Positions 1 through 64,000 of a stretch of DNA of 64,000 nt are shown here, one piece after another. A program made the translations under genes and the position numbers. The first letter of the stretch is position 1. Each line of letters starts with the position of its first letter. Below the pieces are notes generated by a model. It worked only from the letters and a program-made list of their open reading frames with translations. It was not told the origin of the DNA and did no database searches. The stretch comes from Hemiscyllium ocellatum (taxonomy: Eukaryota), in assembly GCF_020745735.1 (NCBI RefSeq), contig NC_083449.1, forward strand, positions 13,193,868 through 13,257,867, read 5' to 3'.

Positions 1-1039
1 ATTCAGATTTGAAAAGGGATACACTGAATCCTCACTGGAAACAGGCAGTCAGGGACTGCATTAAATCCACAGTTAGGGAATTTTCAAAGTTACAATCAAG
101 ATGAACAAATAGATCATGCTGTTACATAGCTGGAGTAACCATATATGCAGTAGTTATTGAGTACAGATCCAAAAGGAAACTTTTGATATTAACAGTAACT
201 GAGCAGGACAAAAATAATCTTTGAGAAATAGTAGTCCCATTCAAAGACACAACCATTAAATCATGTTTAGCAATAAAATCTATCATGTAGCATGGACAGG
301 CAGATGCAGAATAAAGCTCTCACAGACAAAAAACACTATCAATGCCTGATTACAAAATGAAACGACGTGTCTCAGTGATAGTACCGAACCCCTGAAAAGG
401 GAAACATCCCACACTGAGCAACAAGAGCTGGTATTTTAATTAGCTGGTCTGTCCATTTCTGCATGGTAGCTTTGTACCAATATTTCATACAGCGGGATGT
501 GTTTTCCTTTTCACACCAGAATCAGAATCTCAGAATTGGGACAACACAGATGTAGGCCATTCCTCCCATTCAATCTGTGCTCGTACATTCTATTCTTTAA
601 CTGTTCTGCAAAACAGTTTCCAGTAATGGTTGGGATTGTGAACTAGATACCATCTGCTGACCCCTTCCCCAAAGATTGAGAGAAAAGTCAGAAATCACAA
701 AATGCAGCAGAGATTAAGACCCCACGCTCAATACACTGATAACAGCTATCACAGAATGATACAGAATCACAGGGAATATTCCTGGCTGCCAGAGAATTAA
801 ACCACTTTGATACCCAAAAGAAGAAAGTGATTAGTACAGATGGAGAACTTCACTGTCATAGTCACACATCAGAAGCTGATGTTTTATACATCAATTACTG
901 GACTCCCATGTCATCATGACAGCAACTGTCAGATGTAGATTGATAGTTGTTCTTACATATTAACATTGCAGACACTGACAAAGAGAAAACAATAATTACA
1001 CAAACATTCTTATTACGCAAAACAGTGCAGGACTTGTAC

Positions 1040-1420
1040 AGTCAATGGTAGGGTCCTGAGGAGAGTTGCCAAACACAGAGACCTAGGATTGCATGTGTGT
1101 TGTTCTTTGGAAGTGGAGTCCCAGGTGAACAAGGATGTGAAAAAGGGGCTTGCCATGTTTGCCTTCTTTGCTCTGCACATTGAGTATCGGAGTTGGGACA
1201 CCATGTTAGGGCTGCACAGGACATAAGGTAGGGCACTTGTAGAATGCTGTGTAACATTCTGGTCACCCTGCTTTCAGAAGATGGCGTTAATCCTGAGAGG
1301 GTGCAAAAATGATTGACAGAGTTGTTGCCAGGGCTAGAGGGTTTGAAATTTAAGGAGATTGTGAACAGTCTGGGACTTTTATCCCATTAGCATCGGAGGC
1401 TGAGGGGTGATTTTAAACGG
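1040..1420 (+). mobile_element. Degenerate CR1-type LINE ORF2 3' fragment
   Basis: Decayed versions of the CR1 RT C-terminal motifs (..VESQVNKDVKKG..FA..IEYRSW..LEC CV.FWSP..) that recur in intact copies elsewhere in the window. Confidence 0.7.
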
Positions 1421-1879
1421 GGTGAACGTTTTGGGTGCTTGGGAGTGGAATGACTCCTTCTCCGAGCAGATGGGTTGGAGGTGGAGGAATTGGGAGATTG
1501 GGATGGGGTTTTTGCAGAATACTGAGTGGGAGGTTGTGTCATCCAGGTCGTTGTGAGAGTCTGTGGGTAAATGTCCATCTGGAGATGGAAATGGAGAGGT
1601 CAAGAAAAGGGTGTACAGAAAAGGCCATTCGGCATATCAGTCTGCATTGATGATAACTCCCATTGAGGGCACACTAATCCCAATTTGCTGCACGTGTGCC
1701 ATATCCTTGATGTGCTCATCCAAGTATCTTTTTAAGGTTCTAAGCTTTGTGGCTTCCACAACCTTCCCAGGCAGTGCATTCCAGTTTCCCTGAATTCCAT
1801 GTGATTTAACTCTCTCAATCGGTCTCTTATGTGGGACCTTGTCAAAAGGTTTGACCGATTGGTAAATACACTCCCACAT

Positions 1880-2820
1880 GCACACAAAGAAGTAATATTT
1901 CAGAGGAAGATGGAGAATGAGACTCTCATATTAACAAAGCACAAAGTGACAGTTTGAGATTGACAACTACATTTGCATCTTCACAGAGCTGAAACTGACA
2001 GCTACAATTGATAACGACATTCACATCTTCGTAACACAGAAATTAACAGGAAAAGGTTGTTAAATACACTCATATTTACATTAGAGAGCTTGACAGGGAA
2101 AGACTGATAACCACATTCACATATTTTGCCAGCAGAAACTTACAGGTACAGGTTGATAACTATATTTACATATTCACACAGCAAGGTCTGCCAGGTACAG
2201 ATTGACAACTACACTCACATTGACATAGACAACAGAACCGAAACAGACAGGGAGAGAATGATAACTGTACCCACACATTCCCATGTCAGAAAGGGACAGA
2301 TACAGATTGTGTAACTAAATTCACATATTCACCTCAATGAAACAATCAGAGCCTGATTGCTGTCTAAATATATCAATGTATTTATCAGCCAGTCCCTGTC
2401 AGTTTCTATTAGGTGGATATGTGATGTTATTTATCAATCTGTCCCTGTCAGTTTATGTGATGTGAACATTTGAATATAGTTATTAATCTGTCCCTGTCAC
2501 ACTCTGCTTTGTGCACATGAAAGTATATGTACAAGTCATCTAGGGACAGATTGATAACTACACTCACATATTCAGATAGTTTAAACTGTACAGTTTCAAA
2601 AGTACACTCATATTCAAAAGCAGAATCTGACAGGTCCAGATCAATAACTAAATTCACTGTTATGCACCAGACCATATCACCTCAAAATACAGTGTATCAT
2701 GGAAATAGGCTAGACCCTAACCTTCTTCACAGAAACTAACAGGTAAAATTGATAACTTTTCTCAAATGCAGTATTCATTTGAAACTAACATAAGCAGATT
2801 GGTAACTAGATGCACATATC
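1880..2820. repeat. Degenerate ~50-bp satellite (core GTTATCAATCTGTACCTGTCAGTTTCTG and its complement), with an internally inverted block at about 2370-2520
   Basis: Recurrent ACAG..TTGATAACTAC..TCACAT units; orientation flips around 2370-2520; same unit as 21530-24710. Confidence 0.7.
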
Positions 2821-3167
2821 CACAGTTTCATCAGGTGGTCATGTTCAATGAACTGTACAGGTATTGGTTAGTTTCTGGATCTCAGTGAATTGGTATAGAA
2901 CCCTTAAAACATAGTAGCTCAGTCCAAGAATGGAAACACATATATGTTTCAGTTTGAATCATTAGTTTTAAAGAATAACATCCTAACGATTACTACCTGA
3001 ATGTTACATAGTTCAATTTGATTCTGGCAATCGTGCCTAATGCTGAGGAGATATCTCTTCTGTCTTCTTACAGGTAAATAATCAAAGGATCAAGACAATG
3101 TAATATTTCCTCAGTACAAAACCAAATGTGACCAGCTGCTTCTGCCAAACAGCAGGAATGTTACACA

Positions 3168-3385
3168 TACAGAAATTGTTAGGAAAGTTCAGCAGGTCTG
3201 GAAGCATCTGTGGAAAGAAATCAGAGTTAATGTTTTGGGAGGTGTGACCCTTCCTCAGAACTGGTTCTGAGAACTCAGCCCGAAATGTTAACTCTGATTT
3301 CTCTCCGCAGATACTGGCAGACCTGCTGAGCTTTTCCAGCAATTTCTGGTTTTGTTTCTGATTTACAGCATCTGCAGTTCTCTCA
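3168..3385. mobile_element. Penelope-derived fold-back (imperfect inverted repeat) insert
   Basis: Arms cagaaattg..gttaatgttttggg and cccgaaatgttaac..caatttctg are reverse complements around ~3262; contains a degenerate CTGAGGA..GAAA hammerhead-like core. Confidence 0.6.
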
Positions 3386-4324
3386 GTTTTAGACCTACAT
3401 TGGAGTCAATTCCCAGAGAGATGTTCAAATCAAGAGTCAAATGCCACCAAGGAATTACATTTTTCTCTCTCCGTTCTCAGTCACACCAGCCCAGTTCCAA
3501 TAAGTTTTATCATTCACAGCCTATTGACATTTACACCAATTTTTGAAGTGGGAGAGACTGAACCTGATTGGAAATAGACAGTCGTGGACACCTTTAAATC
3601 TGCATTTGAAAAGGGCATTTTTGTAGTTCTGATCAAGGTAAACAAATAGATTTTACCTTTACATCATTTCAACAACCATACATATGGTCAGTGTTAAAAA
3701 TACAGAGATAGAAGGAAACTGCGTTCACAGGCAGGACAAGTTGCCAAAGTAGAGGATGAAACAAATTAAGGTTTCTTATCACTAAACAGGACAGAATTAC
3801 TCTCCTTTGATGAATAGTTGTCCAATACTTAGACACAACAATTAAATAATGTGAAATCCAAACACACATTCTGTGTCAAAGTCTGACAAAACAAGCATGG
3901 TGACGGTGTGCACACAAACTGGCTGGTGTAAAACGGGTCCCAAATACACACACTGTACTGAGACATCTGTTACATTGGGAACAGCCATGGAATGACATTG
4001 GAGGTAGTGAGAAATGATACATTCAAAATGACTTCAATTCATAATGGAGCCATAGAGACATAGAGCACAGGAATAGACCCTTGAGTCCACCAGTCCATGC
4101 TGACCAGAATCACAAACTAAACTAGTCCCACCTGCCTACTGCTGGTGCATATCCCTCCAAACCTTTACTATTCATGTACTTATCTGACTGTCTTATAAAT
4201 GTTGTAACTGTGCCTGCATCCACCACTACCACAGGAAGTTAATTGCACATGCGAACCACCATCTGTGGAAAGAAAATTGCGCCTCATGTCTTTTTATAAA
4301 TCTCTCTCCTCACCTTAAAATATG

Positions 4325-4505
4325 GTGAAAGTGAGGACTGCAGATGTTGGAGTTTAGAGTCAAGAGTGTGGTGCTGGAAAAGCACAGCAGGTCAGGCAGC
4401 ATCCAAGGAGCAGGAAACTCGACATTTTGGACAAAAGCCCGAATTCCTAATGAAGGGCTTTTGCCCGAAATGTCGCTTTTCCTGCTCCTCAGATACTGCC
4501 TGACC
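4325..4505. mobile_element. Penelope-derived fold-back insert
   Basis: Arms gctggaaaagcacagcaggtcaggcagcat.. and ..tgcctgacctgctgtgcttttccagc; homologous to the Penelope 3' terminus at 56620-56718. Confidence 0.7.
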
Positions 4506-4544
4506 TGCTGTGCTTTTCCAGCACCAGATTCTTGGCTGTCCCTT

Positions 4545-5350
4545 CCAATATGCTCCATAGTCTTGAAACTGCCCCATCCTAGCGAAATGACACCTACTAT
4601 TTACCCCATCAGTACCCTTCATTGTTTTATAAACCTCTAAAGGGTCACCCCTCAGTCTCCAAAGTTCTAGGGAATATAACCCCTGCCTATTCAGCCTCTT
4701 CCTCTCCCTCCAATCCTCCCATCTTGACAACATCCTTGTAAATCTTTTATGAACCCTCTCATGTTTCACACCATTCTTCCAGTCAGTGGCATGGTGGCTG
4801 TTTGGGTTGCACTGTTGCCTCACTGCGCCAGTGACCCTGGTTTGAGAGCAGCCTCGGGTGACAGTCTGTGTGGAGCTTGCACATGCTCCCCGTGTGTGCG
4901 TGGGTTTCCTCCAGGTGCTCCAGATATGCAGGTTCGGTGAACTGGCCAAGCTCAATTGCCCCTAGTGTTCAAGGATATGTAGGTTTGTTGCATTAGTCAG
5001 GGGAAATGTGGAGTCATTACTCGGGGAATAGGTCTGGTGAGGATACTCTTCAGAGGGTCAGTGTGGATTTGTTGAGTCAAATGGCCTGTTTGTACACTGT
5101 AGGGATTCTATGATTATTTGAATAGGAGGAAGGCCAGAATTGCACACAATGTTCCAAAAGTGGCATAACCAATGTCCTGTACATCTGCAACATGACCTCC
5201 CAACTCCTATACTCGATGCACTGACCAAGAAAGGCAAGCATATCAAATGTGTCATTCACTATTCTGTCTCCCTGGGACCCCACTTTCATGGAACTATGAA
5301 ACTACACTCCAAGGTCGCTATGGTCAGCAACACACCCCAAGACCTTACCA
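4545..5350 (-). mobile_element. CR1 LINE 3' fragment interrupted by a SINE
   Basis: ORFs 5077..5289(-) and 4392..4955(-) carry the motifs IEYRSWEVMLQ.YRTLV..LE.CVQFW and KRFTRML..LRGD..EVYK.MKG. Confidence 0.8.
4785..5115 (+). mobile_element. tRNA-derived shark SINE (HE1-like), degenerate
   Basis: Head tggcatggtggctg..gcactgttgcctcac..gaccctggttt, body gtgtggagcttgcac..gggtttcctcc, CR1-like tail ggcctgttt..acactgtagggattctatgatt. Confidence 0.75.
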
Positions 5351-5629
5351 TAACTCTGAGATATTAGAGAGTGAACTTGCTCTTCTGACCTGCAAGACAT
5401 TGAATGCCCCCTAGGGGAGGGTGGTGTGTCTTTGTCTTATTGGTGAAATGTGGGACGTTTACGTGGCCATTTCCTTGCCATTCAAGGATGAATTACATTT
5501 TCATCCAGAAATCAATTAGAACATTACAGTTGGAATGTCACTCCTCCCCTATAGTTACAAAACAATAGTTTGCAACAGATGTGACCATGAAGGGATGATT
5601 TGTATTACATTGTTTCTCATGACCCCTAG

Positions 5630-6590
5630 TAATTGAATCCTCCACTCTGGGCAAGAAGCTACTTGCTATCCACCCTGTCAAAACCTCTCATGATTTTGTA
5701 GCTCTCAATCAGGTCCCCCCTCAACCTCTGTCTTTCTAATGAAAAGAATCCCATTCTCCTCAACCCCTCTTCAAGCTCATGTCCTGCATAACAGGCAACA
5801 TCCTGGTGAACCTCCTCTGCACTATCTCCAAAGCAGCTACATCCCTTTGGTAATATGGTGACCAGAACTGTACGCAGTATTCCAAATGTGACCGAACCAA
5901 AGTCAGCTACAACTTATGGGCAGCACGGTGACTCAGTGGTTAACACTGCTGCCTCACAGCACCAGGGTCCCAGGTTGAGTTCCAACCAACCCCGGGTGAC
6001 TGTGTGGAGTTTGCACGTTCTCCCAGTGTCAACGTGGGTGTCCTCCCACAGTCCAAAGATGTGCAGGTTAGGGTGGATTGGTCATGCTGAATTGCTCCGA
6101 AATGTTAGGTGCATTAGTCAGAGGGAAATGGGTGGGTTACTCATCGGAGGGTCAGTGTGGACATGTTGTGCCGAAGAGCCTGTTTTCACTTTATAGGGAA
6201 TCTAATCAACCGTACCATGACCTGTCAACTATTGTACTCAATATCCCATCTGACGAAGGAAAGCATGCTGTATGCCTTCTTGACCACTCGATCAAACTGC
6301 ATTGCCACTTTCAGGATATAATGGACCTGAACACCCAGACGTCTGTCCATGGATTTCCCCCAGGGCTTTTCCACTTACCATATTGTGTTCTTTGAATTGG
6401 ATCTTCCACATTACATCACCTCACATTTAACTGGATTGAACTCCATTTGTCATTTTCCCTTCCAATCTATCTATATTCTGCTGTAATCTCTGACAGTCCT
6501 CTTCACTATCTGCTACTCCACCAATCTGAGTGTCATCTGCAAAACGTGCTAATCACACCACCTATTCCTTCCTCCAAATCATTGATGTAC
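5630..6590 (-). mobile_element. CR1 LINE fragment with a nested SINE at about 5918-6205(+)
   Basis: Antisense CR1 RT motifs (ggcaacatcctggtgaacctcctctgc; accagaactgtacgcagtattccaaatgtg) flank a SINE head gggcagcacggtgactcagtggttaacactgctgcctcacag. Confidence 0.7.
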
Positions 6591-6824
6591 ATATTATGTA
6601 TTCAGCCCAGGCTAGAGGTCTGCCCTGCAAGATGTCTGCAGTGAGCATCTAGAAACCTGGAGGCTGGAAACAGAAACAGAGAGTCAGTTCAGGAATGAAA
6701 CCGAAGTTTTCTTTACTCAGGAAATGGTGAATATTTGGAAATCTGTTTCCTGGAAGTTGTAGAAGGCCAGTCTTTGAGTATTGCTAAAGTAGAGATCAAT
6801 TAACTTTTGATTGTCAATGATTGG

Positions 6825-7275
6825 AGAACATAGAACATAGAAAAATACAGCGCAGTACAGGCCCTTTGGCCCTCGATGTTGCACCGATCCAAGCCCACCT
6901 CACCTACACTAGCCCACTATCCTGCATATGCCTATCCAATGCCTGTTTAAATGCCCATAAAGAGGGAGAGTCCACCACTGCTAATGGCAGGGCATTCCAT
7001 GAACTCACGACTTGCTGAGTAAAGAATCTACCCCTAACATCTGTCCTATACATACCTCCCCTTAACTTAAAGCTATGCCCCCTCGTAATAGCTGACTCCA
7101 TACGTGGAAAAAGGTTCTTATGGTCAACCCTATCTAAACCCCTAATCATCTTGTACACCTCTGTCAAGCCACCCCTAAACCTTCTTTTCTCCAATGAAAA
7201 CAGCCTCAAGTGCCTCAGCCTTTCCTCATACGATCTTCCTACCATACCAGGCAACATCCTGGTAAACATCCTGGT
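6825..7275 (-). mobile_element. Young CR1 LINE 3' end
   Basis: ORF 6904..7269(-) FTRMLPGMVGRSYEERLRHL..VVSSWNALP; (ttctatg)n tail; nearly identical to copies at 41290-42190 and 53175-53655. Confidence 0.9.
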
Positions 7276-7849
7276 ATTGCATAACAGAAGTTATGGGATA
7301 TTGTGGGTAAGAGATTTTGAACTTCCTGATCAGCCATGATTGTACTCAATGATTCATTGGGCTGATTGACTGTCTCTTGTTCCTGTTGTATGATGTTCTG
7401 AGACTCAAACTCAGTCTAACCCAGGTAATGAACATAGCTAATGACTGTGTTTCACGACAAAGGGACGTTGCTGTGTGTTGTGTGTGTATTCTGCTGTAAT
7501 ACTCATACACCACCAGATGACCAAATGATGCCTGACACTGATCGGATTTGACATCCACCCATAAAAGCAGCTGCCACCACTGACCCGTCAATCACAAATC
7601 TCTCTGGGATTGTATTGTTTATTGTGAGTGATATGATGAACAGAACTGGACGTGTAGCACTGAGCCAGTAAACAATCCTCCAGGATTATAGCTGAGGCAG
7701 TGTCTGTTCGTTCACTCAGCAAGTCTGACCAGGCACCTGCTCACCCTGAAGGGTGCTCAGCTACCACCTATCGTGCTGAAGTCTGGTTGAGATGGAGAAT
7801 TACTGTTAACTCTCAGGGCAGGAGGAGCAAATTGAAGCCCCTGGCCATT

Positions 7850-8030
7850 CTCATTCAACCCAAGACTTTGCCCAAATTGAAAGTCACAAAGAAAGCTGAA
7901 AAAGCAAGTTGGTGTAACACATAAACATCTGAACCCAAAGGCTCTTCTCAGAGCCACCCACATCTCTCAGGAAAGAGCTGAGCCTGGATCAAGTGATCCC
8001 TGTCCCGGTCTATGCTGAGTGCAGACATAC
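7850..8030 (+). pseudogene. Histone H1 3'-end remnant with orphan stem-loop and HDE
   Basis: About 7910-8030 closely matches the H1 3' UTR/downstream sequence at about 32975-33093, including identical CATCTGAACCCAAAGGCTCTTCTCAGAGCCACCCACATCTCTCAGGAAAGAGCTGAGCC; preceded by a decayed Lys-rich tail (PKTLPKLKVTKKAEK); no globular domain present. Confidence 0.8.
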
Positions 8031-8704
8031 CTTAGATATTGATTGATTTGCAAAACTCAATAGACACTTTCTTGCTGTGATTTACACCCAGTCCCTGTCC
8101 CAATCTCGACAATAAAGCGAAGTTAAAAACCACACAATGTCAGGTCCTTGTCCAACAGGTTTATTTGGAAGTACAAGCATTTGCAGCGCTGCTCCTTCGT
8201 CAGGTAGCTCGTGGGGCAGGATATTAGGACACAGAATTTAGAGCAAAAGATCATTGTGTCATACACTTCTGTGAAGTATTGAACAAACCTGGCCCCAGCA
8301 CACTATTCACTCTCTCACACTCGCATACAAGCATACACACACACAGGGACTCTCTCATTCTGTCTCTCCCTCACATGCATACACACGTAAGTCTCTGGGG
8401 TGAATTTACTATATTGTTCAAATTGCACACAATCTGCTCGCAGCCAGTTCATGTGACATTTTATCAATTCCTACTTTGGAAATGGAACCAGTCTGACGCA
8501 AAGTTGGCAAAAAAAAACAGACTCGAACCTCACACCTTTAATGTATTGTCTCAGCTGAGATATCATCTTTTCTTCATAAATCCTGAAGTTAGCTCGGGAA
8601 TGTGACTTGAAAGAAGGTCTGGGATTTCTATATTAATGAATTGAAAGATTCATCCCCACTCTAAATGATTGAAGATTTTACAGCAATCTAGGTTTGTGCA
8701 TCGG

Positions 8705-8822
8705 TTAAAAATGAGGTCTGCAGATGCTGGAGATCACAGCTGAAAATGTGTTGCTGGTTAAAGCACAGCAGGTTAGGCAGCATCTCAGGAATAGGGAATT
8801 CGACGTTTCGAGCATAAGCCCT
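8705..8822 (-). mobile_element. Penelope 3'-terminal fragment (single arm)
   Basis: Same sequence as the arms of the 9685-9917 insert (aatgtgttgctggt.aaagcacagcagg..gaattcgacgtttcgagcataagccc). Confidence 0.75.
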
Positions 8823-9022
8823 GCATCGGTTGTATGACACTTTGATCTTTTCCTCTGAATTCTGTGCCATTGTGGAGAAAAGCTTTAGTTCCAGAGAGAG
8901 AGTTGGGGCTGCAGTTAGCTGGAGGCGGAGCTGCAGGATCACTCTGTCTGTCAATCCGTTTCCTCTCCGGACCAGCCTCTCACTCTCTGTCAACCCTTTC
9001 TCAGTCAGGTCGGGCCGGGCTG

Positions 9023-9029
9023 TATAAAA
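9023..9029 (+). promoter_or_regulatory. H4 TATA box
   Basis: TATAAAA about 60 nt upstream of the H4 ATG. Confidence 0.75.
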
Positions 9030-9076
9030 AAGGAAGGGCAGGCAGCTCGGCTCTCATTCAGCAGCGATTGGAGTGA

Positions 9077-9397
<321 letters not shown>

Positions 9398-9429
9398 GCA
9401 TCAAGCGACCCTTTTCCAGCGAACCCAAA

Positions 9430-9445
9430 GGCTCTTTTCAGAGCC
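9430..9445 (+). terminator. Histone mRNA 3' stem-loop (H4)
   Basis: GGCTCTTTTCAGAGCC followed by ACCC and a purine-rich HDE-like tract (TTGAGAGCG). Confidence 0.95.
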
Positions 9446-9684
9446 ACCCCAAATCTTCCCATTGAGAGCGGAGACCTGCGGCCGGAGAGGGCACAGAGGG
9501 AGGGGATGGTGTTCTGTACCAGGTTACTGCACGTTTAATACATCACATCGCGATTGGTAATTCTGCCCAGACACTAATGTTATATATTGCAGTATTTGTA
9601 TTCCATGCTTTGTGGGGATAATAGTTTTGAGCTTTGATCTTTCCATCGGCCTGTTTCAATGTAAGTTGTTAACATTGACCCAAC

Positions 9685-9917
9685 TGCTGCAAATGTGTTG
9701 CTGGTCAAAGCACAGCAGGTTCGGCAGCATCTCAGGAATAGAGAATTCGACGTTTCGAGCATAAGCCCTTCATCAGGAATACTTATTCCTGATGAAGGGC
9801 TTATGCTCGAAACGTCGAATTCTCTATTCCTGAGATGCTGCCGAACCTGCTGTGCTTTGACCAGCAACATATTTGCAGCTGTGATCTCCAGCATCTGCAG
9901 ACCTCATTTTTTACTCG
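9685..9917. mobile_element. Penelope-derived fold-back insertion with 14-bp TSD and two head-to-head minimal hammerhead motifs
   Basis: 96-bp arms 9686-9781 and 9784-9879 (1 mismatch); direct repeat AACATTGACCCAAC at 9671-9684 and 9918-9931; homologous to the Penelope 3' end at 56620-56718. Confidence 0.9.
9785..9820 (+). ncRNA. Minimal type I hammerhead ribozyme motif (Penelope pLTR type); mirror copy on the minus strand at 9745-9780
   Basis: ATTC-CTGATGA-A-GGGC TTAT GCTC-GAAA-CGTC-GAAT: core boxes CUGAUGA and GAAA, stem II hairpin, palindromic ACGU helix III, GUC cleavage triplet, stem I ATTC/GAAT. Confidence 0.75.
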
Positions 9918-10331
9918 AACATTGACCCAACACCACGTTATACGGATAGGTTTATGTGGAAGGCTACAATGGCAATTGTATTCAGGTTCACTGCAATTGA
10001 CTATAAAAAGCTGTCTTTACTCGGGCTGAGATTGGGGAACTTTGCCCAAGGACAGTGGGCCGTGTTTCAGTATCTTTGTTTAAAGCGGCGCGGTTGCATC
10101 GCTTCATGAACAACCGTTTCCCATTCAGTTTGTCCGGGCTGTTATAAAGCCCGCGTTTTCCTCCTGCCTGTGACAGACAGATCAGGCAGTGATCCCGCCC
10201 CCTGTCCGCCCTCACTGCTAACTGGGGTGTAAAATACTGCTATAAAGTATAACAGTTTATCTTAATTGGGGACCCATGGTGTTTTGCTTCTTCATGTTTA
10301 ATTCCATCTCCGGGTTTGTGAGGGTGAAATC

Positions 10332-10485
10332 GGCGGGCTTTTTGAAATGGTCCAAGTGAACCAATCAGCCTGCAATGATTCTTTTCCTGCCTTTTCTGTC
10401 CCTGCCGGAGCGGTTTCTCAGTGAGCTGAGGGACGGGTCTATATCCAATCCCAGCTCTAGGGCGGGCTCTCCATCCCCTTAAAAA
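10332..10485 (+). promoter_or_regulatory. H3 promoter: CDE/CHR-like element, two CCAAT boxes, TATA-like TTAAAAA
   Basis: GGCGG-gctt-TTTGAA at 10332-10346; CCAAT at 10361 and 10445; TTAAAAA at about 10479. Confidence 0.65.
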
Positions 10486-10541
10486 GGCAGCACTGCAGCA
10501 GCCTCAGCATTGACAGCAGCAACAACCTGTGTGTGTGTTAG

Positions 10542-10967
<426 letters not shown>

Positions 10968-11020
10968 ACGGGAGCGCGGCCGGCCCTGTACATTCACCCC
11001 CAAACAGAGAGACACCCAAC

Positions 11021-11036
11021 GGCTCTTTTCAGAGCC
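11021..11036 (+). terminator. Histone mRNA 3' stem-loop (H3)
   Basis: GGCTCTTTTCAGAGCC-ACCA followed by purine-rich AGAGGGAG. Confidence 0.95.
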
Positions 11037-11721
11037 ACCACACCATCCAGAGGGAGCAGGAATTCACGGGGGGGTCATTGTTATCGTTATTATACGGACA
11101 GGGAGAATATAGGGCCAGGTTAGTGCGTGTGTGGGGCGTTGGTAAGAGGCAGAACTCACTGGCAGCGGCAGTGAATTTACATCTCATCAGATCTTCAGTG
11201 GTGCAGGATTTATTATGGGATTATATTATGGAGTGTCATTTTAGAAGTTCATGGACAATCCCCCTCTCCTTATTGTCTCCTTTGGTGTGAACAAGGTTTT
11301 GGGGCTGGCGAGGGGAGGGACACAGTTGGCGCCAAGAGATCAACCGCTTATTTTCAAACTTGGAAAGCCCGCCAACATGTCGAGGATTATTCTAAATACA
11401 TTGGACAGAGAACTAAAGATTGAGACCACTCAGGCAATGACCGTGCACTGAGAAATAATGCATTTCCAGAAACTGTCAGTTACAATTTATGATAAACTCT
11501 CTCTGCTCCCACAGTGACAATACAGTCTCCAACAACGAGACAGAAAATAACCGATACCGGGATCAGTGTACGGGCCTCTCCGTATTGAAATAAAAATAAT
11601 TTCTTTTCGCGATTATAAGCATGATTCATGATCAATGACCAAATCCTGGACTCTTCACATTAAAAGGCAACATTAATCGGCTAGCTGGCAGGGTCTCCTC
11701 TCTTTCCCAGATGCTGTGGGT

Positions 11722-11737
11722 GGCTCTTAAAAGAGCC
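11722..11737 (-). terminator. Histone mRNA 3' stem-loop (H2A)
   Basis: Minus-strand GGCTCTTTTAAGAGCC-ACCC, then GGGAAAGAGAG HDE. Confidence 0.95.
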
Positions 11738-11767
11738 TTTGGGCTGTCAGATTCAAGAACGGTGCCT

Positions 11768-12160
11768 TCACTTTTTCGCGGCCCCAGCAGCGGCGGATTT
11801 CTTGGGCAGCAGCACGGCCTGGATATTAGGCAGCACCCCGCCCTGAGCGATGGTCACCCCTCCCAGCAGCTTGTTGAGCTCCTCGTCGTTGCGCACGGCC
11901 AGCTGCAGGTGCCTGGGGATGATGCGGGTCTTCTTGTTGTCCCGGGCCGCGTTCCCAGCCAACTCGAGCACTTCAGCCGCCAGATACTCCAGCACCGCAG
12001 CCAGATAGACCGGCGCTCCGGCCCCCACCCGCTCAGCATAGTTGCCCTTTCTCAGGAGCCTGTGAACACGGCCCACCGGGAACTGCAGGCCAGCCCGGGA
12101 TGACCGAGACCTGGCCTTATTGCGAGCTTTGCCCCCACTGCCCTTTCCTCTTCCAGACAT
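11768..12160 (-). CDS. H2A: Histone H2A (replication-dependent)
   Basis: [56 protein letters not shown], 130 aa; ATG at 12160; no SQEY motif, so not H2A.X. Confidence 0.98.
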
Positions 12161-13329
12161 TGTCACAAGCACTTCCACAGAGAATGCTGCAATCCGCCCA
12201 CATTGCAGCCTCTTCTACCTTCGGTGGGGATTGGGGAGGCGGCCATTGCTGATTGGTCACATTGTTCACCATCTCCTCATGTTGTTTCAATTCCCAATCA
12301 GATTTCTGCTTCATCCGCCAAACCGGAGAGGGCTCGGGCTGGAGGGCGGAACCTCCCGGCACCACATCATCAACCGCTTTCTTTCCAATTTGAAAAGCCC
12401 GCCAATTTAAAGAAAGGAAAATGTTTTAGATTGAAACATCAGGTACAAGATATTGAGGAAGTTTCACAAGGAATAATTCCTAATCCTCATATGTTAATTT
12501 CCCATTAAGAATACCAATGTATACTTTACACGATCTCTGTCTCCCTCATTTGCCCACCCACATCTATCCTTTTCTGATCTTGACAGTGGGTTATTGAAGC
12601 TGAAACTAATCCGGCGAAACACTGCAGTCTGCAACTTGTCTTTTCACTTCACATTTCAATAGCACCCACGACATGGAACGTTCTTCCGGCTCAGCGTACC
12701 AACTGGAAACACCGTTTTTAGACTATGTTTGAAAGTCTTCCTCCCTTCTTGTTGGAGATTAGATCCAACAAAAGCACCACAATTCCCATTTCAGTCCGGC
12801 ACCTATTTTGGTGTTATCTCGGTTCACTTTGAAAGCCTCTCACTGACAGCTGGAGGAAGGCTTTTTATTGCAATCCTGAAAAATTCCATTCAACCCGCGC
12901 ATTGGAAATGAAAATAAAATGCAGATGTTAAAAGGCATCTGTCCGTGGGACTGAAGAATGTGGGCGCTTATGTTTTGCTTTCAATGAGTGAAATTAAATG
13001 TGAACAATCCACCTCGGCGTTTTAGTAACTTGAACAAATAAATGAGAACTGACTCTGGGGTTTAATCTGCTGTCTCTCTACAGAGAAGGGAGAGGTTGTT
13101 TATGAAGGCCTCACCCCGTCCATCCAACACCCCGCCTCAAGAGTTTGCAATTTCAGTTATTTGTATTGTAGTTCCATGTAGAGACTTCTAGCATTTCTCA
13201 GTTTAATGCGCATGTCTGTTAACCATTTTTGTAAACGTTTGGTACCTATAGGGAGGAGCTCAACTGGGACCTCTGGTGCATGTCACACTACTGGTGACTA
13301 CCATTGCACTATACAGAGGGACACTCCAA

Positions 13330-13960
13330 CACACACGCTCCTTTACACACAGACACACTCCCAAACTCACATGCACCCTCTCCCAGACTTAGACACCTTT
13401 ACACTCACACTCACTCTCTCAGACACTCATAATACACACCACCACCTCACCACCCCCACTTCCCACAAACCCATATGTGCATCTGTGTTTGTGAGGCGAA
13501 TTTGAACTTTGCTCAAAAACTGCATGAATCCATGTTCGACTCTGTTCACTCATTTGTTAGGTTAGAATCAGTCTTAACATTCCAACACAGACAACAGAAC
13601 ACAGAGGGCTAACACCTTCAACATCTTATCTGGCCTGACACCAGTTAACCTGAGAATGTAACTTTTAAAATAAATTTTGTGATTTTCATCTGAAAGACGT
13701 GAAACTGTCATGGTCATTCTAACAGAAGAGAGGCTTATCAAACAATAAAGGTATTTTTCAATGTATAATTTCAGTTACATCACACTGTAAACTTTTGCTA
13801 TAAATTCTGTGTCTAACAATTGTTTACTACACAACTGTCTGATGAAGGAACAGCGCTCCGAAAGATTGTGCTTCCAATTAAACCTGTTGGACTATTACCT
13901 GGTGTTGTGTGATTTTTAAACTTCGTACAGGCCAGCCCAGCACCAGCATCTCCAAATCAT
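13330..13960 (+). mobile_element. Degenerate repeat with a Penelope-like 3' end (second family); inverse relative at about 8120-8700
   Basis: TCTGATGAAGGAACAGCGCTCCGAAAG..aaacctgttggactat.acctggtgttgtgtgattttt terminus; reverse-complement copy near 8120-8215. Confidence 0.55.
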
Positions 13961-13989
13961 TAACAATGTATCCAGAGTAAGGGACAGAG

Positions 13990-16900
13990 ATTAGGGACAA
14001 AAAAAGTCAAAACAATAGCATTTTAAAAGGGAGAAAGGCAGACTAGACGGTGCTATTTTCTGGGTCTGTAGATTGTGAAGGAGCAAAAATAGCCTTTGCA
14101 GTGATATGTACTTCTTGTCAGATGTGGGAATTTAAAGAGAGTTTAAGGGTTACTGCAGATTATATCTGCCATAAATGCTGTTGGATGCAAATCTTATTAG
14201 ATAGAGGGATCGGTTGGAGAGACAAATAGAAGCCATGAGGAATTTGCAACAGCTACAGTATGTGATGGATGGCAGTTATAGAAAGGTTGGGGGTGGGGGG
14301 GGGGGGAGTCTCAGATACAGTCACATAGATGGGTTAACTCCAGGAAGGGTGAGAGAGGTAGGCAGCTAGATTAGATTACTTACAGTGTGGAAACAGGCCC
14401 TTCGGCCCAACAAGTCCACACCGACCCGCCGAAGCGCAACCCACCCATACCCCTACATTTACCCCTTACCTAACACTATGGGCAAGTTAGCATGGCCAAT
14501 TCACCTGACCCGCACATCTTTGGACTGTGGGAGGAAACCGGAGCACCCGGAGGAAACCGGATGAGAAGTCTTTTGTGGATATACCCATTTCCAAAATGGG
14601 TATGCTGTTTTGGAAAATGTAGGGGGTGATGGATTCTCAGGGGAACGTAGCACAAACAGCCAAGTTTCTGGTATTGAGACTGGCTCTAATGCAATGAGGG
14701 GTACGTCGGCTTCCAAGAGATCAATTGTGTTAGGGGATTCTGTAGTCCAAGGTACACTCAGATGTTTCTGTGGCCAGCAGAGAAAAAGCAGAATGGTATG
14801 TTGCCTCCCTGGTGCCAGGATCAAGGATGTCTCAGAGAGGGTGCAGAATGTTCTCACGGGGGAGAGGGGCCATTGTCCACATTGGAACCAACGACATTGG
14901 AAGGGAAAAGTTGAGACTCTGAAGGGAGATTACAGAGAGTTAGGTATAATATTAAAAATTAGGTCCTTCAGGGTAGTAATATCTGGATTACTCCCAGTGC
15001 TACGAGCTAGTGAGGGCAGGAAAAGGAGGATAGAACAGATGAGTGCATGGCTGAGGAGCTGGTGCATGGGAGAAGGATTCACATTTTTGGATCATTGTAA
15101 TCTCTTTTGGGGTAGACGTGACCTGTACAAGAAGGACGGATTGCACCTCAATTGGAAGGGGACTATTATACTGGCAGGGAAATATGCTCGAACTGCTTGG
15201 GAGGATTTAAACTAGTCAGGTGGTGGTGGTGGGTGGGGGATGGGACCCAGGGAGATAGTGAGGAAAGAGATCAATCTGAGATGGGTACAGCTGAGAACAG
15301 ACGTGAGTCGAACAGGCAGGGACAAGGTAGGACTAATAATTAAACTGCATTTATTTCAATGCAAGGGGCCTAATAGGGAATGCAGATGAACTCAGGGCAT
15401 GGTTAGGAACATGGGATATCATAGCAATTACGGAAACATGGCTCGGGGTGAGCAGGACTGGCAGCTGAATGTTCCAGGATACAAATGCTACAGGAAGGAT
15501 AGAAAGGGAGGCAAAAGAGGAGGGGGAGTGTCATTTTTGATAAGGGATAGCATTACAGCTGTGCTAAGGGAGGATATTCCCAAAAATACATCCAGGGAAG
15601 TTTTTTGGGTGGAACTGAGAAAGAAGAAAGGGATGATCACCTTATTGGGATTGTATTATGGACCCACCAATAGTCAGAGGGAAATTGAGAAACAAACTTG
15701 TAAGGAGATCTCAGCTATCAGTAACAATAATAGGGTGGTTATGGTAGGGGATTTTAACTTTCCAAACATCAACTGGGACTGCCATGTGTTAAAGGTTTAG
15801 ATGGAGAGGAATTTCTTAAGCGTGTACAAGACAAGTTTCTGATTCAGTACGTGGATGTACCTACTAGAGAAGGTGCAAAACTTCATCTACTCTTGGGAAA
15901 TAAGGCAGGGCAGGTGACTGAGGTGTCAGTGGGGGAGCAATTTGGGGCCAGTGACCATAATTCTATTCGTTTTAAAATAGTGATGGAAAAGGATAGACCA
16001 GATCTAAAAGTGAAGTTCTAAATTGGAGAAAGGCCAATTTTGATGGTATTAGGTAAGAACTTTCAAAAGCTGATTGGAGGCAGATGTTCGCAGGTAAAGG
16101 GACGGCTGGAAAATGGGAAGCTTCAGAAATGAGATAACAAGAATCCAGAGAAAGTATATTCCTGTCAGGGTGAAAGGGAAGGCTGGTAGGTATAGGGAAT
16201 GCTGGATGACTAAAGAAATTGAGGGTTTGGTTAAGAAAAAGAAGGAAGCATATGTCAGGTACAGTCAGGATAGATCGAGTGAATCCTCAGAAGAGTATAA
16301 AGGAAGTAGGAGTATACTTAAGAGGGAAATCAGGAGGGCAAAACGGGGACATGAGATAGCTTTGGCAAATAGAATTAAGGAGAATCCAAAGGGGTTTTAC
16401 AAAGACATTAAGGACAAAAGGGTAACTAGGGAGAGAATAGGGCCCCTCAAGGATCAGCAAGGCGGCCTGTGTGGAGCCTCAGAAAATGGGGGAAATACTA
16501 AATGAATATTTAACATCAGTATTTACTGTGGAAAAGGATATGGAAGATATAGACTGTAGGGATATAAATGGTGACATCTTTCAAAATGTCCAGATTTCAG
16601 AGGAGGAAGTGCTGGATGTCTTGAAACGGTTAAAGGTGGACAAATCCTCAGGACCTGAGCAGGTGTACCCGAGAACTCTGTGGGAAGCTAGAGAAGTGAT
16701 TGCTGGGCCTCTTGCTGAGATATTTGTATCATCGATAGTCACAGGTGAGGTGCCGGAAGACTGGAAGTTGGCTAACGTGGTGCTACTGTTTAAGAAGGGT
16801 GGTAAGGACAAGCCAGGGAATTATAGACCAGTGAGCCTGACCTCGGGCAAGTTGTTGGAGGGAATCCTGAGGGAGAGGATGTACATGTATTTGGAAAGGC

Positions 16901-18200
16901 AAGGACAGGTTCAGGATAGTCAACATGGTTTGTGAGACATGGAAATCATGTCTCACAAACTTGATTGAGTGTTTTTGAAGAAGTACAAAGAGTATTGATG
17001 AGGGCAGAGCAGTAGATGCGATCTATATGGAGTTCAGTTAGGCGTTCGACAAGGTTCCCCATGGGAGACTGATTAGCAAGGTTAGATCTCATGGAATACA
17101 GGGAGAACTAGCTACTTGAATACAGAACTGGCTCAGAGGTAGAAGACAGAGGGTGGTGGTGGAGGACGGTTGATTTTCAGAATGGAGGCCCGTGACCAGT
17201 GGAGTGCCACAAGGAACGGTGGTGGGCCCTCTACTTTTTGTCATTTTATGTAAATGATTTAGATGCGAGCATAAGAGGTACAGTTAGTAAGTTTTTAGAA
17301 AACACCAAAATTGGAGGTGTAGTGGACAGCGATGTGGGTTACCTCAGATTACAACAGGATCTGGACCAGATGGGCCAATGGGCTGAGAATGGCAGATGGA
17401 GTTTAATTCAGATAAATACGTGGTGCAGCATTTTCAGAAAGCTAATCTTAGCAGGACTTATACACTTAATAGTAAGGTCCTAGGGAGTGTTGCAGAATAA
17501 AGAGACCTTGGAGTGCAGGTTCATAGTTCCTTGAGAGTGGAGTTGCAGGGAGATAGGATAGTGAAGAAGGCATTTGATATGCTTTCCTTTATTGGTCAGA
17601 GTATTGAGTACAGGAGTTGGGAGGTCATGTTGCAGCTGTACAGGACATTGGTTAGGCCACTGTTGGAATATTGTGTGCAATTCTGGTCTCTTCCTTTCAG
17701 AAAGATGCTGTGAAACTTGAAAGAGTTCAGAAAAGATTTACAAGGATATTGCCAGGGTTGGAGGACTTGAGCTACAAGGAGAGGCTGAACAGGCTGGGGC
17801 AGTTTTCCTTGGAGGGTCAGAGGCTGAGGGGTGACCTTATAGAGTTTTACAAATTTATGAGGGGCATGGATAGGATAGATAGGCAAAGTGTTTTTCCTGG
17901 AGTCGGGGAGTCCAGAACTAGAGGGCATCAGTTTAGGGTGAGAGGGGAAAGGTATAAAAGAGACATTTGAGGCAACTTTTTCACGCAGAGGGTGGTACGT
18001 GTATGGAATGAGCTGCCTGAGGACGTGGTGGAGGCTGGTAAATTGCAACATTTAAGAGGTATTTGGATGGGTAGATGAATAGAAGGGTTTGGAGGTATAT
18101 GGACTGGGTGCTGGCAGGTGGAACTAGATTGGGTTGGGATATCTGGGTCAGCATGGACAGGTGGGACCGAAGGGTCTGTTTCCATGTTGTACATCTCTAT
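13990..18200 (+). mobile_element. Near full-length CR1 LINE (ORF1 Zn-finger + SGNH esterase; ORF2 APE-RT), frameshifted, SINE inserted in ORF1
   Basis: CxxC at about 14105; ORF 14610..15215 IVLGDS..DGLHLN (esterase); 15399..15800 APE (VMVGDFNFPNINW); 16471..16935 and 17199..17970 RT (PGNYRPVSLTS..); CR1 3' UTR ending about 18200. Confidence 0.92.
14368..14560 (-). mobile_element. HE1-like SINE 3' half inserted in CR1 ORF1
   Basis: (tagat)n tail and acagtgtggaaacaggcccttcggcccaacaagtcc..ggaggaaaccggagcacccggagg, near-identical to 19226-19420. Confidence 0.85.
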
Positions 18201-19225
18201 GAAAACCATCACAAAAGTCAGACTTTTGTGGCATTTTCAAATGCCCCTCTGTATTCTGTCATAAGAAATGATCACAAATTGCTCCAGTTATGGTTTGAAT
18301 CACATGTCCCTGCTTGCTGCCCATACCCAGAGACTCCCTTATCTAATTAAAAGACGACATATGGTTATCAAGTCTTCACCTCAGCTCATAAACCATCACC
18401 AACGGCTCGCTGTGAAATAATAACAAGATCAGCAAGTTCCACATTTCTTTCTTCGCCTCATATTCTAAACTGTGTCCCTTACATTTTGAAAGTTTGTCTC
18501 TGACAGCAGACAGGAACATTTACAGCATGTTACATCCGGGCAATACTCGCATGGAGATTTGAAAATAAAATGTTAATCAGTGACATTTTCCCAGCATCTC
18601 CTGCCCCAACTCCCTTCAGAAAGTTCTCCTTTCCCCTAAAGGTCACCCATTCTCCTTCAAACCTCTCCAACATCCCCCTAAACGTTGTTTCAATTCCCAA
18701 ACAGGGAACTGCTCCATTCGCCAATCCGGAGGGGGCCCGGGGAGGAAGGCGGAAGCTCCCGGCCCCACATCATCAACCGCTTTCTTTCCAATTTGAAAAG
18801 CCCGCCAATATGTCATGGAAAGGGGATACTTTAACACGGAAGAATGCACGAATACTCGAGTTAATTCTACTTTAAAAATGTACACTTTACACAGTCTCCC
18901 TTTACCCCATTCCCCCGCCCACTTCAATCTGCCCATTTCTGATCTGGAATGGGATTTTCTGAACTTGAAGCTCAGCGGAAACAAAAAAGGCGCCAAACAC
19001 TGCAATGTGCAACTAATCCTTTCCTTCCCATTTCAGGAGCACCCGGTTATATTGATCAAACATCAGGGAACGTTCTCCGGCGTGGGCGCGTTAACAGCGA
19101 ACACCGCCTTTCGGGAAGATGTTCAAGTTGCCCTCCCTATTGGACTCGATCAGAGATCAGTAAAAGGCCCACATTTACGGGGCCAGTCTTGCTGCTGTTC
19201 TGGGGTTAGTGCAGATCATTTGGAA

Positions 19226-19556
19226 TTAGATTAGACTTACAGTGTGGAAACAGGCCCTTCAGCCCAACAAGTCCACACCGACCCGCCGAAGCGCAACCCA
19301 CCCATACCCCTACATTTACCCCTTACCTAACACTACGGGCAATTTAGCTTGGCCAATTCACCTGACCCGCACATCTTTGTGACTGTGGGAGGAAACCGGA
19401 GCACCCGGAGGAAACCCACGCAGACACGGGGAGAACGTGCAAACTCCACACAGTCAGTCGCCTGAGTCGGGAATTGAACCCGGGTCTACAGGCGCTGTGA
19501 GGCAGCAGTGCTAACCACTGTGCCACCGTGCCGCCCACTGTGCCACCGTGCCGCCC
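19226..19556 (-). mobile_element. Full-length HE1-like tRNA-derived SINE with duplicated 5' 20 bp
   Basis: Minus strand GGCGGCACGGTGGCACAGTGG x2, A/B-box-like head ..GACCCGGGTTCAATTCCCG, CR1-like tail + (taatc)n. Confidence 0.9.
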
Positions 19557-19974
19557 ACTAAATGTCTCCCCGGCAGCATTTATAGCATTCTGCATCCGGA
19601 CAATACTCGCATGGAGATTTGGAAATAAAAACCAAGGCAAATGGGACGCAGGGGGAAACATTTCCTTTGCCTGCCGGCGGGTGGGTTGGTTTGTAGGGAG
19701 TGAAACTCGGGGTTCATACCCCACAGGGACCTTTTGCTCCTGAACTGATCGAGTAACGCGGAAGCAGCTGAGAAATGACTGTGGCATTTACCATGATCTC
19801 CCTCCCGGGCAGGGATTACAGGATATACAGGAATATATCCGAGAATAAGGCGCGCAGAGGGTCGGCGGGCACTCATTCATTGACACAATCTTCATCCAAC
19901 CCCAATACCGTGGTCACATTCACCGTACATACCCAGAACGATACTAGTTCAGCTGTTTCACGGAAGGTGGAGGT

Positions 19975-19990
19975 GGCTCTGAAAAGAGCC
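19975..19990 (-). terminator. Histone mRNA 3' stem-loop (H2B)
   Basis: Minus-strand GGCTCTTTTCAGAGCC-ACC. Confidence 0.95.
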
Positions 19991-20023
19991 GTTGGGTTTT
20001 GGTTTTCACTCCAATGCTGCCCT

Positions 20024-20404
20024 TCACTTGGAGCTGGTGTACTTGGTCACCGCCTTTGTGCCCTCCGACACGGCGTGCTTGGCCAGCTCCCCGGGCAGCA
20101 GCAGCCGCACGGCGGTCTGGATCTCCCGGGAGCTGATGGTGCTGCGCTTGTTGTACTGGGCCAGGCGGGAAGCTTCCCCCGCGATCCGCTCGAAAATATC
20201 TTTGACGAACGAGTTCATGATGCTCATGGCCTTGGAGGAGATGCCGGTGTCGGGGTGAACCTGCTTCATCACTTTGTAGATGTAGATGGAGTAAGTTTCT
20301 TTCCTCCGCCGCCTCCTCTGCTTGACGCCCTTCGCTGCCGGCTTCTTGACCATTTTCTTAGCGCCCTTTTTGGGGACTGCCTGTGCTTTCTTCTCATCCG
20401 CCAT
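20024..20404 (-). CDS. H2B: Histone H2B (replication-dependent)
   Basis: [49 protein letters not shown], 126 aa; ATG at 20404. Confidence 0.98.
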
Positions 20405-20458
20405 CCTGCCGCTCCCTTTCACACACAGTGTAAGGGGAAAGCGGGCTCCGAGCTCGCC

Positions 20459-20557
20459 TTTTATACACTGACAGCGTCAGTAATGCTAATGAGGGATGGG
20501 GAAGGCCTGCTCTCTGATTGGCTGCCTTACAGGAAATATTCACCTCGCTCTGATTGG
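20459..20557 (-). promoter_or_regulatory. H2B promoter: TATA, octamer variant, two CCAAT boxes
   Basis: Minus-strand TATAAAA (about 20459-20465), ATTAGCAT (20483-20490), CCAAT (20517-20521, 20553-20557): the classic H2B layout. Confidence 0.8.
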
Positions 20558-21184
20558 TTACTGTGGGACACGATGCTGACCTGCAGAGAATCCCAAAATG
20601 TGGATCTATCAGGATCTGCAATGACATGGGGAACACAAACCGAACTCTTGAGCAGGGATCAACCTCCGAGCTCACTCTAAATTGTGAGACCCTAATTCCG
20701 ATTTATCCTGCATCTTTTAATAATGGTTCTCTTTTCTCATCCCTTTGAAAATTGGCATCACTTCTGTCGCCAAGTGACAAAGTGCAGTGCAATCTGACAG
20801 GGAGTGTGTTTCTCTCCTGGAAATGGTGGAACTACTTGGCAATTGCATCTGGTTTGTGTTTCTTGCTCTACACTCTCTGTAGATTAAGGACATTCTACCA
20901 GCATCTCATCGGTCAGCCCCCTTCAGTTTCCATTTCCCCTTAAGGTTCCACACCCTTCTTCAATTCTCCAATGAGAATAGGCCCAAACTATTCATACATT
21001 CCTCAGAATAGCTGCCTGTGTGTGTAACACTGTCAGTTTTACTTTGATTACCGCCCTGAATAAAAGGGAACTGATGTATTGGGACCTGTGCCTTTTATTT
21101 TCTGCTGATCACATGAATTTTAATATAGTAATGTCCAATAAACACACTTGGCAAAAAGAGAAATTCAATAAAACAAATGATTTC

Positions 21185-21420
21185 TTTCAGTGTCGAGAGC
21201 GTAGTGCTGGAAAAACACAGCAGGCCAGGCAGCCTCGTAGGAACAGGAGAATCGATGTTTCGGGCAGAAGCCCTTCATCAGGAAGCCCTTCCCTTCCTGA
21301 TGAAGGGCTTATGCCCAAAATGTTGATTCTCATGCTCCTCAGATGCTGCCTGGCCTGCTGTGCTTTTCCAGCAGTACACACTCAACTCTGATCTCCAGCA
21401 CCTGCAGTCCTCCCTTTCTC
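21185..21420. mobile_element. Penelope-derived fold-back insert
   Basis: tgctggaaaaacacagcaggccaggcagc..cttcatcaggaa / ttcctgatgaagggcttatgccc..tgcctggcctgctgtgcttttccagca. Confidence 0.75.
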
Positions 21421-21529
21421 CAGATTTGTTGCAGTTCCTGAGTGTATATTTTGGATGAGAATTCAGTCTATCCATCTTCAAAATAGTGCGAGTGTCAATG
21501 GGGCTATAAATGGTGGAATTTGTTCAGAT

Positions 21530-24500
21530 ACAGCTGATAATATGTACCGGTCAGCCTCTACAATGTAAATGTAAGAGTTTATTTACCAGCCTGTCCCAGT
21601 CAGTTTCTGATCTGTTAATCTAAGAGGGTCAGTAATAGTCTGTACCGATCTGTTTCTGGTTTGTTAATGTGTCAATGCATTTATCAATATGTACCTGTCA
21701 GTTGCAGCCAATGTGAATGTGAGAGTGCCGTTATCAATCTCTGCCCATCAGATTCTGCTGTGTGAACGAGACTGTCATTTTCAGTCTATGCCTGTCAGGT
21801 TGGTCATGTGAACAAGTGATGGTCAATTAATGTGTCCCTGTCAGTTGTTGCAATACAAATATGTGAATGTAGTTATCACTCTGTCCATGTCACTTTCTGA
21901 TGTGTGCATACATGTATGTAGTTATCAATCTGTACCTATCAGTTTCTGCTCTGTGCATGTAGGTGCATTTATCAATCTATTCCTGCCAGTCTTTCCAATG
22001 TAAAAGTGAATTTATCAATCTTTCACTATTAGCTTTTGCTCTCTGAATCTGTACCTGTCAAAGTTTATGTACCTATGAGTTTATCTGAGTTTAAGTTTGA
22101 TCTGCCCTGTCAGACTTTGTGTGAATTTATAAATAGAGTTACCAATCGATACCTGTCAGTTTTTCTTGCTGAATATGTGTGTGTGTAATTGTCAGTCTAT
22201 TCTCAACCAATTCTGCTGAGTAAATATGAGAATATCAGAAGCAAATATTCCTGTCAGTCTCTGCAAAGTGAATAAGTGAGTGTATGGTTATCAAATGTCC
22301 CTGCTGGTTTCTGGTACGTGAGAGAGGGCGTTGTTATCAATCTGTAACTGTCAGTGTTTGGCTTTGAGAATGTGTAGATACATTTGTCACTCTGTACCTG
22401 TCAGATACGTGTGAGACTCTATTCAAAGTTAAGTGTCTTTATCAAATTGTACTTGCCAGAAGATCTTCTCTGCATATACCAGTCAGTTTCTTCAACGTGA
22501 ATTTGTGAGCACATGTTTGAATCCATCTCTACCATTTTCTGCCAAGTCAATATGTGAGGCAGTTATCAATCTGCACCTCTCAGATTCTGCTGTGTGAAAT
22601 TGTGTGTAGCTAACAAACTGTATCTGTGAGTTTATGTTACGTGAAAGGGGGAGTGTTATTATTGATTTGTTCCTGTGATTTTCTGTTATTGACAAGAGGC
22701 GTGTAATTACCAATCTGTCCCTGTCAGTGTCTCTTCTGTATATCTGAGAAAGTAATACATCCGTCCATGTGAGTGTTTGCTATGTGAATAATAGTGCACA
22801 TATCAACCAATATCTAGCAGTTTCACCTATGAGAATGAGTATTGCTATCAGTCTCTTACCAGTCAGTTTCTGCTTGGTGAATATGAGTGTATTTATTAAT
22901 TATTCCTTGTCAGTATCTGTCTTGTGAATATGTGAATGAGGTTATCAATTTATAAAGCTGTCAGTTTCAGCTATGTCCAAATCAAAATAAAATTATTAAT
23001 TTCTTCCTATCAGATTCTGCTTTGTGAATATAGTGCAGTTATCAATCTGTCTTTGCTATGTGAGCATCCAAATATAGTTATCAACATGGACATGTCAGTT
23101 TTCACAATGCAATGTGTGTGTTTTCCCAACTAATGCATGACCTCATCTGTGCCAATTAATCTCTGTTTGCTATATCAATATGTGAGAGTGGATCTGTACA
23201 GTCGGTCTCTCCTATGCCAGTGTAGTTATCAAATTTTTCCGGTTAGTTTCTGCTTTGTGTAGTGATTAATCTATACCTGTCAGTTTCCGCAAGGTGAATG
23301 CATGAGTTGTGTCATGCATATGTATCTATCAGACTCGACTCTGTGAATATATCAAAGCAGGTATCGTGCTGTGCCCGTCAGTTTCTGCTCTGTAAATCTG
23401 ACAGTGTGGTTATCAATCTGATCTTGTCAGTTTTGGGTTTGTGCATGTGTGTATTTCTCCTATTTGAATATATGAACTTAGTTATCATTCTGTAAAGATG
23501 GAGGCTAGGGAACTTGGGGAAATAAATATTGATGTCTTGAAAACAGTACACATGACAGTAAAGAAGGTCCTAGAGGTGTTCAAAAAAAACATAAAAGTGA
23601 CTAAATCTCTGGAACATCATCATGTATATCTCAGGATGTAGTGGAAAACTTATGTTGATAACTTCTAAAAATGACATTCTGTTTTCTTTCTTTTTTGTAA
23701 TATTTCATAGGGAGGATCCCTGTCAGTTACTGCAATATGAATGTGTGACTGTGGATATCAAACCTGTACTTGTCAGTTTCTATGTGAATATGTGGGTGTA
23801 GTTATCAATCTCAGTGTCTGCAATATGAATTACACTGCCATTATCAGTCTCTACCTGTCAGTTTGTGCTACATCCATATGTGATTTTAGCTATCGATCTG
23901 TACCTGTGTTGGTTTCTGTCATATCAATGTGTGGGTGTCATCATCAATCTGTCCCTGTCAGTTACTGCAATGTGAATGGGTGACTGTAGTTATCAAGCTG
24001 TAACTGTGTCTGCCATGTGAATATGAGCGTCGTTATCTTCAGTTTCTAACAGCAAATGTGTGAGGATAGTTGTCATTCTATACCTGTCAGGTTTTGCTTG
24101 TCAATCTGATATAGTTATTGATCTGTACTGCTCTGTGAAAATGTGAGATGAGTTATTGATACAGTGTGACACTAGGAGTATTATGGTTATTAATCTGTTC
24201 CTGTCAGGTTCTGCTATGTCGACATGATAGATTTGTTATCAAACTTTCTCTGTCAGTAACTACGATGTGAATGTCTGAGTATATTTACCAACCTGTTCCT
24301 GACAGTTTCAGCTCTGTGTATCTGAGTGTGCAGTGACAATTATTAATCTGTAACTTTCAGTATCCACTAGGTGAATGTGTGAATGCATTTATCAATCTTT
24401 CTCTATTAGCTTCTGTGTTGTAAGTATGTGAACGTGCTTAGCAATTTGTCCCTGCCAGTCTGTTATATAAGTATGTAAATATAGTAACCAATTTCTCCTT

Positions 24501-24710
24501 TTCAGTTTGTACTATGTGTTAGAAACTGTACTCAACAATCTATATATACATGTTTCTGTAATGTGAGCAGGAAACTACAGTTATCGATCTTCTTTTGTAC
24601 ACTTCTTCCCTGTGAATGTGTCAGTATAGTCATCAATCTGTACATGCCAGCTTCTGCTTTGTGAATCTGTGAATTTAGTTATCAATCTCTGCCTGTCAGT
24701 TCTGCTCAGT
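21530..24710. repeat. Long degenerate ~50-bp satellite array (interrupted at about 23495-23720)
   Basis: Dozens of decayed GTTATCAATCTGT(A/C)CCTGTCAGTTTCTGC..GTGAAT(A/G)TG units. Confidence 0.8.
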
Positions 24711-25149
24711 TCATTTGTTTTGGGTCATGGATTGTGACATGGAAATTTGAAGAGTTTTCTCACTCCTTCAGTACACAGTCTAACTGGAAGGAATGATATC
24801 AGGGGCTGTTCTTCAGGATGCCATCAGCTTTTCTCAGAGAATAGTTGCATACTTTTGTGAATAATGCTGAGAAATGGATAGGTGTTACATTCTGTTGTTA
24901 ATGTGTGAGGGAAAGGGGAACAAACAAATAAACTGTATTGCAGCTGACTGACCAAAGCATTCCTTCTACAGGAAAAAGAACTGGCTAGTTCATTTCATTG
25001 TTCTATTCTGAATATTATAAAACCCTGTTCAGTAGTGTGACGGTGCAAGGCATTGGCAGTAGTCTCTGATGCTCTTTGGTGGGAATGTCAATAGCAAAAG
25101 GAATTGTGCTTTCTGTTATACAGTGGGGAAGATTTAAACCATTCAGGTA

Positions 25150-25720
25150 AATTTAGCAGCTGTACAATACTCTGGGGAGGACACACTTGGAGTATTGCCT
25201 ACATTTGTGGTCACCGCATTATACGATGGATGTGGAAACATTGAAAGCGTGCAGAGGAGGTTTACCAGGACATTGCCTGGTATGAAAGCAAAGTCTTATG
25301 AGGAAGGGCTGAGGGACATGAAGCTGTTTTCATTAGAGAGAAGAAGGTTAAGATGTGACTTAAGAGATGATCAGAGGATTTGTTAGGGTGGACAGTGAGA
25401 ACCTTTTTCCTTGGATGGTGAAGGCTAGCATGAGGGGATGTGTATGAATGTGAATTAAATTACCTTTAAATTGAGGGGTGATAGATACAGGACAGATGTC
25501 AGAGGTAGGTTCTTTACTCAGAGAGCAGTAAGAGCATGGAATGACCTCCCTGCAACAGTAGTATACTCGCCAACTGTGAAGGTATTTAAATGGTCATTGG
25601 ATAAATATATGGATGATAATGGAATAGTGTAGGTTAGATGGGCTTCAGGTTGGTGTCACAGGTCAGTGCAACATCAAGGGTGAAAGGCCTGTAATGGGCT
25701 GTAACATTCAATGTTCTATG
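25150..25720 (+). mobile_element. CR1 LINE 3' fragment
   Basis: VQRRFTR.LPGM..SYEE.LR..LFSLERRRLR motif and CR1 3' UTR. Confidence 0.8.
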
Positions 25721-27299
25721 TGAAGAAAATTTACAAATTACAAGGCTTGGCTAATTGATCTTTCTTCATCAGAATAAAAGGTGATTATTTGATTGTATGA
25801 TTAATTTGAGGAAATGACATTCTATTTTCCTCCTTTTTTGTAATATTTCATAGGGTGGGACATGTGGGACTCTTTGTACAAGATTGAAGTGAATTTGGGA
25901 ACAAAGTTACACTACAGTTTTTTAAAAAAGAAACTTATTGCTGGGCAGAGGGAAAACATAGTTTCTCTGCTTGCAAGGTGAACAAGGTGAGAATTCTGTT
26001 GATATAAAGGAGGGGTTGGCAGCTCCTCTGCTGCCATGACACACTTATTGAAATGGAATGCTGGCTGAATAGGATTAGGTGCTTGTCTTTGTAAAACATT
26101 TTGGATGCAGTCACGTCTGTTCCCTGCAATGTAAATGGATGTACATTGTTGTTAGTCTTTGTACCTTGTGTGTCGATACGTTGAGTGTCTCTGGGACTCG
26201 ATCTGAATCAGCCAGTTCCTTTGTGTATGTGTGTCTGCTCAGTCATGATTCACTAATTGTCATATTTGGCTGTTGAAATGATGTAACAGTGTGATGTCAT
26301 TATCTTTCTGGTTTGTGACATTTAAAATGCCCTTATTAAATACAATCTTCATTTACTTCCCAATTATGTACCTTAGATAAGGAGTCAGCCTATAACACTT
26401 CAAACATGGTGTGAATGTTAATGCGTTATGAATGATATTAATTGAAAGTGGGAAGACATCTATGGGGAATGGAGAGAGAAAAGAAACTTGCCTTTCCACT
26501 GTTGTGTCTGACTATTTGTTTGGATAAGTCTCTGGAAACTGAACTCAATCTAAGTCTGTTTCAATCTGGTCTGAGACTGTGGAAAGGAAATTCTCCACTC
26601 TGCCAGCAGTAACATACCTGGTGTTTGTTGGAAGCAGCTGATCACACTTAGCTTTGTACTGAGGAAATATTACATTGCCTTGGTCCTTGGAATATTTGCT
26701 TGGAGAGAGACAGAAGATGTTTCAGCTGTAAATGAACATAAAGCCAAGTTAGGCAAGATCAAACTGATCAGTGTGGCCATTCAGTTAATAATCATTAGGG
26801 ATTTTTGAAACTCAGCAATTCGAACAGAACCAGACTTTGATTCCAGTTTTTTCCCTGACTTGCTCCTCATCTCATTTTCTTTTATTCCCATTTGTTAACG
26901 ATTGGGTGAGATCCAGAAACTAACATCTGTACACCTCCATGACTGGGAATTCCAGAAGCAGTTGCAATGGTGACATACACCAATATCAAGTTGCCAACAT
27001 ACTGATTGAGGGAAAAAGGCGCTGATTCTAATGTTTCACTCGAAACTTTGAACCTGTTGAGTCTAGTACGTGTCCTTTCTGGGATTGTCACACAATTATA
27101 GTCTGTGCATCCATTATTCACTGCCCAATATCAACAGACAGCCTGAAACAGAAGCCAAACAATGAATTGCCATCAGTGTTCAGGGGATTGCAAACCACAA
27201 GAATGGCCCACAGCAGCTCCTTCCCGCTCTCTCTCCCCCAAGAAGCCCCCCGCACCACACACACACCCCGGGAAAGACCTCCCTCTTCCCCCCCACAGC

Positions 27300-27680
27300 C
27301 CGCTCACTCCAAGTTCCGGGACCAGTTCCTGCTCCGCAGGGCCTCACGCATGCGCTCCTCCCGGCAGGAACAATCGGCCTTTGGGAGAAGGGACAGCCTC
27401 GCGCATGCGCCGCTCTCCCCCACTGAATCCCAGAAACAAACAGCAATTGGTCATTTCCCCAATTCCCTTTTCTCCCAGTTCCTGTGGCTGTGGGGGGAAA
27501 GGGCAGGGAACGTTTCAAGGTGGGACATTGTCCCTTTCTGAAGCTCCAATGGAGCTCCTTCCCCGGTCATGTTCATAACCCCTCCCCCCGGCTTCATCGC
27601 AATCCGATCAGGGAGCGGGCAAGCTGACGGCCATTCGACCCATCTAATGTGGACTACCATTCGGTAACATCATGTCTGCG
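27300..27680 (-). promoter_or_regulatory. CpG-rich promoter-like region with two NRF1-type motifs
   Basis: ACGCATGCGC at 27346-27355 and GCGCATGCGC at 27401-27410; local CpG enrichment; GTGAG donor on the minus strand at 27307. Confidence 0.5.
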
Positions 27681-27739
27681 TATTAAATTCCTGCCGAACT
27701 TCTTCCCATCAGTACTAACGCTTTGTCGAAAGTGTCATG

Positions 27740-28840
27740 CAGAGAGTGAGAATAAATGGCATGGATTGAGGATTGGCTGTCTGAGAGAAGGCAGAGAGTT
27801 GGGATAAGAGGCTCTTTTTCGGAATGGCAGCCGGTGAGAAGCGGTGTCCCACAGGGTTCAGGGTTGGGGCCGTTATATATTAATGATCTGGATGAAGGGA
27901 CTGGGGGCATTCTAGTGAAGTTTGCCGATGATATGAAGATAGGTGGACAGGCAGGTAGTACTGAGGATGTGGGGAGGCTGCAGAAGGATGGAGACAGTTT
28001 GGGAGAGTGGTCCAGGAAACGGCTGATGAAGTTCAATGTGAGCAAATGCGAGGTCTTGCACGTTGGAAAAAAGAATACAAACATGGACTACTTTCTAAAC
28101 GGTGAGAAAATTCATAAAGCCAAAGTACAAAGGGATCTGGGAGTGATAATCGAGGATTCTCTAAAGGTAAACATGCAGGTTGAATCCGTGATTAAGAAAG
28201 CGAATTCAATGTTGTCATTTATCTCAAGAGGGTTGGAATATAAAAGCAGCGAGGTGCTACTGAGACTTTATAAAGCTCTGGTTCGGCCCCATTTGGAGTA
28301 CTGTGTCCAGTTTTGGGCCCCACGCCTCAGGAGGGACATACTGGCACTGGAGCATGTCCAGCAGAGATTCACATGGATGATCCCGGGAATGGCAGGTCTA
28401 ACATATGAGGAATGGCTGAGGATCCTGGGATTGTACTCATTGGAGTTTAGAAGGTTAAGGGGAGATCTCATAAAAACTTATAAGATCATACATGGCTTGG
28501 AAAGGGTGGACGCTAAGAAATTGTTTCCATTATGTGAGGTGACTAGGACCCATGGGCACAGCCTTAGAATTAGAGGGGGTCAATTCAGAACAGAAATGTG
28601 GGGACATTTCTTCAGCCAGAGAGTGGTGGGCCTGTGGAATTCATTGCTGCGGAGTGCAGTGGAGGCCGGGACGCTAAATGTCTTCAAGGCAGAGATTGAT
28701 AAATTTTTGATGTCAGGAGAATTTAAGGGCTACGGGGAGAATGCGCATAAGTGGAGTTGTAATGCCCATCAGCTATGATTAAATGGCGGAGTGGACTCGA
28801 TGGGCCGAATGGCCTTACTTGCACTCCTATGTCTTATGGT
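27740..28840 (+). mobile_element. CR1 LINE RT 3' portion
   Basis: ORF 27756..28778 [30 protein letters not shown]. Confidence 0.92.
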
Positions 28841-28879
28841 CTTAAATGGGACATTTTCGCAAATGCAGCTAAAAGAGTC

Positions 28880-29960
28880 AGAGAGATGTACAGCACGGAA
28901 ACAGATGCTTCGGTATAACTCGGCTGTGCCGAGCAGTTATCATCACCAAAGAAGTCCCATTTTCCAGCACTTTCCCCATCACGCTATAATACCCTTCCTA
29001 TTCATACAGCCATCCTGATGCCTTTTAAATGTTGTAATTGTACTAGCCTTCACCATGTCCTCTGGCAGCTCATTCCTTACGTGTTTCCACTCTCTGTGTA
29101 AAAAGTTACTGCTTAGGTCCCTTTTAAACTTTACCCCTCTCACCCTGAATCTATGCACACTGGGTCTGGACTCCTCCACCACAGGGAAAAAGACATTGTC
29201 TGTTTACCCTATCCATGCCCTCATTATTTTATAAAAGCTCGATACGGTCACCCCTCAGCCTCCAACGCCCCAGGGAAAACAATCCCAGCCTCACCCTGTA
29301 ACTCCACTCCTCCAACCATGGCAACATCTTTGCAAGTCTTTTCTGAACCCTTTCAAGTTTCACAACATCCTGTGATAGGAGCGAGACTGGAATTCCACAC
29401 ACTCTTCCCAAAGTGACCGAACCAATGTCCCTTACAGCCGCAGCATGAATTCCCAACTTCTGCAAATCAAAGCTCTTGCCACCAAATGAAAGTGTACGAA
29501 ATGCCTCATTCACTGTTCTATCTCCCTGCAACTCGACTTTCAAGAAACTATGAACCTACACTCCAAGGTCTCTTTGCTCAGCAACACTCCCTAGGACCAT
29601 ACCATTCCTGAAGAAGGGCTCATGCCTGAATGTCGATTCTCCTGCTCCTTGGATGCTGCCTGACCTGCTGCACTTTTACAGCAACACATTTTCAGCATAT
29701 ATAAGTCCTGTCCTGATACGCCGTTCCAGATACAGCATTTCCCATTTATCTAAATTGAACTCCATCTGCCAGTCCTCGGCCCATCGGCCCATCTGGACAA
29801 GGTCCCATTGTACTCGGAGATAACCTTCTTCATTGTCCACTACAACTCCAATTTTGATGTCATCTGCAAACTAACTAACTATATCTTCTGTTTTCACATC
29901 CAAATGATTTATAGAAATAATGAAAAGCAGTGGACCCAGCACCAATGTTGCAGGGTGTCT
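28880..29960 (-). mobile_element. Degenerate CR1 LINE 3' portion with small Penelope-end insert (about 29604-29696)
   Basis: ORFs 28979..29182 and 29229..29543(-) carry CR1 motifs; ttcctgaagaagggctcatgcctgaatgtcgattctcctgctcc insert. Confidence 0.8.
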
Positions 29961-30079
29961 GATGTCACAGTGATAGTTTCTGAATCTCTGGTCAGGAGGC
30001 CGGGCTAAAGCCCTACCTGGATAGAGGTGTGTAATATCAAGTCTGTGACTGGATGCAAATACCAGCTTATAGTAGCTGA

Positions 30080-30720
30080 CTGATTTTAGTGTCAGAGAGT
30101 GTGGAGCTGTCAAGCACTGCCATTCAGGCAGCACCTAAGGAGCAGGAAAATCAATGTTTTGAGCAGAAGCTCTTCATCAGGAATGAGGGGGTGGCCCAAG
30201 GAGGGGGAGAGATAATTGGGATTCAGGTGGGGTTGGGGGGGAAGGTACCCGAGAGTGTGATAGGTAGATGAAGTTGGGGTGAAAGTGATCGGTAGGTGAG
30301 GAGGGTGGAATGGATAGGTGGGAAGGAGGATGGACAGGTAGGACAGGTCAAAAGGGTGGTGCCTAGCTGGAAGGTTGGATCTGGAATGAGTTGGGCTGAG
30401 GGGAAATGAGGAAAATGGTGAAATCCACATTAACCCTGCGTAGTTGGAGGCTATCAAGGTGAAGATGAGGCATTCTTCCACCAGGCCTCGGCTGGTGAGA
30501 GTTTGGTGGTGGAGGAGGCGTGTGGCATGCCACAGGCAGGAACTTGATGAGGAATGGAGTCCCATAATGATAGACCCCACCTAGCCGGGAGTGCCAGGCT
30601 CTTGATCCAGTGACAGTAAAGGAGAAGGAATACATTTCCAAGTCAGGACGGTGAGTGCCTTGGAGGTGAACTTGTCTGATATGAAGGTGGTGTTCCCCTT
30701 CATCAGCTTCCCTTATCCTT
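30080..30720 (-). mobile_element. Degenerate Penelope 3' fragment
   Basis: Minus strand resembles the 56000-56718 Penelope EN/3' end (LLHHQT..RGLVEECLIF.L..; ttcctgatgaagagcttctgctc). Confidence 0.65.
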
Positions 30721-30929
30721 TTTTAGACAGAAGTGGTCATGAGTTTGAAGGTGCCCTGATTACAAATTACAAACCTATAGTTTACAAGGGCCATCTGAGA
30801 TAGTTTTGATCCAAAGGAAAGGCCTCCAAATTGTGAAGGAAAGAACCCCGACAGACGTGAAGCCTGGGGACAGCTTAATATCCAACACAGAATGATAAAA
30901 AGGCATTGATTACTGAAGAGCAAAGGTGT

Positions 30930-31610
30930 AACAGAGTCAGGTTGTAGAAACCATTAAAAAGTGAAAGTTATGATAGGTATGTAAAGAGAGAAAGGAAAAC
31001 ACACAGGTTGATGAGGACAAACGTAGTTCACTTAGAATTAAAATGGGGGGAGCCCACAATGGGGACCAAAAATGGTTTTCCAACTGAATATCTTCTCTTG
31101 TTCTGTGTTCACAAAAGAGGATATAATTAACACAGCGGGAATTTTGGGGAACACAGAGTTTAGTGAGATGGAGATAATGAACCAAATCAGCATTATTTGG
31201 GAAATTGAGTTGAGGCAATGGATAGGACTGAAGGCTGAGAAATCCCAGACACTGATAATCTACCCCCCAGAGTAATTACCACAGTGGCCTCAGGGACCGT
31301 GGGTGTATTAGTGCTCATGTTCCAAGATTCTACAGGCTCTGCATTCATTTCAACAGATCGGATGGTGGCTAATGTGAGCAATTCAATGGAATACGGAGGG
31401 AGATATACAACTGGGAATTATAGACCAGTCAGTCTCCAGGGAAAAATCAAAATGAAAGATATAATTGCAAAGCATTTGAGCAAACGGTGATCAGGTTCTG
31501 ATGGAGTCAGCATGGATTTGAAAGGCCTGTTCCTGTGCTTACACTTCCATGTTCCCAGCTTGACAAACCGCCTGGAAATATTTCAGGATGTAACCAGGAG
31601 AGTTGATGAG
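30930..31610 (+). mobile_element. Old CR1 ORF2 fragment
   Basis: Remnants such as GNYRPVSL and SLTNRLEIFQDVTRRVDE. Confidence 0.6.
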
Positions 31611-32156
31611 AGTTTAACAATCAGTGAGGAGAAAAGAAAACTACAACTAACTCCCGGGACACCGGAGCAAAGGCTGAAAGGAGGAGAAATTCTATCCTTC
31701 CACCCTTCCACTTGGTGATATTACTGGCCTGTGACTGTATGGATGTGAATATTGTCTCAGAGAGACTGGAGGAAAAGGGCGGGTCGGTTGGTCGAACGTA
31801 ACTGTGTTTGTGTGTCCGCGAATATTATGATATTTCTGAGTCTCTCTTGTGCGAATCAAAAACATTTTCATTTCCAGTTATCCCCCGGCTGCCTCACTCG
31901 ACCCCAAAGGTGGAATTCAAGGGAATTTATTTGTTGATTTCAAGATTTCAGTCGAAAAGTACCGACAATGTCAGCGCTCAGCTCAGAGGGCTGGATCTGT
32001 GCAGCAGCAAAATGCGTTTAACTCGACAGCGGAGCCGTCTATTCGAGTGAAAACTTTTCAGTCACAAACCTTCCCGTGTCAGGGACAGGAGCGACCGAGC
32101 CTGGCTCTCCGGAGATACGGAATTTCAGAGGAATCGGAGAGTTTAGACAGTGAGAG

Positions 32157-32163
32157 AAACACA
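32157..32163 (+). promoter_or_regulatory. H1 AC box
   Basis: AAACACA about 160 nt upstream of the H1 ATG, the H1-specific promoter element. Confidence 0.6.
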
Positions 32164-32320
32164 GAGAGGCAGCAGGAGCAGGGAGCTGACGGCAGGTTGT
32201 CTCTGCGCCGTCCGCTCGCTGCCTTGAAGTTGCTCAGTGCCGCCCCCCAGCAGCTTCATTGCTGACCCAGTTCAGACTCACCCAGAGAGAGAGAGAGAGA
32301 TTCAGCACAGAGTTCTCGAC

Positions 32321-32968
32321 ATGAGCGACAGTGCAGCCGCCGAAACGGCTCCTCCAGCCTCCGCTCCCACCAAAGCCAAGGCTCCCAAGAAAAAGGCGGC
32401 GTCTCCCAGGAAAAGACCAGCCGGTCCCAAGTTGGGCGAGCAGATTCTGAGGATTGTCGAGCAGTCCAAGGATCGCAAGGGGATGTCCCTTTTCAGTATA
32501 AAGAAAGCGTTGGACAAAAGCGGGGTCGAGGTGGACAAGCGCAACTCCCAGATCAAGATGTGTATCAGGAGGGCCCTGGCGAAAGGCTCCCTGGTTCAGG
32601 TCAAGGGCCAGGGCGCCTCCGGCTCCTTCAAACTCGCTCAGACTCGAGGCAAGGCAGAAGGGGCCAAGAAGGTGAGAAGAGCAGCAAGCGGCAAGAAAGT
32701 GGTCGGGAAGAAAACACCAGCCAAGAAGGCTACAGTGAAAAAATCCCCAGCCAAGAAACCAACAGCTAAGAAAGCGACAGCTAAGAGACCAGGCGCCGGG
32801 AAGGCAGCCCCGCCAAAGAAAAAGCGAGTGATCAAAGCAGCGCCGAAGAAAAAGGCTTCCGTGAAGAAGGTGAAAAAGGCCAAGAGCCCCAAGTCTCCCA
32901 AACCCCTCAGCAAATCGGTTAAAGCCAAGACCCAGGCCAAAGTGACCAAGAGAGCAGCAAAGAAATGA
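32321..32968 (+). CDS. H1: Histone H1 (replication-dependent linker histone), 215 aa
   Basis: MSDSAAAETAPP..globular domain GPKLGEQI..KGSLVQVKGQGASGSFKL, Lys/Ala/Pro tail with SPK motifs; ATG at 32321. Confidence 0.97.
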   Translation: MSDSAAAETAPPASAPTKAKAPKKKAASPRKRPAGPKLGEQILRIVEQSKDRKGMSLFSIKKALDKSGVEVDKRNSQIKMCIRRALAKGSLVQVKGQGASGSFKLAQTRGKAEGAKKVRRAASGKKVVGKKTPAKKATVKKSPAKKPTAKKATAKRPGAGKAAPPKKKRVIKAAPKKKASVKKVKKAKSPKSPKPLSKSVKAKTQAKVTKRAAKK

Positions 32969-33004
32969 ACCAGTCGGTGTAACATGTAACCATCTGAACC
33001 CAAA

Positions 33005-33045
33005 GGCTCTTCTCAGAGCCACCCACATCTCTCAGGAAAGAGCTG
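33005..33045 (+). terminator. Histone 3' stem-loop + HDE (H1)
   Basis: GGCTCTTCTCAGAGCC-ACCCA and AAAGAGCTG. Confidence 0.95.
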
Positions 33046-33990
33046 AGCCCCGGATCAAATGGTCCCTGTCCCGGGGCCGAGTGCAGACATACCCAAGATG
33101 TTAATCTGACTGAGTTACTCAGACCCACCCTCTCGCCACAGTTTGTGAGTGGACAGACCCTGAGAATGGGGAAGGGATCACACGGGGAGGGTTTCTTGAT
33201 CTCCCATCTGGTTATTTCACATCGCGACTTGTATTTCTGCCCGGACCCCAATGTGACAGATTGCAGTATTTGTATTTCATTGACCCTTCCAGGAATGATG
33301 CTTTGTTCAGTTTTGATGCTGGGGCGGTGCGGATGTTATCATGGCGTGTTCTTTCGGTCTGTCCCTTACAGACAGATCAGGCAGCAATGACACATTGTGT
33401 TCGGGCTCATTACAATCTGGGTGAAACAAAGATGTCCCGATACAGGGAGACTCTGTCCCTTTCTCGGGGTACACTGTATGAGTTTGTAAGCTGTTTAAAC
33501 CTGCGGGGGGGGGTTTAGATTGACTCAGGGCGGTTGTTCGGCTGGGCTGTGAGAAACCCCTCACTTTCCTCCTGCCTGTTACACACTAGCTCCCCCCGTC
33601 CCACCGCTGTCCCTGACGGTAAGGACTGTGCACAGGAACTGACTGATGCATTTGTCTAACACTCATCATCGTCAATTGTCAAGAAGCGAAGTTTCAAATT
33701 GAGAGTTTCACACAGATTAAAGCTGGAGAGCTCCTTTCCAGCTGTAAAATTGCTGTCCCTTGTATCCGGCTGCAAATGGTTTTTATTTTGTAAACTATTT
33801 TGTAAATAAAATCAATATTAAAAAAAAAGTGCAACGATGAGCAATTCTCGGGTTCAAAAAGAAACAATCTCTCTCTGCTCACTGACCTTATCCCAGCTGC
33901 AACCATGGGGGTGGTTGAGCAGGAATTTCGGGGCGACATTAGCGCCAAAACTAACAACTGCTCTCTTTCAAATTCGAAAATCCCGCCAGT

Positions 33991-34185
33991 GTGGGGAAAG
34001 CCGGGGAGGGGGGAAAGTGGGTAGGGGGGAGGAAGGGGTGGGGGGTGGGGAAGGGGGGGAAGGGGGTAGGGAGAGGAAGGGGGTGGGGGATGAGGGAAAG
34101 GGGTGGGGAGAAGTGGGTAGGGGAAAGGGGGTGAGGGGAAGGGGGTGGGGGGAAGGGGGTGGGGGAGAAGGGGGTGTGGGTGTGG
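33991..34185 (+). repeat. G-rich low-complexity tract (G-quadruplex potential)
   Basis: More than 20 runs of GGG+ separated by 1-5 nt. Confidence 0.8.
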
Positions 34186-35227
34186 ATAGGCAGAACCGAA
34201 TGCATGTGCATTTGATCGTCAGTTCGGTTTCAGATCACGCCCTCTTCGGAGGGTCGGTGGGATTGTCAGCATCGCTGGCCCCCGGGCCACCCTTCATGGT
34301 CCATCCCAAATGGTCCACAGTTCAGGGCCAGGCCACCCTCACTCTCCGCTCGGGAGGCAAACGTCGGGCAGACCATCCCCTCGCCCTTGCCCTTTGTGAA
34401 TATCTATTTAGAGCACAGAGACAGACCATTGCATGCTTGAGCCGGGACAGAGAGTGGGCAGGTCCTTTTCTCAAGGATACTGTGCCCTTAGGTTTTTTCT
34501 CTCTCTCCCTCAGTGGGATCACAAACAGGTCCCGGTCCTGATTAGATTGGTTTGGTACAGAGATTATGGGTATTAAGAGGCCTTTTTGTTTAAATGTAAA
34601 CAGATGAGACTTCAGGCCAAAGTGGTCATGTCTTAGAAGTGACCTGTATAATGAAAGAGGGGTGGCCAGCTCTCCAGCTGGGCAGTTCAGTCCAGACTTT
34701 CTTCGGAGTTCAGCAGTGAGCTGTGTGGAAACAGGTGGCTAAAAGTAAAACTCTCCTTTTGTCCTTCTAACGTCAACCTGTGAGCATTTGTTCCATTTTT
34801 ATAGTTTCATTTAAAAGGGGGATTGTTTATTGGGACTGTAGTGTACATTCAGAACAGCATAATCGAGTCTCGTTTGGATAGACTTAGTTCTGTCAGGGTT
34901 ATTTACCTTTTTTTGTCTTTCATTGTGTAATTTTGTGAATACATTTCTGTCTGTTTTCAAACCTGGTGGTCAACCTCGCTAACTTCCTCCGGGTAATTTT
35001 CACCGTACACTCACCGAAACAAATTGTAAAAGTTGTGATCTGCTTGAGAATGGTTTGAGTGGTCTATGTTGTCCCTCTATTCACCAGCCATGGGTGTGAA
35101 TCCCACATCACCATCCTTTCCTGGATTAACCAAGCCCCACATTTCCTGGAGTTGTCAGAAAGCTGAATAATTAGCTTTCCCCAAACAATTTTTTTTTCAG
35201 AGCCAGATTGATAAAGAAGAGGTACTA

Positions 35228-35233
35228 TTTATT
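35228..35233 (-). terminator. Candidate poly(A) signal of the ZBP1-like gene
   Basis: AATAAA on the minus strand about 480 nt downstream of the stop at 35714. Confidence 0.5.
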
Positions 35234-35713
35234 CCAGGTAATTAGATCCTAATTACAGATAAACAGTTACAAATAAACAATTCCATACCATTTTTTTCCC
35301 CCAGTTCAGTAATCACGAACTCTATGCTATGTGTTTCTGCATCCCTTTCCTAACTGGTTAAAATATTGCACACAACTCAGACTGTTCCAGTAAACGTGTT
35401 TCTGCCGTAGTGCTGCTGCCATCTCTCTGCCCTCAGGTCTGAGGAAAGGTCATCCCCAAAATGTTAACACTGATTTCTCTCCAGGAGAGGCTGAGTGTTT
35501 CCAGCAATTTCTGGGTTTGTGTCCTCTCAGATTAAAGCATAGTCTTCGCTCAGCAGATTGAAGACGTGACCCAGATGACTCAGGAAAGCCAGTTTGGACA
35601 GGGTTACCTCGGAGGGGGATAAAATATCAGAAACCTATTCCATTTGGGACCCCGTGTTCTCCCGACACCAGGCGAAGCACCTCAACTCCCCAAACCCACC
35701 ATGATGGGAGTTT

Positions 35714-36045
35714 TCATTCTTCCTCAGTATTCTCAAAAAAGGGATCTTCACTTGAAGAACCATCACTCACAGGATCCTCGTTCACAGGGTCAGACCAGAA
35801 CTTCATCTGGTTGCTGTTCCCAATCTGAAGACCAGAGAGCTGGTCAGCGATGATGTCGATGTGAAACGCAGTGCCTGTGCCCGAGACTTCTCCCTCCTTG
35901 GCCTCAGTACCACCAGTCTCTGAGACTCCTCCCTCCTGGGGCTCAGTACCACCAGTCTCTGAGACTCCTCCCTCCTGGGATTCAGTACCACCAGTCTCTG
36001 AGACTCCTCCCTCCTGGGACTCAGTAGCGACAGTTTTCAAACCGC
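35714..36045 (-). CDS. ZBP1: ZBP1-like gene, terminal exon: 13-aa acidic repeats + RHIM (LQIGNSNQM) + stop
   Basis: Acceptor tctttttctggtcttgctcag|GC (phase 1); encodes GLKTVAT(ESQEGGVSETGGT)n..FHIDIIADQLSGLQIGNSNQMKFW..ENTEEE*; RHIM core at 35804-35830. Confidence 0.75.
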
Positions 36046-36359
36046 CTGAGCAAGACCAGAAAAAGACATTGACATTAACACCGTCCACCTCAGCATCCGC
36101 ACATCTCTCTGCCAGTGAAGGATGTTTCATCAGAGGTCACTCTCCAGGTAGCAGAAATGCAGCATGGATTTCTGCACAGCACGGCCCCATGAACACAACG
36201 TGCCAACAGTGGAGTCACTGGCTTTCTCAGTGATGGGTAAACATTGACCTCAGGACAGAGGGAAACACTCCCACCAGCACCATGGGTCCTTCAGTAATGG
36301 CTGTAGGATGTTTTAAATCAACTGTACGGCCGGTTTAACACCTCATCCACACTAGCACA

Positions 36360-37240
36360 CAGTGTGGCACTCCCTCAGCACTGAACCTCCGACAGTGCCC
36401 ACTCCCTCAGCACTGACCCCCCGACAGTGCCCGCTCCCTCAGCACTGACCCTCCGACAGTGCCCACTCCCTCAGCACTGACCCTCTGACAGTGCCCACTC
36501 CCTCAGCACTGACCCCCCGACAGTGCCCACTCCCTCAGCACTGACCCCCCGACAGTGCCCACTCCCTCAGCACTGACCCTCCGACAGTGCCCACTCCCTC
36601 AGCACTGATCCCCCGACAGTGCCCACTCCCTCAGCACTGACGCTCCGACAGTGCCCACTCCCTCAGCACTGATCCTCTGACAGTGCGGCACTCCCTCAGC
36701 ACTGACCCCCCGACAGTGCCCACTCCCTCAGCACTGACCCCCCGACAGTGCCCACTCCCTCAGCACTGACCCTCCGACAGTGCCCACTCCCTCAGCACTG
36801 ATCCCCCGACAGCGCGGCACTCCCTCAGCACTGACCCTCCGACAGTGCGGCACTCCCTCAGCACTGACCCTCCAACAGTGTGGCACTCCCTCAGCACTGA
36901 CCCTCCAACAGTGCCCACTCCCTCAGCACTGACCCTCCGACAGTGTGGCACTCCCTCAGCACTGACCCTCCGACAGCGCGGCACTCCCTCAGCACTGACC
37001 CTCCGACAGTGCGGCACTCCCTCAGCACTGACCCTCCCACAGTGCCCACTCCCTCAGCACTGACCCTCCGACAGTGCCCACTCCCTCAGCACTGACCCCC
37101 CGACAGTGCCCACTCCCTCAGCACTGACCCTCCGACAGTGCCCACTCCCTCAGCACTGACCCTCCGACAGTGCCCACTCCCTCAGCACTGACCCTCCGAC
37201 AGTGCCCGCTCCCTCAGCACTGACCCTCCGACAGTGTGCA
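36360..37240. repeat. 32-bp minisatellite (CCCTCAGCACTGACCCTCCGACAGTGCCCACT)n
   Basis: About 27 tandem copies; same unit at 47133-47577 and 48290-49296. Confidence 0.95.
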
Positions 37241-37465
37241 TGTCCAGCAGTCGCTTGAATGTCCTGAATGACCCTCCCTCCACCGCCACCACTAGCAACG
37301 CATTCCATGCATTCACAACTCTCGGACATTGGACTCCCCTGCGCCAGTGGATTTCGGAGGCTCAGGCATTAAGGACGAGAGGATAATGTCGGAGATGGGT
37401 GAGCCTACGACCTGGAGCAGCGGGCTAGCTGAAATGGCCTCAGCGAGGGACTGTGAGGTGGTTAC

Positions 37466-37726
37466 CTGCAGTGGGTCTCTCCTCACCCCGTTGCCCGGCA
37501 TCTCTTCTGCCAGTCATGGTGTTTTGGGAGCCCACTTGGACGTAGCAGTTACCGTGGGCACCACCGGTGATGTTATTGCTGGTGACCCCGTGCTGTTGGA
37601 TGTTGGTGATCTGGTCGCCAATGTGGTAGGTGATGGAATAATGGTAGTTGTTCATCTGGACACGGGGCTCTGCTCTGTCGGTCGGTGTTTTCGGCCACTC
37701 ACTTGTCCGACCGCTGCCTGCGGAAT
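37466..37726 (-). CDS. ZBP1: ZBP1-like gene, RHIM exon (VQVGSQNTM)
   Basis: Acceptor tgcttctttgtcag|AT (phase 1); donor GCAG|GTAACC at 37466 (alternative G|GTGAGG at 37487, same phase); N/Q/Y-rich segment ending ..GAHGNCYVQVGSQNTM; RHIM core 37515-37541. Confidence 0.8.
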
Positions 37727-37799
37727 CTGACAAAGAAGCAGGTAAAAGGGGAGACCAGTCAGCCCTACCTTCAGGTCAGACACCTGACCAATCCCACTC

Positions 37800-38590
37800 C
37801 CTTAGATAAATGCGAGGTGCTGCATTTTGGGAAAGCAAATCAGGGCAGGACTTGTACAGTTAACAGGAAGGTCCTGGGGAGTGTTGTTAAACAATGGGAG
37901 ACCTTGGAGTGCAGGTTCATAGCTCCTTGAATGTGCAGTCGCAAGTAGACAGGATAGTGAAGGTGGCGTTTGGTATGCTTTCCTTTATTGGTCAGAGCAT
38001 CGAGTATAAGCGTTGGGAGGTCAAGTTACGACTCTAAGGGACATTTGTTAGGCCCCTTCAGAACACTGTGTGCAATTCTGGTTTCCCAACTTTTGGAAGG
38101 ATATTGTGAAACTTGAATGGGTTCACAAACTAATCATAAGGATGTTGGAGGGTTTGAACGATAGGGAGAGGGTTAGAATAGGCTGGGGCTGTTTTCTCTG
38201 GAGCGTTGGAGGCTGAGAGGTGACCTTATAGAGGTTTATAAACTCATGAGGGGCATGGGTAGGGTAAACAGACAAGGTATTTTCCCTGGGGTGGGGGAGT
38301 CCAGAATTAGAGGGCATAGGTGAGAGGGGAAAAATTTAAAGGTGACCTAAGGGACAAATTTTTCTCCCAGAGGGTGGCGTGTGTATGGAATGAGCTGCCA
38401 GAGAAAGTGGAGGAGGCTGGTACAATTGCAACTTTTAACAGGCATCTGAATGGGTATATGAGCAGGAAGGGTTTGGGGGGATGTGGGCCAAGTGCTGGCA
38501 AATGGGACTAAATTAGGTTAGGATATCAGGTCAGCATAGATGAGTTGGACCTGCTGGGTCTGTCCGTGCTGTACATCTCTGAGTCTATGA
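37800..38590 (+). mobile_element. CR1 LINE 3' fragment (intronic)
   Basis: DKCEVLHFGKANQGR..FSQRVACVWNELPE motifs. Confidence 0.85.
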
Positions 38591-38614
38591 CCTCTTTCCC
38601 TTGTCTTCTGTAAA

Positions 38615-39908
38615 TAGAGACATGTACAACACGGAAAAAAAGACCCTTCGGTCCAACTCGTCCATGCCGACCAGATATCCCAACCTAATCTAGGCCCATA
38701 TCCCTCCAAACCCTTCCTATTCATATACCCATCCAAATGCCTTTTAAATGTTGCAATTTACCAGCCTCCACCACATCCTCTGGCAGCTCATTCCATACCC
38801 ATACCACCCTCCGTGGGAAAAAGTTGCCTCAAATGTCTCTTTTATATCTTTCCCCTCTCACCCTAAACCTATGCCCTCTAGTTCTGGACTCCCCGACCCC
38901 AGGGAAAAGACTTTTGTCTATTTACCCTATCCATGCCCCTCATGATTTTATAAACCTCTATAAGGTCACCCCTCAGCCTCCGACGCTCCAGGGAAAACAG
39001 CCCCAGCCTGTTCAGCCTCTCCCTATAGCTCAGATCCTCCAACCCTGGCAACATCCTTGTAAATCTTTGCTGAACCCTTTCAAGTTTCACAACATCTTTC
39101 CGATAGGAAGGAGACCAGAATTGCACGCAAAATTCCAACAGTGGCCTAACTAATGTCCTGTACAGCTGCAACATGACCTCCCAACTCCTGTACTCAATAC
39201 TCTGACCAATAAAGGAAAGCATACCAAACGCCTTCTTCACTATCCTATCTACCTGCGACTCCACTTTCAAGGAGCTATGAACCTGCACTCCAAGGTCTCT
39301 TTGTTCAGCAACATCCCTAGGACCTCACCATTAAGTGTCTAAGTCCTGCTAAGATTTGCTTTCCCAAAATGCAGCACCTCGCATTTATCTGAATTAAACT
39401 CCACCTGCTACCTCTCAGCCCATTGGCCCATCTGGTCCAGATCCTGTTGTAATCTGAGGTAACCCTTTTCGCTGTTCACTACACCTCCAATTTTGGTGCT
39501 ATCTGCAAACTTACTAACTGTACCTCTTATGCTCACATCCAAATAATTTATACAAATGACAAAAAGGTAAAGGGCCCAGCACCGATCCTTGTGGCACTCC
39601 ACTGGTCACGGGCCTCCAGTCTGAAAAACAATCCTCCACCACCACCCTCTGTCTTCTACCTTTGAGCCAGTTCTGTATCCAAATGGCTAGTTGTCCCTGT
39701 ATTCCATGAGATCTAACCTTGCTAATCAGTCTCCCATGGGGAATCTTGTCGAACACCTTACTGAAGTCCATATAGATGACATCTACCGCTCTGCCCTCAT
39801 CAATCTTCTTTGTTACTTCTTCAAAACACTCAAGACATGATTTCCCACGCACAAAGCCATGTTGACTATCCCTAATCAGTCCTTGCCTTTCCAAATACAT
39901 GTACATCC
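38615..39908 (-). mobile_element. CR1 LINE 3' portion (intronic), tail-to-tail with the preceding copy
   Basis: ORFs 38878..39288, 39408..39602 and 39514..39906(-) with QHGFVRGKSC, GVPQGSVLGP, FADSTK. Confidence 0.92.
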
Positions 39909-40507
39909 TGAACCTCGAAGTATAATATCCATGTGGCCATGCTGAAGCATTAAAGAGGTTATTTTTGTCATTTCTGTCTTTCCAAAAAAGAAGGCATTTT
40001 TACACTAGAGGCATTGATCTTTCTATTTGGAAAGCCGGTATATAGATTGTGAGGTCTTGGGATTTTATTTTTAAAGTTGGAAAGGTAGCAGTCGCCGAAC
40101 AGGATGTGGCCAGCTCTTCCAGACCAGGATTTAAGGTTTTTTTTACATTCAGCTTTCAGCAGCTGTTTATGATAACTCAACTAGGGCAGGAGCTGCTGGA
40201 GTCTCGCTTTATTCTTTTACATCAACAAATGTTGGGAGTTCTTGGCGGGTACGGCAGCAGCTACGGAGAAATATCTGAGGTAACGTTTCGGGGCGGACAA
40301 CTCTTCCTCAGAACGGTCACTTGGCCCGAAACATTAACTGTAATTCCTCTCCACACATTGCTGCCAGACCTACTGAGCGTTTCCAGCAATTTCTGTTTAT
40401 GGTTTCTGATTTACACCATCTGCAGTTTTTTTTATTTTGGTTTTTACTTAGAAATTATTTCCTCCCTCTCTCAGATACAGATGGAAGTTTGGGTTCTATC
40501 CTTTGAT

Positions 40508-41172
40508 TTATATACAGAATAACAGATACCCCGGGAGGGAGTTAAAAAAAACCTTAAATCCTGGTCTGTAAGAGCTGGCCACATCCTGTTCGGCGACTCC
40601 TACCTTTCCAATCTAATCGAGGGGTTCGGGGTGGGGTTTATATACAGAATAACAAATACCCCAGGAGGGAGTTACAGACTGGAATCTAATCGAGGGGTTC
40701 GGGGTGGGGTTTATATACAGAATAACAGATACCCCGGGAGGGAGTTACAGACTGGAATCTAATCGAGGGGTTCGGGGTGGGGTTTATATACAGAATAACA
40801 GATACCCCGGGAGGGAGTTACAGACTGGAATCTAATCGAGGGGTTCGGGGTGGGGTTTATATACAGAATAACAGATACCCCGGGGAGGGAGTTACAGACT
40901 GGAATCTAATCGAGGGGTTCGGGGTGGTTTATATACAGAATAACAGATACCCCGGGAGGGTGTTACAGTCTGGAATCTAATCGAGGGGTTCAGGGTGGTT
41001 TATATACAGAATAACAGATACCCCGGGAGGGGGTTACAGACTGGAATCTAATCGAGGGGTTCGGGGTGGGGTTTATATACAGAATAACAGATACCCCGGG
41101 AGGGAGTTACAGACTGGAATCTAATCGAGGGGTTCGGGGTGGTTTATATACAGAATGACAGATACCCCGGGA
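40508..41172. repeat. ~73-bp minisatellite (TTTATATACAGAATAACAGATACCCCGGGAGGGAGTTACAGACTGGAATCTAATCGAGGGGTTCGGGGTGGGG)n
   Basis: TATACAGAAT recurs at 40641, 40714, 40787, 40860 and onward; about 8 copies. Confidence 0.95.
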
Positions 41173-41289
41173 TGGGTTTAACCTGCAAGACAGGACTGTT
41201 TTTTCTGAATTTGCCTTTTTGCCAAAGGGATGCGCTTATGGGGTGTAACTGTGTTAGAATAATTCATTAGTCCCTGGAGGAGGGGCTAG

Positions 41290-42190
41290 AAGGTTGGGTG
41301 AGCAAGTTTGCGGATGATACAAAAGTCGGTGGAGTTGTTGACAGTGAGGAAGGATGTGGCAGGTTACAGCGGGATATAGATAAGCTGCAGAGCTGGGCAG
41401 AAAGGTGGCAAATGGAGTTCAATGTAGCTAAGTGTGAAGTGATTCACTTTGGTAAGAGTAACAAGAAGATGGAATACTGGGCTATTGGTCAGATACTTGT
41501 GGATGAGCAGAGGGATCTTGGTGTCCATGTACACAGATCTCCGAAAGTTGCCACCCAGGTAAATAGTGCTGTGAAGAAGGCATATGGTGTACTGGCTTTT
41601 ATTGGTAGAGGAATTGAGTTCCGGAGTCCTGAGGTCATGTTGCAGTTGTATAAGACTCTGGTGCGGCCGCATCTGGAGTATTGTGTGCAGTTTTGGTCGC
41701 CATACTATAGGAAGGATGTGGAGACACTGGAACGGGTGCAGAGGAGATTTACCAGGATGTTGCCTGGCATGGTAGGAAGATCGTATGAGGAAAGGCTGAG
41801 GCACTTGGGGCTGTTTTCATTGGAGAAAAGAAGGTTCAGGGGTGACTTGATAGAGGTGTACAAGATGATTAGGGGTTTAGATAGGGTTGACCATGAGAAC
41901 CTTTTTCCACGTATGGAGTCAGCTATTACGAGGGGGCATAGCTTTAAATTAAGGGGTGGTAGGTATAGGACAGATGTTAGGGGTAGATTCTTTACTCAGC
42001 GGGTTGTGAGTTCATGGAATGCCCTGCCAGTAGCAGTGGTGGACTCTCCCTCTTTATGGGCATTTAAGCGGGCATTGGATAGGCATATGGAGGATAGTAG
42101 GCTAGTGTAGGTTAGGTGGGCTTGGATCGGCGCAACATCGAGGGCCGAAGGGCCTGGACTGCGCTGTATTTTTCTATGCTCTATGTTCTA
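41290..42190 (+). mobile_element. Young CR1 LINE 3' portion (intronic, antisense to the ZBP1-like gene)
   Basis: Uninterrupted ORF 41298..42110 [22 protein letters not shown].. Confidence 0.95.
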
Positions 42191-42780
42191 ATAGTTACCG
42201 CATCGATTATACTTGTTGCGTTTTTCAAGAGTTAAGCTATTTTCAGATCTCGTTTCTATGGTTGTATTTTAACTATAGTGTTCAAATAAATTATATTTTC
42301 CTTAACATCGACCCATCGAATTGCATCTGTAACACGGCACGTTACATTTTCCATTGAAAGTAAAACAATGGTAAGAGTCACGTCTACCTTTTTAAAATAT
42401 TTTGAGGGGGGGGCTGGTCTGGTCCATTGCCCCCACTCCACATCGCTTTTGTGAAAATCTGGTCGACTCTGCTCCCACAGATGCCAACTCCCTGCCTCGA
42501 AATGAGATGTTGCCACACTCCCCTCACTCCACTACTTTCCTCGACCTTTCCCCTCGCTCCCAGTGTCTCTCTCTGCTTCCCAGCTCCCCTCACAGGGCCG
42601 AAGGTGGCCATTAAGCCCATCAGAAGAGCATCCCACCCAGACCTCTCTGTCTCTATCACACACACATCAAATAAAAATGGTCTCTTGTCATCCCTCACAC
42701 CCCAACACCCCCTCCTTTCCCACATTCTCTCTCTCTCCAAGGCACTCTGGATATCCTCCTGGATGTGGATGGACCCCCAC

Positions 42781-42966
42781 CTCCTTCCCTTGCTGGTAGG
42801 ATGCTCCATGTCACACCATCCTGCCTGACCAGGCCTTGCCTCTTGAGGGCGTACAGCGATGGGTTGACGGATTTCTTGGATTCCTTGCCCATGAACTTGG
42901 CGAGCTGCAGGGCAGTAGCGGACCCCCGAGATGACAGCTGAATGAGAATGTCCTGCTCGAGTGGAC
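42781..42966 (-). CDS. ZBP1: ZBP1-like gene, second Zalpha (Zalpha2/Zbeta) exon
   Basis: Acceptor ..ccgtccggcccag|GT, donor GAG|GTGGGG, 186 nt, phase 1-1; PLEQDILIQLSSRGSATALQLAKFMGKESKKSVNPSLYALKRQGLVRQDGVTWSI has the Zalpha N-x-x-L-Y and beta-wing W signature. Confidence 0.88.
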
Positions 42967-43074
42967 CTGGGCCGGACGGGGGGGGAGATAACGAAGGGAC
43001 ATCAGTGAACAAGCAATGGCTGCCTCGACTCTCAGGAGCCAACCCCACGTGGCCCCAAACAAACCACCTACCGC

Positions 43075-46000
43075 CCCCAACTTTCTCAGTCTCACACCCC
43101 CCACCCCCAACTTTCTCAGTCTCACACTCCCCAACTTTCTCAGTCTCACACCCCCCTCCCCCAACTTTCTCAGTCTCACCCCCCCAACTTTCTCAGTCTC
43201 ACACCCTCGCCCCCAACTTTCTCAGTCTCACAATCCCGCCCCCAACTTTCTCAGTCTCACACCCCCCAACTTTCTGAGTCTCACAATCCCGCCCCCAACT
43301 TTCTCAGTCTCTCACACACCCCCAACTTTCTCAGTCTCACAACCCCCACCCCCAACTTTCTCAGTCTCACACCCCCCCAACTTTATCAGTCTCACACCCC
43401 CACCCCCAACTTTCTCAGTCTCACACCCCCCGCCCCCAACCTTCTCAGTCTCACACCCCCGCCCCCAACTTTCTCAGTCTCTCACACACTCCCCAACTTT
43501 CTCAGTCTCACACCCCCGCCCCCAACTTTCTCAGTCTCTAACACACTCCCCAACTTTCTCAGTCTCACCACCCCGCCCCCAACTTTCTCAGTCTCTCACA
43601 CACTCCCCAACTTTCTCAGTCTCTCACACACTCCCCAACTTTCTCAGTCTCACACCCCAGCTCCCAACTTTCTCAGTCTCACACCCCGCCCCCAACTTTC
43701 TCAGTCTCACAATCCCGCCCCCAACTTTCTCAGTCTCACACCCCCCAACTTTCTCAGTCTCACAATCCCGCCCCCAACTTTCTCAGTCTCTCACACACCC
43801 CCAACTTTCTCAGTCTCACAACCCCCACCCCCAACTTTCTCAGTCTCACACCCCCCCAACTTTATCAGTCTCACACCCCCACCCCCAACTTTCTCAGTCT
43901 CACACCCCCCGCCCCCAACCTTCTCAGTCTCACAATCCCGCCCCCAACTTTCTCAGTCTCACACCCCCCAACTTTCTCAGTCTCACACCCCCGCCCCCAA
44001 CTTTCTCAGTCTCACACCCCCCACCCCCAACTTTCTCAGTCTCACACACCCCCACCCCCAACTTTCTCAGTCTCACACCCCCAACTTTCTCAGTCTCACA
44101 CACCCCACCCCCAACTTTCTCAGTCTCACACTCCCCAACTTTCTCAGTCTCACACCCCCCTCCCCCAACTTTCTCAGTCTCACACCCCCCACCCCCAACC
44201 TTCTCAGTCTCACACCCCCGCCCCCAACTTTCTCAGTCTCTCACACACTCCCCAACTTTCTCAGTCTCTCACACACTCCCCAACTTTCTCAGTCTCACAC
44301 CCCAGCTCCCAACTTTCTCAGTCTCACACCCCCGCCCCCAACTTTCTCAGTCTCTCACACACTCCCCAACTTTCTCAGTCTCACCACCCCGCCCCCAACT
44401 TTCTCAGTCTCTCACACACTCCCCAACTTTCTCAGTCTCTCACACACTCCCCAACTTTCTCAGTCTCACACCCCAGCTCCCAACTTTCTCAGTCTCACAC
44501 CCCCGCCCCCAACTTTCTCAGTCTCACACCCCCCACCCCCAACTTTCTCAGTCTCACACACCCCACCCCCAACTTTCTCAGTCTCACACCCCCAACTTTC
44601 TCAGTCTCACACACCCCACCCCCAACTTTCTCAGTCTCACACTCCCCAACTTTCTCAGTCTCACACCCCCCTCCCCCAACTTTCTCAGTCTCACACCCCC
44701 CACCCCCAACTTTCTCAGTCTCACACCCCCCTCCCCCAACTTTCTCAGTCTCACACCCCCCACCCCCAACTTTCTCAGTCTCACACCCCCGCCCCCAACT
44801 TTCTCAGTCTCACACTCCCCAACTTTCACAGTCTCACACCCCCAACTTTCTCAGTCTCACAACCCCCACCCCCAACTTTCTCAGTCTCACACCCCCGCCC
44901 CCAACTTTCTCAGTCTCACACACCCCGCCCCCAACTTTCTCAGTCTCACACACCCCCAACTTTCTCAGTCTCACAACCCCCACCCCCAACTTTCTCAGTC
45001 TCACACCCCCGCCCCCAACTTTCTCAGTCTCACACTCCCGCCCCCAACTTTCTCAGTCTCACACCCCCCACCCCCAACTTTCTCGGTCTCACACCCCCCG
45101 CCCCCAACTTTCTCAGTCTCACACCCCCACCCCCAACTTTCTCAGTCTCACACACCCACCCCCAACTTTCTCAGTCTCACACCCCCCACCCCCAACTTTC
45201 TCAGTCTCACACCCCCCCAACTTTCTCAGTCTCACAACCCCCACCCCCAACTTTCTCAGTCTCACACCCCCAACTTTCTCAGTCTCACACACCCCCACCC
45301 CCAACTTTCTCAGTCTCACACCCCCGCCCCCAACTTTCTCAGTCTCACACACCCCCACCCCCAACTTTCTCAGTCTCACACCCCCGCCCCCAACTTTCTC
45401 AGTCTCACACTCCCGCCCCCAACTTTCTCAGTCTCACACCCCCACCCCCAACTTTCTCAGTCTCACATCCCCCGCCCCCAACTTTCTCAGTCTCACACCC
45501 CCCACCCCCAACTTTCTCAGTCTCACACACCCCCAACTTTCTCAGTCTCACACCCCCACCCCCAACTTTCTCAGTCTCACACCCCCCGCCCCCAACTTTC
45601 TCAGTCTCACAACCCCCACCCCCAACTTTCTCAGTCTCACACCCCCAACATTCTCAGTCTCACACCCCCCACCCCCAACTTTCTCAGTCTCACACCCCCG
45701 CCCCCAACTTTCTCAGTCTCACACACCCCCAACTTTCTCAGTCTCACACCCCCCACCCCCAACTTTCTCAGTCTCACACCCCCGCCCCCAACTTTCTCAG
45801 TCTCACAACCCCCACCCCCAACTTTCTCAGTCTCACACCCCCACCCCCAACTTTCTCAGTCTCACACACACCCCCAGCCTTCTCAGTCTCACACACACTC
45901 CCCCAGCCTTCTCAGTCTCACACACTCCCCCAGCCTTCTCAGTCTCACACACACTCCCCCAGCCTTCTCAGTCTCACACACACTCCCCCAGCCTTCTCAG

Positions 46001-46750
46001 TCACTCACACACACCCCCCCAGCCTTCTCAGTCTCTCACACACTCCCCCAGCCTTCTCAGTCACTCACACACACCCCCGGCCTTCTCAGTCACTCACACA
46101 CACACCCCCAGCCTTCTCAGTCTCACACACACTCCCCCAGCCTTCTCAGTCTCACACACACTCCCCCAGCCTTCTCAGTCTCACACACACACCCCCAGCC
46201 TTCTCAGTCTCACACACACTCCCCCAGCCTTCTCAGTCTCACACACACTCCCCCAGCCTTCTCAGTCACTCACACACTCCCCCAGCCTTCTCAGTCTCAC
46301 ACACTCCCCCAGCCTTCTCAGTCACTCACACACTCCCCCAGCCTTCTCAGTCTCACACACCCCCAGCCTTCTCAGTCTCTCACCACACCCCCAGCCTTCT
46401 CAGTCACTCACACACACCCCCAGCCTTCTCAGTCTCACACACACCCCCAGCCTTCTCAGTCTCACACACTCCCCCAGCCTTCTCAGTCTCACTCACACAC
46501 CCCCAGCCTTCTCAGTCATTCACACACACCCCCAGCCTTCTCAGTCTCACACACACTCCCCCAGCCTTCTCAGTCTCACTCACACACCCCCAGCCTTCTC
46601 AGTCTCACACACACTCCCCCAGCCTTCTCAGTCTCACACACACTCCCCCAGCCTTCTCAGTCTCACACACACACCCCCAGCCTTCTCAGTCACTCACACA
46701 CTCCCCCAGCCTCTCAGTCTCTCACACACTCCCCCAGCCTGCTCAGTCTC
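43075..46750. repeat. 3.7-kb variable-length minisatellite (CCCCAACTTTCTCAGTCTCACAC..), switching to a CCCCAGCCTTCTCAGTC variant at about 45870
   Basis: Well over 100 copies of the core; source of the spurious 1296-aa ORF. Confidence 0.97.
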
Positions 46751-47132
46751 TCACATTCCCAAATTTCCCAGTGTCACCTGTCCACGTTTCTCAGTCTCTC
46801 CTCTGCCCAGTTTTCTCTGTCTCACCCCATCCATTCTATTCCTCTCTCCCTCCTGTTATTGTCCCCTTCCCCCCCCCCTCCATCCCCAAACCTCCCCCCC
46901 ACATAGGAGCTGGGAAGGGACAATTGGACATGACTCTGAATCACCCTAAAGGTCCACCAGATGGCCGGATCTGAAAGCCAGGCGTGATTGTGGGATGTGA
47001 TTTCAGCTGCACGAGACTCTGTTATTTTTCAGAGTGGGGGAGTAGAGACAGACGTGGCAGGGGTCTTTAGGGGTTAAAGGAAAGCTGCCGAATGAGAGCC
47101 TTTGGATCGGTGCCACTGCAGATTGTTACAGA

Positions 47133-47577
47133 CTCTCCGACAGTGCCCACTCCCTCAGCACTGACCCTCCGACAGTGCGGCACTCCCTCAGCACGGACCC
47201 TACGACAATGCCCACTTCCTCAGCACTGACCCTCCGACAGTGCCCACTCCCTCTGCACTGACCCTCCGACAGTGCCCACTCCCTCTGCACTGACCCTCCG
47301 ACAGTGCCCCCTCCCTCAGCACTGACCCTCCGACAGTGTCCACTCCCTCAGCACTGACCCTCCGACAGTGCCCACTCTCTCAGCACTGACCCTCCGACAG
47401 TGCTGCACTCCCTCAGCACTGACCCTCCGACAGTGCCCACTCCCTCAGCACTGACCCTCCGACAGTGCCCGCTCCCTCAGCACTGACCGTACGACAGTGC
47501 CCGCTCCCTCAGCACTGACCGTACGACAGTGCCCATTCCCTCAGCACTGACCCTCCGACAGTGCCCCCTCCCTCAGT
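47133..47577. repeat. 32-bp minisatellite
   Basis: Same unit as 36360-37240. Confidence 0.93.
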
Positions 47578-47931
47578 AAACTCATATAGATTTCCTTTTA
47601 TGGGGGAACTGATGTGAATTATTTTGACCGTGTCTCACAGGGTGGGAGGTAAATTAATATTTAGGGATTGTAATTATTTAATCCAGCTCTGTGAGACTCA
47701 ATCGTCAAATGTAGTCTTCTCGAGTGACCCATTATAACCTTCCCATCGATGTTAATTTGATAGGAATCTGGCTTGAATCCTCCCACAGTATTTTATGAAA
47801 AGGTTATTTGGAACAAACACAGCTCCCAGATGGTTTCATCCAATCTCATTTCATCTATTAAGCTCCTGATGGATCGATCTAACCCCACCCACACTGTGCA
47901 AATTAATCCCATTGGAGAGGATCTCTGTGAC

Positions 47932-47995
47932 ATGCCCAGGGTCCCAATGCCAGGGTCCCAATGCCAGGGTCCCAATGCCAGGGTCCCAATGCCCT
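47932..47995. repeat. 14-bp tandem repeat (ATGCCAGGGTCCCA) x4
   Basis: Directly visible. Confidence 0.85.
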
Positions 47996-48183
47996 GGCTG
48001 TGCAATGGACAGAGATTAAAGAGAGAAAGGCCAGTGCTGTATCAGACTTACCAAGGCTATTTCCATTGTGGCTCACAACAGGACCCGCCATTGTGTTCAC
48101 TGGCACGAGCGAGGGAGCTGGGGAAGGTCAGACAAGTTTAAGCATTTTCAGTACCAACCCCCCCCCCCCCCCCACCCCCCCCC

Positions 48184-48227
<44 letters not shown>

Positions 48228-48289
48228 GTCAGGGGGGTTAGGAATCACAAACAGGGTTAGGGAGATCTGTGGGGGTCCTGTGACCATGC

Positions 48290-49296
48290 ATCGACAGTGC
48301 GGCATTCCTTAAGTGCTGACCCTCCGACAGTGCCAGCTCCCTCAGCACTGATCCTCCGACAGTGCCCACTCCCTCAGCACTGACCCTCCGACAGTGCCCG
48401 CTCCCTCAGCACTGACCGTCCGACAGTGCCCACTTCCTCAGCACTGACCCTACGTCAGTGCCCACTACCTCAGCACTGACCCTCCGACGGTGTTGCACTC
48501 CCTCAGCACTGACCCTCTGACAGAGTCCACTCCCTCAGCACTGACCCTCCGACAGTGCCCACTCCCTCAGCACTGACCCTCCGACAGTGCCCGCTCCCTC
48601 AGCACTGACCCTCTGATAATGCCCACTCCCTCAGCACTGACCCTCCGACAGTGTGGCACTCCCTCAGCACTGACCCTCCGACAGTGCGGCACTCCCTCAG
48701 CACTGACCCTCCGACAGTGCAGCACTCCCTCAGCACTGACCCTCCGACAGTGCCCTTCCCTCAGCACTGACCCTCTGACAGAGCCCAGTCCCTCAGCACT
48801 GACCCTCCGACAGTGCGGCGTTCCCCCTGCACTGACCCTTCGACAGTGCAGCACTCCCTCAGCACTGACCCTCCGACAGTGCCCACTCCCTCAGCACTGA
48901 CCCTCCGACAGTGCAGCACTCCCTCAGCACTGACCCTCCGACAGTGCAGCACTCCCTCAGCACTGACCCTCCGACGGTGTTGCACTCCCTCAGCACTGAC
49001 CCTCCGACAGTGCAGCACTCCCTCAGCACTGACCCTCCGACAGTGCAGCACTCCCTCAGCACTGACCCTCCGACGGTGTTGCACTCCCTCAGCACTGACC
49101 CTCCAACAGTACCCACTCCCTCAGCACTGACCCTTCCACAGTGCCCGCTCCCTCAGCACTGACCCTTCCACAGTGCCCGCTCCCTCAGCACTGACCCTCC
49201 AACAGTACCCACTCCCACAGCACTGACCCTCCCACAGTGCCCACTCCCTCAGCACTGACCCTCCCACAGTGCCCACTCCCTCAGCACTGACCCTCT
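48290..49296. repeat. 32-bp minisatellite
   Basis: About 31 copies of the same unit. Confidence 0.95.
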
Positions 49297-49379
49297 GATG
49301 CAGCCCGTCCCCTGGGAGTCTGGATTCAGTGCTCAGTGTAGGGTGCTTCAGACCTGAGCGAATGTCTGGCAGTACGTAC

Positions 49380-49577
49380 GTGTGGGAGTTGTATCGTCCG
49401 CGGTTAATCCACACAACATCCAGTGCTTGTCATCTGCCTTCTTTATCTGCCCTTGTCTCTCCAACTGATACAAACAGCGCTGGACGGTTGCTTTTGGCTG
49501 ATGTAGCTCCTGAGCAAGACAGATGGCTGACTTCCGACTGGATTCCTGCAAACACACCATGATCCTCTGATGCAGGT
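49380..49577 (-). CDS. ZBP1: ZBP1-like gene, first Zalpha exon
   Basis: Acceptor ctgctttgcacag|AC, donor CAC|GTACGT, 198 nt, phase 1-1; (x)LHQRIMVCLQESSRKSAICLAQELHQPKATVQRCLYQLERQGQIKKADDKHWML: winged-helix Zalpha pattern with PK, LY and W. Confidence 0.82.
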
Positions 49578-49834
49578 CTGTGCAAAGCAGGGAGTATGGA
49601 ATATATGGAAGTTAATTTGGCAGTTACATCGTTAATTTAGCGTTATCATGCATGCACGGGATTACTTGACAAGGGTCAGGTAACAGGTAATGGTAGCACA
49701 CTTTAATAGGCTCGTTAAATCACGTGATAAGTTAATGTTAAAGATGATGGTGATGTCAGATGGGAGTGTGGCAAAAATTGATTAGTTTACAAAGACAAGT
49801 ATGTATTGGTTTATGATTAGTTATGCACCAGGTA

Positions 49835-50270
49835 AGGATGGTCTAACATATGAGGAATGGCTGAGGATCCTGGGATTGTATTCATTGGAGTTTAGAAGAT
49901 TAAGGAGAGACTTAATAGAGACGTACAAGATAATACATGCCTTGGAAAGGGTGGACGCTAGGAAATTGTTTCCGTTAGGCGAGGAGACTAGGACCCGTGG
50001 ACACAGCCTCAGAATTAGAGGGGGTCAATTTAGAACAGAAATGCGGAGACATTTCTTCAGCCAGAGAGTGGGGGGCCGGTGGAATTCATTGCCGCAGAGT
50101 GCAGTGGAGGCCGGGACACTAAATGTCTTCAAGGCAGAGATTGATAGATTCTTGTTGTCTCGAGGAATTAAGGGCTACAGGGAGAATGCGGGTAAGTGGA
50201 GTTGAAATGCCCAGCAGCCATGATTGAATGGGCCGAATGGCCTTACTTCCACTCCTATGTCTTCTGTTCT
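49835..50270 (+). mobile_element. CR1 LINE 3' end
   Basis: GLTYEEWLRILGLYSLEFRRLR..; same subfamily as 27740-28840. Confidence 0.9.
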
Positions 50271-50624
50271 TATGGAATTAGGGCAGGAAAGACCGAAGAT
50301 TTAGAGATGTCGGTGTTGGGCTGGGGTGGACAAAGCCAAAAATCACACAACACCAGGTTATAGTCCAACAGGTTTAATTGGAAACAATTTCCCTGAAGAA
50401 GGGGCAGCGCTCCGAAGCGAGTTTGCTTCCAACGTTGTGTGATTTTTAACTTGATAGAGAGAAGAACCTCAATGAGGTGAGTGGACAGACAGGAGAGACG
50501 TGTTCTGACAGCCACAGCTTCGATTTGCAAATCAAACATCGACTTTTCTGTCTCCTGTCAATGTTCTCAGAGGGTGGCGTGGTCTGGCCACAACAGGAGC
50601 TCCACGTGAAACACAACGCAGTGT

Positions 50625-50635
50625 GAAACCGAAAG
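50625..50635. promoter_or_regulatory. ISRE/IRF-binding motif
   Basis: GAAACCGAAAG matches GAAANNGAAA; about 1 kb 5' of the Zalpha1 exon. Confidence 0.5.
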
Positions 50636-50809
50636 GGAAGGAGAAACAGATAGATAGAGAGAGACAGAGAGAGAGAGAGAAAACACAGACACAATAATAG
50701 GATTACCCGCCTCCAGCAACTTACAGAGGAACAGGGGGCGATTCAGCCCCCACCCTTCATCAGACTGTTACTACATGGGAACAAAGAAACCATTCAACGT
50801 CTTGCGAGT

Positions 50810-51270
50810 CTCACTATCCCCCAATACCCCACACACCCTGTAGGTCTAACTATCACCCCCCAATACCCCACACACCCTGTGGGTCACACTATTCCCCCCC
50901 CCAATACCCCACACACCCTGTGGGTATCACTATCACCCCCCAATACCCCCCACACCCTGTGGGTCTCACTATCCCCCCCCCAATACCCCACACACCCTGT
51001 GGGTATCACTATCCCCCCCCCCAATACCCCACACACCCTATGGGTATCACTATCCCCCCCCCAATACCCCACACCCTGTGGGTCTCACTATCCCCCCCCC
51101 CAATACCCCACACACCCTGTGGGTCTCACTATCCCCCCCCCCAATACCCCACACACCCTGTGGGTCTCACTATCCCCCCCCAATACCCCCCACACCCTGT
51201 GGGTCTCACTATCCCCCCCAAATACCCCCCACACCCTGTGGGTCTCACTATCACCCCCCAATACCCCAGA
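50810..51270. repeat. ~40-bp minisatellite (GTGGGTCTCACTATCCCCCCCCCAATACCCCACACACCCT)n
   Basis: About 11 tandem copies. Confidence 0.92.
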
Positions 51271-51536
51271 TACTATGTGAGTCTCACTTATCCCTTCCCC
51301 CTCTCCCACCCTGGATCCGCCTGCTGGGTCATATCGACCCCCCTCCTCAACAATGATTTCTCTTTCCCCTCCCACCCCCTCCCCCTTCTACTGACCTAAC
51401 CTCTATCTGTGATTCCCCAGTTACCTCGGAGATGCCAGAATCGAAACTGACCCGGTCTCTCTCTCTTCCTCCTCTGTCTCCGACCCTCCCTCTGTCTCTG
51501 TCCACCCCCTCCATATCATTCTGTCTGTCTGTCGCT

Positions 51537-52271
51537 NNNNNNNNNNNNNNNNNNNNNNNNNNNNNNNNNNNNNNNNNNNNNNNNNNNNNNNNNNNNNNNN
51601 NNNNNNNNNNNNNNNNNNNNNNNNNNNNNNNNNNNNNNNNNNNNNNNNNNNNNNNNNNNNNNNNNNNNNNNNNNNNNNNNNNNNNNNNNNNNNNNNNNNN
51701 NNNNNNNNNNNNNNNNNNNNNNNNNNNNNNNNNNNNNNNNNNNNNNNNNNNNNNNNNNNNNNNNNNNNNNNNNNNNNNNNNNNNNNNNNNNNNNNNNNNN
51801 NNNNNNNNNNNNNNNNNNNNNNNNNNNNNNNNNNNNNNNNNNNNNNNNNNNNNNNNNNNNNNNNNNNNNNNNNNNNNNNNNNNNNNNNNNNNNNNNNNNN
51901 NNNNNNNNNNNNNNNNNNNNNNNNNNNNNNNNNNNNNNNNNNNNNNNNNNNNNNNNNNNNNNNNNNNNNNNNNNNNNNNNNNNNNNNNNNNNNNNNNNNN
52001 NNNNNNNNNNNNNNNNNNNNNNNNNNNNNNNNNNNNNNNNNNNNNNNNNNNNNNNNNNNNNNNNNNNNNNNNNNNNNNNNNNNNNNNNNNNNNNNNNNNN
52101 NNNNNNNNNNNNNNNNNNNNNNNNNNNNNNNNNNNNNNNNNNNNNNNNNNNNNNNNNNNNNNNNNNNNNNNNNNNNNNNNNNNNNNNNNNNNNNNNNNNN
52201 NNNNNNNNNNNNNNNNNNNNNNNNNNNNNNNNNNNNNNNNNNNNNNNNNNNNNNNNNNNNNNNNNNNNNNN
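51537..52271. other. Assembly gap (735 N)
   Basis: Run of N. Confidence 1.
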
Positions 52272-52395
52272 TCCCTCTTACCCCCAGTCTCTCAGTCTCA
52301 TCCCTACCCCCCCCCACCCCCCCACTGATTCCTCTCCCCCACCCCACCTCTCTATCTTTCTCCCTCTGTTTTCTGTTCTCAATTTGATTTATCAG

Positions 52396-52413
52396 GGAAT
52401 CGAAACTGAAAGT
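52396..52413. promoter_or_regulatory. ISRE/IRF-E motif, candidate ZBP1-like promoter
   Basis: GGAATCGAAACTGAAAGT: perfect GAAANNGAAAGT with an extra upstream half-site. Confidence 0.6.
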
Positions 52414-52635
52414 TAACGTCGCTGACACCGGATAGTTTCAGCCCCGGAATCGAATGTGTTTTAACCACAGCCAAACCCCTCCTTGGACCCTCAGCATCTG
52501 GCCCTTTCCCCAAATCTCTTCACCACCACCCACCCCCCAATCCTCCAGCACTGTGTGTCTCTCTCTCTCTCTCTCCCTCCCCTTTACTGGCTGCCTGCAT
52601 CTTTTCCTTTCATTTCTCTTTCACATTCTCTGTGC

Positions 52636-52670
<35 letters not shown>

Positions 52671-53174
52671 CCCCCCACCCATCTCTCTTTTTCCCCATCC
52701 ACCCATCTCTCTCTCACCCCCCCACCCCATCTCTCTCACCCTCTCGTTTGCTCATCAGACCCACCCCCAACAAATTCAGGGGAAACTGCTACCAGCCGAC
52801 CCCATCCCCTCGGTCAGGATGAACCTCTCACCAACTGATGAACGCGAACCCACCCTGATCCGTCCTGGGAGACCATACTTCAACACCCTGGGACATCCTG
52901 GGTCACAGGAGAGGACGGTCTGGGAACAAGAGCCGGCAGGGAGTTTGGAAGTGAGTTTTCGGGCAGTTTTGGAAGTGAATTTTAAGGCACGCCTTCTCAT
53001 GACTGAGAACTTGCGAGGGCGGTCTTCAGATTTCTCTGAAGACTTTTCAGTTAACCTTTTAAGCACCTTCTTCCTACTTTAAAACACTTCCAAATCTTTA
53101 TCTCATTCAAAAAAAATAAAGATTTTAAGAAACTTTTCAAAATACTTTTGATTATTTATGATGCAGAGATAGGA

Positions 53175-53655
53175 CATAGAACATAGAAACATACAGCGCA
53201 GTCCAGGCCCTTCGGCCCTCGATGTTGCGCCGATCCAAGCCCACCTAACCTACACTAGCCCACTATCCTCCATGTGCCTATCCAATGCCCGTTTAAATGC
53301 CCATAAAGAGGGAGAGTCCACCACTGCTACTGGCAGGGCATTCCATGAACTCACAACCCGCTGAGTAAAGAACCTACCCCTAACATCTGTCCTATACCTA
53401 CCACCCCTTAATTTAAAGCTGTGTCCCCTAGTAACAGCTGACTCCATTAGCGGTAAAAGGTTCTCAGTGTCTACCCTATCTAAACCCCTAATCATCTTGT
53501 ACACCTCTATCAAATCTCCCCTAAACCTTCTTTTCTCCAATGAGAACAGCCCCAAGTGCCTCAGCCTTTCCTCATACGATCTTCCTACCATGCCAGGCAA
53601 CATCCTGGTAAACCTCCTCTGCACCCGTTCCAGTGCCTCCACATCCTTCCTATAA
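53175..53655 (-). mobile_element. Young CR1 LINE 3' end
   Basis: ORF 53250..53642(-), near-identical to 41290-42190. Confidence 0.92.
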
Positions 53656-54039
53656 GGTATTGGACTGGGGTGTACACAACACCAGGTTATAGTCCGACAG
53701 GTTCGATCTTACCTGATGAAGGGGCAGTTCTCAGACAGCTAGTGCTTCCAATTCAAACCTGGGGTTGTGGGAGTTTTAACTTTACAAACTTAAGGTGCTT
53801 TTTGAAGCATATCGCGTCGTAGAGTCAGAGATGTTACTTCAGTTCAGATTTTGTCACTCCTGAGAATAAAACGTTTTATTCAATATTTTCAGTATTTTGT
53901 TAGTTTTGGACCTGTTCTGTTTGTGGAGTTTTCAAACAGGTAGGTGGGGTTAAGTTTGAATTAGACTTTTGTTATTCCCATTTCCATAATGAATTTGCAT
54001 TTTAATAGTTTGTCTCAGAGACTCTATCTTTCACCATGA

Positions 54040-56718
54040 CAGATACGCTGCCACCGCGGGGTCCATGGCTACAGGGACCAGCGCCGTTTCTGCCTGGCAC
54101 ACCACCTCCGCCCTCAGTGACATCACTCACCTGCTCAAGGACCACGCCGCCCCCACGCCAACCTCCGCCCCCACTCCCAGCTCCAGTCCCACACCAGGTC
54201 CCAGCTCCCAACCTTGCCGGAACTTCACCATCCCTCCAGACCTCCCCGTCTCTGAGGATGAAAGATCAGTCCTCAGCAGAGGCCTCACCTTCATTCCCCT
54301 ACGCTCCAGGATTAACGAGTTCAACACGTGGCGAGATATTGAACAATTCTTCCGCCGCCTTCGCCTCCGTGCCTACTTTTACAACCAAGACTCCCGCCCA
54401 CCCTCTGACGACCCCTTCTCCCGCCTCCAACGCACCCCATCCACCTGGACACCCCGTGCTGGCCTCTTTCCTGCCCTCGATCTATTTATAGCCAACTGCC
54501 GCCGCGACATTAACCGACTCAACCTCACCACCCCTCTCACCCACTCCAACCTCTCACCCTCAGAACGTGCAGCCCTCCACTCCCTCCGCTCCAACCCCAA
54601 CCTCACCATCAAACCGGCAGACAAGGGAGGCGCGGTGGTAGTTTGGCGCATCGACCTTTATACCGCTGAGGCTAAACGCCAGCTCGCGGACACCTCCTCC
54701 CACTGCCCCCTTGAGCATGACCCCACCTCCCACCACCAAACCATCATCTCCCAGACCATCCATGACCTCATCACCTCAGGGGATCTCCCATCCACAGCCT
54801 CCAACCTCATAGTCCCACAACCCCGCACCGCCCGTTTCTACCTCCTGCCCAAAATCCACAAACCTGCCTGCCCCGGCCGACCCATTGTCTCAGCCTGCTC
54901 CTGCCCCACCGAACTCATCTCCCAATACCTCGACACGGTCCTGTCCCCTTTAGTCCAAGAACTCCCCACCTACGTTCGGGACACTACCCACGCCCTCCAC
55001 CTCCTCCATGATTTTTGCTTCCCTGGTCCACAACGCCTTATCTTCACCATGGACATCCAGTCCCTGTACACCTCCATCCCCCATCACGAAGGACTCAAAG
55101 CCCTTTGCTTCTTCCTTTCCCGCCGCACCAACCAGTACCCTTCCACTGACACCCTCCTTCGACTGACTGAACTGGTCCTCACCCTGAATAACTTCTCTTT
55201 CCAATCCTCCCACTTCCTCCAAACTAAAGGAGTTGCCATGGGCACCCGCATGGGCACCAGCTATGCCTGTCTCTTCGTAGGATATGTGGAACAGTCCATC
55301 TTCCGCAACTACACTGGCACCACCCCCCACCTTTTCCTCCGCTACATCGATGACTGTATCGGCGCTGCCTCGTGCTCCCACGAGGAGGTTGAACAGTTCA
55401 TCAACTTTACCAACACCTTCCATCTCGACCTCAAATTCACCTGGACTGTCTCAGACCCCTCCCTCCCCTTCCTAGACCTTTCCATTTCTATCTCGGGCGA
55501 CCGACTTAACACAGACATCTACTATAAACCGACTGACTCCCACAGCTACCTGGACTACACCTCCTCCCACCCTGCCCCTGTAAAAACTCCATCCCATATT
55601 CCCAATTCCTTTGTCTCCGCCGCATCTGCTCCCAGGAGGACCAGTTCCAATACCGTACAGCCCAGATGGCCTCCTTCTTCAAGGACCGCAGATTCCCCCC
55701 AGACGTGATCGACGATGCCCTCCACCGCATCTCCTCCACTTCCCGCTCCTCCGCCCATGAGCCCCGCCCCTCCAACCGCCACCAAGACAGAACCCCACTG
55801 GTTCTCACCTACCACCCCACCAACCTGCGCATACAACGTATCATCCGCCATCATCTCCGCCACCTCCAAACGGACCCCACCACCAGGGATATATTTCCCT
55901 CCCCTCCCCTATCAGCGTTCCGAAAAGACCACTCCCTCTGTGACTCCCTCGTCAGGTCCACACCCCCCACCAACCCAACCTCCACTCCCAGCACCTTCCC
56001 CTGCAACCGCAGGAAATGCAAAGCTTGCGCCCAGACCTCCCCCCTCACTTCCTTCCAAGGCCCCAAGGGATCCTTCCATATCCAACACAAGTTCACCTGC
56101 ACCTCCACACACATCATTTACTGCATCCACTGCACCCGATGTGGCCTCCTCTATATTGAGGAGACAGGCCGCCTACTTGTGGAATGTTTCAGGGAACACC
56201 TCTGGGACACCCGGACCAACCAACCCAACCGCCCCGTGGCTCAACACTTTAACTCCTCCTCCCACTCCACCAAGGACATGCAGGTCCTTGGACTCCTCCA
56301 TCGCCAGACCATAGCAACACGACGGCTGGAGGAAGAGCGCCTCATCTTCCGCCTGGGAACCCTCCAACCACACGGGATGAATGCAGATTTCTCCAGCTTC
56401 CTCATTTCCCCTCCCCCCCACCTTGTCTCAGTCCCAACCCTCGGACTCAGCACCGCCCTCCTAACCTGCAATCTTCTTCCCGACCTCTCCGCCCCCACCC
56501 CCTCTCCAGCCTATCACCCTCACCCTCGCCTCCTTCCACCTATCGCATTTCCAGCATCCCTCCTCAAACTACCCTTCCCCCCTTAACTTTTATCTCAGCC
56601 CGCTTGGCACACCAGCCTCATTCCTGAAGAAGGGCTTATACCCGAAACGTCGATTCTCCTGCTCCTCGGATGCTGCCTGGCCTGCTGTGTTTTAGCAGCA
56701 CCACACTTCTCAGCTCTG
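54040..56718 (+). mobile_element. Penelope-like retroelement (RT + GIY-YIG endonuclease), one frameshift, 5'-truncated
   Basis: ORF 54065..55708: IKPADKGGAVV, YLLPKIHK, GRPIVS, MDIQSLYT, GVAMG, LRYIDD; ORF 55666..56586: C-x3-C-x2-C and IIYCIHCTRCGLLYIEETGR..HFN; 3' end with hammerhead-like CTGAAGA..GAAACGTC at about 56624-56651. Confidence 0.95.
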
Positions 56719-56799
56719 GGACTCCTGGGAATGAAGGGCTTGTCAAATGACAAGCAGTGGAATTCCATACTGTAGGGAATCTGATGGACTCTGGGTTGA

Positions 56800-57170
56800 C
56801 TCATTGGAGTTTAGAAGGATAAGTCTTACAGAATACTCAGAGTGGATGTGGAGCAGGAGTTTTCACCAGTAGGAGAGAAAAAGGAAGCCAGGTATAGATT
56901 TGGAGAGACGGACGATTGACCTTTAAGGACTGAGGTAAGAAGGTACTTCTTCAGCCAGAGAGTAGTGTATCTGTGGAATTAGTGCTACAAAGGACTGTGG
57001 AGGTCAAGTCACTGAGTGTCTTTAAGACAGAGATCGGTTTTTGATAATTAAGGGGGTCGAGAATTATGAGGATAAGGCAAGAGAATAGGATTGAGACACA
57101 TATCAGTCATGATTGAATGTTTGAACAGAGTCGATGGACCGAATGGCCTAATTCTGTTTCTGTAGCTTAT
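56800..57170 (+). mobile_element. Degenerate CR1 3' fragment
   Basis: tcattggagtttagaagg..ttcttcagccagagagtagtg..gaatggcctaattctg. Confidence 0.65.
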
Positions 57171-57229
57171 GCTCACTATTTATTGATGCTGCTCCTCTCG
57201 CTCTCTAGGCCACTCAGTGCTTTTAGCTG

Positions 57230-57490
57230 AGATTACTTACAGTGTGGATACAGGCCCTTCGGCCCAACAAGTCCATACCGACCCGCCGAAGAGCAACCCA
57301 CCCAGACCCATTCCTCTACATCTAACACTATGGGCAATTCACCTGAACTGCACATTTCTTTGTGACTGTGGGAGGAAACCCACGCAGACCCGGGCAGAAC
57401 GTGCAAACTCCACACAGACAGTCGCCCAAGGCGGGAATCGAACCCGGGTCTCTGGCGCTGTGAGGCAGCAGGGCTTAACCACTGTGCCAT
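57230..57490 (-). mobile_element. HE1-like SINE
   Basis: Head GGCACAGTGGTTAAGCCCTGCTGCCTCACAGCGCC..GGGTTCGATTCCCG and CR1-like tail. Confidence 0.85.
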
Positions 57491-57569
57491 CTTGTACAGC
57501 TCAATCAGCTCTGCCCTCAGCCTCCTCTTCTCTAAGGCTAACTGCCTCAGTTTAAGTAGTCTCTCTTAG

Positions 57570-60280
57570 AATCGTAGAATCCCTCCAGTGTGGAAGCAGG
57601 CCACTCAGCCCATCGACCCTCCGAAGAGCACCCCACCCAGATCCACCCCATCTGTGTGTAACCCTAAATTCTCAATGACTAATCCACCCTAAGCTGCACA
57701 TCTCTGGACTGTGGGAGGAAACCGGAGCACCCGGAGGAAACCCACACAGACGGGGGGAGAATGTACAAACCCCACACAGACACGGGGAGAATGTACAAAC
57801 CCCACACAGTCACGGGGAAAATGTGCAAACCCCACACAGACACGGGGAGAGTGTACACACCCCACACAGACACGGGGAGAATGTACAAACCCCACACAGA
57901 CACGGGGAGAATGTACAAACCCACACAGACACGGGGAGAATGTACAAACCCCACACAGACACGGGGAGAATGTACAAACCCACACAGACACGGGGAGAAT
58001 GTACAAACCCCACACAGATACGGGGAGAATGTACAAACCCACACAGACACGGGGAGAATGTGCAAACCCCACACAGACACGGGGAGAATGTACAAACCCC
58101 ACACAGACACGGGGAGAATGTACACACCCCACACAGACACGGGGAGAATGTACAAACCCCACACAGACACGGGGAGAATGTACACACCCCACACAGACAC
58201 TGGGAGAATGTACACACCCACACAGACACGGGGAGAATGTACAAACCCCACACAGACACGGGGAGAATGTACAAACCCACACAGACGCGGGGAGAATGTA
58301 CAAACCCCACACAGACACGGGGGGAATGTACAAACCCCACACAGACACGGGGAGAATGTACACACCCCACACAGACACGGGGAGAATGTACACACCCACA
58401 CAGACACGGGGAGAATGTACAAACCCCACACAGACACGGGGAGAATGTACACACCCCACACAGACACAGGGAGAGTGTACAAACCCCACACAGACACGGA
58501 GAGAATGTACACACCCCACACAGACACGGGGAGAATGTACAAACCCACACAGACACGGGGAGAATGTACAAACCCCACACAGACACGGGGAGAATGTACA
58601 CACCCCACACAGACACGGGGAGAATGTACAAACCCCACACAGACACGGGGAGAATGTACAAACCCCACACAGACACGGGGAGAATGTACAAACCCACACA
58701 GACACGGGGAGAATGTACAAACCCCACACAGACACGGGGAGAGTGTACAAACCCCACACAGACACGGGGAGAATGTACAAACCCACACAGACACGGGGAG
58801 AATGTACACACCCCACACAGACACGGGGAGAATGTACACACCCCACACAGACACGGGGAGAATGTACAAACCCACACAGACACGGGGAGAATGTACAAAC
58901 CCCACACAGACACGGGGAGAGTGTACAAACCCCACACAGACACGGGGAGAATGTACAAACTCCACACAGACACGGGGAGAATGTACACACCCCACACAGA
59001 CACGGGGAGAATGTACAAACCCACACAGACACGGGGAGAATGTACAAACCCCACGCAGACACGGGGAGAATGTACAAACCCACACAGACACGGGGAGAAT
59101 GTACACACCCCACACAGACACGGGGGGAATGTACAAACTACACACAGACACGGGGAGAATGTACAAACCCACACAGACACGGGGAGAATGTACAAACCCC
59201 ACACAGACACGGGGAGAATGTACAAACCCACACAGACGCGGGGAGAATGTACAAACCCACATAGACACGGGGAGAATGTACAAACCCCACACAGACACGG
59301 GGAGAATGTACAAACCCCACACAGACACGGGGGGAATGTACAAACTACACACAGACACAGGGAGAATGTACACACCCCACACAGACACGGGGAGAATGTA
59401 CAAACCCCACACAGACACGGGGAGAATGTACAAACCCACACAGACGCGGGGAGAATGTACAAACCCCACACAGACACGGGGAGAATGTACAAACCCACAC
59501 AGACACGGGGAGAATGTACAAACCCCACACAGACACGGGGAGAATGTACAAACCCACACAGACACGGGGAGAATGTACAAACCCCACGCAGACACGGGGG
59601 GAATGTACACACCCCACACAGACACGGGGAGAATGTACAAACCCACACAGACACGGGGAGAATGTACACACCCCACACAGACACGGGGAGAATGTACAAA
59701 CCCACACAGACACGGGGAGAATGTACACACCCCACACAGACACGGGGAGAATGTACAAACCCACACAGACACGGGGAGAATGTACAAACCCCACACAGAC
59801 ACGGGGAGAATGTACAAACCCCACGCAGACACGGGGAGAATGTACAAACCCACACAGACGCGGGGAGAATGTACAAACCCCACACAGACACGGGGAGAAT
59901 GTACAAACCCACACAGACACGGGGAGAATGTACAAACCCCACACAGACACGGGGAGAATGTACAAACCCACACAGACACGGGGAGAATGTACAAACCCCA
60001 CGCAGACACGGGGGGAATGTACACACCCCACACAGACACGGGGAGAATGTACAAACCCACACAGACACGGGGAGAATGTACACACCCCACACAGACACGG
60101 GGAGAATGTACAAACCCACACAGACACGGGGGGAATGTACACACCCCACACAGACACGGGGAGAATGTACAAACCCACACAGACACGGGGAGAATGTGCA
60201 AACTCCCTGTCAGACAGACGATTGCCTGAGGCTGGACTGGAACCTGCTGCTGTGAGGCTGTACTGCTATATTGAACCACC
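57570..60280 (-). mobile_element. HE1-like SINE split by an internal tandem expansion
   Basis: SINE tail/body at 57570-57740, array, then SINE head remnant at 60195-60280 (gtgcaaactcc..gacg.ttgcctgagg..gctgtgagg). Confidence 0.75.
57740..60195. repeat. 29-30-bp minisatellite (CCCCACACAGACACGGGGAGAATGTACAAA)n
   Basis: About 80 copies; unit equals the SINE body segment aaacccacgcagacacggggagaacgtgcaaac. Confidence 0.97.
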
Positions 60281-60387
60281 ATGATGTTCCATAACTGAAT
60301 CTCTCCGTCCCAGACCACACCCTGGTGAATCTCCTCTGCACCTCTTCCAAGTGCAATCACATCCTTTTCCTACAACGTGACGACTAG

Positions 60388-60790
60388 GGATGGCACAGTG
60401 GTTGGCACTGCTGCCTCATAGCACCAGGGACCCGGGTTCAATTCCTGCCTCGGACTGTGTGGAGTTTGCACATTCTCCCCGTGTCTGCGCGGGTTTCCTC
60501 CGGGTGCTCCGGTTTCCTCCCACAGTCCAAAGACCTGCAGGTCAGGTGAGTTGGCCATGCTAAATTGCCCATAGTGTTAGGTAAGGGGTAAATGTAGGGG
60601 TATGGGTGGGTTGCGTTTCGGCGGGTCAGTGTGGACTTGTTGGGCCTGTTTCCACACTGTTAGTAATCTAATCTAATCTAATCTAAATTGCCTGTAGTGT
60701 TAGGTAAGGGTTAAATGTAAGGAGGTGGGTTGCTCTTAGGAGGGTCGGTATGGACTTATTGACCTGAAGGACATGTTTCCACACTATAGG
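60388..60790 (+). mobile_element. HE1-like SINE with a second partial 3' copy
   Basis: ggcacagtggttggcactgctgcctca..gacccgggttcaattcc..(taatc)n, followed by a repeated tail. Confidence 0.88.
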
Positions 60791-61079
60791 AAATCTAGAA
60801 CTGTACACATTAATCCATCTGGGGCTAACTCATTTTGTTTCCAACTCCATAATAATCTCCCTATTCTTCCATTCAATGCTTTGATTGCGAGAGCTATGAT
60901 GTGGAGGTGCCCAGATTGGACTGGGGTGGACAAAGTTAAAAAAACACACCACACCAGGTCGCAGTTCAACAGGTTTATTTGGAATCTTATTGGTCTGTAA
61001 CCTGGTGTTGCGTGATTTTTAACTTTGATTATTATAGACAAGCTTCCCATATGCGGTAATCATCTCATTTGCAGTTTTG

Positions 61080-61570
61080 AGAAAGGATCTACTGGTGTTA
61101 GAAGGGGTTGCAGAAGACATTTAAAATGTTGCTTCCAGAGTTGAGGGAGTTGGTTAATGAGGGTAAGATTGAGTAGGCTGGGATTATATTCACTGGAATT
61201 TAGTAAAACGAAGGGAGATCTTAGAGAAACATATGAAATTATAAAGGGAATAGATAACAGACGTAGAGAGGATATTTCCACTGACAAATGAAATTAGGGC
61301 ATAGCATTAAAATTAGGTTTAAGACTGAATTAAGAAGGAACTTTTTCATCTAGAGGGCTGTGAATCTATGGAATTCCCTGCCCATTGAAGTACCTTATGC
61401 TACTTCTGTAAATGTTTTTAAAGCCAAGGTATAAGCTTTTGAACAATAAAGGAATTAAGGGTGACAGTGAGAGGGCGGGTAAGTGGACCTGAGGCCATGA
61501 ACAGATCAGTCCTGATCTTATTGAGTGGTGGAGCGGGCTCGAAAGGCCAGACGGTCTACTCCTGCTCCCA
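61080..61570 (+). mobile_element. Degenerate CR1 3' fragment
   Basis: aggctgggattatattcactggaattt..ctatggaattccctgccc.. Confidence 0.65.
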
Positions 61571-61574
61571 GTCA

Positions 61575-63430
61575 TAGAGTCACAGAGATGTACAGCATGG
61601 AAACAGGTCCAACACGTCCATGCTGACCCAGATATCCCAACCCAATCTAGTCCCACCTGCCAGCACCCGGCCCATATCCCTCCAAACCCTTCCTATTCAT
61701 ATACCCATCCAAATGCCTCTTAAATGCTGCAATTGCACCAGCCTCGACCATTTCCTCTGGCAGCTCATTCCATACACGTACCACTCTCTGTGTGAAAAAG
61801 TTGCCCCTTAGGTCTCTTGTATATCTTTCCCCTCTCACCCTAAACCTATGCCCTCTAGTTCTGGACTCCCCGACCCCAGGGAAAACACTTTGCCTATTTA
61901 TCCTATCCATGCCCCTCATAATTTTGTAAACCTCTATAAGGTCACCCCTCAGCCTCTGACGCTCCAGGGAAAACAGCCCCAGCCTGTTCAGCCTCTCCCT
62001 GTAGCTCAGATCCTCCAACCCTGGCAACATCCTTGTAAATCTTTTCTGAATCCTTTCAAGTTTCACAACATCTTTCCGATAGGAAGGAGACCAAAATTGC
62101 ACGCAATATTCCAACAGGGGCCTAATCAATGTCCTGTACAGCCGCAACATGACCTCCCAACTCCTATACTCAATACTCTGACCAATAAAGGAAAGCATAC
62201 CAAACGCCTTCTTCACTATCCTATCTACCTGTGACTCCACTTTCAAGGAGCTATGAACCTGCACTCCAAGGTCTCTTTGTTCAGCAACACTCCCTAGGAC
62301 CTTACCATTAAGTATATAAGTCCTGCTAAGATTTGCTTTCCCAAAATGCAGCACCTCGCATTTATCTGAATTAAACTCCATCTGCCATTTCTCAGCCCAT
62401 TGGCCCATCTGGTCAAAATCCTGTTGTAATCTGAGGTCACCCTCTTCTCTGTCCACTACACCTCCAATTTTGGTGTCATCTGCAAACTTACTAACTGTAC
62501 CTCTTATGCTCGCATCCAAATCATTTATGTAAATGACAAAAAGTAGAGGGCCCAGCACCGATCCTGTGGCACTCCACTGGTCACAGGCCTCCATTCTGAA
62601 AAACAACCCTCCACCACCACCCTCTGTCTTCTACCTTTGAGCCAGTTCTGTATCCAAGTGGGTAGTTCTCCCTGTATTCCATGAGATCTAACCTTGCTAA
62701 TCAGTCTCCCCTGGGGAACCTTGTCGAACACCTTACTGAAGTCCATATAGGTCACATCTACTGCTCTGCCCTCATCAATCCTCTTTGTTACATCTTGAAA
62801 AAACTCAATCAAGTTTGTGAGACATGATTTCCCACGCACAAAGCCACGTTGACTATCCAGAATCAGTCCTTGCCATTCCAAATACATGTACATCCTGTCC
62901 CTCAGGATTCCCTCCAACAACTTGCCCACCACCTAGGTCAGGCTCACTGGTCTACAGTTCCCTGGCTTGTCCTTACCACCCTTCTTAAACAGTGGCACCT
63001 TCTTAAATAGTTTGCCAACCTCCAGTCTTCTGGCACCCCACCTGTGACTATCGATGATACAAACATCTCAGCAAGAGGTCCAGCAATCACTTCTCTAGCT
63101 TCCCACAGAGTTCTCGGGTACACCTGATCAGGTCCTGGGGATTTATCCATCTTTAACCATTTCAAGACATCCAGCACTTCCTCCTCTGTAATCTGGACAT
63201 TTTGCAAGATGTCACCATCTATTTCCCTACAGTCTATATCTTCCATATCCTTTTCCACAGTAAATACTGATGCAAAATATTCATTTAGTATCTCCCCATT
63301 TTCTGTAGCTCCACACAAAGGCCGCCTTGCTGATCTTTGAGGGTCCCTATTCTCTCCCTAGTTAGCCTTTTGTCCTTAATGTATTTGTAAAACCCCTTTG
63401 GGTTCTCCTTAATTCTATTTGCCAAAGCTG
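61575..63430 (-). mobile_element. CR1 LINE ORF2 3' ~1.85 kb
   Basis: ORFs 61647..62606, 62525..62932 and 62944..63318(-): RT motifs FADDTK, KSCLTNLIEFF; same subfamily as 13990-18200. Confidence 0.95.
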
Positions 63431-63864
63431 TCCCCGTTTTGCCCTCTTGATTTCCATCTTTCCTACTTTCTTTAACCCCCACACACATTAATTGGTCTGC
63501 TGTTAACTCGCAGCCCATTGTTAAGCACTAATAGTTTCCAATAGTAGATATACATTCTCCTAAACTGATCGTTAACCCGTCCTTATCTGTCCAACTATTC
63601 TCGCTCTTTGGGCTCTATCTCCACCTCGTGTTACTCCTAACCCTCCCCCACCCCTGTCCTTTTGTATAAAAACAACTTTTTTTCCCCAGCTATGATGCTG
63701 GTGCTGGTGTTGGACTGGGGGGGGGGGGGGGGGCAAAAGGTTAATAACCACACAACATCCGGTTAGAGCCCAACAGGTTTATTTGGAAGCACTAGCTTTC
63801 GCTGCACTGCTCCTTCGTCAGTGAAAGACCAGCGCACCCAAAACTAATACTTCCAATTAAACAG

Positions 63865-64000
63865 TGTGAGAACAGGCCCTTCGGCCCAACAAGTCCCCAC
63901 CCCGACCCTCTGAAGAGCAACCCACCCAGACCCATTCCCCTACATTTACCCCTGGCTAATCCTGCGGGCAATTTAGAACGGCCAATTCACCTGACCTGCA
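63865..64000 (-). mobile_element. HE1-like SINE 3' part (runs off the window)
   Basis: acaggcccttcggcccaacaagtcc..ggccaattcacctgacctgca. Confidence 0.8.

What the first reader, a model, noticed from the sequence alone, without database searches (positions are those of the whole stretch)
35714..49577. Hidden spliced ZBP1-like gene (Zalpha-Zalpha-RHIM-RHIM) in a shark genome
Seen in sequence: four minus-strand exons (49577-49380, 42966-42781, 37726-37466, 36045-35714) have AG/GT boundaries, are all phase 1, and join into one open frame of about 325 aa. Two exons encode Zalpha-like winged helices (..PKATVQRCLYQLERQG..HW; ..KKSVNPSLYALKRQG..DGVTW) and two carry RHIM cores (VQVGSQNTM; LQIGNSNQM). 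Established knowledge: tandem Zalpha plus RHIMs is the defining architecture of ZBP1/DAI, the Z-nucleic-acid sensor that signals through RIPK3/RIPK1. From memory, the second domain closely resembles mammalian Zalpha2 (..VNP.LY.....L...DG.TW.I). ZBP1 is characterised mainly in mammals, whereas teleosts are known for the Zalpha kinase PKZ. Inference: this is a cartilaginous-fish ZBP1, which would imply that Z-RNA-triggered RHIM signalling dates to the jawed-vertebrate ancestor. The exons are split by about 13 kb of satellites and LINEs, so the gene is easy to miss.
Basis: partly seen in the sequence, partly recalled or inferred. Interest (0 to 1): 0.93.

Follow-up and report, generated by a model that had tools for sequence, protein, structure and literature searches.

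The report
Shark ZBP1 gene, already annotated
The four exons are real and belong to the epaulette shark's version of the virus-sensing gene ZBP1. The gene is not hidden: it is already a database gene model, a sister shark's copy is already named ZBP1-like, and a 2025 study is cited as finding ZBP1 in cartilaginous fish.

Summary
Each has AG/GT borders and the same phase, and joined they give an open frame of 325 codons ending in TGA.

The model is incomplete. The real gene has six coding exons. The six-exon splice translates to exactly XP_060712999.1, "uncharacterized protein LOC132837351" of Hemiscyllium ocellatum (361 aa).

Both Zalpha exons pass Pfam's z-alpha threshold. The predicted fold matches solved ZBP1, PKZ and ADAR1 Zalpha structures at 0.6-1.4 Å. 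The two RHIM cores are the only matches to the extended RHIM pattern in all six reading frames of the window. They are conserved in three other sharks, and the first RHIM is under strong purifying selection (dN/dS 0.125). The C-terminal half aligns collinearly with tetrapod ZBP1 (P = 1e-4).

The ZBP1-like reading therefore holds, but "hidden" and "new" do not. The zebra shark orthologue is already named "Z-DNA-binding protein 1-like", coelacanth and amphibian ZBP1 are annotated, and a 2026 review cites a 2025 paper for ZBP1 in cartilaginous fish.

Small differences from tetrapod ZBP1:
- Gln replaces the Z-contact Asn in Zalpha1 of all four sharks.
- The second shark RHIM aligns best with mammalian RHIM-C, with a weaker match to RHIM-B.

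The parts
52854..52896 (-). Coding part of exon 1: ATG at 52896, 14 codons plus 1 base, donor GTGGGT. The 5' UTR and promoter lie upstream and are undefined.
   Evidence: tblastn of P0073 residues 1-14 at 100% identity. The six-exon splice equals P0073. It was also found independently as an ATG-to-donor candidate.
49380..49577 (-). Exon 2 (198 nt): Zalpha1 winged helix. Z-contact positions are Gln47 (49480-49482, in place of the usual Asn), Tyr51 and Trp67.
   Evidence: Pfam z-alpha 26.8 bits against a cut-off of 21. PDB hits to PKZ and ZBP1 Zalpha. AlphaFold pLDDT 78-91. Foldseek match. Residues read.
48052..48117 (-). Exon 3 (66 nt): inter-Zalpha linker containing the conserved SLVP motif.
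   Evidence: Exact peptide match with AG acceptor and GTAAGT donor. The splice equals P0073. Stegostoma has a 66-nt exon in the same position. LVP is conserved in the alignment.
42781..42966 (-). Exon 4 (186 nt): Zalpha2 winged helix with canonical Asn137, Tyr141 and Trp156.
   Evidence: Pfam z-alpha 22.7 bits against a cut-off of 21. The best PDB hits are human ZBP1 Zalpha2. Foldseek match to 4ka4 with TM 0.89-0.93 and rmsd 0.6-0.7 Å.
37466..37726 (-). Exon 5 (261 nt): disordered region carrying the first RHIM. The core VQVGSQNTM is at 37515-37541.
   Evidence: Pattern match. Q228, G230 and N233 are invariant across sharks and tetrapods. hhalign P = 1.1e-4 against the tetrapod RHIM-A region. 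dN/dS 0.125.
35714..36045 (-). Exon 6, coding part (332 nt including TGA). It holds a 13-aa repeat of about 3.7 copies (39-bp repeat, 35883-36026), the second RHIM core LQIGNSNQM (35804-35830) and an acidic tail.
35228..35713 (-). Probable 3' UTR ending at the AATAAA signal (35228-35233).
   Evidence: Sequence read and motif search. The transcript end itself was not verified.

Best explanation
This is the ZBP1 (DAI/DLM-1) orthologue of the epaulette shark Hemiscyllium ocellatum, RefSeq LOC132837351. It has six coding exons spread over about 17.7 kb of the minus strand (35228-52896). Satellites and LINE fragments inflate its introns.

Shown here:
- The exon structure and the 361-aa product.
- Two confident Zalpha winged-helix domains, followed by a disordered tail with two RHIM cores.
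- No catalytic domain.
- Conservation in at least four sharks, with purifying selection strongest on the first RHIM.

Inferred from mammalian ZBP1:
- The Zalpha domains, certainly Zalpha2 and possibly the Gln-variant Zalpha1, bind left-handed Z-RNA or Z-DNA produced during infection or stress.
- Ligand-driven clustering lets the RHIMs nucleate amyloid-like hetero-oligomers with the RHIMs of RIPK1 and RIPK3.
- This triggers cell death (an MLKL gene exists in Chondrichthyes according to PMC11476962) and/or NF-kB signalling.

All internal exons are phase 1-1 and multiples of 3 nt, so exon-skipped isoforms would stay in frame.
For: - The six-exon splice equals XP_060712999.1 exactly.
- Pfam z-alpha scores 42.8 bits over 2 stretches on the full protein, and each Zalpha exon alone passes the cut-off.
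- AlphaFold gives two winged helices with pLDDT 75-91 and the rest below 50.
- Foldseek matches ZBP1, PKZ, ADAR1 and ORF112 Zalpha structures with TM 0.8-0.93 and rmsd 0.6-1.4 Å.
- The extended RHIM pattern occurs only twice in about 128,000 six-frame codons, both times in the coding frame.
- Orthologues exist in Stegostoma, Mustelus and Heterodontus. The extended core pattern [IVL]Q[IVLF]G..N.[MLIV] is matched twice in Stegostoma (IQVGSQNTM, LQIGNSNQM) and once each in Mustelus (LQVGSRNTM) and Heterodontus (LQIGDNNKM). Their other motif is degenerate (FQIG in Mustelus, TQVG in Heterodontus).
- The alignment with tetrapod ZBP1 is collinear, with invariant residues in Zalpha1, Zalpha2 and both RHIM blocks.
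- hhalign of the C-terminal halves gives P = 1.1e-4, against 0.09 for a reversed control.
- Shark, coelacanth, newt and mammalian Zalpha1 share a one-residue deletion in the helix 2-helix 3 loop.
- dN/dS against Stegostoma is 0.49 overall, 0.125 for the first RHIM and 0.35 for Zalpha2.
- The AU test does not reject shark Zalpha2 grouping with tetrapod ZBP1 Zalpha. The constrained tree is 22 lnL units better, p = 0.71.
- The frame ends in a stop followed by AATAAA, and the next gene downstream is histone H1 on the other strand.
Against: - Pfam RHIM (PF12721) does not score any shark protein. The same model also misses or only marginally scores accepted ZBP1s in the control (20.8, 17.4 and 14.4 bits, or none, against a cut-off of 20).
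- The free Zalpha tree is unresolved and did not place shark Zalpha2 with tetrapod ZBP1 Zalpha2.
- Synteny could not be tested. The neighbours in the window are histone genes and repeats, and the Stegostoma flanks hold only repeats.
- Zalpha1 has Gln where all other Zalpha domains compared here have the Z-contact Asn, so its Z-binding is uncertain.
- There is no expression, binding or signalling data. Presence of RIPK3 in this species was not checked.
Confidence: 0.8

Rival explanations
1. It is an independently assembled Zalpha + RHIM adaptor that works like ZBP1 but is not its orthologue. For example, Zalpha exons of ADAR1 or PKZ type could have fused to a RHIM-bearing tail in the shark lineage.
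For: - The Zalpha domain tree (67 columns) is unresolved, and the free search put shark Zalpha2 among ADAR-type domains.
- The best PDB sequence hit of Zalpha1 is PKZ.
- No synteny evidence is available.
Against: - The architecture is collinear with tetrapod ZBP1, including the flanks of the first RHIM, an LVP linker motif and a distal IGNSN-M block.
- hhalign gives P = 1.1e-4.
- A Zalpha1 loop deletion is shared with coelacanth, newt and mammalian ZBP1.
- The nearest non-shark neighbours of Zalpha1 are newt and coelacanth ZBP1.
- The constrained ZBP1 tree is better than the free tree.
Confidence: 0.1
2. It is a decaying or non-functional gene: an expressed relic whose open frame survives by chance, with the repeat-inflated introns as a sign of relaxed constraint.
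For: - Overall dN/dS is fairly high at 0.49.
- The introns are full of satellites and LINEs.
- The Stegostoma copy shows a frame shift inside the Zalpha1 exon.
- The tail carries a species-specific coding repeat.
Against: - The 361-codon frame is intact and all splice sites are canonical.
- RHIM and Zalpha contact residues are conserved across four sharks and tetrapods.
- dN/dS is 0.125 on the first RHIM at dS 0.61.
- Fast evolution and disordered, repeat-rich tails are normal for innate immune sensors.
Confidence: 0.05
3. It is the N-terminal part of a PKZ-like or ADAR-like gene whose catalytic exons lie elsewhere.
For: Zalpha domains are shared with PKZ and ADAR1, and Zalpha1's best sequence hit is PKZ.
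Against: - The frame ends in TGA with AATAAA 480 nt downstream.
- The RefSeq product ends at the same stop.
- No kinase or deaminase match appears in the protein.
- Downstream lies a histone cluster, beginning with H1 on the opposite strand.
- Three other sharks have the same short architecture.
Confidence: 0.02

Closest known systems
Mammalian ZBP1 (DAI/DLM-1)
   Same: - Two N-terminal Zalpha domains, each on its own exon here, then a disordered tail with RHIMs and no enzyme domain.
- Zalpha2 has the Asn/Tyr/Trp contacts and superposes on human ZBP1 Zalpha2 at 0.6-0.7 Å.
- The first RHIM aligns with RHIM-A including its flanks.
   Different: - The shark protein has two RHIM cores rather than three.
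- In the collinear alignment the second shark RHIM falls on mammalian RHIM-C, which has lost the Gln in mammals. It also resembles RHIM-B more weakly (P = 0.038).
- Zalpha1 has Gln instead of the contact Asn.
- The inter-RHIM spacer is a shark-specific 13-aa repeat.
- Full-length identity is only 22-24%.
- No function has been tested.
Stegostoma tigrinum 'Z-DNA-binding protein 1-like' (P0004), with the Mustelus asterias XP_078062172.1 and Heterodontus francisci XP_067878232.1 uncharacterized proteins
   Same: - They are orthologues, 61%, 41% and 38% identical over the full length.
- The RHIM cores are the same or nearly the same.
- In Stegostoma the exon sizes and phases match (66, 180 against 186, and 261 nt).
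   Different: - The Stegostoma gene spans 5.8 kb against about 17.7 kb here.
- Its model starts at an internal ATG because of a frame shift in the Zalpha1 exon.
- The tail repeats differ in each species.
Coelacanth and amphibian ZBP1 (Latimeria XP_005990666.1, Lissotriton, Xenopus, Bufo, Microcaecilia)
   Same: - They are annotated non-mammalian ZBP1s with tandem Zalpha domains.
- The Zalpha1 domains of newt and coelacanth are the nearest non-shark neighbours of shark Zalpha1.
   Different: - Amphibian Zalpha1 and Zalpha2 are intermixed or homogenised in the tree.
- The Latimeria model is short (206 aa) and shows no RHIM.
Teleost PKZ
   Same: Two N-terminal Zalpha domains. Shark Zalpha1 is 27% identical to goldfish PKZ Zalpha in structure space, with rmsd 1.0 Å.
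   Different: PKZ carries an eIF2alpha kinase domain and no RHIM. The shark gene has neither a kinase match nor further exons.
ADAR1 p150 Zalpha/Zbeta and the viral Zalpha proteins (poxvirus E3, CyHV-3 ORF112)
   Same: They share the Zalpha fold.
   Different: They carry deaminase and dsRBD domains, or are single-Zalpha viral antagonists. None has a RHIM.

Membership tests
ZBP1/DAI | Two N-terminal Zalpha (winged-helix, Z-nucleic-acid-binding) domains | tested here: met
   - Pfam PF02295 scores 42.8 bits over 2 stretches on the full protein, and 26.8 and 22.7 bits on the single exons against a cut-off of 21.
- AlphaFold pLDDT is 75-91 for residues 12-72 and 101-161.
- Foldseek gives TM 0.8-0.93 to solved Zalpha domains.
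ZBP1/DAI | Z-contact triad Asn/Tyr/Trp in Zalpha2 | tested here: met
   N137, Y141 and W156 are invariant in the 12-sequence alignment.
ZBP1/DAI | Z-contact triad Asn/Tyr/Trp in Zalpha1 | tested here: inconclusive
   Tyr51 and Trp67 are present. Gln47 replaces Asn in all four sharks, whereas all other Zalpha domains compared have Asn. The effect on binding is unknown.
ZBP1/DAI | At least one RHIM with the core tetrad (I/V/L)-Q-(I/V/L)-G followed by xxNx(M/L) | tested here: met
   VQVGSQNTM and LQIGNSNQM are the only matches in six frames of the window. They are conserved in sharks, and Q/G/N are invariant with tetrapod RHIM-A. dN/dS is 0.125.
ZBP1/DAI | RHIM recognised by a curated profile (Pfam PF12721) | tested here: inconclusive
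   There is no hit for any shark protein. In the control, accepted ZBP1s score 20.8, 17.4 or 14.4 bits, or nothing, against a cut-off of 20. A shark profile touches a 92-aa PDB chain (12kl_B) named ribonucleotide-reductase large-subunit-like protein, possibly a herpesviral RHIM protein, only at E = 1.
ZBP1/DAI | No catalytic domain; a short adaptor-type protein | tested here: met
   The protein is 361 aa. Pfam finds only winged-helix families. The frame ends in a stop followed by AATAAA.
ZBP1/DAI | Orthology by phylogeny | tested here: inconclusive
   - The Zalpha tree is unresolved.
- The AU test does not reject a ZBP1 clade, p = 0.71.
- The C-terminal profile match gives P = 1.1e-4.
ZBP1/DAI | Orthology by conserved synteny | not testable with these tools
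   The window neighbours are histone genes and repeats. The 10-kb Stegostoma flanks hold only repeats. No tetrapod locus was available.
ZBP1/DAI | Binds Z-RNA/Z-DNA, recruits RIPK3/RIPK1 through RHIMs, and is interferon-inducible | not testable with these tools
   Only hints are available. IRF/ISRE-like GAAANNGAAA motifs cluster in intron 1 (8 in the window against 2.8 expected). MLKL is reported in Chondrichthyes (PMC11476962).
PKZ | C-terminal eIF2alpha kinase domain | tested here: not met
   There is no kinase family in Pfam, no further coding exons, and the RefSeq product ends at the same stop.
ADAR1 | dsRNA-binding domains and an adenosine deaminase domain | tested here: not met
   Pfam finds neither.

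The most novel reading that the evidence does not exclude
Shark ZBP1 may preserve an ancestral two-RHIM layout. Its distal RHIM keeps a full LQIG tetrad at the position of the degenerate mammalian RHIM-C, which would make tetrapod RHIM-B a later duplicate. Its Zalpha1 uses Gln in place of the otherwise universal Z-contact Asn. If so, ligand recognition or RHIM wiring in the earliest-branching ZBP1s would differ from the mammalian model.
Probability: 0.3. Interest if true: 0.4.

Novelty: already known. Interest (0 to 1): 0.2.

Why it matters
That would contradict older statements that fish lack DAI/ZBP1 (for example PMC7582293, 2020).

That point has already been made:
- NCBI's annotation names the zebra shark orthologue ZBP1-like, and coelacanth ZBP1 is annotated.
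- A 2026 review cites Sun et al. 2025 for ZBP1 in cartilaginous fish.

What this window adds is modest:
- A verified six-exon structure for the epaulette shark gene, which RefSeq still labels "uncharacterized".
- A proposed name for it.
- Two small lineage features worth a bench test: Gln in Zalpha1, and a two-RHIM layout whose distal motif aligns with RHIM-C.

Tried and rejected
- Pfam RHIM on the RHIM exons, on 45-aa sub-windows and on full proteins gave no shark hit. The control shows the 22-position model is marginal even for accepted ZBP1.
- phmmer of the RHIM sub-windows against PDB found nothing relevant. The shark profile against PDB gave only an E = 1 touch on a 92-aa chain named ribonucleotide-reductase large-subunit-like protein.
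- An early guess placed exon 1 and the promoter near 50.5-50.6 kb, at an ISRE-like TTTCGGTTTC and an ATG. It was dropped when the true exon 1 at 52854-52896 was fixed by the RefSeq protein.
- The word-indexed protein search with the four-shark alignment was swamped by low-complexity words. It returned only three known proteins.
- The Zalpha domain tree (147 domains, 67 columns) was too short to resolve orthology.
- Synteny from the Stegostoma locus was uninformative.
- Sun et al. 2025 and Tummers & Green 2022 are not in the held library, so the literature claim rests on the review that cites them. Several keyword searches returned irrelevant papers.
- I did not fetch the Hemiscyllium locus from other sources, so as to respect the rule on the N gap (51537-52271, in intron 1).
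- The spliced protein was never typed into a tool. Exon references and the database id P0073 were used instead.

Full report
**Observation**

Translating the four stated minus-strand intervals shows each is open only in the frame that starts two bases in. Each is preceded by AG, and the first three are followed by GT. Joined, they give 325 codons ending in TGA at 35714-35716. The quoted motifs are present.

**Domain tests on the exons alone**

Pfam z-alpha (PF02295) scores the first exon at 26.8 bits and the second at 22.7 bits, both above the curated cut-off of 21. Nothing scores on the two RHIM exons.

Sequence search of PDB with the Zalpha2 exon is led by human ZBP1 Zalpha2 (2l4m, 3eyi, 4ka4). 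The Zalpha1 exon is led by goldfish PKZ, followed by mouse ZBP1 Zalpha1.

The extended RHIM pattern [IVL]Q[IVL]G..N.[MLIV] occurs only twice in the roughly 128,000 codons of the six-frame translation. Both occurrences are in the claimed exons and frame, at 37515-37541 and 35804-35830.

**Identity of the gene**

A phmmer search of the Zalpha2 exon against 1.84 billion representative proteins returned 72 hits. One was a 301-aa protein with nearly identical RHIM cores. A follow-up search named it "Z-DNA-binding protein 1-like [Stegostoma tigrinum]". The same search returned a 361-aa protein, [quoted passage not shown], XP_060712999.1.

Both extra pieces are in the window:
- Exon 1 at 52854-52896. 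I had already listed this as an ATG-to-donor candidate.
- A 66-nt exon at 48052-48117, with AG and GTAAGT borders.

The six-exon splice (1086 nt) translates to exactly the RefSeq protein. The window is therefore epaulette shark DNA, and the gene is already modelled, though unnamed. An AATAAA lies 480 nt past the stop.

**Surroundings**

Downstream of the gene lies a histone cluster: H1 at 32228-32965 (+), H2B at 20027-20476 (-), H2A at 11771-12214 (-), H3 at 10542-10964 (+) and H4 at 9077-9394 (+). LINE reverse-transcriptase fragments are scattered through the window. No kinase or deaminase exon exists downstream, so the PKZ and ADAR alternatives fail.

The introns hold:
- a 29-bp satellite of 3.7 kb;
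- a 32-bp satellite in three introns;
- a 73-bp repeat and LINE pieces;
- an assembly gap (51537-52271), which I did not try to fill.

**Structure**

AlphaFold2 with a three-shark alignment gives two confident winged helices: residues 12-72 (pLDDT 78-91) and 101-161 (pLDDT 75-87). The rest of the protein is a low-confidence tail, with short strands at both RHIMs.

Foldseek against PDB gives single-domain matches:

| Target | TM | rmsd |
|---|---|---|
| Human ZBP1 Zalpha2 (4ka4) | 0.89-0.93 | 0.6-0.7 Å |
| ZBP1-nucleic-acid complex (9j89) | 0.90-0.91 | not noted |
| PKZ (4kmf) | 0.88 | 1.0 Å |
| ADAR1 Zalpha | not noted | not noted |
| ORF112 | not noted | not noted |

**Relation to ZBP1**

A 12-sequence alignment of four sharks with frog, caecilian and mammalian ZBP1 is collinear. 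It shows:
- invariant Leu-Tyr and Trp in Zalpha1;
- invariant Val-Asn-Pro-x-Leu-Tyr and Trp in Zalpha2;
- an LVP motif in the linker exon;
- invariant Gln, Gly and Asn in the first RHIM, together with its NxIxQxG flank;
- a distal IGNxN block.

Profile-profile comparison of the post-Zalpha halves, sharks against tetrapods, gives P = 1.1e-4 over a collinear path from RHIM-A to RHIM-C. A reversed control gives 0.09. The second shark RHIM lands on mammalian RHIM-C and also resembles RHIM-B more weakly (P = 0.038).

A tree of 147 Zalpha domains is unresolved. The nearest non-shark neighbours of shark Zalpha1 are newt and coelacanth ZBP1. Zalpha1 shares a one-residue loop deletion with them and with mammalian Zalpha1. 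Forcing shark Zalpha2 into the tetrapod ZBP1 clade improves the likelihood by 22 units (AU p = 0.71).

Orthology is therefore well supported by architecture and not contradicted by phylogeny. It is not proven by synteny.

**RHIM caveat**

Pfam's 22-position RHIM model hits no shark protein. Among accepted ZBP1s in the control it gave 20.8, 17.4 and 14.4 bits, or nothing, against a cut-off of 20. That negative result therefore carries little weight.

**Constraint**

The Stegostoma locus has the same exon sizes and phases within a 5.8-kb gene. Nei-Gojobori dN/dS between the two sharks is as follows:

| Region | dN/dS |
|---|---|
| Whole coding sequence | 0.49 |
| Zalpha2 | 0.35 |
| First RHIM with flanks (dS 0.61) | 0.125 |

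The gene evolves fast but is constrained, as expected for an innate immune sensor.

**Differences from tetrapod ZBP1**

All four sharks have Gln at the Zalpha1 position of the Z-contact Asn. The inter-RHIM spacer carries species-specific repeats. Here it is a 13-aa unit repeated 3.7 times, encoded by a 39-bp repeat.

**Novelty**

- The product is in RefSeq.
- The sister-species orthologue is named ZBP1-like.
- Coelacanth, caecilian, newt, frog and toad ZBP1 are annotated.
- A 2026 review states, citing Sun et al. [quoted passage not shown]
- MLKL is reported in Chondrichthyes (PMC11476962).

**Verdict**

This is a correct and careful reading of a real gene, with two exons missed. The finding is already known. 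The function is inferred from mammalian ZBP1 and is untested in any shark.

Noticed in passing
window 9077-12214, 20027-20476, 32228-32965: A histone gene cluster lies downstream of the ZBP1-like gene: H4 (+), H3 (+), H2A (-), H2B (-) and linker histone H1 (+). All are intronless open frames with Pfam histone hits. H4 itself is named from its sequence; its only Pfam hit is the histone-fold family CENP-T_C.
   Followed up: partly
window 36368-37236, 47131-47576, 48292-49295: The same 32-bp satellite (unit CACTCCCTCAGCACTGACCCTCCGACAGTGCC) sits in three different introns of the gene. A separate 29-bp satellite fills 43074-46754 (130 copies) and a 73-bp repeat fills 40610-41172. These repeats make the gene about three times longer than its Stegostoma orthologue.
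   Followed up: partly
window 57679-60369: A satellite block is free of stop codons in all six reading frames, giving spurious ORFs of up to 896 aa. It is a trap for ORF-based gene finders.
   Followed up: no
window 50625-50634, 51357-51366, 52402-52411, 52613-52622: IRF/ISRE-like GAAANNGAAA cores cluster in intron 1, close to exon 1. GAAACTGAAA lies about 440 nt downstream of the exon 1 donor. The window holds 8 matches against 2.8 expected. This could reflect interferon inducibility but is unverified.
   Followed up: partly
L001 9964-10163 (Stegostoma tigrinum): The zebra shark Zalpha1 exon changes reading frame at a run of A's, relative to the epaulette shark exon. NCBI's model therefore starts at an internal ATG and lacks the first half of Zalpha1. 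This could be a real lesion or a homopolymer assembly error.
   Followed up: partly
window 35883-36026; P0015, P0016: The tail between and after the RHIMs carries a different tandem peptide repeat in each shark: ESQEGGVSETGGT here, GPPSE-type in Mustelus, TEDRGRGASESGR-type in Heterodontus. The Heterodontus model also has a long repetitive N-terminal extension that may be an annotation artefact.
   Followed up: no
window 51537-52271: A 735-base run of N lies inside intron 1 of the gene.
   Followed up: no
window 14565-18000, 27756-28775, 38881-42107, 53993-56583, 61650-63527: Several LINE-type reverse-transcriptase fragments lie on both strands. Some are inside intron 4 of the gene (RVT_1 hits).
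   Followed up: partly
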